Shown one piece after another: positions 1 through 64,000 of a stretch of 64,000 nucleotides of DNA (positions are counted from its first letter, which is position 1; each line of letters starts with the position of its first letter). Origin of the DNA: Takakia lepidozioides (lineage: Eukaryota; Plantae; Bryophyta); contig CM060734.1 of NCBI GenBank assembly GCA_030704615.1, positions 15,314,001 to 15,378,000 on the forward strand, read 5' to 3'. The notes under the pieces are model-generated. The model was not told the origin of the DNA. It saw only the letters and a program-made list of their open reading frames with translations, and did not search any database. The translations under genes were made by a program, and so were the position numbers.

Positions 1-1
1 C

Positions 2-130
2 CATATGCCAACCCCTTGAGCATCGATCACACACCAGCATGGTGGCTGCCCCTTTGGCAGACCCACAGAGCATGCACCTCAAACCTGCAGGTACCACTGC
101 CAAGTTTGGGTCAACTCTGCCATCGACATT
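2..130 (-). CDS. PHD finger at the integrase C-terminus (partial, cut by window edge)
   Basis: Manual translation after a frameshift near 130: NVDGRVDPNLAVVPAGLRCMLCGSAKGAATMLVCDRCSRGWHM, matching the first half of the PHD pattern (C-x2-C...CDxC...H). Confidence 0.85.
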
Positions 131-1728
131 GGAAGGTGACATGGCGCACAATTACGCACATGGTCTTTCCAAGTCATGCCATCCCGACCCTCTAAGATCA
201 GGACCCCTGAGGGCAACACCTCTCGAACCCTCAGAATAACACGCCCTGCAGTAACATCCAGAGTCGTAGGAGCAGTCTGCTGCAAATAAACATAGTCACC
301 AGGGCTAAACCTCCGAACCCCAGGACGATATCCTCCACCACGTATAGTGGCATACCTCAACGTATCACGGTGCTGTGCAATGGCAAGGTTCTCAAAAGCC
401 ATGGGCATGACTTTCTTGAACAACTCTGCACGCTGATCACATGCACGTACCCACACGTCCGGATCGTCAAGGTTAAGGACTTGAGCAGTGTCCCTACGAA
501 TGGCTGCAGGCAAATCCGGCTCTCGGCCAAAGAGAAGGAAATATGGTGAGAAGGAGGCAAGTGATGCTTGTTTGCTGAACCTGTAGCCCATGGCTAACCA
601 AGGAACCTGAAGATCCCAATCTCCTAGGTGTCCCTTCTGCAAGCCATACTTGCGCAAACCCCTCTTCACCGTCTGAACAACTCTCTCTGCTAAGCCATCG
701 GCCTCAGGATGATCCCGAGAAGTGGTGCGGTGGTCTATCAAGGCTTTATCACACAAAGCCTGAAACTCCCCCAAGAACTCTCTCCCTTGGTCCGTGAGTA
801 CCTCAGCTGGAGCACCAAATCGGCTAAGCACACGATCCAAGAATGCATACGCAGCCCCCTCACTAGCCTTGTCAGGCAATGGAACCAACTCAATCCACTT
901 GGAGAAGTGCTCCACCATCACCAACACATATCTGTGGTGGCGCATAGTCAGTGGCAACGGTCCTGCGAAGTCAAGACTCCACCTGTAGCCCAATCCCATG
1001 ATAGGTAAAGGATGCAACTGTGGTGTAGGGGCGTTGAATGAAGCACGCACCCTGTCACACACCATGCACCTAGCCACAAACTGTTGCACCTCTGTATGCA
1101 TACCACGCCACCAATACTGCCCCTGCAGTAAACTGTGAGTGCGTCGCACTCCAAAATGCCCCAACTCCTCATGGGCATGCCGCACTAACCGTGCACGCTG
1201 TGTGGGGTGAGGCACAATCCTCACCCGACCATCCTCCCACACTCGAAGTAGGTGTATCCCCTCCCACTTGAACCTCTTGGCTCGTTGCAGGATCCGATCC
1301 CTCTCCCTGGCAGTCACAATGGCTGCCGTGTCTCCCGTGCGGAGGTAGTCCAACACAGCCGAATCCTCATGTATATCTCTGGCACCACCTAGCTCATCAC
1401 TAGCCTCAGGGTCCTCAGACACTCCGTCTACAGTCATCCCTGTTGTAGGTCCAATCTGACCTCCCGATGCCAAGATACACAAAAATGCAGATGCGTGCCA
1501 TCCCGGCACCATCTCCTCGTCCGTCTCACCATGCCACCGAGCTCCAGTGTCATCCTGCTGGCTCATGCATGGATTGCGACTCAATCCATCCGCATCCCGA
1601 TTGACCAAACCCGGTCGATGCACAACCTGAAAGTCATACTCCTGGAGTATAAGTGCCCACCGTGCAAGCTTCCCTGTAAGCTTGTCTGACTCCATCAACC
1701 ACTTGAGTGGCTGTGTGATCCGTGACAA
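79..1728 (-). CDS. End of RNase H plus integrase (HHCC zinc-binding and DDE core) of A1
   Basis: LARWALILQEYDF; HEELGHFG...CMVC; WSLDFAGP...VLTDQGREF...GLAERVVQTVK. Confidence 0.95.
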   Translation of the reverse strand: MSRITQPLKWLMESDKLTGKLARWALILQEYDFQVVHRPGLVNRDADGLSRNPCMSQQDDTGARWHGETDEEMVPGWHASAFLCILASGGQIGPTTGMTVDGVSEDPEASDELGGARDIHEDSAVLDYLRTGDTAAIVTARERDRILQRAKRFKWEGIHLLRVWEDGRVRIVPHPTQRARLVRHAHEELGHFGVRRTHSLLQGQYWWRGMHTEVQQFVARCMVCDRVRASFNAPTPQLHPLPIMGLGYRWSLDFAGPLPLTMRHHRYVLVMVEHFSKWIELVPLPDKASEGAAYAFLDRVLSRFGAPAEVLTDQGREFLGEFQALCDKALIDHRTTSRDHPEADGLAERVVQTVKRGLRKYGLQKGHLGDWDLQVPWLAMGYRFSKQASLASFSPYFLLFGREPDLPAAIRRDTAQVLNLDDPDVWVRACDQRAELFKKVMPMAFENLAIAQHRDTLRYATIRGGGYRPGVRRFSPGDYVYLQQTAPTTLDVTAGRVILRVREVLPSGVLILEGRDGMTWKDHVRNCAPCHLPMSMAELTQTWQWYLQV

Positions 1729-2908
1729 GGGTGAAAAGATTGCCGTATAGATAGCACCTGAAGTGTGCCACGGCCCACACTGCAGCTAAGCACTCTCCCT
1801 CATATGAGCTGTACTTAGCCTCTGCAGCGTTGTTCGAGCGGCTAGCGTAAGCCACTACGAACTCTCTTCCCTCATCATCCACCTGTGTGAGCACCGCTCC
1901 AAGCCCCAGCATGCTCCAATCCGTATGCAGCTGAAAGGGACGCCCCCTGATAGGTCGTCTCAAGATAGGCGCCGAGGTCAACCTCGCCTTGAGCTCTTGA
2001 AAAGCTCGTTCCTGCTCATCTTCCCACTGCCACTCCTGGTCCACCTTGGTCAGCTTGGTTAGAGCCTTTGCAATGGTACTAAATCCCTTGACAAACCGTC
2101 TATAATAGTTTGCCAACCCCATGAAAGCTCGAACTCGGCTCACATCCGTGGGGCGTGGAATTTGTGCAATGGCCTCTACCTTAGTCTGCTGTACCCCCAA
2201 TCCTCCAGGATATATCATGTGACCCAGATACTCAATCTGGTTGTGGAAAAACTTGCACTTCCCCGGATGCAACTTCAATCCGTGCGCTCTCAAGCGCTCC
2301 AATACCACCTGAAGGTGTCTCTCATGCTCCTCCATCGTAACACTAAAGATGATGATGTCATCTATGTAGCACCGAGCAAAGTCCACCCCTGCTAGAATCC
2401 TATCCATGACTCTCTGAAACTCTGCAGGAGCATTCTTAAGCCCAAATGGTAAGAACCGCCACTGATATAGGCAATCCTTGCCGTGCTCATTGATCCCCCA
2501 GAATGCCGTCTTCTGCTTGTCCGCCTCCTTGATTGGCAACTGGTGATATCCGGATCGTAAATCCAAAGTGCTAAAGGCCTTAGCATGCCCGATGGCATCA
2601 AAGATCTCCTCTGGTGTTGGCATGGCATACTTATCGGACTTGGTCTGACGATTTACAGGCCGGTAATCACCGCACATACGTCTCTCCGTCCAATTGCCAT
2701 AGACATCCTTCTTGGCTGGCATCACTGTGGCTGAAGCATACTCTCCACCAGAGAGCTCCACCAAACCTGCCTCCCAGAGATCTTGAGTCCTCATCTGAAT
2801 CAAAGACCTCTCCATGTCACTGTATCTATAGGGTCTCCGAAAGATTGGCGTGTCAGTGGCCAACTCAATACGGATCTCTTGACCCTTCAGTGCTCCCAAG
2901 TCCTTCAA
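1634..2908 (-). CDS. Reverse transcriptase and RNase H of A1
   Basis: [48 protein letters not shown]. Confidence 0.97.
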   Translation of the reverse strand: MKDLGALKGQEIRIELATDTPIFRRPYRYSDMERSLIQMRTQDLWEAGLVELSGGEYASATVMPAKKDVYGNWTERRMCGDYRPVNRQTKSDKYAMPTPEEIFDAIGHAKAFSTLDLRSGYHQLPIKEADKQKTAFWGINEHGKDCLYQWRFLPFGLKNAPAEFQRVMDRILAGVDFARCYIDDIIIFSVTMEEHERHLQVVLERLRAHGLKLHPGKCKFFHNQIEYLGHMIYPGGLGVQQTKVEAIAQIPRPTDVSRVRAFMGLANYYRRFVKGFSTIAKALTKLTKVDQEWQWEDEQERAFQELKARLTSAPILRRPIRGRPFQLHTDWSMLGLGAVLTQVDDEGREFVVAYASRSNNAAEAKYSSYEGECLAAVWAVAHFRCYLYGNLFTLVTDHTATQVVDGVRQAYREACTVGTYTPGV

Positions 2909-3182
2909 ACTGAAGGCAAAGCAATTCCTGTAAGCCCTCAGGAACCGCCGTATACGTCGTCTCTCTCCTCCGGTGACAATGGGTCCAATGTCAGGCTCCC
3001 AATTGTCCTCCGTAACTACAACCTTAAGTCCAGTGGGCTTAGAGGTAGAGGACGCGTCCCGTGGTTGCTATGCTGCAACCTCTTGAGCAGTACTCCCTAC
3101 CTGCTCAGTCAATGACAAGGCATCATCCTGCCCCATCATCTCATCCTTGAGGACCTCCTCAACTCGAGAAGAATCCCCAACC

Positions 3183-4390
3183 TCATCCATCACAGCCGCC
3201 TTGGCTGCCAACTCTCTGAACCTCGAGCACCTCCCACGTGTGCCATGGATGCATGCACCCCGTGGTCCTCACATGCTCGCCCCCACTCACTGCCTGTACC
3301 GTCTCGGTAGGCAGAGAGACCATTGAGGGAAGTGTATTCCGCACTCTGCGTTGCTCAGCTAGAGCCAAGCTGATAATCCAGGTCAAGCAATTGAGATCCA
3401 TTGCTTGCCCCAACACTTGACGACGTGATGCCTCAGAAAGAGACGACACCGCCGTGGTACCAGTGGTAAAACCCATTGCCCGCTCACGCTCGTCAGCATT
3501 AGGCTCCACTAACTGCTGCAACTGAGCATCCCACAGGAGGCCAGGTCCACTATCCCGGAAAGCATGCGATCCTGGGAAGCTGAGCAGTGTAGGTAATGCT
3601 GCTCGTGGTTGACCCCCTTGTTGACCACTGCCAAAGGCGAACGGTCATCGTGTCTCACACGTTGAGACTGCCTCCCTGTGTCCAGAATGTTATCCACTGT
3701 GAGATGTGCTGGCCGCTGCACCCCATCAAATGCACGCTTGAGCAGTGCGGGTGGCATCATGTTAGTCCACCATAGCCGTGGACGATGAGCCCGTGACCCC
3801 ACTGTAGCTGCATCTAGCAACACTGCTGACCCAAGCCACGACCGGACTTGATGCACACTGGCCATCACCCTGGCCCGAGAATTGCCCATCAGTGGCACAT
3901 TCTCCAAGATGTATGCTGGAGATACAGCTTGATGAAGCTGCAAGTGGCGCAAAACCCGCACCATCTCCCAAAACAGACCCGACCTCGAGTCTCGCAATCC
4001 ATTGCCATGCCCGGCTGATGAATGCCCTTGGCAGGGCCAACCTGCCACTACCAGATCAATGGAGCCAACCCGCTCCAAATCCTGCGCCCCCAGCAACGAA
4101 ATGTCTGCTGGCAAGGCCTGCTGATATCCACGAATTGCAGACACCGACAACAACTCAGGGTACCGCTGCACCAACTGAGCAACATGGCGAAGTGAAACGC
4201 GTCGTGCAGTCTCATCCCTCTCCACATACAGGTAACGCCGAACTCGTACACCTGCCTGTAACACGGCAGCCAATCCGGTGCTGATCCCGCCAAACAAGTC
4301 CAGAAGACAAATGCCTTCATCCGGAGACTGCCACACAATAGGTGTGGTGTCCAATGGAGACAATTGAGGTGGTCCTGGTGCAATCCCCAC
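3183..4390 (-). CDS. C5 DNA cytosine methyltransferase domain (DNMT3/DRM-like catalytic motifs) inside Pol, with one frameshift near 3615
   Basis: Motifs in canonical order: I LLDLFGGISTG, II YVERD, IV AGWPCQGHS, VI YILENVP, VIII AHRPRLWWTN, IX ERERAMGF, X RQVLGQAM. Confidence 0.93.
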
Positions 4391-5072
4391 ACTCTCCTCC
4401 TCTCCTGACGTACAAAAGCCTCCACCCAGGCTTGTTGCACCCGTCGATCAGCATCCCGCTGCAAATCCTTGCTCGTGCCCCACAATGGAGTCTGAGCAAC
4501 CATGGTAGGCAACTCCGCCATACCATACATGTCATCCTGCTCTCCCGAGGTGGTACATCCTCTGAATGAGCATTGCCCTCAAGCAACTCTCTAGGCCAAT
4601 TCACTGCCGCTGTGAATGCTGCTAGTGTCGGCATCTTGCCTCGCTGGGCAACCGCAACTCCTCCTATGAACGTCACAGGGAGCTGCGCACGCCGGCCCTC
4701 CCCTGACTGCCATGCAGGCCTATAGGAAGCTGACTCCTCCCAAAAATCCAGGGTGAAGCCCATGGGGTACAACACTGCCCCACCAACCAGGACATCGTAT
4801 GAGACTGCGTCTGTCACAATGGCCTTGGCTCGCATCACTGAGCCATCTGTAGGGTGATCCGGCCGTAGTCTGATAGCCAACTCATGCCGTGTCATGCCCC
4901 GAGCCTGCTCCGATCCTCCCAGAGACGTCTGTATCTGGAAAGGACAAGGCTCCATATCCGCCTCCGTGAGGCCCAAGCCTGCAATAGCAGCTCTGCCCAG
5001 CATCAGTGGCTGAGCTCCCGAGTCCAACAAGACTCGCAGTGGCCGGTACCTCTTGCCTGCCTGCCTGTCCAC
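4317..5072 (-). CDS. Aspartic protease of A1
   Basis: RVLLDSGAQPLMLG catalytic motif and YDVLVGG second motif. Confidence 0.88.
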   Translation of the reverse strand: MDRQAGKRYRPLRVLLDSGAQPLMLGRAAIAGLGLTEADMEPCPFQIQTSLGGSEQARGMTRHELAIRLRPDHPTDGSVMRAKAIVTDAVSYDVLVGGAVLYPMGFTLDFWEESASYRPAWQSGEGRRAQLPVTFIGGVAVAQRGKMPTLAAFTAAVNWPRELLEGNAHSEDVPPRESRMTCMVWRSCLPWLLRLHCGARARICSGMLIDGCNKPGWRLLYVRRGGECGDCTRTTSIVSIGHHTYCVAVSG

Positions 5073-5438
5073 TCAAACAGAAAATGCCATCCTGGTTGTC
5101 TAACATGACAACTCCAGGTGTCACCATGGCGCGCTCAATGGCTGGCCTAGCTGGCAGCTCCATCAACCTGGCAGCTGCAGCTTGCCATGGCGCCGCCGTG
5201 GCAGTCTTGACCCTCAAATCCGAGGATCCCTCCGGCACTACACCTCCCACTATCTCCGCAGAAGATGAAGTAACCTCCCCACTCTCACAGAGTGTAGCTG
5301 CCAGCCTGAACACCTCAGCTGGTCTTACCCCCGGCGTCGCAATCATGGTAGCCGAGAACAATGGAGCCTGGCACACAGATGTGGCCGCTCCTAGCAGCAC
5401 ACTAGCTGCCGTAGCCTTGGCAACACTAGGTAGTGGTG

Positions 5439-6257
5439 CTACCCGTGTAGCTCTCCCAATGGCATAGTGACCTCCGCCTCGGTAACAGTCGGGCGAGAAC
5501 TAGGTGCCATGGATGGCGTCGACACTGTCTCCGCCAATGTGAATGACTGAGGAAGCCTAGCCTGACGGCTTGCCTCCCCACGCTGTGGATCCAACTCCAC
5601 CTCTGCACCTCGTGGCTCAGGAACTCGTGCTGCTCCTCGAGTCACGGCTGCAGCAGACTCCACCTGCACTAGTGGTAGTGCTGCTCCACACATGAATCCC
5701 ATGCCTCCCATATCTCCTCCCTCAGGAGCAGGAGGTGGACCATCCGGCCTTAGAGCCGGTACCACCTGAGCTGTAGCCATGGCAGCGAGCCTCTGCTCTA
5801 GCTGCTGAAGCCGGTTGGCCATGCCTTGGTCAACACCCTGACCTCCGCGTCCTTGGCCACGTTGAGCTTGCCCTTGGCCTGCACCTCGTGGCTGGCCACC
5901 TCGTCCTCTCTGGGCTGCTCCACCTCGCCCCCGGCCACCATTGTTCCCTTGGAACTGGCCTGGGCGCAACTCAGGATGCAAACCATAACACTGAGCCTCT
6001 CCATGCCCGTGTTTGCCACAATGCCCACACTGTAACTGTGCAGGCTGTGCATGTGCCGACCCTTTGCCTCCCTCTGGACAATCCTTCTTGACATGGGGTC
6101 CTCCACATGTCCAGCACACCACATCCGCCCGTTGTTGGCCAGCAAATGAAGGGAGAGACCCCTGCATTTGAGGTCCTCTCTGCCCTTCCCTGAGCTTCAC
6201 CTGAGCCCCCTTGTTGCCTTGAGCACGTTGAGGTAGTGGTTGGCTAGGAGCACCCAC
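5439..6257 (-). CDS. Gag C-terminal part with two zinc knuckles and an RGG-rich tract
   Basis: CWTCGGPHVKKDC and CGHCGKHGHGEAQC, followed by GRGRGG repeats. Confidence 0.88.
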   Translation of the reverse strand: MGAPSQPLPQRAQGNKGAQVKLREGQRGPQMQGSLPSFAGQQRADVVCWTCGGPHVKKDCPEGGKGSAHAQPAQLQCGHCGKHGHGEAQCYGLHPELRPGQFQGNNGGRGRGGAAQRGRGGQPRGAGQGQAQRGQGRGGQGVDQGMANRLQQLEQRLAAMATAQVVPALRPDGPPPAPEGGDMGGMGFMCGAALPLVQVESAAAVTRGAARVPEPRGAEVELDPQRGEASRQARLPQSFTLAETVSTPSMAPSSRPTVTEAEVTMPLGELHG

Positions 6258-7237
6258 CCCCGTGGTGTCTCCTTAGCAAATCCCACCATGACCACTCGTT
6301 CCTCCACCATGTTGAGCTCTATCCGCTCTGCCAGCAAAAACACATTTGCTAAGGTGGGTTGGGCCGCTTGTAGGAGAGTTGCATCCCGCACCCTTCTCCT
6401 CAGCTCCTTGTCCAATATCCCATACCAGAATTGGACTGCCTGAGCTTCCGTAACCCCTTGGGTTACATTTATCAAGCGCCTCATGCGAGTGAAAGCCTCC
6501 CTCAAGCTCTCGGTCGGCTTCCGTTGGAACTCTTGCAAGCTCCGCAACTTCTCTGTCCTCACCCCTTGGTAGTTCCCTCTCAACTCTTCGAAGAACTCCA
6601 CAACAGGGTTGAAGGCAGGCACGGGTGCTAGTGCTGGTGCGGTAGTGGCTTGGGTGGATGTCGTAGCTACTGTACCACCAGTCCCACTGCTACTTGCTGA
6701 AGCTGCCGGTGCAGCGGCAGGTGTAGCCACTGCCCTCGTGGCTCTAGTGCCCCTAGTGATGGAGACATAGTCGGGTGACCAGTACATCCTCCACTCCTCG
6801 ATCTCAACCTCATGCCCCCGCCTGAACTCATGGTAATCATCCATAGGCGGCCCCTCAAGGTGCTGAAACAGCCCCTTCCATGCCATGAAAGGCGTAAATA
6901 GTTGTGGATTGCGCATTTGCTGCAAATCACACCAACTATCAAACTCTTGGATAAAATCATCCAACTCAATGGTGCCCACCGCCCCAGAGTACCTTCGTGG
7001 CCCCTTGGTAGCTCCATACATCTCCTCCATTGTGTCCCACAACAATGGCAAAGAAACAACTTGCACCGCCGGTATGAGTCCTCCCGATTCACAATCCGAA
7101 TCAAAACCTTCCGTAGAAGACACAGGAGGTGAAGGTGGCCTAAACCGCACACCTCGTCTCGTGTACCCACTAGTATCGCTAGTGCTCGAACCGGCACTGT
7201 CCCCAGCAACTAGTGGCACCTCCGTGTTGACACTCAA
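6197..7237 (-). CDS. Gag capsid-like region of A1
   Basis: YSG...LDDFIQEFDSWC and FQRKPTESLREAFTRMRRL, typical of retrotransposon gag; lies upstream of the zinc knuckles. Confidence 0.82.
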   Translation of the reverse strand: MSVNTEVPLVAGDSAGSSTSDTSGYTRRGVRFRPPSPPVSSTEGFDSDCESGGLIPAVQVVSLPLLWDTMEEMYGATKGPRRYSGAVGTIELDDFIQEFDSWCDLQQMRNPQLFTPFMAWKGLFQHLEGPPMDDYHEFRRGHEVEIEEWRMYWSPDYVSITRGTRATRAVATPAAAPAASASSSGTGGTVATTSTQATTAPALAPVPAFNPVVEFFEELRGNYQGVRTEKLRSLQEFQRKPTESLREAFTRMRRLINVTQGVTEAQAVQFWYGILDKELRRRVRDATLLQAAQPTLANVFLLAERIELNMVEERVVMVGFAKETPRGWVLLANHYLNVLKATRGLR

Positions 7238-7899
7238 CCGGTCATGAACATGTCCCTAACCCCTCTTCACAAGGTAACCGGGTAGAGAACCTGTTGCGGC
7301 TTATGGTTTGGAATACTAAGTTCCTAACATAGCCTACACCTGTACCTGCATCCACCACAAGCACTCCTATGGTTGGCTGGTCATCACCTCCAACCTCACC
7401 ACAGGAGAAACAATGATGGTCTGGCTGGTCATCACCCCAGCCTCACCATCGACAGCATGCTCTAGGACTGGCCGGTGATCAAATCCACCAATCACCTATA
7501 AAAACAAGCGCCCACACAAACTAGCATGGCGCACAGTCAAGCATGCAGGTATGGAGGGGATCCAAACACAAGAAATCAGATCGACAACTCCCCCACACCA
7601 AAAACAACTCCACGGTGTTGCTCCTGCAAGGACACCCCAGCCCAAACCCGGACTGACTCTTGCCTCCACCTACGGAAAGGTCTTGGCCTAATGAGAGGGT
7701 GGAAACTACGAGGAAGAGAAGCTAAAGAAATGCCTAACCCCAGCATGCTCTCATCCCAACACTCTGCCTCTCCTCTCTATCCTCACTTGCATGACCATGG
7801 GAATATCATGAAGATACTCCTCAAACCGCCTCCACGAGCTTCAAAATTCGGCCTTCCAGACCACATGCCAGTCCTTAGGCAGTCCACCAGTGCCTCCAC

Positions 7900-9505
7900 G
7901 AGTCAGCACAGGCCGTCCACAGGTCAACACGGGCCACCACAGACCAGCACAGGCCCACACAGCTCACTGGTCACAGCCGTCACAGTCCCCACAGGCCACT
8001 GGGCACAGCCTGTCGCAGCCCCTCACAGCCTGTCACAGCCTCAAAGGCCTCAGGCACGGCCTGTCACAGCCCCTCACAGCCGTCACAGTCCCACACAGGC
8101 CACTGGGCACAGCCTGTCGCAGCCCCTCACAGCCTGTCACAGCCTCAAAGGCCTCAGCACGGCTGTCACAGCCCCTCACAGCCCCTCACAGCCTCAAAGG
8201 CCTCAGGACACGGCCTGTCACAGCCCCTCACAGCCCGTCACGCCCAAAGGCCCACGGCCTGTCATCACAGCCCGTCACAGCCCCAAAGCCCCAGGCACGG
8301 CCTGTTACACCCCTCACAGCCCGTCACAGCCCCAAAGGCCATGGCACGGCCTGTCACAGCCCCTCACAGCCCGTCACAGCCTCAAAGGCCCAGGCACGGT
8401 CACAGCCCTCACACCCGTCACAGCCCCAAAGGCCACACAGCCACAGCCTGTCACAGCCCGTCACCCCCATAGGCCTCAGGGCACAGCCTGTGCACAGCCC
8501 GTCACAGCCCAACCACACACAGCCTGTCACAGCCTGACACAGCCCGTCACAGCCCCACAGGGCACAGGCACCCCTGTCACGCCCGTCACAGCCCGTCACA
8601 GCCCCAAAGGCCTCAGGCACGGCCTGTCACAGCCCGTCACAGCCCCAAAGGCCTCAAGCCTGTCAGCCTGTGTCACAGCCAGCCCGTCACAGCCCAAAAG
8701 GCCACTGGCACAGCCTGTCACAGCCCAGCCCGTCACAGCCCCACCGGCACAGCACACCCGTCACAGCCCTCACAGCCCATCCCAGCCGTCACAGCTGCAC
8801 AGCCTGTCACACCCGTCACAGCCCGTCACAGCTCGCCACGCCTGACAGCCCCACAGCCCACAGGGCACATGCACACCTGTCACAGCCCCTCACAGCCCGT
8901 CACAGCCCCAAAGGCCTCAGCACGGCCTGTCATAGCACAGTCACACAGCCTGACACCCGTCACAGCCCACAGGCACTGTCAGCCCATCACAGCCCATCAC
9001 AGCCTCACAGCTTGCCACAGCCTGTCACAGCCTTCACAGCCCGTCACAGCCCCACAGGCCACTGGCACAGCCTGTCACAGCCCGTCACAGCCCCACAGGC
9101 CTCAGGGCACAGCCTGTCACAGCCCCGCACAGCCCCACAGCCCCACAGCCTGACACAGCCCGTCACAGCCCCACAGGCCACAGCAGTCACAGCCCTCACA
9201 GCCCGTCACAGCCCCAAAGCCTCAGGCACAGCCTGTCACAGCCCGTCACAGCCCCACAGGGCACAGGGCACAGCCTTCACAGCCCATCACAGCCCATCAC
9301 AGCCTGTCACAGCCCTCACAGCCCCACAGGCCTGGGCACAGCCTGTCACAGCCCCACAGCCCCACAGCCGGCACAGCCCCGCACAGCCCGTCACAGCCCC
9401 AAAGGCCACTGGGCACAGCCCGTCACAGCCTGACACAGCCCATCACAGCCTGTCACAGCTTGCCACAGCCCGTCACAGCTTGCCACAGCCTGTCACACCC
9501 CACAC
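7900..9505. repeat. Degenerate ~10-bp tandem array (GTCACAGCCC / GTCACAGCCT) in the A1 leader
   Basis: About 1.6 kb of CACAGCC(C/T)GT units, directly visible. Confidence 0.95.
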
Positions 9506-9984
9506 ATGGCCGCTCTGGCAGTTTTAGCCATTTCTCCAAGGGTTTTAGCCACCAAGCTAGGGTTTGTGTCTCTTGGACTCTAGGCTTCTTTCCACCGAGC
9601 TATGGTGGCTGTGAGGAAATCAGCAAGGTATCCTTGCTCTTTCGGCTCCCACACACCACCATAGTAGCCCTAAGCCATGAGGTGGTTGCCACAAACCAAG
9701 CCTTCTTTCTCACTTAGCCTCCCCAAACACGCCACTAAACTCAATGGCAAACAACCAAGCCCTGCTGGTTCCCAGCCCTTGTGAGCACTCATTCAAGCAC
9801 TCCCCTCATTGGCCATAGCATCTGTCTTAGAGCCTATTCCAGCCCTCTACACCTATTGCTTCAAGAGTTGCGCTCCCTTCAAGCTTGAAGTTGAAACCCC
9901 AACTCACATAGGCCCTACAAGTGCTGTTCTTTCACTCCAAGTGGAAACCAGCCCTAGACCTTCCGTTCTAGCTCTCTAAGGCTT

Positions 9985-10330
9985 GAAAACAAGAGCCTCA
10001 ATGGGCTGAAGGCATGCTCCACACATGCCCCACTCTCACCATAAGAGAATCAGCTCCTTTGCTTTTTCTTGCACCCACAAACCTGAAAAATACAAGCTTC
10101 AGCAGGCTGAAAGCATGCTCTACATGCCCTACAGGGAAACCAGCCCCTTCCTTCATTCCTTGCACTCCCACACCTAAAAGTGCAAGCCTTCACCAGGCTG
10201 ATAGCATGCTCCACACATGCATTGCCCTCACATAAGGGAAGTTAGCCCTTCCCTCTTCCTTGCTTGCCCTCCAAGCTTGAAGATGGAAGCTTCAATGAGT
10301 TGAACATGCTCCACACATGCAACCTCTTCA
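9985..10330. repeat. Four diverged ~90-110 bp repeats in the A1 leader
   Basis: CATGCTC(C/T)ACA(C)ATG recurs near 10012, 10113, 10204 and 10305. Confidence 0.6.
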
Positions 10331-11319
10331 CACAAGAGATATCAGCCCCCTATCTTGGCTCCTTGGCTCCTTGATGCTCTCTAAGACAAGACTAAGCACT
10401 CCATAGCCTTTGCCAAGCTCCTGAAACCCTAAGGCTTACATTTCCAGCCACAAGACACTTCTCTTGTGGTGCAAGAGCTCTTCTTCCAAGCTCTGAAACC
10501 CTAGGTGCACATTCCATGGCCTTGCCGCACCTCTTAGCTCCTGTTCCAGCCCTGCTCTTGCCATGACAAGAGCCCTCTCAATGCTGAAGCTCGAGATTGA
10601 AACCCAATCTCACCATACTCCACAAAGTGCACTGATTTGCCCCAAGCCAAATCAGCCCTTTCGCTTGGTCTTGCAATCCTTCACACATGACAGCTCGCAT
10701 TCCCAAGTCCAGTTCTCAGCTTTGCCACCAAAGCCACTATAACCTGCTCTTGACTGGTCCTCTTCCCAATCGTGCTTGCTCATGCATGTACACAATCTGA
10801 AACCATCAAGGTGCTCTGGAATTACCTACAGTATGGTGCTTTCATCTCTGAAGCTGAAGATCGAATGCCAAGGTTTACCACCTCGTAACCCACATCGCCT
10901 CCGCTTCTAACAACCAAGAGCTCCACGGTGCATAACAACTTGGTTTCTCTCATTCTCAAGCAAAAACCACAAGTGCTACAACTAACTCGTATCTAGCACT
11001 CATAGATACGAGCTCATCTTTCTCGAGTGATAAAGAGGAAGGATACAAGCACAAGCTCATGCGAGCTCACAAAGCTGAAGCATAAACTCATGCATATATA
11101 ACCTCATCACTCAAATACAAGTCAAGCCAAGTGCACCCCACGCCATGGGGAATCCACACTACGGCGCCATAGCTAGGCGCGGTGAGGCTCAACTCGAAAG
11201 ATGAGCCTCCCGCGCTTGCCGTGAAGATAACCACTCCAGGGCCTAAATCTGCCTTGACCCCTGGATTGACACTCGGGCCAATCCCAAATGTCAATATGTA
11301 AAAGATAGCTATTTCCTAG

Positions 11320-12660
11320 CTAGTTTCACACTAGTGGTAAAATAACTTGACATGGCATTCTGTTGCCAAGTGTCCTGCAATCCCGCATTTGTGACATCAT
11401 GTTGCTTTTCGTGGCCCTTCATCTTTAAAATTCTTGATAGCCTCTGCAACCTCCGGATTAAAGTGGTTTTGTCAATCACTTCTTTCTTCTTTTGCTTGGG
11501 CTTTTCTTCATCATCAGAGTTTTCTTCTTCCAAGGGATCCTTGGAATCTTTACTTCTGCTCTGATGAAATCCCAATTCCAATTTCTTTGCAGTTCCTACT
11601 GCTTCAGCCAAAGTGTTGTTAGGCATGACTGTAACCATGGTTACATATTCAGGATGAAGGGACGAAGTCCGTTGATGAACCATGATTTTTGCAAGTCATC
11701 ACTTGGTGCTTGAGGTAGCTTCCTGATCAGAGTCTTCATTCTCTCCAGGTAGTCGACTACCAATTATTTCTTTTTCTGTCTCAGGTTCTGTAATCATGTG
11801 AAGATTTCAGACGTGGATTTGTTGGATCTATATCGTTCTTGAAACGCAGCTCTCATATCCGCCCAATTTGCAAAGTGATTGGCTGGAAAGGTTGCCAACC
11901 ATTCAATGACTTTTCTGGCCATTGAACAAGGAAATAATCGGATCTTTTCCTGGTTTGTTGCTTCATTGTAAATGGCGCATATGTTCTCAAATTGATTAAG
12001 ATGGATATTCGGATCAGATTTCCCATCATATAAAGGGAACGTCGGTCTGGTTTTGCTTGCTGCTAAAGCCATTGGTGCTGCTGGTGCAACTGGTTGTCCA
12101 AACTGGGATGGTCCCACTGCTGCTGGCTATGGTGGTGTTGGGATTGTCAAGGCTAGTGGTGTTGTTGGTGTTTGTCTTCCAAACAATGATTCAAAGCTAG
12201 GAGGTCCTTGTCCCAATGATAGCCGTCTTCCAGCTGTTGTCCCTACTAAGCTTAATGAATCTTTAAAAGCTTTGAGTGCAGTCCTGGTTATCCTTTCTGG
12301 AGAAGTAGTTTCATTTTTTTCCCCTTCTTCACTCGGAATATTCTCAAATCTTTCTTCCAATATTTCAGCAAAACCTTGATTTGGACTTGTTACTGTAGAA
12401 GGTCCGTCGGATCTTTCTTGTGGTAACCATTCGCCAAGTGTATTACTTGCAACTCCTTCTGGTGTAGTGTTCTCACTTTTCAAAGATCCGATTTCCTGAT
12501 CTTCTGGTTTATCACTGTCAATTTGTCTTGATGTCTCACTTTAAATAATATTCAAGTTTTGTAATATTGGGAACTCTTTTCTCAACCGAGCTTCCCTTTC
12601 TGCAACATATTTCTCTATTCTTTCAGCTCTGCCTTGCTTAGCTTTTTCCTTAATTTCCTC
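11320..12660 (-). pseudogene. Disrupted gag of B1
   Basis: ORF pieces 12127-12483, 11794-12117 and 11309-11683, separated by stops and frameshifts. Confidence 0.85.
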
Positions 12661-13255
12661 ATTCATTTCCATATCATATACAAAGTTCCTTTTCAGCACC
12701 CTTTAATCAGCCTTGGTATGTCAGTAAAGAAAAATTATAGTGGTCTCTACCCTTTCTCCAAGATTTACCCTATCTTGCCAGAATCCGTATCACGACTTAA
12801 TTTTCCTTTACTGATTGATCACCAATCTTTTAATGGGCACAATAATACCATTTGACTTTCTCAGTGTATCTGACTTGTAACAAGTCTTTGGGTATCCAGT
12901 ACTTCACTGCTTCTATGATCATATGACAATATTCATATAATTTGAACATCCTTCCCTGAAAATATAACTAGTGTAGCAAGCCTTTCTGATTGGGATTAGA
13001 GTAATCAATAAAGCTAGACGAGACAACCATTCTTCACTTCTGATTCTACATTCCCAAGGTGCTCGTGTAATACCGATCACTCCTCCCTTTAATCCCCATT
13101 TGTCATCTTCTGTTGTATTGCTATTGGTAAGCCATGAAATTTTTTCAGGAATGCTTTCCATTCCTCTTCTTCCGTTGACTCGTTCTTTTGTGATTTTAAG
13201 AAATCACTGAGTAACCATCCTTCCTTGAGTTCACTTGAACTCAACATATCGTTAG

Positions 13256-13273
13256 TCCCCAATATGGTCGCCA
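13256..13273 (-). promoter_or_regulatory. Primer binding site TGGCGACCATATTGGGGA (probably tRNA-Arg)
   Basis: Follows the LTR end ...AACA-TT; near-identical at 35248-35265 and 53955-53972. Confidence 0.85.
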
Positions 13274-13275
13274 AA

Positions 13276-14120
13276 TGTTAATTACTGGTTCATGACTTAG
13301 ACAAAACAGGCTATCAGCACTACTGCCCATTTCCCAAGACATGCAACAGAGGTTGTCCGACGGTATGCTTTCAGAAACGATTACAAAGTAATCGTTGTAA
13401 GGATAGCTAAACCATGGATGTCGTATGAATCAATATCTCTACAGGTTGCTTAATCCTATTGATTAAGCCCAACCTACAGTCTCTTTGGCCTAAAAGATCT
13501 TAGTCGAATCGATTTAAGCCTCTTTGTTCATACAATCAGATGGTAGTCAAGACAAAACAAGAGCTATTCTGAGATGATACACATTCTCACCATCTCACGT
13601 TCTCTCATAATGCACATTCTCTCCATCTCACGTTCACTCTACACAGAGATACTTTGAATAGCATGGCTTTACTTCAGAGTTCATCACATCATCGCAGAAG
13701 TACACATCAAATCACTCCGAGTCCACTGAATACACACTGATCACTGATACCTTCTAAGTCGTCGTTACAACCTGCAGTGCAGTCGTTAATGACCGTTTGC
13801 CTAACTGCCTACGCAACCTAAAGGGTTTGCTAAAAAAGTGACTCGTTGTAGTGGTCGTGTGCCATAGTGGTAAACGGTCCACTACTTCCTCTATTAGTAA
13901 AAAGCCGATGGTAACGTGGTCGTGTGATATCGTGATTCACGGCCCACGGTTGCTACACTACCCACTACTGCTCCCGTGGTAATGTACCCTTGTTCCGCCA
14001 TTTGCTAAGTACCGCGTACTTAGCCTTTTCTGCTCGTGACCAGGTAGTGTACACCAATCACCACCCGGTATGTCCCGTCATGACCCTCGCTGTCTGGCCC
14101 TCGTAGCTTAGCCGTTATCA
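13276..14120 (-). repeat. 5' LTR of B1 (TGATAAC...TAACA)
   Basis: TG...CA termini; family A integrase sequence starts abruptly at 14121. Confidence 0.78.
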
Positions 14121-17100
14121 AGGCACAATCCTCACTCGTCCATCCTCCCATACACGGAGTAGGTGAGTCCCCTCCCACTTGAACCTCTTGGCTCGTTGTA
14201 GGATCCGATCTCTTTCCTTAGCAGTCACACTGACTGCTGTCTCTCCGGTACGAAGGTAGGCCAACACTGCTGCATCTTCATGCACATCCTTAGCACCACC
14301 AAGCTCTTCACTGATCTCTGGATCGTCATGCACACCATCTACATGACCAATCCTATGGGATGGACCAGCTTGCAGAGCTCCCATTGCTAGAATGCACAAA
14401 AAGACAGATGCATGCCATCCTGGCACCATCTCCTCATCCCTCTCACCATGCCACCGAGCTCCAGTATCATCATGCTTGCTTGTGCATGGATTACAACTCA
14501 ACCCATCTGCATCCCGATTGACAATACCGGCTCGATGCACCACCTGGAAGTTGTACTCTTAAAGCATAAGTACCCACCGTGCAAGCTTCCCTGTAAGCTT
14601 GTCTGACTCCATCAACCACTTCAATGGTTGGTAATCCGTGACAAGGGTGAAGAGATTGCCATAGAGGTAGCATCTGAAATGTGCCACTGCCGATACTACA
14701 GCTAGACACTCCCCTTCATATGAACTATACATAGCCTCTGCATCATTGTTCGAGTGGCTGGCATATGCCACTACGAACTCTCTCCCCTCATCATCCACCT
14801 GTGTGAGCATTGCTCCAATCCCCAGCATACTCCAATCCGTATGTAGCTGGAAAGGCCGCCCCCGAATAGGCCGCCTCAGAATAGGCACAGAAGTCAATCG
14901 AGCCTTGAGTTCCTCAAAGGCTTCCTCCTGCTTGTCCTCCCACTGCCACTCCTGACCCACCTTGGTCAACTTGGTAAGAGCCTTCGTAATGCTGTTAAAT
15001 CCATTGACGAACCGACAATAGTAGTTTGCCAACCCCATGAAAGCACGAACTCTGCTCACATCTGTGGGACATGCATGCAATGGCCTCCACCTTTGTCTGT
15101 TGAACACTCAATCCTCCAGGGTATATCATGTGGCCCAAATACTCAATCTGATCGTGGAAGAACTTGCACTTATCAGGGTGCAGTTTCAACCCGTGCACGG
15201 TTGAAGGTATCTCTCATGCTCCTCAACCGTGGCACTAAATATGATGATATCATCAATGTAGCACCGGGCAAAATCTAGCCCTGCAAGAATCCTATCCATG
15301 ACCCTCTGAAATCTGCAGGAGCATTCTTCAACCCAAATGGTAAGAAGCGCCATTGATACAAGCAATCCTTCTCATGCTGGTCAATCCCCCAGAATGTCGT
15401 CTTTTGTTTGTCAGCCTCTTTGATTGGCATTTGGTGGTAATCGGATCGCAGGTCCAATGTGCTAAACACCTTTGCATGCCCAATGGCATCAAAGATCTCC
15501 TCTGGAGTTGGCATGGCATATCTATCGGACTTAGTTTGACGATTCACAGGGCGATAATTCCCACACATCTTTCTTTCTGTCCAATTGCCATAGATATCCT
15601 TCTTAGCTGACATCACTGTTGCCGAGGCATACTCCCCGCCTGACAACTCCACCAATCCAGCTTTGAACAACTCCATAGTCCGTGACTGGATCAAAGACCT
15701 CTCTATGTCACTATACCTAAAGGGCCTTCAAAAAATTGGCATATCACTTGCCAAATCAATACAAATCTCATGGCCCGTCAAACTCCCCAAATCCTTCGAA
15801 CTGAATGCAAAGCAATTTCTATAAGCCCTTAGAAATTGCTGGATCCTCTGTCTCTCTCCTCCGGTGACTGTAGGACAACAGGGAAGTATCCAGAAACAAG
15901 TAGCTGCGATGAGGAGAAGCTGTGGAATGAATACTTTTCTGACCCCAGTCAATGGTGGGACAACTGGGGCAAAAAGGTGAATGCCTGTTGGATTATAGAG
16001 AGTAGCAGATGCAATTGAACATATGAACTAGTGTGATAAGTAGGGTTGGGGTGTTTGCTGGAACAACTCTAGGATGTCATTGTCAGCTGCTAGCAGCAAG
16101 GCAAGGATGTATGCATGGTTTGTGCATAGGCATGGATAGCTGAAGGAGCGGGGATGGAGTGTGGGTCCAGATTCATCCAAGAGGGCCAGATTTCAAGCAT
16201 AAGGTTACCTATGATTCCCTGTGGATCAATAGCTACAAGAAACCTGCATGCCCAAGAATCCCCCATGAGAGGAACATTCTCTAGGATGTAAGCTAGAGGT
16301 TGCACTTGCCTCACCTGCAAGTCCAACATCTGGTTCCCAATTGTCCTCAGTGATTGCAACCTTGGGTACACCAAGCTTGGAGGTAGGAGACGCATCATTT
16401 GGTTGCTAGATAGCAACCTCTTGGGCCTTGTCCGCCCACCCTGACTGTGGCGTAGCCTCCACTTGCTCCGCCATAGCCACCTTGAGAATATCCTCTAGGG
16501 ACGAAACATCCTCAACTTATTCAAAAACCTTGGCCACCTTGGCCTCCAACTGGTCCTCAGTATATGGCTCTCCCCACTCCTCATATTGTTGCTTGAGAGA
16601 TCCAATGACTCTCTATTTGCGCATCTCATCCCACATTTGCCATGGGTGTCTGCACCCCATGATCCTGTGCTCGCCCCCACTCACTGCTTCAACCGTCCCG
16701 GTTGGCAGAGAGGATGCAGTATCCAATGGAAGTGTAGAAGTAGCCATAAATGCTTGCAATCTCCGTTGCTCAGCCATGCACAAGCCAATGACCCATGTCA
16801 AGCAATTTAGATCAAATGCTTGACCCAACACCTGTTGGCGTGATGCCTCTGACAGAGCTGGCACAGCTGTAGTGCCTGTGGCAAACCCCATTGCCCGCTC
16901 TCGCTCACCCGCATTGGGCTCCACCAATTGCTGTAGCACACTGTCCCAAATCAACCCTGGACCGTTGTCTCAAAAAGCATGAGACGAGGGAAAGCTGATG
17001 AGTGCAGACAAGGCCACTCGTGGCTGCCCCACTCGGTTGACCACTGCCAAAGGTGGACGGTCATCATGACGCACTCTCTATGCTTGCCTCCCTTGGTCCA

Positions 17101-17285
17101 AAATGCCCTCAACCGTGAGGTTGGGTGGCCGTTGAATGGAATCAGAGGCTCTCTTGAGCAACTCTGGTGGTGCAAGATTGGTCCACCACAACCTAGGCCT
17201 ATGTGCCCGTGATCCCACTGCAGCTGCATCCAAAAGTATAGCTGGTCCAATCCATGATCGGATTTGATGCACACTGGCCATAACC
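14121..17285 (-). pseudogene. Family A copy A2: decayed and rearranged MTase-RT-RNase H-INT
   Basis: Colinear with A1 1210-3870; retains AHRPRLWWTN, ERERAMGF, RQQVLGQAFD and YILENVP; contains stops, frameshifts and an insertion at 15880-16320. Confidence 0.92.
15880..16250 (+). pseudogene. Intron-containing fragment encoding an OSB-type PDF motif
   Basis: EEKLWNEYFSDPSQWWDNWGKK, then a GT-AG intron (about 15977-16170), then IHPRGPDFKHKVTYDSLWINSYKKPA. Confidence 0.8.
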
Positions 17286-17314
17286 AGGGTTTGTGTGTGT
17301 TTGTAGTGTTTCTG

Positions 17315-17865
17315 GCAGCCCTGTAAAAGGGCAAAGAGATCCCTGGTGACATGATCAAATCTGCAATTGTTCCAGATGTCATCCTGAACACTGCTCTGGT
17401 GGCCATGTATGCCAAATGTGGTAGCATTGAGGATGCCAAGGGAGTGTTCAACACTATGGCTGAATGAGATGTGGTGTTGTAGAATGCGATGCTTGCAGGG
17501 TGTGCAGAGCAGGGGCTTTGGAGACCTGAAAGCAAATGATGGGGGAAGGGGTGAAGTTCGACCACATCATATTTGTGTGCATTTGCAGTGCGTGTGCAAG
17601 CCTGGCAGCCCTGGAAAAGGGCATCGGAGGTGCATGGTTGCATCACAAAAGCTGGAAATGTACCAGATGGATCAATAGCTACAAGAAACCTACATGGGTA
17701 GATGGTCAACTAGAAGCCGCAGCAGCAGCGGCACAATGATAAACTCAGACACTGGTAATGAAGGCACCTTCTTCAACACATTTCACCCTATTTTCCCCTC
17801 TTATCAGAATCGGCCCTAAATTTTCATGTTGAATTCTGCAAGTTAGCTGGTTGAGTGAGCCTTTG
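17315..17865 (+). pseudogene. Inverted PLS-PPR fragment followed by a PDF-tail exon
   Basis: LVAMYAKCGSIEDAKGVF, VCICSACASLAALEKG, then WINSYKKPTWVDGQLEAAAAAAQ. Confidence 0.75.
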
Positions 17866-18160
17866 ATAGTTTGGAGCGACTTTGACATGGCTTCTAGTTG
17901 GCGGGCTTCACCCCTACCCCCCATCATTTGCTCATGTTGGAGCCTCCATCCCGCACCCTTGTTGTGCATACCCCGCAAGCATCGCACTCCACGACACCAC
18001 ATCTCGTTCAGCCATAGTGTTGAACACTCCCTTGGCATCCTCGATGCACCCACATTTGGCATACATGTCTACCAGGGCAGGGGCAGTGTTCAGAATGACA
18101 TCTGGTAATTTGACAGACATTCACCTTTTAGAATTGTTCCAGCAAATGCCCCAACCCTAC

Positions 18161-18402
18161 TGACTTAGAGGCTGTAGTGTCCAAAGCCATGTCCGTTTCC
18201 AGAAAATTGTCTGATGAAAATGAAGTTAGGCAGAAAACTTCCCTGGACTTGTTTCCAGTCTGTGACATGGGGGATGACATCATGGATGACCTCAAGGGTC
18301 TACCCACTCTCGGCACCAGACTGAAATTTAAACTAAGGGCAGGATTCCTACCTTTGAATAGCAAACAGAAGCAGAGAAGAAATGGAGAGTGCAATTGCAC
18401 CC
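18161..18402 (+). mobile_element. Fragment of the LINE family found at 47.1-49.6 kb
   Basis: LSDENEVRQKTSLDLFPVCDMGDDIMDDLKGLPTLGTRLKFKLRAG is nearly identical to ORF 47132-47770. Confidence 0.9.
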
Positions 18403-20369
18403 AACTCAACTTATCACACTAGTCCCTATGGTCAATTGCATCTGCTACACTCTGTAATTTGACAGGCATTCACCTTTTTGCCTCAGTTGTCCCACCAGTT
18501 ACTGGGGTCAGAAAAGTATTCATCCCACTGCTTCTCATATCTGTTACCTGTTTTTGGATACTTTCCTGTTGTCACATTGGCAGTATCATGTCAAAGTCAC
18601 CCCAAAAGAGATTCACTCAACCAGCTAACTTGCAGAATTCAACATGGAAATTTAGGGCCGATTCTGATAAGAAGGAAAAACAGGGTGAAATGTGTTGGAG
18701 AAAGGTGCCTTCATTAGCAGCGCCTGATTTTATCCATTGTGCTGCTGCTGCTGCGGCTTCCAGTTGACCATCTGTTTCTTGTAGCTATCCTTCCACAGGG
18801 AATCATAGGTAATCTGGAGCTTGAAATCCGAGCCTCTTGGATGAATCTGGACCCACAATCTATCCCTACACTCCTTCAGCTATCCATGCATGTGTACAAA
18901 TCATCAATACATGCTCAGCCTCGCTATAGCTAGCAGCTGACACTGACGCCCTAACCCTACCTACAGTAACATATTCAAAATCACTCCAAACCCACCATAG
19001 ATCCACCAACGAGCTTCTCCTCATCTATGTTATCTATTTCTGGATATTTTCCTGCTGCTACATCGGCAGTAACTTGTCAAAGTCACTCCTAACCACCACA
19101 GATCCACCCAATGAGCTAACTTACAGAATTCAATATGCATCTCAGGGCCGAGTCTGATGAGAGGGTAAAATAGGCAGACATAGGTTGAAGAAGAAGGTGC
19201 CCTCACCACATTATCGACCTTGACCTTGTGTCATGACCCATGGAGGATTTGCATGACCATGAACCCAAATGGACCTCTTGAGTGTGTGCTGCTTGTGGCT
19301 GTAGTCAGGTAATGTTGGATTGGTCCATGAGAACCACCACGGTGCAGCTGAGCGAGCAGAGATTGAAACACGACACATGTCAAAATCACTCCAACACCAC
19401 CCTAGTTCCACCAACGAGCTAACTTGTAGAATTCAACATGAAAATTTAGGGACAACTCTGATAGCAGGGGAATTCAGGGTGAAATATGTTGAAGAAGGTA
19501 CCTTCATTAGCAGTGGGCCTTGGTCTATCAATTGTGCTACTGCCATTGCTGTTTCCAGTTGACCATCTACCCACTCGTAGTGGTTGTGCTATTGACGAAG
19601 GTGCCCCCCCTTCCCCCATCATTTGATCATAGGTCTCCAAAGCCTCCATACCATGTCCCTGTTGTGCATACCATGCAAGCAACGCGTTCCATGACACCAC
19701 ATTTGGTTCAGCCATAGTGTTGAAAACTCCCTTCGCATCCTTAATGCACCCACATTTGGCATAGACATCACCAGGGGAGTGTTCAGGATGACATCTAGTA
19801 CAATTCCAGCTTTGACGATGTCACCATGGATCTCTTTCCCCTTTTCTAGAGGTCCCAGGCTCGCACACGCATTGCAAACATGTGCAAGCGTGATGTGGTT
19901 GGGCTTCATCCAGATTTGCGCAGCATTTGCTCATAGATCGCCAAAGCATTCCTACCACACCCATGCTTGGTAAATCCTGCCAACATTATATTCCACATGA
20001 TCAAAGATCGCTGAGGCATTATGTAGAAATCTTGGCGAGAATCCATGATGCTCCCGCACTTAACATACATGTTGACAAGGGTGTTGAGTAGAAAAAACAT
20101 TTGGCGTGAATCCACTTTGGATAATGTGAGTGTGCACCTGATTCCAGCTTCCAGACCTAGAGCCTTTGTTAGTCTGCCTGCCTCACAAAGCATCTTCACA
20201 TGCCCATAAGTGCCAAAAGAGGCATTGTGGACTCCCTCTCTTGATCCTCTTCCAGAAGCTGTGGTCATGGTTGAGGTGCCTGACTTTATCAACTGTGTCG
20301 CTGCAGCTGCTACCTTTGGCGATGCAACCATGCACCTCTTTGCAGCTGGTAATCTGACAAGCATTCACC

Positions 20370-22110
20370 TTGGTACAATTCTAGCTCTGAAGATGTCGCC
20401 ATGTGGACCTCTTTCCCCTTTTCCAAAGCTGCCAAGGCAGTGTTCAGATTGACATTTGGTACAATTCCAGCTTTGATGATATCCCCATGTACCTCTTTGC
20501 CCTTCTCCAGGCCGGCTGCCAGGCTTGCACAAGCATTGCAAATGCACACAAACATGATGTGCTTCCCCCATCCTTTGCTCATAGCTCTCCAAAGCCTTCA
20601 TTCCACATCCCTGCTGTGCATACCCTGCAAGCACATCATATCGCACTCCACGACACCACATGTCGTTCAGCCATAGTGTCGAACACTCCCTTTGCATCCT
20701 AGATGCACCCACATTTTGCAAACATGTCCACCAGGGTATTGTTCAGAATGTCATCTGGTACAATTCCAGCTCTGAAGATGTCGCCATGCACCTCTTTCCC
20801 CATTTCCAAAGCTGCCAGGGCAGTGTTCAGATTGACATTTGGCACAATTCCAGCTTTAATGATATCCCTATGCACCTCTTGCCCTTCTCCAGGGCTGCCA
20901 GGCTTGCACGCACATTGCAAATGCACACAAACATGATGTGCTTCCCCCATCATTTGCTCATAGCTCTCCAAAGCCTCCATCCCACGTCCCTGTCGTGCAT
21001 ACCCTGCAAGCATCGCACTCCACGACACCACATCTCGTTCAGCCATAGTGTCAACACTCCCTTTGCATCCTAGATGCTCCCACATTTTGCAAACATGTTC
21101 ACCAGGGTATTGTTCATAATGACATCTGATACAATTCCAGCTCTGAAGATGACGCCATGGACCTCTTTCCCCTTTTCCAAAGCTGCCAAGGCAGTGTTCA
21201 GATTGACATTTGGTACAATTCCAGCTTTGATGATATCCCCATGCACCTCTTGGCCCTTCTCCAGGGCTGCCAGGCTTGCAAAAGCATTGCAAATGCACAC
21301 AAACATGATGTGCTTCCCCCATCCTTTGCTCATAGCTCTCCAAAGCCTCCATTCCACATCCATGCTGTGCATACCCTGCAAGCACATCATATCGCACTCC
21401 ACGACACCACATGTCGTTCAGCCATAGTGTCGAACACTCCCTTTGCATCCTAGATGCACCCACATTTTGCAAACATGTCCACCAGGGTATTGTTCAGAAT
21501 GTCATCTGGTACAATTCCAGCTCTGAAGATGTCGCCATGCACCTCTTTCCCCATTTCCAAAGCTGCTAGGGCAGTGTTCAGATTGACATTTTGCACAATT
21601 CCAGCTTTGATGATATCCCTATGCACCTCTTGCCCTTCTCCAGGGCTGCCAGGCTTGCACGCACATTGCAAATGCACACAAACATGATGTGCTTCCCCCA
21701 TCATTTGCTCATAGCTCTCCAAAGCCTCCATCCCACGTCCCTGCCATGCATACCCTGCAAGCATCGCACTCCACGACACCACATTCAGCCATAGTGTCAA
21801 ACACTCCCTTTGCATCCTAGATGCTCCCACATTTTGCAAACATGTTCACCAGGGTATTTTTCATAATGACATCTGATACAATTCCAGCTCTGAAGATGAC
21901 GCCATGGACCTCTTTCCCCTTTTCCAAAGCTGCCAGGGTAGTGTTGCACAATTCCAGCTTCGATGATATCCCCATGCACCTCTTGCCCTTCTCCAGGGCT
22001 GCCAGACTTGCAAAAGCATTGCAAATGCACACAAACATGATGTGCTTCCCCCATCCTTTGCTCATAGGTCTCGAAAGCCTCCATCCCACGTCCCTGCCGT
22101 GCATACCCTG
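20370..22110 (-). repeat. Tandem amplification of a ~375-bp PPR unit organised as ~750-bp dimers
   Basis: Matching landmarks at 20701 and 21452 (751 bp apart) and at 21071 and 21818 (747 bp apart). Confidence 0.88.
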
Positions 22111-22969
22111 GACCAAGCCGAGTCTCCCAAGAACCTTGTAAACATCAGCGAGGACTTAAGTGCACAGCAGCGATAGGGCTTAGTGGGGCTTAGTGCATGA
22201 GGGGGGAAAAAAATGTCAGATTGGTCCTTGAGAACCACCATGGTGCAGCTAAGCAAGCAGAGATTGAAACACGACCTGCTAAGACCAAGCTGACTCTCCC
22301 AAGAACCTTGTAAACATCAGGAAGAATACCAAATCATGGTACTAACAGGAGCCAAAAGCCCACATTTGCACGATGGACAAACTTCTTCACATCCTACATT
22401 AAGAAAAAGCCACACCTTGCGATTGCAATTGTCCCACCATCGTGAAGGGTCTGTAAAAAACTCAAGCGAGCTCTGCTCCGTGCTGCAAATTCAGGGCCGA
22501 GTCTGATGAGAGGGCAAAACAGGCTGAAATAGGTCGAAGAAGAAGGTGCCCACACCACATTGTCGTCGACCTTGTGTCATGACCCATGGAGGATTTGACA
22601 GACCATGAACCCAAACGGACCTCTTGTGTGTGCTGCTTGTTCTGTAGTCAGCTAATGTCGGATTGTCCATGAGAACCACCACGGTGTAGCCAAGCGAGCA
22701 GAGATTGAAACACGACCTGCTAAGACCAACGTGCACGAGGACTTAGTGTGCGCAACAGCGATAGGGCTTAGTGGGGCTTAGTGCATGACGGAAATAAAAA
22801 CAACGCGAGGAGTTTGAACCCGCGACGCCGCGGCGGGCAGGAAGAGCCCTAACTAGTATGCTACATACACACAATTGCAATTTTCCCCCAAAAGTATGTA
22901 TATATTGTACATATGTGATGGGCAACTTTTTAAGTTTTTAACCTTTTTGCAAACCCTATAAGCAACTTT

Positions 22970-23177
22970 TCTTTTATTTTTTTTTTTTTTTAAAAGGAAA
23001 CCTCAGGCCCTTGAGGAGGGGGAAAAATTAACCCCCTTTCATTTATGGGCCATGAGACCTACAGGAGGTTCAACACCCAGACATACCGTCGTCACGAACA
23101 ATCCCACACACAGGGTAATGCAGCGGGTTTGAATCCCGAACCACCAGGGCAACACACTGTGCACTTACCAGCCGATG
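22970..23177 (-). mobile_element. Possible tRNA-derived SINE
   Basis: Minus strand has GCTGGTAAG...GGGATTCAAACCC (A/B-box-like) and ends in an A-rich tail (plus-strand T run 22972-22991). No TSD found. Confidence 0.35.
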
Positions 23178-23249
23178 TGTTTTTTTTAAATCTTTTGCAC
23201 TTTGATTTTTTTTTAATTTTAATTTTAATTTTTTTAATTCATTTTAGTG

Positions 23250-24873
23250 GTTACAAGTGAGCACATAGATGTATTCCATGGAGATAAACAAAACTGTTCA
23301 TCCGGTGTCTTCACGGTGGATGTATCCTATGGAGCGTTACATGAAAGATCTTAAGGGATACGTTAGGAAGATACGTTAGCCAGAAGAGATACGTTAAGGG
23401 ATACGTTAGCCAGAAGAGAGTATGGCTGCAGGGTATGTTCTTCATGGGGTTCATGACTGAGTATATGCAATCATTTGATGCAACTCAATGGCAGACTTGG
23501 GATGCAAATGCGGAGGATGGGGTTGAGGACAAGGTCTTGGAAGGTGTCGGCAAAAAGCGGGACATGATTGGAGCTGAGAGAGATGCAGCACAAATTTTGT
23601 ATGTGCTGAACAGTACCAATGTCATGGCTCCTTGGGTGCAGTGAGTATTTCTTTTCATTGAACCTTATTCATATCAAGTTCAATTTCAATTCTGACTGTC
23701 ACCAGTGTAATCAAACCACCCACAAAGTCACAAATGTCAGTGGTTCATCCTGATTATAACCACTGCTGTAGTAACATAATGTCTGAGTGAATGACTTGTT
23801 GGAAGAGCATGTTCATTTACAAAGTCATTCTGCTCACTCCTCCAGTGGTTTGAAACAGTGGTTTTCAAAGTATCATTCATGCTAGGTATTTTTTGCTAAG
23901 TAATGCAACACTTCATTGCTAACATGTGTCATTCTTGTTGCCATTTTGTGACAAAAAGTATGCAACAGAGAAGGCACAGTTCACATGAGACAGAGAGGCA
24001 TGTGGTGATGAGTGGCGTGCCAATCGATGTCTACCTTATCAGATCAGCCAATATCTAGGTCATTAGATGGTGCCACGGCTCTAAATAAAGAAGACTTGGC
24101 TATGTTGGCTACCATTGAAGCGGCATTTGTACAACCAACCGCTATTCCAGTTGAGGAAAGTGATTAAGAGGGTGACGAATATGTTTCAGATTCAAAATAA
24201 AGTTTATTGTTGGAACCATTTGTTCAATAGCATCATCCTTCTGGACACTTGTTTGTTTTTCAAAGTCTGTCACAGGTACACAAACCACTTAAAAGTTTTC
24301 ATGTATCACCATAAAAGTGGTACCAATCACTGTTATGTAAGCAACCACTTATGAGTGACCACTAGAATAGTGGTTCCCATTACTGCAGTGTCTTTCACCA
24401 CCCACTCTCCACCACTGTAAAAGTGGTACAAATCAATGAGGTGTCTTTAAACACTCAAGATCAATGTGCACTGTCCCCGTCCACGTGGAATATTATATTA
24501 ATTAAGTAAAATAGATTTCCAAATCAGAAATCATAAATAAATTTTGAATTATTACACGTGGAGTAGCAAGTGGTTTCAACCACTTCCCATCACTGAGGTG
24601 TCTATAACCACTCACAATGTACTACTGCACCCATCCACGTGGAATATTATATTTATTAACTCAAATAATTACCAAATAAAAAATAGAAAATAAAAATAAA
24701 TTATTACACGTGGACTACTCAGTGGTTGAAACCACTTCCAACCACTGTATGTGATGCCACCGTGGCATTTCATCGGGATTAACCACTGGCAAGTGGTTAC
24801 TAGTGGTTTATAGAGTGGAAAAAGACAGTAGTGGATAAAGGGCCAGTGGTTATTCCGCGTTTTTCCTGTAGTG
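23250..24873 (+). mobile_element. CACTA (En/Spm) remnant: TnpD C-terminal fragment, subterminal repeats and 3' TIR
   Basis: WMYPMERYMKDLKGYVR from 23317 (DUF4218-like); AACCACT/AGTGGTT repeats at 24280-24850; terminus TTTTTCCTGTAGTG is the reverse complement of CACTACAGGAAAAA. Confidence 0.9.
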
Positions 24874-27720
24874 TGTGGGCGCTTGCTTTCATAGGAGGTT
24901 GGTCCGGATTTGATCACAGGCCAATCCTAGAGATATGTTGTCGATGGTGAGGCTGGAGTGATGACCAGCAAGACCTGTTTCTTCTATGGTGAGGCTGGGT
25001 TGATGACCAGCAGACCATAGGAGTTCTTTGCGGTGGATGCAGGTGCAGGTTTATGTTACGAACCTAGTAGTCTAAGCCATAAGCCGCAACAGGTTCTCTA
25101 CCCGGTTACCTTGTGGAAAGGGGGATTAGAGACAGGTTTACAACAGGTGTGCAGGTTTTGAGTTTTCATCACGGAGGTGCCACCAATTGCTGAGGGGAGT
25201 GCCGGTACGAGCACTAGCGATACTAGTGGGTACACGAGACGAGGTGTGCGGTTTACCCACCTTCACCTTCTAAGTCCAGCACATTTAGGCATGCAGGTGT
25301 GGAAGGGATCCAAACACAAGAAAATCAAAACGGTAACTCTTCCACACCAAAAACACTCCACAGTGTCGCTCCTGCAAGACGCCCCAGCCCAAACCCGGAC
25401 TGACTCTTGCCTCCACCTACGGAAAGGTTTTGGCCTACAGAGAGAGTGAAAGCCTACAAGGAGAAGAGACTAAAGCAATTCCTAATCCCAAGCATGCTCT
25501 CATCCCATTACCTTTATCTCCACACTCTCTTGCTTGCGTAATAGACAAGACTATCTTTCAAGGATCTCTCAAAATAACTCTCTAAGAGCCCTGAAACTTG
25601 CCAAATATTGGCCTTCAAGGACCCCAAGTAGTCCTCCAAATAGTCCTCCAAATAGCCCTCCAAAGGCTCTTCAAATCGTCCTCCAAAAGCTCCTCCAAGG
25701 ACCCCCCAAAGATCCTCCAAAGGCAATACTCCTCCAGATACACCATATATGTCATACACTCTTAACGAAAACGTATGGTAGGCAAAGTCTCTCCACTTGT
25801 ATCCATACACTGTTCAAAACAGTGTATGTTGGGCAGTAGGAGCCATACTTTTTCCACAAAGATGTATGGTGGGCAGAATGAGCTATACCCAATTTTTGAA
25901 GTGGATGGAGACTAGGGTTTGTAGAGTATAGTAAGAAACATTATACACATTATTGCTCCTGATCCATGTTTGCATTGTCTTATCTTGCAATGCATTCATC
26001 ACAAATTGACAAGTTCCTGAGCATGATCTCCTTAGAACTCATAGCAAGCTAATGTGCCCAATGACAGGCGCCAAGCCTTGCTTCAATTTGACTTTTGTAT
26101 CTTCCATGTGCTTTCCCTTGCATGGGCTAGTCACACACACTTCCACCTCTTGGTCTAGGTATTGTCTTCATTCACAATAATGTGTATCCACACCTCTATT
26201 CAAGAGCTCATCTTCTCAAACTTGAAGTTATAAGCCCTAAAGAGCATGCTCTATATAAGCATTACTTGCTTGATCAACCATCCACCACAAAACTTAAGCA
26301 AGAAGGGAATGACTACATGAGCTTCACCTCCCCTTCCTTGTCTTGTCACATGCTAATGTATGGTTGAAGTTGCTATATTGCATGCCTTGAGCCACAATCT
26401 CCTTTCTTCATGAAGACCACCTCCAATCATCTCCCACATGTGCTGCTCTCCAATGCTCTAGGCTTGGTTTCACATCATCATGGATAGAATTTTCACCCAC
26501 ATGCTTCCATTTGGGGTCATCTTGAGCTTCTTGATGCTCTCCAAGTGTTTTCTTTTGTTGTCTTCAAGCCCTAGCCTATGTAACTAGTCCTTGGCTTCTA
26601 TTCCACAACATGCACCCCCTTGAGTTCCCCCAACCCTAGCTTAAGAGCAAAATGGGCTCTAACAAGCTCTTAAGAGCTTTCTACATGCCATGGCATACAA
26701 CATTAACTCCATGATTCATATAGTGGATTATCAAACCCTATAATCCATGCTTCCACACACACAAGACTTCCTCCTTACAATCCTTGCAAAATCTTGTGAC
26801 TCAAGAGCTTCCCTAGCTCTGCAACTCCTTGGTGCAAGCAACACCCAAACATGTGCTTTATTGCAACACCTTGCAAGCACAAGAGCCCTCTCCTTGAGCT
26901 CTCTAACCCCTTGATAGAACACACATGCACCCTTCCTTGCAAATACCTTGCAAGCACAAGAGCTCTCTCCTTGAGCTCTCCAACCCCTTGCAGATAGAAC
27001 ATACTTGCACCTTTCCTCGCAAGCACAAGAGCTCTCCTAGCTCTCTACCTCCTTACATACACGTGCAATACTAACCCTTACACTTTGCACTCACAAGCAT
27101 AAGGTCATCTTCTTGTAGTGATAATGAAAGTGAACACGATGGAAACACTCCACTCATGAATCCACTCAAGCACATAAGCTAAGTCAAGCCAAAGGCACCT
27201 TTGCTAAAGGAATCCACCCTACAAAGCCCTCACCACACTCCCTCTCAATACCTAGAGCTATGGAGGTGGGAGAGGCTCATGGAGGCTCAACTACAAGAAG
27301 ATGAGCCCTCATTAACCCTCACAAGGGGAAAACCCATCTCCATGTCCCAAGTGAGGCTTGACACCTCACTTGGCATATGAGACCAAATGAAGTCCCACAC
27401 AAAATACAAATATAAATATCCAAAATATCCTAATTAACTAGAAGTAGGTAATTCTAGTTAACCATAACTAAAACCGTGACACCTAACCCACCTTGTCGCC
27501 GGACTTTATGCCCCGTGTGACTCACCCTTTCTCGTGCGTGCGCACGTGATGGTTCATTAGAAACAACAAAACAAGAAGTCATAGTTGTTTGTGGCTTAGA
27601 GCTTGCTAGATGTTTCAGCAAAGCTTAGAGGAGACAACTAATAATACTTGAGAAAGACTAAAGTGAGGGAGAGGCCTATGTTCAAGAGCTCAAGTGCATT
27701 TAGGCCAAGTATCATTCTAT
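24874..27720. mobile_element. Family A copy A3: leader and gag start only, with 24874-25270 inverted
   Basis: 24874-25270 is the reverse complement of about 7126-7516; 25273-25500 matches 7525-7760 directly; 27170-27480 resembles 11090-11315. Confidence 0.8.
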
Positions 27721-28820
27721 GAAGTGAAGAAAGGTGGTCGGGTTTTGCTTACTGCCAGAGCCATTGGTGCTGCTGGTGCAACTGGTGCTACTGGTGCTGC
27801 TGGTTGTCCAAACTGAAATGGTCTAGCTGTTGTTGACTGTGTTGGTGTTGGGATCGTCAATAATAATGGTGTTGCTAGTGTTTGTCTTCCAAAGAAAGAT
27901 TCAAAGCTGGGAGGTCCTTGTCCTAAGGATAGCCGCTTACTAGCTGTTGTTCCAACTGAACTTAGTGAATCTTTAAAAGCTTTGAATGCTGTCCTGGTTA
28001 CTTTTTCTGGAGAAGCGGTTTCAATTCTTTCGCCTTCTTCACTTAAAAGATCCTCAAATTTTTCTTCCAATAATTCCGCAAAACCTCGATTTGGGCTCGT
28101 TGCTGTGGAAGTTTCTTCAGATCTTTCCTGTGGTAACCATTCGTTGAGCATATTACTCACAACTCCTTCTGGTGTGGTCTTCTCAGTTTCTGGAGATCTG
28201 GTCTCCTGATCTTCTGGATTATCAGTTTCAGCTTGTTCAGATGTCTCTCCTGGAAGAATACTAAAGTTTTGTAATTTTGGGAACTTTTTCCCTGTTTTCT
28301 TCACTCATTCCCACATCATATATGGATCCCTTTTAATTACCCTTCCATAAGCCTTGGTATGTCAGAAAAGAAAATTACAGTGGTCTCTACCCTTTCTTCA
28401 AGATTACACCAACCTGCCAGAATCCGTAGCACGACTTAATCTTTCTTTACTGATTGATCACCAATCTTTTAATGGGCACAATAATACCATTTGTCATTAT
28501 CGGTATACCTGACCTGTAACAAGTCTTTAGGCATCCAGTATTCTACTTCTTCTATGACAGTGTGATAGTAGTCACAATTTGAAAACCTACTTTGTAGCTG
28601 TAACTGATATAATATATTTTACTGATCGGTACCAGTGTAATCAGTAAAGCAAGACGAGAAAGCCAAATCTCGCTTAATCGTTGTGGTTCCCAAAGTGCTT
28701 GTGCAATATCAATTACTCCTCCATTCGATCCCCATTTATCATCTTCTTTGGCAATTGAAAGAAGATCTTATGTTGTATTGCTACTGGTAAACCCTTGAAC
28801 TTTTCTAGGAATGTTTTCCA

Positions 28821-29387
28821 TGTCACGGACAAAGCCCAAAAGAATTTACGAGGAGTAAATACCAGAAGTTACCAAGTTATCATGTTACCGAAAATTATCA
28901 TGATTTATCATGATCTACTATGATTTACCATAAGTTATCATTGGTTACCAAGTTACCGAAAGTTTACCAAATTATTGAGAGTAACTTGGGAAACTGCTCA
29001 TGAAGCTTCCTTTGGAGGAAACTTCTCCATCAAGATACCTCCTTTGTTTAAGGAAACTTCTCCATCAAGAAACCTCCATTAGGGAAGCTTCTTAGAGAAC
29101 TTTCTAGTAGCTAGTATATATAGAAGGCGAGACTGGACACTCCTCAGTCTCGCCAACACAAGTTCAAGCTACTCTTGTTTCCAGTCCCAGTACTCCAGTC
29201 CAATTTTCAGCATTCCGGTATTCAAGTCGAGTTTCAGTATCTTGTACTCTTGTCCATTGTTATAAAGATCATTTTGATTTATGTTTACCCATCATGCATT
29301 TCACCACGCCGACCTTGACTTCTTGTCTAGTCTTGTATCTCTAGTCTGATCTCTTGTTTGTGTTCAGTCATGTTCTCGTCCTTGACA
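28821..29387 (+). repeat. 5' LTR of the chromovirus
   Basis: Direct repeat of 34560-35163; TATATATAG at 29115. Confidence 0.96.
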
Positions 29388-29389
29388 GT

Positions 29390-29400
29390 TTGGCGAGACT
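29390..29400 (+). promoter_or_regulatory. Self-priming type PBS TTGGCGAGACT
   Basis: Exact reverse complement of AGTCTCGCCAA at 29146-29156, which lies 31 nt after the TATA box start. Confidence 0.8.
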
Positions 29401-29425
29401 AAAGTTTGTTCCTTAGTTAGTTAAG

Positions 29426-32400
29426 ATGGAAGACACATTTGTGGAAATGGTCGTCTCCTTGCAGAGTCTTCAGCTCCAGATGCAAGAACTTCGTACCTCT
29501 ACCGCCCAATTACAAGCTGATCAGTCTCAAGATCTTGGCAACGCTCTCCACAATTTGCAACAACAAATTTCAAAGTTAAAGGAGTCGAACAATGGATCTT
29601 CAACCATACGAGTCCCTACTACCACAGCTCCTACTGCAACGGCTCATCTTCAACAGATTACGAGAGAACCAAAGATCAGCATGCCCGAGAAATTTGATGG
29701 GAGGAGATCAAGATTTCGCGGTTTTGTTCAACAAGTACGATTGTTCCTACGACTACATCCACAACGCTACCCCGGATGAAGGTATTCAAGTAGGATTCGT
29801 GGGCACCATTCTATCAGGCACTGCCTTATCTTGGTTTGCACCGCTATTAAAAAAAAATCGCACTTACTATACAATTTTGAAACGTTCATGACCGAGTTAA
29901 CTGCAAGAATGATAGAGAGAGAATTGCAAAGACAAAGATGCGAAATCTTCGACAAGGAGCACGTTCTGCTTCCGTTTATGCTGCCGAATTTCGACAACTT
30001 GCGTGCGACCTCGACTGAAATGAGAAGAGCCGCATTAGTCAGTTTCGATGTGGGTTAAAAGAGGATGTAAAAAATTTGTTGCTGACAATGTCAAACGTGA
30101 GTACACTGAGCGAATTCATCATCCAAATCATTGCATGCGATAATCGTTTGTTTAAAGACGTCAAGAGAAGCGATATGGATGGTCGACGACGCATCATGTC
30201 GCTGCTACTACGGTACCAAACACAACTATCCATCAGACATCCGGTAGTGATCATATGCAGATTGAGTCCGATTCAAGCCATTGACGCACAAGAAAAACAA
30301 AGACGGCTCTCGAATGGATTCGCAACAAGCGTAAACCACAACCAAGAGAACGACATCAGTTCTGATACCAAAAAAGGGGGCTGACGTAAACACCCCAGAG
30401 TAGAGAAGAAGATCACATAGCATTAAACTGCCCCAATAAGAGAAGATTCAAAGCTCGGGGCGCAACTCAGGTGTTCGATACGAGGAGGTCGGAAAACGAA
30501 GCTGTCCAGTCACAGTAGGGACCATGCGGCTGAACACCACAAATTCCTCATAAAAAAAAGGTCTCTTTCTACCTCTAAACCCTGCACCTTGCTTCACAGT
30601 TCCGGTAAAAATCAGAGTGCAAAATTGAGATATCTCTATAGAAGCACTTTTGGAGTCAGAGGCTTCAGCATGTTTTATTGACAAAAACTTTGCGAAGCAA
30701 CACAATTTAACGCTCGTAAAGAAGAAACTTTCGGCCCCCGTTGAAGTCATCGATGGACGACCGTTAGCATCAGGAAATGTTGACCATGAAACTCAACCAC
30801 TTGAAGTGAAGCTTAAAGATCAAGCATCACATTTTGTTTTCAACGTCATCCAGTCTCCAACGAATCATGTGATCCTTGGACTTCTCTGGTTCATATTTCA
30901 CAATCCTGACATCGACTGGCGATCGCGAAAAATTTCTGCAAGACAAAAATGTAGAAATATCAAAGGTATTCAACCCATGTTCCTTGGAGCTAGAGCTTTC
31001 ATGAGAGCTACCAAAGAGGATGCGACATTTGCACTTTATGCGACTCCGATCAAGACCACAACAGCCAAAGGTACTTCAACATTACCCACTCAATATCAAG
31101 ATTTCAAGGATGTCTTCGAGAAGAAAAATGCAGACATATTGCCAGAACATCGACCCACCATTCGGCCCAATCTATAACTTATCCCAGACGGAGTTGGCTG
31201 CATTACGTGAATACATTGATGAAAATTTGTCGAAGAACTTCATCCGACATTCAAAATCACCTGCGGGGGCGCCTATCTTGTTTATGAAAAAGAATGACGA
31301 ATCATTACGCATGTGTGTAGACTATCGCGGTCTCAACAAAGTCACAATTAAGAATTGTTATCCGTTGCCGCTGATTTCTGGGCTTCTCCACCAGCTAGGA
31401 CGAGCGAAGATTTTCATCAAAATTGGCTTGAGATGAGCTTATAACCTTGTACGGATAAAAGAAGGAAACGAATGGAAAACAACTTTTCGAACAATGTATG
31501 GACATTTTGAATACAGTGTTATGCCTTTCAGTCTTACAAATGCTCCAGTAATTTTCCAACATATGATGAATGACATCTTTCGAGAATTTTTAGATGACTT
31601 TGTAATCATCTATTTGGACGACATTTTGATATTCTCACAGAATGAAAAAGAACATGGCCGTCATGTACGCCTTGTCTTTGATAAATTAAGAGAAAGAGGA
31701 CTATATGCCAAGTTGGAAAAATGTCTTTTCCATCAATCTGAGGTCGAAATGGGCTACATTATTTCCGACAAAGGCGTCTTTATGGATCAGAAGAAAATAC
31801 AAACCATCATCGAGTGGATTAAACCAACTTCGGTCCGAGATGTATAATGTTTTCTGGGATTTGCAAATTTCTATAGAATCTTCATCAAGGACTACTCCAA
31901 AATTGCTGCACCATTGACACGACTCACATGGAAGGACAAATTTGTATGGGACGAGAAGGCTGACCAGGCATTTGAAAGGCTGAAGCAGGCATTTACAACG
32001 GCTCAATACTGATACATGCAGACCCATCTAAACCATTCTTTTTGGAAGCAGATGCATCAGACTTTGCACTTGGCGCTGTATTATTCCAATACGGTATGGA
32101 TGGCCGCCCTGTTGGTTTTCCTTCTCGCAAATTTCCGCTGCGGAGATCAATTATGAAATCCATGACAAAGAACTTATAGCGATTATCGATGCTTTTGAAG
32201 AGTGGCGTCATCTATTGGAGGGAGCTAAACATCAGGTCACTGTCTACACCGATCACAAAAACCTCGCGTATTTTATGAGTGCTCGTGTTTTGAATCGACA
32301 TCAAGCGAGATGGAGTATGTCACTAGCAAGGTTTGATTTTGTTATTACCTACCGTCCCGAACATCTTCAAGGAAAATCAGATGTTCTTTCTCGACGATCG

Positions 32401-33960
32401 TATCTTGCGCCAAAAGAAGGGGACGCGGTTTTCGACCAATAGAAATTCATCATCTTGAAACCAGCAAATCTCCAATTGAATATGTTATCCATGTCCACCT
32501 ATAACGATGCAGAGATCATAAAGGAGATTTAGGAAGCATTGAAGTGCGACCAATTTGCTAAAACACTATGAAGTCAACTGAATCAACCTCAAGACCACCC
32601 ACATGTTACAAACGATTTCGAATTCACAGATGACTTATTTTACTTCAAGGGACTTCTCTATGTACCTCTAGGACCTATACGACTTCGAATTCTTCAAATA
32701 GGTCATGATCTTCCGGCTGAAGGACATTTCGGCTTCAACAAAACAATGGAATTGATATCCAGGGACTATTGGTGGCCGCAGATGTGGAAACTCGTGAAAG
32801 AATTTATAAAATCTTGCGACACGTGTGCTAGAGCAAAGGGACCACGACATCGACCTTACGGTCTTCTTTAACCATTACCCATTCCCAAGGGTCCATGGTC
32901 GTCCGTGTTTATAGACTTTATTACGGATCTTCCAATTTTCAAGACCACCGATTCAATCGTTGTTATTGTGGATCGTTTTACGAAGATGACACATTTCATT
33001 CCATGTAATAAGACGGTTACAGGCGAGGAAACTGCAAGACTCTTCCTCAACAATATCTACCGCATTCATGGACTCTCGAAGGACATCGTATCTGATCAAG
33101 GACCACAGTTTATATCAAATTTTTGGAGGGGATTATTTCACATATTGGATATTAAGATCAACCTCTCTACAGCTAATCATCCACAGACTGATGGTCAAAC
33201 CAAACGCGTAAACCAGATTTTGGAGCAGTATCTTCGTTGATAAATTATCACCAAGATAATTGGACGGACCTTCTGCCATTAGCTGAGTTTGCCTACAACA
33301 ACACTATACATTCTTCGACCAAGCAAACTCCATTTTTCTCCAATTATGGTCATCATCCGCGAGCAAACCCTTTCCACATGAAGACTGTTGGAAGCCCTGC
33401 TGCAGAAAACCTTGCTACTCATCTTGCTACGATTCACAAGGAACTTACATTCCACCTCGCAGAAGCTCAAAAACAATACAAGGAGTATGCAGATCTACAT
33501 CGTCAACTTCAACCCCAGTTCAAGGTTGGAGATTGTATATGGCTTCTTCGACGGGACATATAAACCTCGTGACCATCAAGGAAGTTGGATTATCAACGCC
33601 TGGGACCATTCAAAATTATTCGACAAATAAATCCGGTCAGTTTTCGGCTTGAACTTCCACGAAGTGTGCACATCACCCAGTCTTTCATGTCTCATTATTA
33701 GAATTGTATCATCACTCAAGTATCCCCGGGCGAGTTTATGTACCACCTCCACCGATTGAAGTCAATCAGGAAATTGAGTATGAAGTCGACGAAATCCTAG
33801 ACTCTCGCATCAAGTATAAACGTCTTGAGTATTTCGTACATTAGAAAGGCTACGACATCAGCGAGCAAACGTGGAAACCTTCATCCAACCTCGCCAATAC
33901 ATCTGACAAAATCCAAGAGTTTCATCAACGATATCCAGCTAAGCCCCGAGCTACACATCA
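29426..33960 (+). pseudogene. gag-pol of the chromovirus, with stops and frameshifts
   Basis: PEKFDG gag; ALLESEAS (degenerate DSGA); [10 protein letters not shown]; YLDDILI; EADASDFALG; FIDFITDLP; chromodomain [11 protein letters not shown]...KGY at about 33771-33945. Confidence 0.93.
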
Positions 33961-34110
33961 ATAAGGCGTCACAACGATGATGTCAGCCAAGTTAGCTTCA
34001 AGGTGAAGACTCCACATTTAGTATACCTAATACACGCTAAGGAGGGAGGAGCCCTACACATCAGTATATATAGCTACACTTCCAGCACTCTTGCATCTTG
34101 TATTGGCAGC

Positions 34111-34593
34111 ATGGAGTCACAAGAATCGGATACATTGGAGCTGTCGCTTACCCAACTTCCAGACCAGCCGTTCCGACTCTCACAACCTTCACAACGACAC
34201 CCTCGAGACGATGGGCCACCAATGCGACGCGTACTTTCTCATCTGGACCCCGTACGACGGCAAGTGAAGCCTACTCAAAGTCTGATAATCATGTTGGAGG
34301 TTGAGGCTTCGAACCCAGAAGACAACAAAATCATGTTTGAAGGCAGCTTCGAAAATCAGAATGCTCAAATCACTGTGGTCCCAAGTTCAAGGTGTTGGAC
34401 ACTATCGATGTTGCAGGGACCTATAAATCATTTGAGTCAAGAACGAAGAGCCGAATATTTGGCAAGTATCATTCGTCGGGATTTTGGATTTTCTCCAACT
34501 CTAAGTAAGTCAAAGATTTTACCGTTCCTCGATGAACTCGGTGCTACAGGAGAGGGTGATGTCACGGACATAGCCCAGAGGAATTTACCATGA
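34111..34593 (+). CDS. Extra 160-aa ORF of unknown function between the chromodomain and the 3' LTR
   Basis: Frame open from 34003 to 34593, ATG at 34111, TATATATAG at about 34065; runs through the PPT into the LTR. Confidence 0.5.
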   Translation: MESQESDTLELSLTQLPDQPFRLSQPSQRHPRDDGPPMRRVLSHLDPVRRQVKPTQSLIIMLEVEASNPEDNKIMFEGSFENQNAQITVVPSSRCWTLSMLQGPINHLSQERRAEYLASIIRRDFGFSPTLSKSKILPFLDELGATGEGDVTDIAQRNLP

Positions 34594-35163
34594 GTAAATA
34601 CCAGAAGTTATCAAGTTGTCATGTTATCAAAAGTTACCATGATCTACTATGATTTACCATAAGTTACTATTGGTTACCAAGTTATCGGAAGTTTACCAAA
34701 TTACCGAGAGTAACTTGGGAAACTGCTCAGGAAGCTTCTTTTGGAGGAAACTTCTCCATCAAGATACCTCCTTTGTTTAAGGAAACTTCTCTATCAAGAA
34801 ACCTCCATTGGAGAAGCTTCTTAGGGAACTTCCTAGTAGCTAATATATATAGAAGGCGAGACTGGACACTCCTCAGTCTCGCCAATACAAGTTCAAGCTA
34901 CTCTTGTTTCCAGTCCCAGTACTCCAGTCCAGCTTCCAGTACTCTAGTCCAGTTTCCAGTATCTGGTACTCCAGTCCAGTTTTCAGCATTCAAGTATTCA
35001 AGTCGAGTTCCAATATCTTGTACTCTTGTCCATTGTTATAAAGATCATCTTGATTCATGTTTACCCATTATGCATTCCGCCACGCTGATCTTGACTTCTT
35101 GTCTAGTCTTGTATCTCTAGTCTGATCTCTTGTTTGTATGCAGTCATGTTCTCGTCCTTGACA
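34560..35163 (+). repeat. 3' LTR of the chromovirus
   Basis: Direct repeat of 28821-29387 with scattered substitutions and copy-number changes in internal short repeats. Confidence 0.96.
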
Positions 35164-35267
35164 ATCCATTCATTTGCTTCCGCTGATTTGTTCTCCCGTG
35201 ATTTCAAGAAATCACTGAGTATTCACTGGAATTCAACATACCGTTAGTCCCCAGTATGATCGCCAAA

Positions 35268-36237
35268 TGTTAACCGTTGGTGGGGAACAACCAACATGTA
35301 GCCCAATGGTAAGGGCATATACCCTCTTACGAGTGTATTGAGCGGCTTTTACTCACCCATCCCTTAGCTATCTGAGGTGGGAACTCTAAGGTAGAAGAGT
35401 TAGAAATCTCTAAGTACTCAGCTCGCTCAGAACAATCAGTCATGACCTACACCTAGCGTATCATGTTGGTGTTTTCCTATTTCTATTCCTTCTTGCATTC
35501 AAGGTTTATTTAAGATACCTTACTGCCTAGAGTTACGAATCAAATTGCTTCTGCAATCTGCCAAGTCCCATCTTATATTTAGGTACACATTCCACAGCTT
35601 CTCTTAGGTCTCTCTACACGGTGTGAGTACGAAGTATGTATCGTATTTATAACTAACAAGCATCAGGCCGAAGCCATGGTGTCTCTAAATCTACTCTATA
35701 GTATCATCTCTACAGCTTGCAGGTATGAAGCTCCCTCCGTCGTCTCTCTCCTCCTCCGCATCTCGCCCGTGTACTCCCAGTCCATGCGCCCCAGAAATGA
35801 TCCGCCTTCCGTAGCTAGTCCCTCCTTTCTACCCGCAAGCTGTTCTAACCGTCTAACTAACTGTTATTACTCTAATCGTCGGTCACATCAGCACGATCTG
35901 TACTATTGTTCCCTATATTGATGACGTACCGCGTTCCCGTTCCTTTTCTGTGATAACAGCACCATGTGACCTGTGTGAGGTTGTGTGGAGCTGTGACCAC
36001 TCAGTAATAAGGGTCACAGCTGTCGTACCCCGTACCTGTGATAGCCTGCCCTAGCCCGTGCGGACCTGTGTCCCTCCTGCCCTGAGACCTGCGCAAGTCT
36101 GTGACTGCCGCACAGTAAGACCTGTGTGGGCCTGTGTGGGCATGTGTTGACTCATAGCAGCAGAGCCATGTCTGTGCAAAATTAAGGGTACCCCACAGAA
36201 CTTGTAAATCATCTAAGTCCCAGACAGCCCTGTAACA
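35268..36237 (-). repeat. LTR (TGTTACAG...TTAACA) related to the LTR at 53975-54923
   Basis: Shared blocks GCGGCTTTTACTCACCCATCCCTT...AGAACAATCAGTCATGACCT and TAAGGGTACCCC...CTAAGTCCCAGA. Confidence 0.85.
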
Positions 36238-36889
36238 TTACCCCCCCCCCCTCTCAAAAAGTTGTGCCCTCACGGTTTACTGCATGGGGCCAACAAACCT
36301 ATGAAATTGGGCATCTGTACGCTGATGAAAATCTTTATGAGGGCTCTGCATATGAGCCCGAGCCTTGTCTTTGGCTGGTGGGGATGGTTGTCGACTTGCT
36401 GGAGCAGATTGTCCTGCCTTGGGATTATATGGTGGCAGTTTCTCATGCATAGGAGATCCTCGTCACCTCTTGTCCTCCATAACTTTCTCATAGTCCTCAG
36501 CCATGTCAAAGTTGTCATCCAATGATCCAATAAAAGTGTCAGAGTCACTGTCCCCCCGTTGGCCTTTCAGAGGCCACCTTCTTCGGAATCACAGGTAGTA
36601 TATTGGGTAACCCATGACTGCCCACCATGTTTGGTATATTATGTAACAGAACTTGAGCCACCTTCTGTCGGGCAAGTGTAGTATATGCCCGCAATTCCTC
36701 GTCTGTATAAGTGAATGGCATGCCCACGAGTTTGGAATGGGCAAGCCATTTCCTGGCCTCATGTCCCTTGGTGAAAATATGTTTGTGATCCCAGCACTAA
36801 AAGGAATCGTGTTTTTCCCAAATCGACTGGGTGTCCGAAACCACTCCGGGAACAACTTTACAGTCGGAGTTAGTACTGGAGAGTCGCAA

Positions 36890-39800
36890 TGGACAATGAC
36901 ATGATACTGCCAATATGACAACAGGAAAGTGTCCAAAAGAAGGTAATAGAGATGAGGAGTGTTTGCAATGCATGTGCAAACCTGCCAGCTTTGATGATGT
37001 CACCATGGACCTCTTTGCCCTTTTTCAGGGCTGCTAGGCTCGCACACGCATCTCCATTGCCACTGAGGCAAATGCGGCCTACCAGCATCTCTATCGGCTT
37101 GAGCACATAATGCCCCGCCTTGCTTCTAACCTCTACTTCTGTATTTGGACCCTGACGCCAGAAACGTTTGCAACAAGAGGACATGGGCCACGATTTGGTC
37201 TTCATCCTTCCGGCATTGCTTGCTCATATCTCTCCAAAGCCTCCATCTCGAGCGCTCCCTCTCCTAACACAGACAAATTTCTGCGAAGGGTATACTTAGT
37301 CTTCAACCCTTAGATCCCTTTATATCTGACGATTAAAACAACTTGCCAACCAGCGAGAGACTAAACCCTAATGTCTATGAGGGGCTAAAATACATCAAAA
37401 TATTCCACGTCATGAGCCACGTGGACATCCCAATTAAAAAATATAAAACTGAAATTATTAGGAATACGGATTTTGGTTTTCGAGTCGTTTCTCTAGTGCT
37501 TCAAACCACTTGTAGTTGCCGCTTTTTAAATTTTCTCTATTGACGTAATTGAATTAAATAGCCGCGATTATTGCTTCAACTTCGGAGTCATTGACCCAAC
37601 TTGTATCCGCCATCTGAAATGCCCCCGTGGGCCTATATTTTCACTCCAAACTAGATTCACTCAACTAGCTAACTTGCAGAATTCAACATGAAAAATTAGG
37701 GACGACTCTGATAACAGGGAAAACAGGCTGAAATGTGTTGAAGAAGGTGCCTTCGTTAGTGGTGCCTGGTTCTATCAATTGTGCTTCTGCCGCTGCTGTT
37801 TCCAGTTGACCATCTACCCATGCGGATCCACCCAACGAGCTAAAATACAGAATTCAACATGCAAATTCAGGGACGAGTCTGATGAGAGGGCAAAACAGGC
37901 TGAAATAGGCTGAAGAAGAAGGTGCCCTCACCACATTGTCCCCGACCTTGCATCATGACCCATGGGGGATTTCACGGGCCACTTTCTCGAACACTCGCTT
38001 TGCATCCTCAAAGCACCCACATTTGGCATACATGTCCACAAGGGTATTGTTCAGAATGACATCTGCATTCCAGCTTTGATGATGCAACCATGGACCTCTT
38101 TGCCCTTCTTCTGATATCTGCACATGAAGCGAAGGGTCAACCACTCCCCCGTTGGATAACACTCAAGGCAAGGATCGACAATATTAATACTCCTAGAAAT
38201 GAAACAAATCATTTACCTATTTCCATTCACTTGCTGCCACTCAATTTCATATGTATACAATGTGAGGATGGGGCTAGCCTGTGCACTTACAATATAAGAG
38301 ATTTTAGGAATACTGCAGTTATTCTTGCATCAATTTGAAGCCAAGTCAGCAGATGTAGAGACAAAGGTGATTACATTGGGCTTCCATCAATTTTCTGTCA
38401 ACTTTGATTGCAAATATGTGACATGTGTACCTGCAGACAGCGAACATAACGCTTGGTATAACCCGAGTCATTAAGTGAAGTGAAAGGCTCGCCCCTCCAT
38501 TTCGGGTTGTAGATGTTTGGTACTTCTGTGCAATTGCTGCCAACTGTGTCACCTACCCACCGCCAACACGCAAAAATGTATGAAGGGAGTCAACAATGAA
38601 CATCACAGATTGTTGTTTGCCAACAATGAAATAACAACAATATCAGTCTTGAGTGCTTTAATCTTGGTGATGGCGAGTGAGAAAGTGCTGGCCTCCAAGT
38701 CCTGTGGTCATCATAAGCTAACCATCACAGTAGCATATGGGTGTTGTGACAAGTCCTCTCTACATAATGAGAATGATAGATTCATGTTTGAGAAAGAGCC
38801 CAGTACCCGACATGAGTAACATATACATGCTAAAATGTGTCCCTGAGGTATTACAAATTTACTGACTGAGAATTCGAAGAAGCAGTACTGCATTGGCCAA
38901 ACCTGAGAATTAAGAATTGATTTCAAGCATCGCACTCCACGACACCACATCTCGTTCAGCCATAGTGTTGAACACTCCCTTTGCATCCTTGACGCACCCA
39001 CATTTTGCAAACACGTCCACCACAGTATTGTTCAGTATGACATTTGGTACAATTCCAGCTCTGAATGTTGCCATGTACCTCTTTCCCCTTTTCCAGAGCT
39101 GCCAGGGCAATGTTCATAATGACATTTGGTACAATTCCAGCTTTGATGATATCCCCATGCACCTCTTTGCCCTTGTCCAGAGCTTGATGCACCCACATTT
39201 TGCATACATGTCCACCAGGGTATTGTTCAGAATGACATTTGGTACAATTCCAGCTCTGAAGGTGTCGCCATGGACCTCTTTCCCCTTTTCCAAAGCTGCC
39301 AGGGTAGTGTTCAGAATGACATTTGGTACAATTCCAGCTTTGACGATATCCCCATGCACCTCTTTGCCCTTCTCCAGGGCTGCCAGGCTTGCACAAGCAT
39401 TGCAAATGCACACAAACATGATGTGGCCGGGCTTCACCCCTTCCCCCATCATTTGCTCATAGGTCTCCAAAGCCTCCATCCCACGTCCCTACTGTGCATA
39501 CCCTGCAAGCATCGCACTCCACGACACCACATCTCGTTCAACCATAGTGTTGAACACTCCCTTTGCATCCTCGATGCACCCACATTTTACAAACCTGTCC
39601 ACCACGGTCTTGTTCAAAATGACATTTGGTAAAATTCCAGCTCTGAAGATGTCGTCATGTACCTCCTTCCCCTTTTCCAGAGGTGCTAGGGCAGTGTTCA
39701 AAATGCCATTTTGTACAATTCTAGCTTTGATGATATCCCCATGCACCTCTTTGCCCTTCTCCAGGGCTACCAAGCTTGCTCAAGCATTGCAAATGCACAC

Positions 39801-40790
39801 AAACATGATGTGGTCGGGCTTCACCCCTTCCCCCATCATTTGCTCATAGGTCTCCAAAGCCTCCACCCCGCGCCCGTGCTGTGCATATCCTGCAGTTATT
39901 GCACTCCACGATACCAATTTTCATTTAGCCATATTGTTGAACACTGCCTTTGCATCCTTGATGCACCCACATTTGGCATACATGTCCACCAGGGCAGTCT
40001 TCAGAATGACATATGATACAATTCCAGCTTTGATGATTCACCATGGACCTCTTTCCTCTTTTCCAGGGCTCCCAGGCTTGCACACACATTGCAAACAAAA
40101 ACAAATGTGATTTGGTTGGGCTTCACCCCTTCGCGCAGCATTCGCTCGTATGTCTCAGCCAAAGCATTCCTACCACACCCATGCTTGGTAAATCCTGCCA
40201 ACATTGTATTCCACATGATCAAAGATCGTTGAGGCATTCCGTTGAACACTTGGTGAGCATTCATGATGCTCCCGCACTTAACATATATGTTGACAAAGGT
40301 GTTGAGGAGAAAAACACTCGGCATGAATCCACTTTGGATAATGTGGGTGTGCACCTGCTTTCCAGCTTCCAGACCTTTCATCTTGATGCACTTAAGCAAG
40401 AGACATACACACATATCTGAATCTACTGAAATGCTCCTTGGTTAAGGTCTGTAGAGCCTCTTTCAGTCTGTCTGCCTCACAAAGCATCTTCACATGCCCA
40501 GAGCCAGAAGAGGCATTATGGACTCCCTCTCTTGATCCTCTTTCAGAAGCCAACGAGCTAACTTACAAAATTCAATATGCGTCTCAGGGCCGAGTCTGAT
40601 GAGAGGGAAAAACAAGCTGAAATAGGTTGAAGAAGAAGGTGCCCTCACCACATTGTCCTCCACCTTGTGTCATGGCCCATGGAGGATTTGACTTACCATC
40701 AACCCAGAAGGACCTCTTGTGTGTGTTGCTTGTGTCTGTAGTCAGATAATGTCGGATTGGTCTGTGAGAACCAACACAGTGCAGCTGAGC
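36890..40790 (-). pseudogene. Cluster 2 of PLS-class PPR pseudogene fragments with PDF-motif exons; the best-preserved PPR array is 38925-40550
   Basis: HVKMLCEADRLKEAL...GKQVHTHIIQSGF...YVKCGS, then repeated P-L-S units; PDF exon TNPTLSDYRHKQ...WVDGKSNPPW at about 40650-40762. Confidence 0.88.
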
Positions 40791-42319
40791 AGGGCTCAGG
40801 ACTCCATCCTTTGCCCACCAGTAGCATAATGGGCATTTGCAGGATTGGGTGGATCAAAAGCGGCACATGTTGAGTCCATTGGAAGTCCATGGAATTTTTT
40901 TTTTTGAGTCTATTGCTTTCAGTTTATTTTCTTTAAAAAAAATAGTAGTATACATAACATTTTTAGTAAAGAGTCCATCCTAAAATATTGAAAACATTCT
41001 TTACTAGATATTTTAATCTTTAATTTGAAAAAACATTTAGACGTCAAAATCTAGAGTTTACAACCACTTGTCCATATACCACCTGGCATCTCTAGAGCCG
41101 CACGGCCTTCTTGTATCATTGGAGGTGCTGCCAGTGGGCCTATGAGGATTGCATCGGGTGTACGTACATGCCTGAGAGGATTCCATTGCAAACAGTGTAT
41201 GGGGACATTCTCATAAGCTACGAGGATGAGTCCTATGGGCATAGAGTCTCCACAGCAAAGATCTCCATTTACGATGGTGCATATATCGGAGGACATGACA
41301 CCGTTGTCCACTACACCAAAGGGGAGCGGGCTGCATCCATTGTCTTCACCTACCGACACCCTGTCAGTCATGAGCTTGTTGAGAGGCCAATCGAGGTTCC
41401 AGCTTCTTGGTGAGAACAGTGCAACACGGGAGCAAATTCCCAACTTAGCTGAGCATGGATTGCATGCGTACAAAATTTATATGTACCATGGGTTTCTAAC
41501 TACAATAGGTATGTGTACCTGTTAGATTGCAAAAACAATCATGTACCAAAGAGCCATGGACTTTTAAAGTTGATTACTCACGTGGAGTGCAGATGTTACA
41601 CATAAAATCTTATGGACTGAGAAAACATCATGTACATTCATACAATGGCACAAAGGAAAACACACTAGGGGTGCCATTTTTAAATCCAAACCAAATCCAC
41701 TTTTATATGGACTAGTTATCTTAGGAATTGAGAGCTATGGACTATTTTGCACCTAAAAACAGGTTGATTTGCTCTAGTCCATAGCATCTTATGTTTTGGG
41801 TTTCTGAGGTGTCGTCTTTTACTTGTTCCATGCAGGCGGATACTGTAGATCAACGATTCGCAGGCACCAAAGCCGCGCAAGCCCGTCCCCGCGAGGCTGA
41901 TCATGGAAGTCAGGAAGGTACTCAAGAGCGGACAGGTGGACCCTCCTCTGCTGAGAGTGGTCTATCCAATCTTGCAGGAATATGAAAATGTCCCCTGACT
42001 TGGGCGAGAAGTCCCACGGGGTGAGATGCTTGTTAGGGCAATTGCTGGGATCCCGGCACGCCATCGCCGAGTATTCAAAGGGCTACCAGGAAGCAGAGAG
42101 GGTGCGCATGGAAGTGGGAGTGTGGGAGGAGAGGAAGTGAGAGGAGCTCGGAGCGAGGAACTGGTGTTGCTGTCTCGGTTCGAAACGCAGTGGGTGACGA
42201 GGGAATTTGGACACGTGGCAAAAGCGCAGCATTTAATATGCCCGTATCCGGGAATGAGGCGCAACATTTACTTCGTGGTCGGCTCCATAAAACCGATCAT
42301 CCCGAGAAAGACCTCCAGG

Positions 42320-43400
42320 GTAGGAGATGGCGCCAACATGTTCATCCAAGTCCATCCTAGGATGGAAAAACGGCGCCGAATTTCCATGTGTGTCTCATGG
42401 AGTCGTGTTGGGGGGAGAGGGCTCCACGTGGATGCCAGAGTTCATCCCCCGGATGGAAAAATGGCGCCGAATTTCCATCCGAGGGGGCTGGGATGAAGTC
42501 GTCTCGGGGGGGAGAGGCCGACACGGGGCTGCTAGAGTTCATCCATGGAAAAATGGCGCCAAATTTCCATCCGAATTTCAGTCGTTACTTCACCTTTTTC
42601 GAGTTTTTTTGTATAATCTGACCCTGAACATACAGTTTTCTCCCTCCGGACCACTTTTTGTGTACGTTATCCCTACAAATTTCATCCACTGGATGGAAAT
42701 TTGGCGCTATTTTTCCATCCGAGGGCGCTCCGACTTATCCTGCCGATGGAAATTCGGCGCCGGTTTTCCATCCGAGGGAGCTCCGACTTCAACTTGCAGA
42801 TGGAAATTCGGTGTCGGTTTTCCATCAAAGCGCCTGTGCATGACTACGTCTCGGTTGGAGGGAGGGCCACGTGGCGCTCCTACTTCATCCGCCAGATGGA
42901 AATTCAGCGCCATTTTTCCATCTAGGGGATTGTGGATGAGGACGTCTCGGGGGGAGGGAGTGCCAGTTGGCACTCGGTCTTCATCCGCTGGATGGGAATT
43001 TGGCGCCGTTTTTCCATGCAGCGGCTTGTGGATGATGCCATTAGGGGTGGAGCGAGCTCCACGTGGCGCTCCTACTTCATCCGCCGGATGGAAATTCGGC
43101 ACCGTTTTTCCATCCAGGGGATTGTGGATGAGGACGTCTCGGGGGGAGGGAGTACCAGTTGGCACTCGGTCTTCATCCATTCGGCGCCGTTTTTCCATCC
43201 AAGGGATTCTGGATGAGGACGTCTCGGGGGGAGGGAGTTCCACTTGGCGCTCCTACTTCATCCGCCGGATGGAAATTCGGCACCGTTTTTCCATCCAAGG
43301 GATTGTGAATGAGGATGTCTCGGGGGGAGGGAGTGCCAGTTGGCGCTCCGACTTCATCCGTTGGATGGAAATTCGGCGCCGTTTTTCCATCCAGCGGACT
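42320..43400. repeat. Array of about 12 imperfect 30-bp palindromes (GGATGGAAATTCGGCGCCGTTTTTCCATCC) within ~53-97 bp units
   Basis: Three copies (42361, 42451, 42544) in one orientation and about nine (42691-43390) in the other. Confidence 0.9.
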
Positions 43401-45632
43401 GTCGATGAAGTCTCGGGTGGAAGTTGGGACAGGTGGCGAGCTCCATACCTATGACATTGAAGGGCGCCGACCAGCATTCATTGTCCGCAACCGTTGGTTT
43501 TGAACAGGACGTTCCGCACGGATTCCGCGCTGCCTTCTCGGATACGCATGGAACCCCTGACGTGACGGGTGGATGCAGTTCCACTCGAGGCCTGTACGCA
43601 CGCATTCTGTGGGAGATTTTTCTGTTACTCGGACTTATGCCGCATGGAGTAGGTCTTGGCTCTCCTGAGAGAAACCCCACATCCAGACCGCGGCGCAAAC
43701 TCAAACCTTTGTACTACGGGACGCGTCCAACGTCTCGCATGGCCAAACTGAAGCTCCAGCAGGAGATCCCCTTGTCTTGCTCACAACCCGTGCCAACTGA
43801 AGCCGAGCACTCTCAGGCGAGCCCCTGCTTCCTCCTCTCTATGTAGCATGTGTGGTCGTCTGATTGGCTTTGTTTTGTTTGTTTTGGCATCCTTCTACAT
43901 GTGCTTCTGCGTGTGTTTTTAAGCCTTTACTTGGTTTTTCTTTCATGGTTGTTCCATGCCACTCCCTACTCTGCAGTGTAGGTGGGGACCTACTTCCCCT
44001 AAACCTGGCAGTTGGATTGAGCTGTCTGAAGCAAGGTTGCTCGAGCTCCACGGCTGGTTGATGTCCCATTGCCCGGAGGGCAATTTCATGTGGAGGAAAG
44101 TGACTTGAGGACGAGTAGGAGGGGCTGGTATGGACTTATGGACGAGAGCCCAAGTGGAGGGCGCCGCATAGAGTACCATTACTTGAGTCGATAGAGCATC
44201 CCAAGAACTCTCACATTGAAAGGTTGATCCCATCTTACCATTTCACCATTTATGTATGTGATTCATTTATTTTCCAGGCAAAGCTTGAAGTTGAAATTAG
44301 GCCCTCAAAAGAGGAGTGTGCATTGTGGAACCGCAGTCTGACAGTCATTGGCAGCAGTCTGCGGACCACGTGCTTCGCATTTTCGGGTCGCCAAAGCGCA
44401 CTAGAAGAAAAAACAGCTTTTTCCACGGCTTTTTTCACACTTTTTTCCGTGGAATCCGCCCCAGTCCACACCTGCCGTGGGTGTAAGAAATGACGAGTGC
44501 TTTTGGACACCCCATGGACGGCCTGGCTCTCGGGTGGCCCTGTGGAGAAGTCCACGGGTGGCCTTTTTCACGGGGTTCATGGCTTTTTCCACGAGCGACG
44601 TGTGCTTTGGCAAACACCACCACGTGGATCATAGATGTACAAAGGTGTGGACTTGTCCACACCTACGGGAAAACCATGCGACTGCCTGTCACCAGGGTTT
44701 CACGACATCTGGGCAACGGTGTGTGCAACACGTGTATTTTTGTGGGGATGACACGTGTATGGAGACAAAGAGGAGATGTGCACTTATGTGGAGCGGACAT
44801 CTGGCGTGGCATGTGGGTGTGAAAAAAGCCATTCGGTGTGAGACCATCCACTGGCTGTTTTCACAACTTCAGCAAGTTTGGGGGCCACATGTTCCGTGGC
44901 AAACACCGCCACGTGGATCCTAAACATACAAAGGGTGGGACTTGTCCACACCTACGGGAAAATGATGCGACACCCTGTACCTGGGCTTGACGACATGTGG
45001 GCAACGGTATGGGCAACGCGTGTATTTTGGAGAGGACGGCACGTGGCGTAATCTGCATGGAGTGGGTGTGTAGTATTTTACTGCCTATACTGTAGGTCAT
45101 TCCACATAGCCACAGGAGCATACCATAGTGGGTCTGAAATATTCTACTGCTGATGTTGTAGGTCATTCCACAAAAATGTGGAAGATGCCACAGGCAAGCT
45201 ACGGTTGATTTCACATATTGTGACGTCATGGTGTGCACAATTATTCCATAGGCATCATGATCATATCACAAATCGTGATACTGTCCACACTGTCAGTTTC
45301 ACAGTCCATGTGAAATATGACTCATATACATAAACACAATTCCAAAGCACTGCGGCAACAACCTGCTCATGACATGTACAATTGACTAAGCATGGCCAGA
45401 ACAATAGAAAGAATGACCAGATGCAAGGGTGCTTCAAAGTTGGGTGCGCCCCTTCATTGCCCAAATAAAGTTTAGTCTGAACATGCAAGTATTTGCAGAG
45501 TCTGCACTGCTGATCACAACCCCACAATGTACCCAAATCCTACATTGATGCGCACAATAACGAAAAAAGGTGAAATTGATATGAAGCGGCGTTCAGTCAA
45601 AATTGCCTTCAAATTGAGGATCCCCCACAACC

Positions 45633-48600
45633 TCATGTTCGGGTCAGTTTGAGGAACTTGGCAGACCACAGGGCCGTGCTGCCTACAGTGTCACTGAGCA
45701 TCACAATGGGAGGCCTAACATCATTGTTGGGGTATGGTAGAGCAACATCTGCCCCATGTACTGATTCAACCGAGACAACATGATAATCGGCATGAACGAC
45801 ATAAGCCAGCCAGTCAGTCGACATGCCCAATATATGGCCCACGCCTGCCTTCCGTTTGGGTGCATTGGGGTCAAACATTGTGACCTTGTCACCAACCTGA
45901 AACTGGGACAGCCAACACCACCAATGTGTGCCCTTGTCATTTGTTATGCACATGCAACAGTTATGGACAGGGAAAACGCGAGATGCCATCATATAGCCCT
46001 ACAAACAAAATACGGATGTACTTCCACGAAGGAAAACTTACAACAAGTGTCGGCGCTTTGAAGCTTCCCATACGGCTCCCATCAACGTTGCTGGCAGCAA
46101 GTCTTGCGGACTTCTTCCTATTCTCCGCAACAATTTCCCTTGGTGGCTTCTGAATCAATAGAAACCCACACATGTACACAGAAGTCATGAACGGCCTGCA
46201 GGTATTGCATAATCGACTTGGAACAGCACAAGAATATAGGAACACAAGTACTTACCTTCCGTACAACGGCCAATTTTGTTGTTGAATCAATGTTCTTCCC
46301 TGCCCCAACAATAACCACTCCTGTGCCCTTGCCCCTGCCCCTATGTCTTGGGCACTCTGTCTAAGTTCACTGCCGGTGTGATCCTCCAGTACAGGCACTC
46401 CCTTCTCAATAAGGGGGGATAGGTCATCATTGGCACCATAATTAAGGCAAGGATCGTCACATGCCATGTTCTGAACTTTGTCCTCACCGTGGCATCTTCT
46501 TCCACAATACTACTGCCCCCTTTCCTTTGTCCACTGCCTCCACTGCTAGGGCTGCTCACTTGTACTTGTCATTCCACAGTAGTCGCAGGTGGGACACACC
46601 ACGAACAGGGGGCGACAACTCACACACAATGTTTGATGTTGATGGAGATTCATCCCTCGGCAGGTCCAAACCGAGCTTCGCTGCCAATGCCATGTTGAAC
46701 TTGTCTGTCTTAGATACTGCAGCGGCAAACATGGATTTCATTACCTGCAATTCCAATTTGTGCTCCATTGAGCTGGCCTCCATTGTATGTTTCCATCCTT
46801 CCAAGCCATCAAGCCGAGAAGCCAATGCTCCAAGGCCCTGCCACAAAAAGGGTGCAAATACGATTCAATACATCTATCGCACTAGCCATGCGAGGTAATT
46901 TATTGGACAACAACACAGGAAGGCAAAACCATAAATAATTGACAAGCACATCATTGCAACAAATGCAGGTGGGTTAGTTACTTACAGATCGGGTGGCCCC
47001 TGCTGAATCAGAACCATACCCCTTGTTGCTATTCTCTCCCAAAATTTCGGATAGAAGTGGAGGACGACCACTTGTCTTAGCCTACACATGGACAGGATAT
47101 GGGAATATTAGTGCCATCCTCTAAGATGTACTCATAAGACGTTGTTTGCCGTAGCCTTGTGGCCATTGACCCCGCGCCCAGTTTGAGCGGGAAAAAAAGG
47201 GACAGAACCTACCTCTGTCAGGGGCTGACGTTGGTAGTAAGACTTACCTCCATATAAAGAATTAATCTGGGTTTTCCAAATATCCTCCAGAAATCCCTTC
47301 ATACAAGCATCAATCTGCTGTGTGTGATTTGCCCAAAAACTAGGCCTCAGGAGGGCCTGGGCTTTTGGCTCAGCCTCGAGACTTTCAAAGTTGGTAAACA
47401 GGGGTACAGGCACAATTCCCTTAATAAATTTGAAGAGAGCGTCTCTTTGGTGAGAGAACCCCGGACAGTGTATCAGAAAATGAATATTGTCTTCAGATTG
47501 CCCACACAACGGGCAATTGCACTCTCCCTTTCCTCTCTGCTTCTGTTTGCTGTTCAAAGGTAGGCTTCCTGCCTTGAGTTTAAATTTCAGTCTAGTGCCG
47601 AGAGTGGGTAGACCCTTGAGGTCATCCAAGATGTCCTCCCCCATGTCACAGACTGGAAACAAGTTCAGGGAAGTTTTCTGCCTAACTTCATTTTCATCAG
47701 ACAATCTCATGGCAACAGACATGGCTGAGGACACTACAGCCTCCAAGTCAGATTTATCCAGCAGGGTCAAGACTTGCGGATCCAGGTCCAGGTCCTTGAG
47801 GATCTCTTCTACTCTCTTCTGCCAGGACTTAGCCTGTTTGACAGGGCGGTCCTATTTCCAAGATAGAGAGTCGATTAACTTAGGATATCTAGTGTTGGGC
47901 ATATGTTGCAGCTGACCCCACCATCTGACCTTGAATTCATCTCGTTGGGAGCTTAAGGACGGAATGCCAAACTCACCCCGAACAGCCACATTGGCTGTTT
48001 TGGAGCATGCTGACATACACTCCTTAAGCACCCCCACTTGAATGGATTCTAGAGACTTAGCCTGGTTGGAGTTATCAACCCATATAGCAGATCCGTACTC
48101 CAAGGTAGGTCTAATAATGCGACAAAGCATGGTTTTCTTAACCTCAGAGTTGACCCCTCTGCAGTGGAAAAATTTAGTGAGCCCCAGAGCTTTGCCCTTG
48201 CCAGTTTGAACAACTTTCCGGATATGTGCATCCCAATTACAATTGGAGGAGAACTCAACGCCCAGGTAAGTGTAGGAAGGGAGGACCGGGATCTCTTGGC
48301 TACCCCACTGCCACTTAAGATCACTTCCTCCCTCTCCTCTGTCGTTGAATGCTACCACTGCACATTTGCTGACATTAGCCTCTAGCCCCCAAAGATCAAA
48401 GTATCTCTTCGCGCAATCAATCAACTCCTGGAGATTGGTTGGAGTCTCCCCTATGCCTGCGAAGTCATCCGCAAACATAAGGGCTGGTATGGTGGTATCA
48501 CCCACCCTTAACCCAAATCCCTCACTTTCCACATCCTCGAGGAGTTGATTGATGAAAACATTGAAGAGCAGAGGGGAGAGAGTACATCCTTGAGCTACAC

Positions 48601-51600
48601 CTTGGTCTATGTCAAAGAAGTTGGACTTCTGTCCGTTAACAGTGACACAGTTTTTGGTGTGAGCATACAAGTTGTGGACAACTCTCCACATCTTTCCCTT
48701 GATCCCACAAGACCATAGGCGGAACCATAGGCCATCTCTCCACACTGTGTCATAAGCCTTTTTGACATCCAGGAAAAAGACATAAGTGGGTTTCCCTTCT
48801 TTTCTCCTTCCCTGGATAATCTGGCTTAGAGTGAAGATATGATCAACACATCCCCTGTTTTGCCGAAAGCCAGCTTGGCCTTCGTGGAAACAACCTCTAG
48901 ACTCCAGATCAACCTCGAGACGAGTACTTATAACTCTGCAGAATGTCTTGCCAACAGCATTGAGGAGCGTGATGCCACGGTAGTTCCCCGGTTCTTCTCT
49001 GTCACCCTTCTTGTATAGATTGACAATGACCCCCTGTCGCCAGCGAAAGGGGATCATTTCAGTCTTCTAGATAAGGTTAAAGAGGAGAACTAGGGCCTCT
49101 ATCATGGGATCGCCACCGTGCTTGATAAGCTTGTTGACAATACCATCAGGTCCACCAGCTTTATATCCATTTAAATGTTCAATTGCTTCCACAATCTCTG
49201 AAGAACTAATGGGAGCATTATAAGCCATTGAAATATACTCCAGTTCATCAGGGCTGTTTTGAATCATAGGAACAGTTTTTCCAACTGTGTCCCTCCATTT
49301 AGTAGAAGACCCATCACTGTTAGACCTAGAAGTTCTGCCAAGGATACTGTAGTGAGTTTCAAAGGTTTTGACAATGTCAACCGATGAAGTCACCACTGCA
49401 CCTTTAGTAGTCTTCAGCGCTTGTACTTGCTGACCCATGTAGGCATATTCTAAAGACGGAAAGGCCCCAAGCTTTCCAACTAAATCCAATGCACTACCTT
49501 ACCTGAAGCAAAGCGCTTCAGGTCGAAACAAACAAGGACACGAGGTCACAAGGCCGGCATTTAGTCACAGAGACATTAATGTACTCCCGTTTCAAGTCCA
49601 CCCAATGTCAATAGGCTTCCTAGAGGACAGGGAGAATGCCATCCTCTAAGAGTAAGATACAAATGACAAGATACCTCACTACCTGAATATATTGGCAATG
49701 TCATGAGACAGGCAGATTTACCAGACGTTCCTCAACACCGCTAAGGCCACTGCGTCCAGATCTCGAAGGGGCACCAACATGTCCCCGTGCATGCTTGCCA
49801 TTATCACGACTCTTTTGCCATTCGGGCGTGTTCCAATGCCTCACAAGTTCTGCCCAAGTCTTGTCCGCAACATAGTGGGGCTTAGGTTTGCCACGGGAGT
49901 ACACTTTTCTAAACAGTTTGATGCGCTGGTATTTAATGACGCCTCCAATCTCAGTTCGAAGTTGGGCGCCAGTTATCCCAGGAGGTAAATATTCCCAATC
50001 ATCTGCTAATAGTTCACCCACCTCGTCAATCAGACTTTGAGGTTGAAGATGGATGGGCACAGAACAGTCCAGCACACGTTGGCATTGCCCTCGCAGGGCT
50101 GCCAGCCAGTCATTCCGTGCATCCCCGCATGGGCCCTTTTTGCCACACGCAACTATGAATCTCTTTTGCCCAGCAGCAACATTTGCACAAGACGTTTCCT
50201 TCAACCCTCTCCGTGCTACTCTCCTCGCCTTGCGCAAAAAATTGGCTCTGTCCTTGCCAGTCAAATGTTGCGCATCTGGAGTAATATTGGAATCACGGGC
50301 CTCCTCTCCTCCCTCACAACCTGCAACATGGGGCCCTTCAGGCGGACATGAACCCTGCCACGCACCAACGTGGGGTGTGGGGTGGGCAGGAACATAACCT
50401 GTGCTTGGAGTTGGTGAGCTTGGGAATTGAAGAGGCCGCGAAGCGTTGCAATTGGGTGAAGCTATGGGCTGCCTGGAATAAGGGCCATGCAACGGCGCAG
50501 TATACATGGGGCTTCTGGGATACGTTGCCTGGGGAGGATGCGCAGGTGGGGGAGGGTTGGGGTGAGGGTACCACACACCTTCGTGGTAGTGCCCATGCTG
50601 AACAGGAGCATGTTGTGCTTCCCCAGTTTGCGGAAATGCCCCACACGGAACTGCACATGACCGGTTCTCCCCTGACGGGCTGTTTGCATTGTACGACTGA
50701 GAAAAGGGCGGGTGAATTTCAGGGGCGGCTGGAACATGAGCAGTCTGTTGTTCATACTGTGCATACCTCTCAATGCCAGGGGGATAAAACGCACCAGTGT
50801 TACGTGGAAAGGAGGGAGGGCCTCCTCCATCCGGGGTTGGTTGAGGACGTGGGGAGGGATGGTTGAAGACACCTGCCGGAGCAACTCCCTTCTTCTTTCT
50901 CACTGGATCCTGCAAATCAACATGTGGGAAAGAGTTATGTAGGAAGATAAAGCATGAACATCATGTAGGATACATCAACAAAAAACGCGCTCTATAATAT
51001 ACATACATTGAATGCAGCAGAAATCGCACCCAAAATGCATTTAGGTCTGATCCATTGAACACGCCAAACGTCACTGGGAAAGTCCTCCTTGTATGTTTCG
51101 ACCCTCTTTTGGGGTTCTTTGGGGAATCCCTTGTAGGCACAATCTGGCCCCGATGACCATCGTACATATCAATGAGAGTACAATATGATAATGGCTAATA
51201 ATGGCTTCACATATTATCAACATTTGACAATAGAGGGGGCAGGAAGATGGGGGAGGAAGAGTTGTGAGCGCCCCCTCTCGGACATGGCTGGCTGATGAGG
51301 CGGTGCTCTTGGGGGTTCCTCCTCTCCCACTACAATTTCTTTCTTGTTGCAACATGACACCACAATATGCAGCCCCCTACCTGTGCAGGTCCCTCCCTCC
51401 CACAACCCCCTTTGTGCTTTTTGGGTATTAAGACAGGCCATCACAAGTTTGAACCTCCTGTGAGGGAGTCAGCCATCTGCAGAGTTGCATTTCTCATGGC
51501 ACAAAATGGAAAAATGTATAGAAGACTTTAATAACAGATTTGGGTTCCAAGGAATAGACGGTAGATAAACCCTGTATCATGAGGTATAGAGGGCAAGAAA

Positions 51601-52459
51601 GTGGTGCTTCATCCTGCTAGTGGAAAATGGAAAAAACTGTTGGGACCAAAAGGAAAAACAAATAAGAAGATGCAAATCCTGCCACAAACCTAAGAAATCA
51701 GTACAGCAAATGCCCACTTACCTCTCGTGGAAGAGGAGCTGGCCGTTTTGGTGCCCTCGGAGCATGCGTTGCATTGGGAGGCTTGGTCAGTCCACATGCA
51801 CCACTGATGTAGTTCTCCAAATCTGATACCTTGTCCACATCATCTCCATCCTCGTCCTCCTCTATGTCCTCGTGCATTTCCTCCTCCGAATTGTCGTCAT
51901 CATCTATGTTGTAATCCTCATCGAGCTCCTGATCACGCTCGTCGAGTTCCTCTGCCTCAGAGCCCACCGACTGGGGAGTCTCGGGCTCTTCCTCCGCCAT
52001 TGAAGGTAATGCTAGTTCTTTCAAGTGCCCACTTCGTCGAGGAGGCCCGTTCCACACAACTTTGGAGCTCCTAGTCGGCCGTTGTACACTCCTAGCTATG
52101 CTGCGCACACATTTCCAAAACCCTGTGTGAATCTTGCCCTAAACAAAAGGCGATCGTGAAAGTGCCATCACCATGAAACCTATGGGAGGGAAAAGCAGTA
52201 GGCTAATGTGGTGGGAAACCCCTACTCACTACCTGTGTAGCATGCATACTAAGGACAAGGGTGATCTGCTCACCTGCGCAACGCTCCCAATGTTCAGCTG
52301 AGCCAACGTCTCCTTGTTGGCCGCTATGCGCCTCTCTCGCTCTTCCTCGTAGGCAGTGCGTGGAGGGGTGTCGGGTGTAGAGGCCTTGCATGTCCGTGCC
52401 ATGGCGGGTTCCTCCTCGTCGCTCAAATCGCAGTAATCGACCTCAAACAAGACTACCAT
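45633..52459 (-). CDS. Multi-exon CACTA accessory gene (TnpA/Ptta, Transposase_24-like)
   Basis: Largest exon about 49722-50909 with KPHYVADKTWAELVRHWNTPEWQKSRDNGKHARG...SGRSG; acidic N-terminal exons; several GT-AG boundaries. The exon set is approximate. Confidence 0.7.
47127..49636 (-). mobile_element. 5'-truncated LINE inserted in an intron of the CACTA gene
   Basis: 15-bp TSD TGCCATCCTCTAAGA at 47112-47126 and 49637-49651. Confidence 0.93.
47132..49489 (-). pseudogene. LINE ORF2: RT and C-terminal Cys/His motif, in three ORF pieces
   Basis: KAGGPDG, YKKGD...NYRGITLL, FLDVKKAYDTV, GVAQGCTLSPLLF, LMFADD, CPLCGQSEDNIHFLIHC. Confidence 0.95.
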
Positions 52460-52628
52460 GATCTACTGATCAAACAATAGAAGGAGCGCATGTAGGAAAC
52501 AAAGGGGAGGTGGACCCGCCATACGAATACTCCAATGCCTGCAAGCACAAACGTAGGTTCCCCACATCCGAGCACTCGCTGACTTCCCACTTCAAAAACT
52601 AGCCAAACCCAGGAGCGTTTCGTGGGGG

Positions 52629-53110
52629 ATGAGAGAGGCCGGAACTAGAAACACCCGGCGCCGCACTGCGGTGCCCCACACTGACGCAAGACTTTGGCAA
52701 ATCGAGGAACGACGTGCAACTAGACTGGGTATTTCAAAGATAATGTGTCCCTGCAATGACTGCCATGGGGGTCGACTCCAATTTGTGGAAACTGCCAAAT
52801 TGCATTTGCTTGCCAATGACCGAGATCCACTGTTGGGTTATCCCATGGTGAGTGACGTGCATCTCTCGCCTCACTTCTCGCAGACATAACTTAGGATGAA
52901 GCCCTTAGAATGGTAATGTTGAACGGCCCTCCACTGTACATGTACGGTGGACTACTGTTGGAAACTAGCACGGTCAATTTGGAGATTCCCTGTTTTATGC
53001 AACACGTTACATTTTGGACAAGACTATACTCTTATAGTTTGCAGGTGAACATGCAGGTGGAGAGTGTCGACTCCGAAGACGAAGACTTTGTGGAAGAACG
53101 AATGCACCTC
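52629..53110 (+). pseudogene. N-terminus of CACTA TnpD (transposase-associated domain), truncated
   Basis: IMCPCNDCHGGRLQFVETAKLHLLAND matches the CPCxxC...HL pattern; followed by a GT donor and an acidic exon. Confidence 0.72.
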
Positions 53111-53115
53111 AGATC

Positions 53116-54923
53116 TTTCACCTCGTGTTTGATCTTCTTCCCCTGCCAAATCCCTTAATCTTTCTTGCAAAGAAAAGGAAGGTGTAGTATCCAACTCTAA
53201 CTCTTCCGGTATGGGTGATGTACTCCCTGATCTCACTGGTGTGAGAGGTCCAGATGATTCCCCAATGTCTATTCCTCTCTCCCAAAGGTATGGATAATTA
53301 GCTTTCAGATAACTTTCTCTTTTTGCTGAATATCTCTGGAGTCTAGCTTCTCTTTCATCACTCATGTCCCATGTCCTTCATTTCTTTTAATGTGGCAATG
53401 ACCAAAACTCCCTTCTGTAGTATCTCTCGTATATGCCTGGGTTTCTCTCAAGCTTCAATGTTCCTCTGGATATACTAGAAGTCTCCGTTACCATATACCC
53501 ATATGGTAAACAAGTCTGAAAAGCTGTTCTTGGTGTGAGTTTGATCCACAAGATATCCTTTGGAATCTAGTTCTTTACCAGTACAAGTTCCTCATGCATA
53601 TGAGTATAAACATTCACCTTTCTTTCCTCCCAGCTGTCAAACTCTACTCGCTTAATGGATAGCAGGGCTATCACATAAACCGGTGTTGGTAACCAACGTG
53701 CTCTTCCTCTACAGGCCACCTGATAAATCTTTATCACTCCTTTCTCCAGACCCCATTCCGGGTCAGCATCATGCACTCTCTTAAGAATATTTTCTTTACA
53801 ACCGTCTGGCAATTCCAAGAACCTCTGAAAGAATTGTTTAGACAATCTTTCCTTCTTTGTTCCACAGGAAATTTGATTCACATCAAATTCTTTAATTCTC
53901 CAACCGCCATGATCCCACCAGATGCCTATCACATCAGATTGTTCATTACCCAGTTCCCCAGTATGGTCGCCAAATGTCGCGCGGCTTTTACTCACCCATC
54001 CCTTCGCTATCCGAGGGGGAAACTCCAAGATAGAAGAGTTGGATATCTCTAAGCACTCAGCCCGCGTAGAACAATCAGTCATGACCTGCAGCTAGTGAAT
54101 CATGGTTGGGTTTCCAATTTATATTCCTTCTGGTTTTCATATTCTCAGTTCTTCTTTACCAAGTACATTTAAGCGTCAGATTGCTCCTTTGACCCTCTGA
54201 TTCCATTCATACACAGCTTCACTCAAGTCTCTCTACACAAGGTGTTTGTATTGGATAAGAATTAGATTAATGATAATCAGATACATGTTGATGCCACAGT
54301 TTCTCTAATCTACCTTTCTATGTAATTCTACAGCTTCTACTAACTAAGTCGCAATTGTCTCCTCCTCCTCTCTGTAGTATCATCATCATTCCTCTTCTCT
54401 CCCCATCTTCCTCCGTCCGTCCTCCGTGATGTCCCCCCAGGATTCCCCAAGCAGTGATCCCTTTCCAGTCCCCGCTCCTGGCTTTATCTTCCTACCCGTT
54501 GTTCTAACCGTTTCCCTCACTAACCGTCATCCGTGAACTAACATGTTCCATTCGCAGATGTTGTTCCCCACAGTTGTTCCCTGTCCTGCTATCCGTTCCC
54601 TATGGTCGTGACAGCTGTGTCAAGCTGTGACTGGCTGTGTGAAACTGTGACGGGCTGTGACTGGCTGTGCGACTGTGTTAGGTTGTGTCGGGCTGTGTCG
54701 AGCTATGACTGGCTGTGCGACTGTGTCGGGCTGTGTCGGGCTGTGTCGAGCTGTGACTGGCTGTGTGACTGTGTCGGGCTGTGTCGAGCTGTGACTGGTT
54801 GTGCGACTGTGTCGGGCTGTGACTGGCTGTGTGGCTGTGACGGGCTGTGACTGGTTTATGTAAAAAATAAGGGTACCCCTTGGAACCCATAAAAGTGCCT
54901 AAGTCCCAGATAGTCCTCTAACA
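53116..54923 (-). mobile_element. Partial LTR retrotransposon C (5' LTR 53975-54923, PBS 53955-53972, upstream ORF, probable gag start at 53365)
   Basis: TGTTAG...CGACA-TT-TGGCGACCATACTGGGGA; LTR homologous to 35268-36237. Confidence 0.85.
54605..54855. repeat. ~10-bp tandem array (GGCTGTGACT / GGGCTGTGTC) inside LTR C
   Basis: Directly visible; reverse complement of the GTCACAGCC unit in the A1 leader. Confidence 0.9.
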
Positions 54924-57900
54924 TCGTCCACCATGACGGCTGCATGTCTCCACCAAAGTCTGCATGAAAGCTGGAGATTCTCCCGTGCACCTCTCCAAGG
55001 GACACCAATCGACCTTTTCATAGATCGACCCGAGTTGACGTAATTGAAGATAACATCATCCACCACAGGCTCGCAGGTGGGGTCAATGTGAGCTGCAAGG
55101 TCCCTCAACTGGAACTCAGCAACACCAGGAGGAAGAGTGTCCTTCCGCCTCACCAGGCACAAAGCTTCGAACACTCGAGTCTGTCAATAATCACGAAGAG
55201 AGCATGAGGCAAAAGACACAACCTACCTTTTGATTTACTGAAAAACCATGAAACTTTAATTGAAAGGAACCAACTCACTTTCTGCCCCGGGAACTCGCCC
55301 TTCGTAAAAGGCAGAGTATTGATGCATGTCCAAGTTTTGATGACACGAAACTCGGAAGCTTTCATGTAGCTGAAAAGAGTTCTTCGTGCCGACGTGTCCT
55401 TTGACTGCATGAGAAGAAGAGCCCCCGAGTCAGAAAGGAATTTGTTGCTGAATGAGAAAGCCCACTGCCAGTAACGAGAATCCGATTTGTTCCAAGTCGG
55501 GGTCGAATTGGAAGGGAACACATCAGGGACAGGAAAACCGTCAAGAATGTCCAGCACCACAAGGTCAGTCGCGTATGCCTGCTGAACTCCATTCACCCAA
55601 TCTGGACTTTTTGTGACCTTCAGCAAAAAACAGGAGACAGTGTAAGAAGCCAAATCCAAATCTAGCACGAGATCAACACCCTGGACAAGTCAGAACAAGT
55701 GGCCAAACCAAAATCACTCATACAATAGTTAAGACATATGTGCTTACCTGAGTGAGGAACGAAACAAGCATGTCCCATGATTTCGAGGGCACCCCTTTGA
55801 ATGTGGACTTCCTGGACTCCATCATTACAAGAAAACTTTCATTCAGCACCTGACGATTGAACTGTCCCAAAACCCTGGAGGGATGTTCTCTCGCCTTGAA
55901 AGGCTGCTCCCTCGACTTTGATGTTCTCCTATCCCTCCTAGTTGGAGAAGGCTGTCTTTCAGGGACCTCTGACGGTCCCTGTCCTTGAGGAGCTGCACTT
56001 TTCGCCTTCCCCTTTGGATCCCCGACAATCTTCCCCTTTCGTTTTGAAATAGCAGATTTCTCGGGCTCTTTTGCAGCCAGAGCAGAAATGATTCTATCCT
56101 GAATGTCTTTGTCAGCCAGTGGGGCAATTGCTGCGGCGTTGTCGTTCAGGTTTCTCAAAACAACTTCATCGAATGGTGTGTCTTGTTTTGGCAGGTCGAG
56201 GTACCACCCACAGTCTCTGAAGTGCGCCCTGCTCCAGTCTCTGGCAATACCAGCCGTGTACATTGTCTTGTCATTGGAGGGGTCAGCCCATGAGTAGATG
56301 AAGTCTGGGTCATCGCTAAGGTACTTTCCCGGTATGAGGACATGATACATGTACCTGAATCACACACACAAAATCCAGGCAGTCATTCGATCTGAAAATG
56401 AAACAGATCACACATCAGGAAAAGGATATTGAAATGCAGGAAAGCACCACGCAGAAATCACCTTTGCAGTCCCGAATCAACCTTGCGTTGACGCAATGTT
56501 GAATCGAGCAGAAATGGGAAACACAAAATGCGGTGAACTGTTCTTTGACAAGGGCAATTCAACATTGCTTCAACGCAAGGTTGTTTTCATTTACAGTGGA
56601 AATGGAAAACAGTGCTTGAAAACATCCTTTCGAATATCTACTGGTACGGATATTCAACATTGCGTTGGCGCAATGTTGATTTCCTCTGTTGAAACACATG
56701 TCCATGGTATCTGACAACCACAACTTTCCTACAATTGTATGGAAATCGGGGTATTGCTGCGGGACATTTCTAGCAATCCATACCACCAAACAACGTTGCG
56801 TCAACGCAAGTCTGTTTGATGGTACAGAATAAGCTCTAAATAGCATTTCAAACAGACTCCAAACAAACTTTATGTTCATCTTGGCAACATTGAAACTGGA
56901 AATGACAACAAATTATAGCCCAAAAACCCAGGTAAACCTACATAGCCTGGCCCTTCATCAACCTTGCGTTGACGCAAGGCTGATTTTCCTGTCAGTTTTT
57001 CACCTTTCACATGGAGAAAAATGGCATTATGGGAGACCCCACCTATAGGAAATTGAAACCAAAACAACGGGATACAAGCTTGCGTTAACGCAATGTTGCT
57101 CGATTGCACATCCAGAGCCCTCATAGCTCCATCATAACCTGCAAATTTGAGCTGCTATATAGAAAGTACAACACAAGAATGCAGAAACATGCCCTTCAAG
57201 TACCAAATTTGTTTCAAGGAGGTCACACCTGTACAACACTTGTTTCATTGCTTGCTCGTTGTTGTACTGGTTTTTGAATTCGTATGACCTGGAGATTCCT
57301 TTGTCTTTCTCAAACTCCCTGAAGAAGCACTTGTTCCAGACAGCGAGCTTCCATCTCTTGATGTAGGCCTCCAGTGTGATCCGGGGGCAAACCATCTGGA
57401 TTTTGTAGTCTGCCATGGACTCCCCAAGTGCAGCGACTGCACGTTTTTCTAACTGCAACAATAAAGCTCATAAGAATTCGCGAGACATTACGGAGCAACA
57501 CTACTTTCTGAAAATGGTTTTGTGGAAACCATACCTGGCTCCAGAATGTGGCTTTGTGTAGCCACTGGTCGAATGTGTGGTCGCTAACAACTTTTATTGC
57601 TTGTGTCTTCGAGTCCCTCTCAGGAGTTGGGAACATGTTGGTGTCTCTCACAAGTGGATCCGAATTCCAGATCTCCAACCACCTGATTTTGGTTGCATTG
57701 TCCACCATTGAAATGGAAAGGCGATGTAGTTTCTCTTGAGTCATTTCTGGCTTAGAGCCATACTTGTCATAATGTGCTTTCACCTGCTCCAGAAATTTCG
57801 TGCCAAGACCTGGATCTGCTATCCGGATTTGTTTGTCGAATGCACTCATGAGGTTCTTCCTTTTATTGTTCATCTCGAATTTCATCATGTCCTCAAGCCT

Positions 57901-59989
57901 AGTTGCAGACCTCTGCTCTTCAGTGTGGGAATCATAGTACTCAGCTTTCGCCTTCAAACCAGTTTCTGCTATTTCTTGCTGCATTCATAACAGGTAAAAG
58001 AATCAAACACTGGCGTTTCTTGACAAAATCTGCAGTAACAACAAGCAAACAGGTGTCAAGAAGCTTACAGTGTACATGTAGTCAAGAAAAGCCTCTCTTG
58101 TCAAGCTATACCATGTGCTTGTCTTCTTCTCAGCACACCTCTTCATCTGCTGAGGACTGAGCACGTTCGTGAATGAATCCAATGGCATCAGCCCTATCTT
58201 CTGGATGCGGAATAGAATGTGGCAGAGATTGGTCGTCACATGAGAGGTTTCATTGGACCTGGAAAAACCTTCAACTCATAAGTGGATTCCAAATTGTGGG
58301 AACTCGGAACAGACACAATGTTGGCAACTTACTTGTTTATGTCGTGCATGGCTATAAGGAGCTGTGTGACACGTCCTTTGTGGTCGAGAACCATGGAAAC
58401 CACGCTCCAGTGCCATTCGATGTCGTCCGTGTGCATGCTTGAAATGTAATCCATCCAGGCAAGCAGTCTCTGGTTCCCATCCCAGACAAAAAACATCTTT
58501 CCCATGAATGCTTTTGTAGAGGCCTTTTTGGACAGCTTAAACTGGAACTCCCTGTTTACATCCAGCCAGCATGCATCCCAACTTTGCTCAATGTCCTCCG
58601 TTACAAGACACTCCTCTCCTTTCGTGTTCATAGTGGATACGTAGAACACTGCAGATCCCTTGACATAGCCGTGAACAAAGTCGTTCTTCAACTTCGTGAT
58701 GTCATTCCTCAATGCTGGTCGAACAGCGGGCATGGAGATCATCCTGCAAAGCGGAATGACCAGGTTTCCGCCGGGAACCTCCATTGACAGAATCACCTTC
58801 AACGAGTTCATTTTTTGCCCACCCATAATCTCCTCGGCCTTGTCTTCATAGTGGCCCTCCAATGACTCTTCCTCAAAATCACCTTCTGACACTGCCGAAT
58901 CTTCCCCGACGGATTTCCTTTTTCTTTTCCTCTGCAAAGAATGAATATCCTGTGAGTGACAGATTGAGCTCCCATGGATCAACCTTGCCTTGACGCAAGG
59001 TTGATTGATGGGGATGTAGCTTAGTTTGAAAGGCATCCTGGAATTTCTTTTGAACCCAATATATGCTTTGCGTTGACGCAGGGTTCTTCAGGGAGCTTCA
59101 AATAATCAACTTTCCCTACCTTGCAGTTCATTGTACAAGAATTCGGCCTCTTGGAGTGAACAAAAGAGGCATCAAAATCAGCCTCGTGTCAACGCAAGGT
59201 TGATTCAAGTGCTGCATCTGCTTCGATTCACCTAAACCCTAAACATACACTCTGGAGGTCGGCATCAACCTTGCGTTGACGCAAGGTTGATTAGGAGCTC
59301 TCGATTTGGTGTTCAGCAAACAAAATATCTATTGGAAAAGTAGATTGCATTCTCTGCTTTCATCTTAGCAATTGATGATGCATCGGAAGCATTCATCTTC
59401 CCCAGCTCTGCATAGCTTGTTTGTAGTGCAGCTTTTGCACTATTTTCATGCCCACATCATATACTTAGGAGGTCGAAATCAACCTTGCGTCAACGCAAGG
59501 TTGAAGTCGACCTCTATGTTTAGCATGAAAAAGACAAAAACAGAAAAGGCAAAAGACAGTTCATAGCCACCTCCGGTTTCTTCTTTGCACTTGGTGATGC
59601 TCCTGAGGCATTCAACTTTTCCATGTGGTCTGGAGGTAGCATTCTTCCGAGGAGGTCCCGGTGGTGCGAAACAAGGGCGGACGGCAGAGTTTCCGCGTCC
59701 ATCTCTCCTCCCTGTTCCGAGACCTGGTTCTCCACTCGCAGTGCTTCCTCGAGCCCAGCTCAAGAGGTTGCTCTTTGGTCGCCTCCGGGATCACTTCAAG
59801 ACCTTCATCTCCAAACTGTGGTTGCAAAATCTTGTTTTGCCCTTCGTTCTCATCTCCGCCGGAGGTTTCTTCACCCATTCTAAGTTCCCGTCTCGCCTTC
59901 CTCATCCTCTCCTTAGCGCGTGCCCTTTGCTTCTTTGATGTGAAATAAAGTGTTCTTCGACGCTTGCTTCTCCCTCGAAGTGGGGTCAC
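54924..59989 (-). CDS. Spliced gene: ParB/Srx-like domain plus a C-terminal N6/N4-type (beta-class) methyltransferase-like domain; 3' end cut by LTR C
   Basis: GT-AG exons: about 59989-59571, 58931-58333, 58258 to about 58069, about 57979-57535, about 57451-57229, 56354-55748, 55680-55279 and 55180-54924. Motifs RMISMPAVRP, FFVWDGNQRLLAW, DLVVLDILDG, FLSDSGALLL, WRGARE(K)SPAFMQTLVETCSRHG. Confidence 0.72.
56477..57098. repeat. Six copies of the palindrome ATCAACCTTGCGTTGACGCAAGGTTGAT inside intron 56355-57228
   Basis: Copies start at 56477, 56559, 56654, 56791, 56957 and 57075. Confidence 0.92.
58978..59504. repeat. Five copies of the same palindrome inside intron 58932-59570
   Basis: Copies start at 58978, 59068, 59177, 59264 and 59478. 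Confidence 0.92.
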
Positions 59990-60674
59990 CGTCTCTGCAG
60001 AATCCAGGGTTGCAAGGACAATAAGGAAAAGAAGGAAAAAGAGGGCTAGGGGAGGGTCACCGCAAGGCCTTCAACGCCAAGATGATCGCTCGGAACAACC
60101 TGTTCGCCACATGCTCATTCCACATGCATGGCGAACACGTGCCCATCTAACCGTTATGAATATCTGCGGAAATCATTAGTTCCTCTTCCATCCAAAATTC
60201 GTTCGGGTATAAACTCCTCTCATCCAAAAAAGTTCATTATTGGGTAATATCTTTTGGGATGTTTCAGAGGAATGTCAAGTATGTACAGTTGTACAGTGGT
60301 GCAGATGCCGTTAAAATTGAATGGAAATGGGCATCTCTTCTGGACTCTCTGACATGACAGCCAAATGGCGGCTCTGTCAGTCAACCTCTCAACCAATGCA
60401 CTGTCGGGGCACCTGTGAAATAACAGTTGGATTCTTTCATTAGGGCTGACATTATGCACTCCGCAGTTGGGCACTCTGTCACCATCCGCTTGGTTCGCAC
60501 GGGGACACATTTCTTTGATGTGCCAACCCGCGTTAGGAGATCTGCAAGCAGGACCGATACCTGCAATTGTGTGTAAGGACGTCTTCTATGCAGCCAAAAA
60601 CTTTGCTCTAATACACTCTGCATTCAGAAGCACCATCGGACAGTGAACTCTGCGTTCAGAAGCAACATTGGCAG

Positions 60675-61555
60675 ATGGCCTCCCAGGCCATGGGCTCCCT
60701 CGACGCGGACTTCTTCAGTGAGGACCACCCTGTGCCATTTTCTTACGAGGTGGAAGATGATGGTTTTGCGGTGGTGCATGAACTCGTCCTCGCAACGCAG
60801 TTTCGGTTGGAAAATGGAACTCTATTCCTTCAGAGGGAAGTGTACGATGCCAATGGAAAACTGCTCAAGTACGCGTTCCAGAAACCTTCGCATACTGCAC
60901 CAACCACACAATGGAGAGTGCCTCCAGGCAGATACAGGGTGCTTAGTGCTCCTCTGCGACAGTCTGCAGGATCGTTCGTAACTCCTGGCACGGCAGCATC
61001 AGTGGCCTCTGAGAAAACACCCCCGTGGTTGTCAAGAAGGAGATCACCAATGTCATTCGTAAATTGAAAGCCATGGGTGGGATGGCAGATTCAAGAGTGA
61101 TTTGAGGGGGATAGACTGGAGCACTTTCAATATTCAGAGGGTGGCATTCTTGCCGGAATCTTTTGATGGTAAAACTGTTTTCGAGCTGCCTCCTCCTTGT
61201 CGCGTGGGGGAATTTCCGTCTCCGTCCTCCCTGGAAGGATGGACAAAAAGCACGATGGGCACCCTTGGTGCCACACAAAACACCTCCAATAATTCACAAC
61301 AACGACAACCTCATATTTCAGGCGAACAGTCTGTAATGGGCACCTGAAATGCAAAACGGAAATGTAGACACTTCGCATTGTCAGGTGTGCAAAACCAAAG
61401 CGAATGGGATGGTGTCAGTGAATCCATTCAAGCCTGGGTGACAACACCACCATATCGTAACACTTTTGTGTGCACGTTCTGTAGGGCCCACCACCTTGTG
61501 CCTTGCTTTGTGTGGCGCCATATGTATTAATGTGGTGCATCGTGCAAAACCACCC
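60675..61555 (+). pseudogene. Frameshifted Cys/His-rich ORF resembling the GCM-like N-terminus of MULE/SWIM-type transposases
   Basis: Joined frames read IQRVAFLPESFDGKTVFELPP...GMDKKHDGHPWC...FRRTVCNGHLKC...NQSEWDG...FVCTFC. The family assignment is from memory of similar bryophyte proteins. Confidence 0.5.
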
Positions 61556-61559
61556 GGAC

Positions 61560-64000
61560 TATCTGAGGCACGCACCTAAGATGCCTCCACATGATGATAG
61601 CCCTTCCATTTGACAGATACTCCGTTTCTTGGTTCTTGAACCTCCTCGACTTAATGACTCTCTCTACTCTCTCTACTTACTATCACTCTGCCTCACACCT
61701 CGTACTCATGTTCATTTTCATGATCCAATAGCACCCTGGTGGCGGACGCAACACTTATGCCGATTCGGACGCGGCTTCATTTTTGAAGTAAGTGGCTTCA
61801 AAAGGAGACGTGGAATCTGGATGCACCTTGCTGTTTGCCGGACACTCCAATTCATACACATCCTCATTCATACCTTCTGGATGCGAAAGGGTCCCGCATA
61901 CGGAGTACGGAACGTTGGACTCACTTCCGTGGTAGTCGGAAATTCTTGATGTTCAACCAGACCTCCGTGCCTGCCTCAAACTTCACTTCCCTCCGCTTCC
62001 GATTCGCCTGCCTTTCATATCGTTTCCTAGCTTGGCAATGTTGTACTTTGCGAGCTTTTAACAAACGCTTCGCGTTCTTCCAGTACCGCCGCTACTGCCT
62101 GTTCCTCAACGTCCTGGGCCTACGCCAACTTGTCGGCACCAGAGGTGCTTTTCCATAGACCAATACGAAAGGGGAAACTCCCGTTGCGGAGTGTTTTGTG
62201 TTATTATAACAGAACTCTGCCGCGTCTAAGTGTTCCACCAAGTCTGTTTGGTCTGCCGACACGTAATTCCGCAAGATCTGCTTCACTACTACGGGAATTC
62301 ACTCTTTCTTGTTTGGCCGTCGGTCGTAGGTCGGAAGGCGTGCTCATCTTCAGCCTCGTCCCCATCTTCTTCCAATGGCCCTCCAAATTTACTCGTAAAC
62401 TTTGATCGCGGTCCGAGACAATATCCTTCGGGACTCCATGATGCTTTAAGACGTGGGCGAAAGTAAAAGTCGCCCTGTCTCCTGCGCCGTTGCCGTCCCT
62501 TGGTGGGGATGAATGGCCCATTTTATTGAACCTATCCACCACCACCATGATTTGCATCGAATCCTTTTGACACAGCGGCATAGCAGTCATGAAATCCATC
62601 GAGACGCTTTCCCAAGTCCCCTCTGGAATCGGCAAGGTTTTAACCCCGCTTGTTTTTTTGTACTCGCTCCGGTTTTGTTGGTATGTGGTGCATGTCTTTG
62701 TACATACTCCTCTGCCTCCTCCCTCAGTTTGGGCCAGAAATACTCTTTCTTTAAAGTGTGCCGCAGTGCGCTTGGCTTCGCGCCGTGGCCCGCAAGCGGG
62801 CTATCATGGCATTCCTCTCAGAGGCTATCTCTGATCCCCTCCCTTCTGCACGTAGAGACGTTTTTGCTTATGACCGGAGCAGTCGCTTTGCAAGTGGAAC
62901 TGCGATTTAACCCCCTCCTCAAGTCCTGCATCACGGACTTCGCCAGCTCATCCTTCCGGCAACCGTCCGGATCTTCCTTTGGAGCGCCGTCTCTCCCCTG
63001 TACACACCAACAGAGCTGGTGCTTTCTACTTAATCATCGCCCACCACGTTGTCCCGTCCCGGTTTGTACTGGATATCCACGTCGAACACTGCCAAAGTAT
63101 CTTCCACCTAAGTTTTTTGGGGACAACTTGGGCTGCGTGGCAAATAACTTCACCGTGACATGTCCGTAAACACCTTCACTTGGTTGGAAGGAACCACATA
63201 GTGCGCCAAAGCTCAAGACTTTGCACCCTCCACCGCCTTTCATCTATTTCTCGTGCGTCGGCCACCGTCGCGCTCACTTCATTCACTTTCTTACTTTCGT
63301 ACGCCACTGGACGTTCATCTTGCATCAGTACAGAACCACCCCCAATCGCGAAGTCCGACGCATCTGTATGACTCTCGAACGGATGATCGAACTCCGGTAT
63401 TTTCAAGACTGGAAGCTTCTTGCCTCCGCTGCTTCAATTCAGCAAAAGCTTAGCCACAAAAGGTGTTCCAAGCCCAGACTTTGGATTTACACAGAAGGTC
63501 TGACAAGCAGGCCCCGCGATCTTGGCGAAATTTCTCACATACTTCCGGTAATAGGAGGCGAGTCATAGGAAGGATCGCACTCCCGGGACCGAAGTCGGGG
63601 CTCCCAGTCCAAGATTGCCCTCCCTCCTGTCATCCATTCTGATCCCATCCGGTGTAATCACATGCCCCCCTCCACTTTTGTGACCCCGAATTCGCACTTT
63701 GAAGCTTTGGCATACAGCTTCCCTTCCCGCAATTTTCTGGAACACCTTTTTTGAGGTGCTCCAGGTGCTCCTCCTTTGTTTTCAAATACACCAAGATGTC
63801 GTCGATGTACACGATCACAAAGTCATCCAACCACTCTTGGAAAAGGTTGTTCATCAGCGTGCTAAAGGTCGTGGGAGCGTTGGTGAGTCCAAAAGGCATC
63901 ACCAAGAACTCATATGAACCATACCTTGTCCTGCACGCGGTCTTCTCCTCATCTCCTTCCTCCGCCACTCGAATTTGATGATAGCCGGAGCGCAGATCGA
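61560..64000 (-). mobile_element. Degenerate Ty3/gypsy chromovirus pol (RT, RNase H, INT, chromodomain remnant), running off the window
   Basis: [56 protein letters not shown]...KWKGY. Confidence 0.92.

Follow-up and report, generated by a model that had tools for sequence, protein, structure and literature searches.

Retrotransposons that carry DNA methyltransferases (DNMTs) have been described with their role left open and with algal hosts only (de Mendoza et al. 2018, PMC5890265, in the text available). The closest described system is KnitGypsy-Dnmt3 of Klebsormidium nitens, a Ty3/gypsy element with an intronless, non-rearranged DNMT3-like domain, the order protease (PR)-DNMT-reverse transcriptase (RT)-RNase H (RH)-integrase (IN), purifying selection and 'DIRS-like' repeats (PMC5890265). 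Other retroelements with DNA methyltransferases are SymbioDIRS-Dnmt3, which has A-coding-B-A-B repeats, and SymbioLINE-Dnmt (PMC5890265), of the tyrosine recombinase and LINE classes, and the EpiLTRs and DAM-LTRs (bioRxiv 10.64898/2026.05.21.726589), which combine DNMT4-sister and DAM enzymes with chromodomains. These other elements are captures independent of the one described here. The preprint also speaks of 'streptophytes (Gypsy-DNMT3)', and its available text names neither Marchantia nor any land plant (bioRxiv 2026.05.21.726589). In the literature examined, we found no account of the lineage in land plants, of the stop codon or of the end mechanism described below; Repbase and subscription papers may list bryophyte members.

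Here, we describe such an element in 64,000 nucleotides of Takakia lepidozioides (assembly GCA_030704615.1, contig CM060734.1, positions 15,314,001 to 15,378,000), a stretch that we call the window and to which all coordinates refer. We think it probable, though well short of certain, that the element is a frameshifted land-plant copy of the KnitGypsy-Dnmt3 lineage whose first open reading frame (ORF1), Gag-PR-DNMT3, ends at a leaky stop, so that the DNMT would be made at capsid level and would methylate the element's own cDNA. The family shares with KnitGypsy-Dnmt3 the intronless, non-rearranged domain, the domain order and the purifying selection, and the window's relatives show the A-coding-B-A-B repeats. 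Whereas the KnitGypsy-Dnmt3 model is continuous from DNMT to RT, the window family has a conserved stop followed by CARYYN, a land-plant host and a high copy number. Because its DNMT shares no single ORF with RT unless the stop is read through, we regard the family as a variant of that lineage. Its PHD finger, 4-bp target site duplication (TSD), self-priming site and att-like palindrome are absent from the available text on KnitGypsy-Dnmt3 (PMC5890265). The extension of host range is by itself of moderate interest; the position of the stop and the permuted ends are features that a specialist would not expect.

The element lies on the minus strand, as do all of its features given below. Positions 1-7255 hold gag, protease, C5 methyltransferase, RT, RNase H, integrase and a PHD finger, with the Gag-PR-RT-RH-IN order and DDE integrase of Ty3/gypsy elements. 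Gag (5440..7255; PF03732, E 0.001, below the curated cut-off) has two zinc-knuckle-like motifs (6116-6078 and 6029-5988) and is 67% identical to the N-terminus of Marchantia Mp4g09160. The aspartic protease (4660..5060) has LLDSGA at 5030-5013 and matches PF13650 below the cut-off (E 0.0095); the protease of an unbroken relative, L055, matches at E 2e-4. RT, with YIDD at 2368-2357, and RNase H occupy 1640..2995 (PF00078, 1.7e-33; PF17919, 2.8e-33), followed by an integrase with an H2C2 finger and DDE core (145..1210; PF17921, 4.4e-16; PF00665, 1.1e-13). The window edge truncates the C-terminal PHD finger (1..100), whose remaining piece matches PF00628 at E 4e-4; in L055, the match is at 2.6e-10.

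Upstream of gag, the element extends through a GC-rich, 10-bp-based tandem array (7892..9506, found with TRF) to a 325-bp terminal repeat, A, that starts at 11352 (11028..11352, TG...CA). This is the 5' end of the element. Repeat A starts TGTCAAG, ends TTTATCA and has its size, ends and one internal motif in common with repeat A of relatives. Contig cover is unbroken from gag to 11352, so the array is part of the element's leader of ~3.8 kb, and family contigs end or switch flank at 11352. The 3' repeats lie outside the window, and only the 5' A and the 5' TG end are visible. The sequence that received this insertion, at 11353-13300, is another repeat, with an open frame (11309-11695) interrupted at the 5' end; a related copy of the repeat lies at 27700-29400 (near 27.7-28.8 kb). 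Two further traces of the leader were seen: positions 24872-25507 hold the family's 5' leader and gag start as two halves in opposite orientation (82-88% identity), and an array related to the tandem array lies at 54614-54854.

The window copy is broken at nine places: near 6254 and 5454 (gag frameshifts), 5060, 4546, 4409, 3615, 3213, 1714 (a frameshift in the RT/RNase H region) and 130. At eight of the nine, contigs from other copies show an indel difference, the break at ~5060 being seen only as a loose end; the breaks are thus peculiar to this copy or to its assembly and are not features of the family. Contig records for the family number 83,791 in X1, which indicates a diverse multicopy family but is not a copy number. 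A second, truncated copy (14121..17296, minus strand) retains DNMT motifs VIII-X, TAG-CAACCA (16408-16400), RT and RNase H; it is 80% identical to the first in RT-RH and 71% in DNMT. One PPR piece sits where this second copy breaks off (~17300). Decayed PPR arrays occur as tandem units of 379-387 bp at 19600-22110, 38900-40300 and 17300-18100. The PPR context proposed in the first-pass annotation was borne out, with Pfam confirming PPR fragments in two ORFs; our reading of the repeats suggests the PLS class. Together with the neighbours in the trees described below, the PPR fragments point to a seed-free land plant as host.

The methyltransferase domain (3342..4321) is complete but frameshifted, and it matches PF00145 at E 1.8e-13, scoring 51 bits where the cut-off is 22. 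Between the protease LLDSGA and the RT YIDD lie, in order, motif I (LDLFGGISTG, 4303-4274), motif II (YLYVERDE, 4234-4211), motif IV (GWPCQG, 4042-4025), motif VI (ILENVP, 3910-3893), motif VIII (HRPRLWW, 3787-3767), motif IX (EPNADERERAMGF, 3506-3468) and motif X (RRQVLGQAMD, 3425-3396). We take the numbering to follow the C5-MTase convention. A frameshift near 3615 leaves motifs I-VIII on one side and IX-X on the other. The order, with catalytic PC, ENV and RxR, is canonical, so the enzyme is not a DRM. The first-pass annotation had proposed just such a C5 DNMT between the protease and RT of a Ty3/gypsy element, and these matches agree with it; the domain end that it placed at 3183 is a stop induced by frameshift, and the ORF1 stop of the family is the TAG at 3070-3068.

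Several comparisons place the domain near DNMT3. The best PDB matches are DNMT3A/3B, both with the single sequence (E 1e-9, against 5e-4 for DRM2 and 3e-4 for HhaI) and with a profile (5e-29, against 1e-14 and 2e-11). A structure model of the DNMT domain of a relative, L005 (pLDDT 90.7), was used for a fold search in which every listed match was a DNMT3 (best E 2.4e-19). By sequence and predicted structure, the window domain thus appears nearer to DNMT3 than to DRM, DNMT1, DNMT2 or bacterial enzymes. The DNMT3-type catalytic fold is common to host plant DNMT3/DRM and the window DNMT; unlike the host enzymes, the latter is without introns or companion domain and is embedded in a retroelement, and its motif order is non-permuted, unlike that of DRM.

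The dN/dS estimates indicate that the DNMT evolves under purifying selection at about 0.1. We obtained ~0.11 for L055/L056 and ~0.12 for L055/L058; the two window copies, compared over motifs IX-X, gave 0.06. Unsaturated between-group pairs range from 0.06 to 0.19, below Ka/Ks 0.2. Against other groups, synonymous sites are saturated, with dN of 0.15-0.49. Between close decayed copies, the ratio is 0.3-0.5, for RT as well as for DNMT. Of the 36 DNMT domains that are full-length and in frame in the loci, only 5 are free of stops, so most copies are dead. PC, ENV and RxR are retained in all five and across 50% divergence; among 68 mostly decayed loci, PC is present in 54 and ENV in 61. Stops per 100 codons in decayed copies are similar across domains (DNMT 1.2-1.4, Gag 1.5, PR 1.4, RH 1.3, RT 0.75-0.95), and DNMT therefore decays no faster than Gag-PR.

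In this branch, the junction sequences indicate that ORF1 is Gag-PR-DNMT3 and is ended by a conserved in-frame stop. The window stop is TAG followed by CAA CCA (3062..3070), which fits the CAR-YYA readthrough consensus (PMC2754532). Our set comprised 82 sequences (80 loci and the two window copies), 48 of which reach the RT start; two with late-starting matches were set aside (L015, without linker, and L051, which keeps the motif at the usual place), and the stop scored was the nearest in-frame one upstream of RT. It is a TAG or TAA with CARYY behind it at 44 of 46 junctions, against a background of 0.9% of all stops in the same sequences, and in five independent groups (a 39-copy Sphagnum-like group, L005, L055/L056, L058 and the window). 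The two exceptions have insertions and keep the motif further upstream. Contexts were CAACCC (37), CAACCA (3), CAGTTA (2), CAATCA and CAACCT. Exact CARYYA is confined to 6 of the 46 (window, L005, L025, L055, L056 and L058), and CAACCC or CAACCT, agreeing at five of six positions, accounts for 38. The codon that contains YY, the second after the stop, varies among Pro, Leu and Ser with YY constant, and synonymous sites are near saturation (pS 0.72-0.89).

The unbroken L055 consists of a 1369-aa ORF1 (Gag-PR-DNMT), one TAG-CAGTTA and a 1047-aa ORF2 (RT-RH-IN-PHD) in the same frame. Frames agree between PR and DNMT at 58/66 loci, between DNMT and RT at 34/48, and between Gag and PR at 25/47. Five Marchantia proteins and one from Calypogeia terminate 73-82 aa past the DNMT, consistent with the same stop. 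Not every relative has the stop: Klebsormidium, Closterium and several others have DNMT and RT in one ORF, and one of these others (P0190) is nested in the same RT clade. Support for a predicted RNA stem 3' of the stop is weak and at most suggestive (z -0.4 to -2.8, covariation term -0.54). In a eukaryotic Trinity transcript, P0182, RT-RH-IN-PHD forms a 'complete' ORF of its own, which hints weakly that RNA retains the stop.

After UAG, CAR-YYA is the readthrough signal of TMV; it also works with UAA, and readthrough amounts to 6-10% in Arabidopsis transgenics and, in transient assays, to about 20% (PMC2754532). Single in-frame stops at which CAR-YY sets a protein ratio are likewise reported for the gag/pol junction or the pol/env junction of MuLV, Tca2 and SIRE1 (PMC2754532, PMC2194720); here, however, the stop comes after the protease and an enzyme domain, not after gag. 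By analogy, RT-RH-IN-PHD is likely made by readthrough. Retroelements require about 20:1 Gag to Pol (PMC2194720), so the stop would place PR and DNMT on the abundant side. As the DNMT ends ORF1, with the stop before RT-RH-IN, it is likely produced at the level of Gag and not of Pol. The claim that the enzyme is built into Pol thus holds for its position between PR and RT but not for its reading frame, which is that of Gag-PR-DNMT; packaging with Pol, also proposed earlier, gives way to likely packaging at Gag level.

The ends of the relatives are not two identical direct LTRs around an internal region; they have the layout A-coding-B-A-B or A-coding-B. In five distinct insertions (L038/L052, L044, L045, L054 and L060), A (about 340 bp) is followed by the coding region, a polypurine tract, B (about 115 bp), A and B, and at eight loci the element ends in a single B. 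TG...CA ends, the polypurine tract and a 4-bp TSD are all present. TSDs were seen at nine distinct insertions, seven of them perfect; they are of the kind that a DDE integrase makes, and among these relatives they show no CG or other clear preference. None of the 24 5' ends (19 distinct flanks) has B upstream; each opens with A, as TGTCATG or a variant of it. Seen from reverse transcription, B+A makes up the LTR, so what is integrated is a permuted form. Where B meets A, the sequence forms a palindrome, CA(C/T)GACA-NN-TGTCA, which survives in L055 and L058 at 50% divergence, and the A|B border reads CA-GT-TG, resembling joined cDNA ends. End-joining followed by opening at the internal palindrome could produce this arrangement, and it leaves the use of only one of two such sites unaccounted for. 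A plain two-LTR circle also predicts A-B-A-coding-B, which we saw at 0 of the 24 5' ends. The A-coding-B form is not safe evidence for one-LTR circles, and we rejected it as such: one insertion site holds both L030, with one B, and L054, with B-A-B, so recombination or a collapsed assembly may account for the single B. The two have flanks 99% identical and element bodies 91% identical, as recombination or a mixed assembly would give. Troyka (PMC12440569), also considered, appears from the available text to be unrelated (animals, CG ends, 3-bp TSD).

Directly after A, there is no tRNA-type primer-binding site (PBS) but a sequence complementary to a stretch of A located 26 nt from the TATA start. 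The complementarity is an exact 16 nt in 3 of 24 5' ends (L029, L043 and L045, with the same core) and 9-10 nt at the same site in 6; in the rest, it is absent or elsewhere. The window's putative self-priming site (11012..11027, without a TGG tRNA-type start) has a different core from that of L029/L043/L045 and the same relation to A except for a 2-nt gap: by direct reading, the complementary stretch (11193..11206) is 2 nt short in this copy, and other family copies have the two extra letters. An LTR-complementary primer site likely means self-priming, as predicted for Tcn1. The Tcn1/Tf1-sushi chromoviruses are likewise Ty3/gypsy elements of non-seed plants without a tRNA PBS (PMC6317226, available text); the window family differs from them in having a PHD finger instead of a chromodomain, a DNMT and permuted repeats.

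The family is widespread in bryophytes, multicopy and not a one-off. Protein searches with the window domain returned 195 near-length and 59 longer proteins, with named relatives in Marchantia polymorpha, M. paleacea, Calypogeia fissa, three Sphagnum species and Closterium; Marchantia Mp4g09160 is 72% identical to the window domain. A search with L055 ORF2 added Riccia and K. nitens, whose KFL_009030040 has the PR-DNMT-RT-RH-IN order and is 47% identical to L055 ORF2. No fern, lycophyte or seed-plant names occurred among the matches listed (120 of 195, 59 of 59 and 120 of 2372). Repeats are often masked in sequence resources, so this absence is weak evidence. A profile search gave 737 clusters at E 1e-30, and 51 of the best 150 had the order RT-DNMT-IN.

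In an RT tree of 113 rows, the window falls in a 10-row clade with Calypogeia, Marchantia and Sphagnum-like loci (SH-aLRT 97), within a wider clade of 89 rows (support 82, below the starred level); chromodomain-bearing rows lie outside the window clade. A DNMT tree (FastTree, 78 rows, all of them retroelement or prokaryotic sequences) joins the window to the same Marchantia, Calypogeia and Sphagnum-like group (support 99). This group lies inside a 44-row DNMT-before-RT clade that includes Klebsormidium and Closterium (support 92, below the starred level), apart from an RT-DNMT-IN clade (support 82). Domain order and both trees thus suggest that the element belongs to the KnitGypsy-Dnmt3 lineage, with moderate deep supports, and vertical descent from a charophyte ancestor would be the simplest reading. 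The presence in land plants and the recurrence of the domain in other family copies, here a second window copy and dozens of loci, are upheld, and the suggested kinship with the Klebsormidium elements is supported. Among the other proteins found, P0163, P0164, P0169, P0229, P0239 and P0242 represent the second Ty3 clade, with DNMT between RNase H and integrase and, in several, a C-terminal PHD; we found no description of it in the parts of the literature examined.

How the element might work can be sketched from these features. Ribosomes would read through the stop at roughly 5-20%, by analogy with TMV, to make RT-RNase H-integrase-PHD, and the DNMT would be packaged at capsid level, where the protease would free it inside the particle. 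Reverse transcription would be self-primed from the LTR transcript end, and CG methylation of the cDNA would let new copies arrive pre-methylated, as self-camouflage or self-restraint. The PHD finger may bind chromatin with unmethylated H3K4, and the internal B|A palindrome could be where end-joined cDNA is opened for integration. The best solved matches of the PHD are those of CHD4, PHF12, PHF21A, KAT6A, ATXR5 and KDM5A, several of which (CHD4, PHF21A, ATXR5, KDM5A) we take to be readers of unmethylated H3K4, like the ADD domain of DNMT3. More tentatively, and with less confidence than in the window element itself, we suggest that this may be a streptophyte-wide Ty3 group, abundant to this day in bryophytes (the model Marchantia among them), with self-priming and with a DNMT3 brought to capsid level by a readthrough stop behind it, in which a DDE integrase, instead of using the cDNA ends, opens end-joined cDNA at CA[C/T]GACA-NN-TGTCA to give permuted LTRs. 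Methylation of the cDNA seems to us the likeliest task of an abundant DNMT3 in the particle and has been proposed before for retroelement DNMTs (PMC5890265, available text). As a mark of self-methylation, we looked for CG/CHG depletion: CG obs/exp is 0.52 in the element and 0.52 on average in the window. It is 0.35 in a LINE (RT at 47132-49066, PF00078) and 0.55 in a CACTA piece (transposase, 49701-50960, PF03004). With the element at background and the LINE and CACTA equally depleted, there is no self-methylation signature. Two other Ty3 fragments (30600-33300 and 62200-64000) are not CG-depleted (0.95 and 0.88).

Other explanations can be offered for the expression, the target and even the activity of the enzyme. 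ORF2 might be expressed by reinitiation at an AUG past the stop, an internal promoter or splicing, and not by readthrough, which would still leave the DNMT at Gag level. The context in the 39-copy Sphagnum-like group is mostly TAR CAA CCC ATG, whose in-frame ATG could allow reinitiation, but no ATG is there in the window, L005, L055/L056 or L058. The gag-pol junction of Candida Tca2 has promoter activity (PMC2194720, available text). Four gene models (P0129, P0131, P0138 and P0161) run DNMT into RT by skipping the stop; however, each does so from a different point, which is what artefacts of gene prediction would look like. YY is constant despite the amino-acid change in its codon, and DNMT and RT stay in frame at most loci despite decay, so we judge this alternative unlikely. 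We consider it quite unlikely that the substrate is the target site or host chromatin and not particle cDNA, with the DNMT working alongside the integrase PHD once the nucleus has been entered. The PHD at the integrase end, its H3K4-reader matches and the 51 RT-DNMT-IN clusters of the second clade would suit such a role, but in this branch the DNMT belongs to ORF1, the stop and RT-RH intervene before integrase, and the TSDs are without sequence preference.

A role that is non-catalytic (nucleic-acid binding in the particle) or not on DNA (RNA methylation) seems very unlikely to us. The Klebsormidium domain did not methylate yeast DNA, a result that its authors call inconclusive, whereas SymbioDIRS-Dnmt3 domains methylate CG in yeast (both PMC5890265, available text). 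CG depletion no greater than background and Gag-level amounts would also fit a structural protein; against this, the catalytic residues are kept in every stop-free domain and in most decayed loci. Finally, the copy has many frameshifts and no single contig among those listed spans the whole element, which could raise the suspicion of a chimeric assembly, a nested piece of host DNMT3 or algal contamination. This is extremely unlikely: a second copy lies in the window, dozens of loci have the same order, named bryophyte proteins have the same layout, all 30 bins are covered by contigs of three runs from three studies, and the RT and DNMT trees agree. The first-pass annotation had itself named chimerism and contamination as what would overturn it, and neither applies.

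We return to the probable reading of a capsid-level enzyme that would methylate the element's own cDNA. If this is true, new copies would be pre-methylated, and de-repression of the family could allow the plentiful enzyme to contribute to the methylome of the host. The stop position alters the model, since DNMT would be a bulk component of the particle and not a minor Pol domain, and permuted repeats with 4-bp TSDs would imply an unusual integration route for a DDE integrase. Such elements would also tend to escape standard finders that look for two LTRs, and this may explain why they have been overlooked. Note that many PF00145 gene models in Marchantia are these elements and can inflate DNMT counts. 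Since the lineage occurs in Marchantia, Calypogeia and Sphagnum, the role of retrotransposon DNMTs can now be addressed in plants with genetics and methylomes, and Marchantia makes both the stop position and the permuted ends testable.

Two further kinds of sequence appeared among the search matches. In P0170 (1417 aa), one chain unites a weak RT match with a C5 DNMT and with a Dam adenine methylase, which recalls the dual-methylase EpiLTRs (bioRxiv 2026.05.21.726589, available text). Prokaryotic or phage-like C5 methyltransferases were found in L076:420-1487, L077 and L079:5230-6117; L076 and L077 are about 32% identical to the query and have a DNMT3-like motif I.

What the first reader, a model, noticed from the sequence alone, without database searches (positions are those of the whole stretch)
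54924..59989. Spliced eukaryotic gene combining a ParB/Srx-like domain with an amino-methyltransferase-like domain
Seen: eight exons with GT-AG junctions (most checked for phase) and no internal stops noticed, apart from frameshifts in the first and last exons. The N-terminal part has FFVWDGNQRLLAW, a ParB/Srx DGxxR-type motif. The C-terminal part has DLVVLDILDG, FLSDSGALLL and WRGARE(K)SPAFMQTLVETCSRHG, which is the order of beta-class N6A/N4C MTases. LTR C cuts the gene just where the SAM-binding FxGxG would follow, and the DPPY/SPPY position is non-canonical. Established: ParB plus beta-MTase fusions occur in phages and plasmids, and N4C methyltransferases exist in Marchantia and bdelloid rotifers. 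Inference: a prokaryote-derived, intron-colonised modification or anti-silencing gene carried by a mobile element.
Basis: partly seen in the sequence, partly recalled or inferred. Interest (0 to 1): 0.85.

Follow-up and report, generated by a model that had tools for sequence, protein, structure and literature searches.

The report
Transposon methyltransferase-like gene with own palindromes
This is a broken copy of a many-copied spliced gene, with named relatives in a moss, that joins a likely ParB-type domain to a domain predicted to fold like bacterial DNA methyltransferases but lacking their usual catalytic motif, and its introns hold eleven copies of a palindrome that the protein would likely bind to shield its own transposon from silencing.

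Summary
The eight-exon gene is real: exons 2-8 splice in phase without a stop, and one intron is skipped in a contig of a run guessed to be RNA. This copy is dead: two frameshifts, an LTR in exon 8, no 3' end. Exon 7 has 109 relatives; three longer relatives are named Ceratodon purpureus. A relative's model matches beta-class amino-methyltransferases (CcrM Z 17.1), but 0 of 105 rows have the motif IV aromatic; the consensus is D-[IVL]-P-[ED]. The domain is under purifying selection. The ParB/Srx call rests on a DGNQR motif and language-model neighbours; fold tests were inconclusive. The same exon order occurs in a locus of about 35% identity. ParB plus methyltransferase accessory genes are already described in algal transposons, so this is a new land-plant variant. 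The carrying transposon and any enzyme activity are not shown.

The parts
59571..59994 (-). Exon 1, basic and acidic low-complexity N-terminus, frameshifted near 59750-59764; 5' end uncertain
   Evidence: contig breaks and loose end
58333..58931 (-). Exon 2, ParB/Srx-like domain; DGNQR at 58481-58467
   Evidence: Atlas neighbours; DGNHR in P0001 and L006
58069..58258 (-). Exon 3, end of the ParB-like region
   Evidence: 55% identity to L006
57535..57978 (-). Exon 4, conserved middle region of no known family
   Evidence: 43% to L006 and L008
57229..57452 (-). Exon 5, middle region
55748..56354 (-). Exon 6, conserved H-x-x-x-C-x-W-Y-L stretch followed by a variable linker
55279..55617 (-). Exon 7, first half of the methyltransferase-fold domain; motif IV position D-I-L-D at 55551-55540 (family D-[IVL]-P-[ED])
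54924..55180 (-). Exon 8, second half of the domain up to just before motif I; 1-nt frameshift at 54977/54978; cut by the LTR
58979..59504 (.). Five copies of the 26-nt palindrome in intron 1 (starts 58979, 59062, 59178, 59265, 59479)
56477..57099 (.). Six copies of the 26-nt palindrome in intron 5 (starts 56477, 56559, 56654, 56790, 56958, 57074)
53975..54923 (-). LTR (TG...CA) inserted in exon 8, followed by a primer-binding-site-like stretch; related LTR at about 35342-36237
   Evidence: loose ends at 53974-53975
53102..53974 (-). Start of the retroelement interior, ending at a junction near 53102 where other copies continue differently (deletion inferred)
   Evidence: loose ends at 53102 in X6 and X7

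Best explanation
It is a dead copy of a multi-copy gene, likely a DNA-transposon accessory gene of seed-free plants, whose intact product would likely load on palindromes in its own introns through the ParB-like and middle regions and use a predicted SAM-binding methyltransferase-fold domain to mark or flip a base there, which would likely keep its own element free of host 5mC silencing. Shown: gene structure, breaks, family size, conserved exon order, a predicted beta-class fold for a relative, family-wide D-[IVL]-P-[ED] in place of DPPY/SPPY, purifying selection, palindromes confined to the gene's two long introns with CpG kept. Inferred: ParB/Srx fold and NTP-gated loading, binding to the palindromes, SAM binding, base modification, anti-silencing, carriage by a transposon. 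My odds: identity as a ParB-like plus beta-fold gene about 0.85; transposon cargo about 0.75; the palindromes are its sites about 0.55; the whole chain about 0.4.
For: Fold: AF2 model of the P0084 domain, pLDDT 85.6; Foldseek E 8e-12 to CcrM; VIA Z 17.1, rmsd 3.4, 192 aligned, with the top 11 rows all beta-class or type III Mod enzymes; profile hit to M1.HpyAVI E 5e-4. The aligned ranges start at model 1 = CcrM 21 = N4CMT 97, so model Asp11 falls on CcrM Asp31 and N4CMT Ser107 if the first 11 residues have no gap (inference). That position is D in 89 and E in 10 of 105 rows. A D-x-x-A-x-T-G motif I-like stretch recurs in the 11 rows that reach it (D 11, A 10, T 9), followed in 10 relatives by an acidic strand end. 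dN/dS 0.11-0.17 in 3 of 3 pairs among L001-L003 (rough count). Mobile character: three Ceratodon paralogues at 74-75% identity with locus tags on groups 1, 6 and 9, diverged copies in the window's own species, and transposon pieces on both sides. Palindromes: 11 of 11 core matches in 64 kb lie in introns 1 and 5 (20 shuffles gave 0-4); a CpG-blind search found 10, all in the gene; CpG is intact in 19 of 22 half-sites against CpG o/e 0.32 and 0.38 in the rest of those introns, and flanks are mostly unrelated (mean identity 0.32). L001 has a different palindrome three times downstream of its gene. Precedent: Ectocarpus Sola1-1_Ec32 (PMC12477816), inverted-repeat arrays beside red-algal PAG3 (10.1101/2025.02.11.637652), VANC binding to family-specific non-coding motifs (PMC10398659).
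Against: 0 of 105 rows have Pro-Pro or the base-stacking aromatic in motif IV, and motif I lacks the Phe of FxGxG, so methyl transfer may be lost. The best Pfam PF01555 scores are below the cut-off (20.8 and 15.7 bits against 26.7) and 21 of 23 relatives had no such hit. The ParB fold is unconfirmed (Atlas 0.92 with only 135 of 256 features shared). Only 1 of 8 loci (L006) reaches the ParB exon, and the three Ceratodon models begin after it. 7 of 8 loci show no repeated palindrome, though they are only 1.2-3.7 kb. The palindrome pattern was derived from these copies, and two copies share flanks (0.51), so recent spread as small hairpins is possible. No terminal repeats or linked transposase were established: the CACTA left end at 44399 has no right end in the window and a deletion junction lies between it and the gene.
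Confidence: 0.4

Rival explanations
1. Same targeting, but the C-terminal domain is a pseudo-methyltransferase: it binds DNA, a flipped or methylated base, or a partner, and shields the element without transferring a methyl group.
For: Both signature motifs deviate across the family. Transposon-borne inactive N6A-methyltransferase domains are described for DIRS1 elements (PMC4738411).
Against: The catalytic-position acid is kept in 99 of 105 rows, with near-invariant P-x-W-N (W 106 of 109) and purifying selection; the SAM-side Asp and Gly are kept.
Confidence: 0.3
2. The palindromes are not sites for this protein: they are small hairpin insertions or sites for a neighbouring transposase, such as the broken divergent Cys/His ORF at 60.6-61.6 kb.
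For: The two introns that hold them are the only long ones (639 and 874 nt against 74-130 nt); the matching intron 5 in L006 is short and L006 has no repeated palindrome; two copies have longer hairpin arms.
Against: None occurs elsewhere in 64 kb, including other introns and elements; flanks are mostly unrelated and CpG is kept; L001 and the red-algal elements also pair such genes with inverted repeats.
Confidence: 0.3
3. The family is a domesticated host gene family of seed-free plants and this copy is an ordinary pseudogene among transposon debris.
For: Intron positions are shared with loci of about 35% identity, Ceratodon models look intact, and no termini were found.
Against: Many diverged and broken copies (frameshifts or stops in L005, L006, L008; Leu for Pro in motif IV in 18 of 105 rows), dispersed paralogues, and a near-identical architecture inside an algal transposon.
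Confidence: 0.12

Closest known systems
Accessory gene of Ectocarpus Sola1-1_Ec32 (PMC12477816; passages read)
   Same: One protein with a ParB-like domain and an N4C/N6A methyltransferase domain; 1104 aa against roughly 1100 estimated here; proposed to bind and modify its own transposon.
   Different: Brown alga; lies in a curated complete Sola1 element opposite the transposase. Its motif IV is not given in the passages or the five supplements searched, and I could not compare sequences.
Plavaka accessory genes PAG2 and PAG3 of red algae (10.1101/2025.02.11.637652; passages read)
   Same: A PF01555 methylase and a ParB-like protein carried by DNA transposons; arrays of inverted repeats beside the ParB-like gene, proposed as its sites.
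   Different: Two genes there (methylase+SET; ParB+2OG oxygenase); here one gene, with the repeats inside its introns.
Beta-class amino-methyltransferases CcrM, M.BceJIV, M.MboIIA, M.PvuII, M1.HpyAVI
   Same: Permuted fold with motif IV before motif I (Z 14.8-17.1); acidic residue at the catalytic position.
   Different: D-[IVL]-P-[ED] instead of [DNSH]PP[YFW]; no Phe in motif I; 12-20% identity; spliced and fused to a ParB-like region.
MpDN4MT1 of Marchantia and N4CMT of bdelloids (passages read)
   Same: Eukaryotic proteins of the beta-class fold (N4CMT Z 15.8).
   Different: They keep TSPPY/SPPY and have shown 4mC activity; this family has no SPPY in any of 105 rows.
VANC anti-silencing proteins of VANDAL elements (PMC10398659; passages read)
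   Same: Works-like model: an element-encoded protein binds family-specific motifs in non-coding parts of its own element and lowers silencing marks.
   Different: No homology was tested or is claimed; VANC function is shown, this one is inferred.

Membership tests
Beta-class N6A/N4C DNA methyltransferases (PF01555) | Circularly permuted Rossmann fold, motif IV before motif I | tested here: met
   Model of relative P0084: Foldseek E 8e-12, VIA Z 17.1 to CcrM
Beta-class N6A/N4C DNA methyltransferases (PF01555) | Catalytic motif IV [DNSH]PP[YFW] | tested here: not met
   0 of 105 rows with PP, 0 of 105 with the aromatic; D 89, P 82, E/D 88
Beta-class N6A/N4C DNA methyltransferases (PF01555) | SAM-binding motif I FxGxG | tested here: inconclusive
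   D-x-x-A-x-T-G at that place in the 11 rows that reach it; Phe absent, first Gly often Ser or Ala; cut off by the LTR in the window
Beta-class N6A/N4C DNA methyltransferases (PF01555) | Score above Pfam's cut-off | tested here: not met
   20.8 and 15.7 bits against 26.7; 2 of 23 relatives hit at all; window exons none
Beta-class N6A/N4C DNA methyltransferases (PF01555) | SAM-dependent methylation of an exocyclic amine | not testable with these tools
   needs an assay
Eukaryotic N4C methyltransferases (MpDN4MT1, N4CMT) | TSPPY/SPPY motif | tested here: not met
ParB/Srx (ParB-CTPase) fold | Box II phosphate motif GxxR after a hydrophobic strand | tested here: met
   DGNQR in the window, DGNHR in P0001 and L006; motif described
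ParB/Srx (ParB-CTPase) fold | Profile or structural match to the fold | tested here: inconclusive
   Atlas ranks: 0.94 unnamed, 0.92 ParB/Sulfiredoxin, 0.89 DndB and ParB_N; Pfam, NCBIfam, PHROGs none; model pLDDT 44 from 4 rows, so say nothing
ParB/Srx (ParB-CTPase) fold | NTP binding | not testable with these tools
   needs an assay; specificity is not predictable from sequence
Canonical ParB | Central helix-turn-helix that reads a palindromic parS site | not tested
Algal transposon ParB-methyltransferase accessory genes | ParB-like and methyltransferase-fold regions in one gene | tested here: met
   window model and L006 in the same order with splice signals at all six projected introns; subject to the ParB call
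Algal transposon ParB-methyltransferase accessory genes | Inverted repeats in or beside the gene | tested here: met
   11 copies in the window's introns; 3 of another sequence in L001; none repeated in 7 of 8 short loci
Algal transposon ParB-methyltransferase accessory genes | Lies inside a DNA transposon with termini and a transposase | tested here: inconclusive
   CACTA left end and transposase pieces on one side across a deletion; unassigned broken ORF on the other
Algal transposon ParB-methyltransferase accessory genes | Sequence homology to the algal proteins | not tested
   their sequences were not delivered by any search

The most novel reading that the evidence does not exclude
The D-[IVL]-P-[ED] domain is an active enzyme with changed chemistry, and seed-free plants carry an unrecognised, transposon-written DNA mark at family-specific palindromes, loaded by an NTP-gated ParB-like clamp: a bacterial-style parS/ParB switch repurposed as a self-recognition and anti-silencing system. 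Candidate targets are the adenine of the central GTYRAC (intact in 8 of 11 copies) or a ring nitrogen, as an Asp-only active site serves in tRNA m1A58 enzymes (PMC5372732; the likeness of their motif to D-x-P-x is recalled, not tested).
Probability: 0.15. Interest if true: 0.85.

Novelty: new variant of a known kind. Interest (0 to 1): 0.55.

Why it matters
The idea that ParB-methyltransferase accessory proteins bind and modify their own transposon is a proposal in the two algal papers I read, with no test reported in those passages. This family extends the class to land plants, including a moss with a sequenced genome, and offers a concrete candidate site, which makes self-binding directly testable. 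The conserved replacement of the catalytic motif raises a clear biochemical question: new chemistry or pseudo-enzyme. The window's own copy is dead and matters only as a pointer.

Tried and rejected
Homologue search with the ParB exon: none among longer proteins (671 candidates), one at 92% among near lengths. ParB fold: model pLDDT 44, Foldseek no E <= 0.001, hhalign against one plasmid ParB probability 0.04% with Neff 1.0, PDB profile nothing; all uninformative. Prokaryotic or viral relatives: none (0 of 84 stretches; 0 of 160); one search confirmed 1 stretch but returned no locus. These searches need short conserved words, so absence is weak. No RNA holder was listed; the RNA labels of X8 and X9 are guesses. 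A second look at exons 7-8 in other copies was not obtained, so whether this species' other copies have Pro in motif IV is open. Most of the 109 relatives remain unnamed, so the family's range is unknown. A weak hit at window 26910-27062 was rejected: low-complexity repeat, no hit with the window model. L011 is a phage with a chance 24-residue match to the upstream ORF and no family gene. The upstream ORF had no Pfam, NCBIfam or PDB hit. No right CACTA terminus. Variant rows shown were only the top 40 of 587; the 15 in exons split 7 silent and 8 changing, too few and too selected to use. No complex prediction was run. No tree was built. Literature: searches gave no paper on this family in land plants; the library lacks most subscription papers, and Iyer et al. 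2011 (PMID 21507349, the likely source for green algae) was seen only as a reference. bioRxiv supplements of the Bostrychia paper were not seen and may list plant relatives.
Full report
Setting. The window looks like repeat-rich DNA of a seed-free plant (inference): retroelement and LINE reading frames, CACTA pieces and PPR-like repeats. No whole genome is held.

Observation. The gene lies on the minus strand in eight exons from about 59994 to 54924. All seven introns are GT-AG. Exons 2-7 give 801 codons without a stop, and the model through exon 8 with X at its break is 887 aa without a stop. One contig of run X8 (RNA by guess) skips intron 6 exactly. The copy is dead. Exon 8 lacks one base at 54977/54978 that contigs of X8 and X9 have; exon 1 changes frame near 59750-59764; an LTR of about 950 bases starts at 54923. 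Beyond the LTR the retroelement interior stops at a junction near 53102, and the gene's last exon is not in the window. An X8 contig continues past 54924 with letters I translated as V-V-D-L-S-I-G-T-R-A, which matches the motif I-like stretch of relatives.

Family. Exon 7 found 109 clusters at 50% identity with E <= 0.001 among 1.84 billion proteins; most cover only this exon-sized piece. A profile of ten of them gave 7 proteins, three named Ceratodon purpureus, 74-75% identical to the first and with locus tags on groups 1, 6 and 9. Those models start in the middle region and lack the ParB exon, so they do not test the fusion. A metagenome scan gave 8 loci from 184 stretches. One of them, L006, carries the ParB-like exon, the middle exons and both methyltransferase exons in the window's order at 28-59% identity per piece, with a splice signal at each of six projected introns. 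The other seven do not reach that far upstream. L001-L003 lack intron 7, so introns vary between lineages. Three pairs among L001-L003 gave dN/dS 0.11-0.17 over about 190 codons.

C-terminal domain. A 240-residue stretch of relative P0084 folded from 58 rows with pLDDT 85.6. Foldseek and VIA-align both rank beta-class amino-methyltransferases first: CcrM Z 17.1, M.BceJIV 16.5, M.MboIIA 16.4, M.PvuII 15.9, N4CMT 15.8, then MT-A70 proteins at 8-11 and unrelated folds at 6 or below. From the starts of the aligned ranges, the family's conserved Asp sits on CcrM Asp31 and N4CMT Ser107 (inference). The motif itself is changed throughout: of 105 rows with all four positions, none has Pro-Pro and none the aromatic; position 1 is D or E in 99, position 3 P in 82 and L in 18, position 4 E or D in 88. 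The window's D-I-L-D is the Leu variant. Motif I reads D-x-x-A-x-T-G without the usual Phe in the 11 rows that reach it. By the definition in PMC4738411 (passages) this is not a member of the [DNSH]PP[YFW] enzymes, nor a TSPPY enzyme like MpDN4MT1 (passages). It may still work like one, since the catalytic-position acid and the SAM-side residues are conserved.

N-terminal domain. DGNQR (DGNHR in P0001 and L006) fits the GxxR phosphate motif of the ParB/Srx fold and resembles DGQQR and DGQHR (passages of 10.1101/2025.10.10.680097 and PMC4619093). The Atlas lists an unnamed cluster at 0.94, a ParB/Sulfiredoxin cluster at 0.92 with 135 of 256 features shared, and DUF3723, DndB and ParB_N sets at 0.89-0.90. 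Family libraries, a four-row model (pLDDT 44), Foldseek and hhalign were uninformative. I rate the ParB/Srx call as likely, not shown.

Palindromes. A 26-nt palindrome with 12-nt arms and a 2-nt spacer matches at 8 places with up to 3 mismatches, against 0 in 100 shuffles. A 14-nt core finds 11, five in intron 1 and six in intron 5, and none elsewhere in 64 kb; 20 shuffles gave 0-4. The pattern was taken from these copies, so the shuffle numbers overstate significance, but the confinement to one gene stands. A search blind to the CpG and spacer positions found 10 of them and no others at up to 5 mismatches. CpG is intact in 19 of 22 half-sites while the rest of the two introns has CpG o/e 0.32 and 0.38; flanks average 0.32 identity, with one pair at 0.51. 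The spacer is TG in 6, CA in 4 and TA in 1, and the central six bases fit GTYRAC in 8 of 11. L001 has three copies of a different palindrome in a 139-base repeat downstream of its gene; the other seven short loci show none repeated.

Carrier. To the left, across the deletion, is a CACTA element: terminus at 44399, a TnpA-like gene on the minus strand (PF03004, E 3e-4) and the start of a transposase on the plus strand at 52557-52889 (PF13963, E 0.003), with no right terminus in the window. To the right is a divergent, broken Cys/His-rich ORF at 60.6-61.6 kb without any library hit; I recall similar moss proteins as zinc-finger transposase-like, which no call confirms. Contigs of X6 continue from the gene to about 60400, so the repeated unit extends upstream. 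Either neighbour could be the carrier; neither is shown.

Mechanism. Most likely the intact protein binds family-specific palindromes in its own element, gated by the ParB-like domain, and its methyltransferase-fold domain marks or flips a base there so that the element escapes 5mC silencing (0.4). The main rivals are a non-catalytic shield (0.3), palindromes that belong to something else (0.3, not exclusive) and a domesticated host family (0.12). Binding, SAM use, modification and anti-silencing are all inferred.

Comparison and novelty. [quoted passage not shown] The Bostrychia preprint (passages) reports a PF01555 gene, a ParB-like gene and adjacent inverted-repeat arrays in Plavaka elements. 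VANC is the tested analogue of self-targeted anti-silencing (PMC10398659, passages). PMC12973397 and 10.64898/2026.08.24.746577 do not mention ParB in their main text. Seven searches gave no paper on this family in land plants. An earlier AI note from another genome reached a similar reading; it is not independent support. Verdict: a new variant of a known kind, interest 0.55. What is new here is the land-plant family, its conserved altered active-site motif and a candidate binding site inside the gene.

Noticed in passing
window 42361-43391: Array of ten 28-nt imperfect palindromes of another sequence, 96-base period, just left of the CACTA terminus; owner unknown, could be the end of a larger element.
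   Followed up: partly
window 44399-53101: CACTA element: left terminus, TnpA-like gene on the minus strand interrupted by a LINE (RT at 47852-49066, PF00078), divergent transposase start on the plus strand cut at a deletion junction; no right terminus.
   Followed up: partly
window 60612-61620 (+): Broken Cys/His-rich ORF divergent from the gene, cut by the retroelement at the window's right end; no library hit; candidate transposase of the carrying element (resemblance recalled only).
   Followed up: partly
window 3509-4447 (-): C5 cytosine methylase domain (PF00145, E 1.8e-13) between the gag-like and RT regions of an LTR retrotransposon; a second decayed piece near 16600-17570.
   Followed up: partly
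window 17300-22150 and 36870-40440: Broken PPR-like repeat arrays in two clusters and in both orientations (the PPR label is by eye).
   Followed up: no
window 35342-36237: LTR related to the one that cuts the gene (75-84% identity at both ends).
   Followed up: partly
L001 2080-2385: Three copies of a 28-30 nt palindrome in a 139-base tandem repeat about 600 bases downstream of a related gene.
   Followed up: partly
window 56477-59504: The 2-nt spacer of all 11 palindromes is TG, CA or TA, the products expected from decay of a central CpG, while the arm CpGs are kept; an asymmetric consensus explains it equally well.
   Followed up: partly
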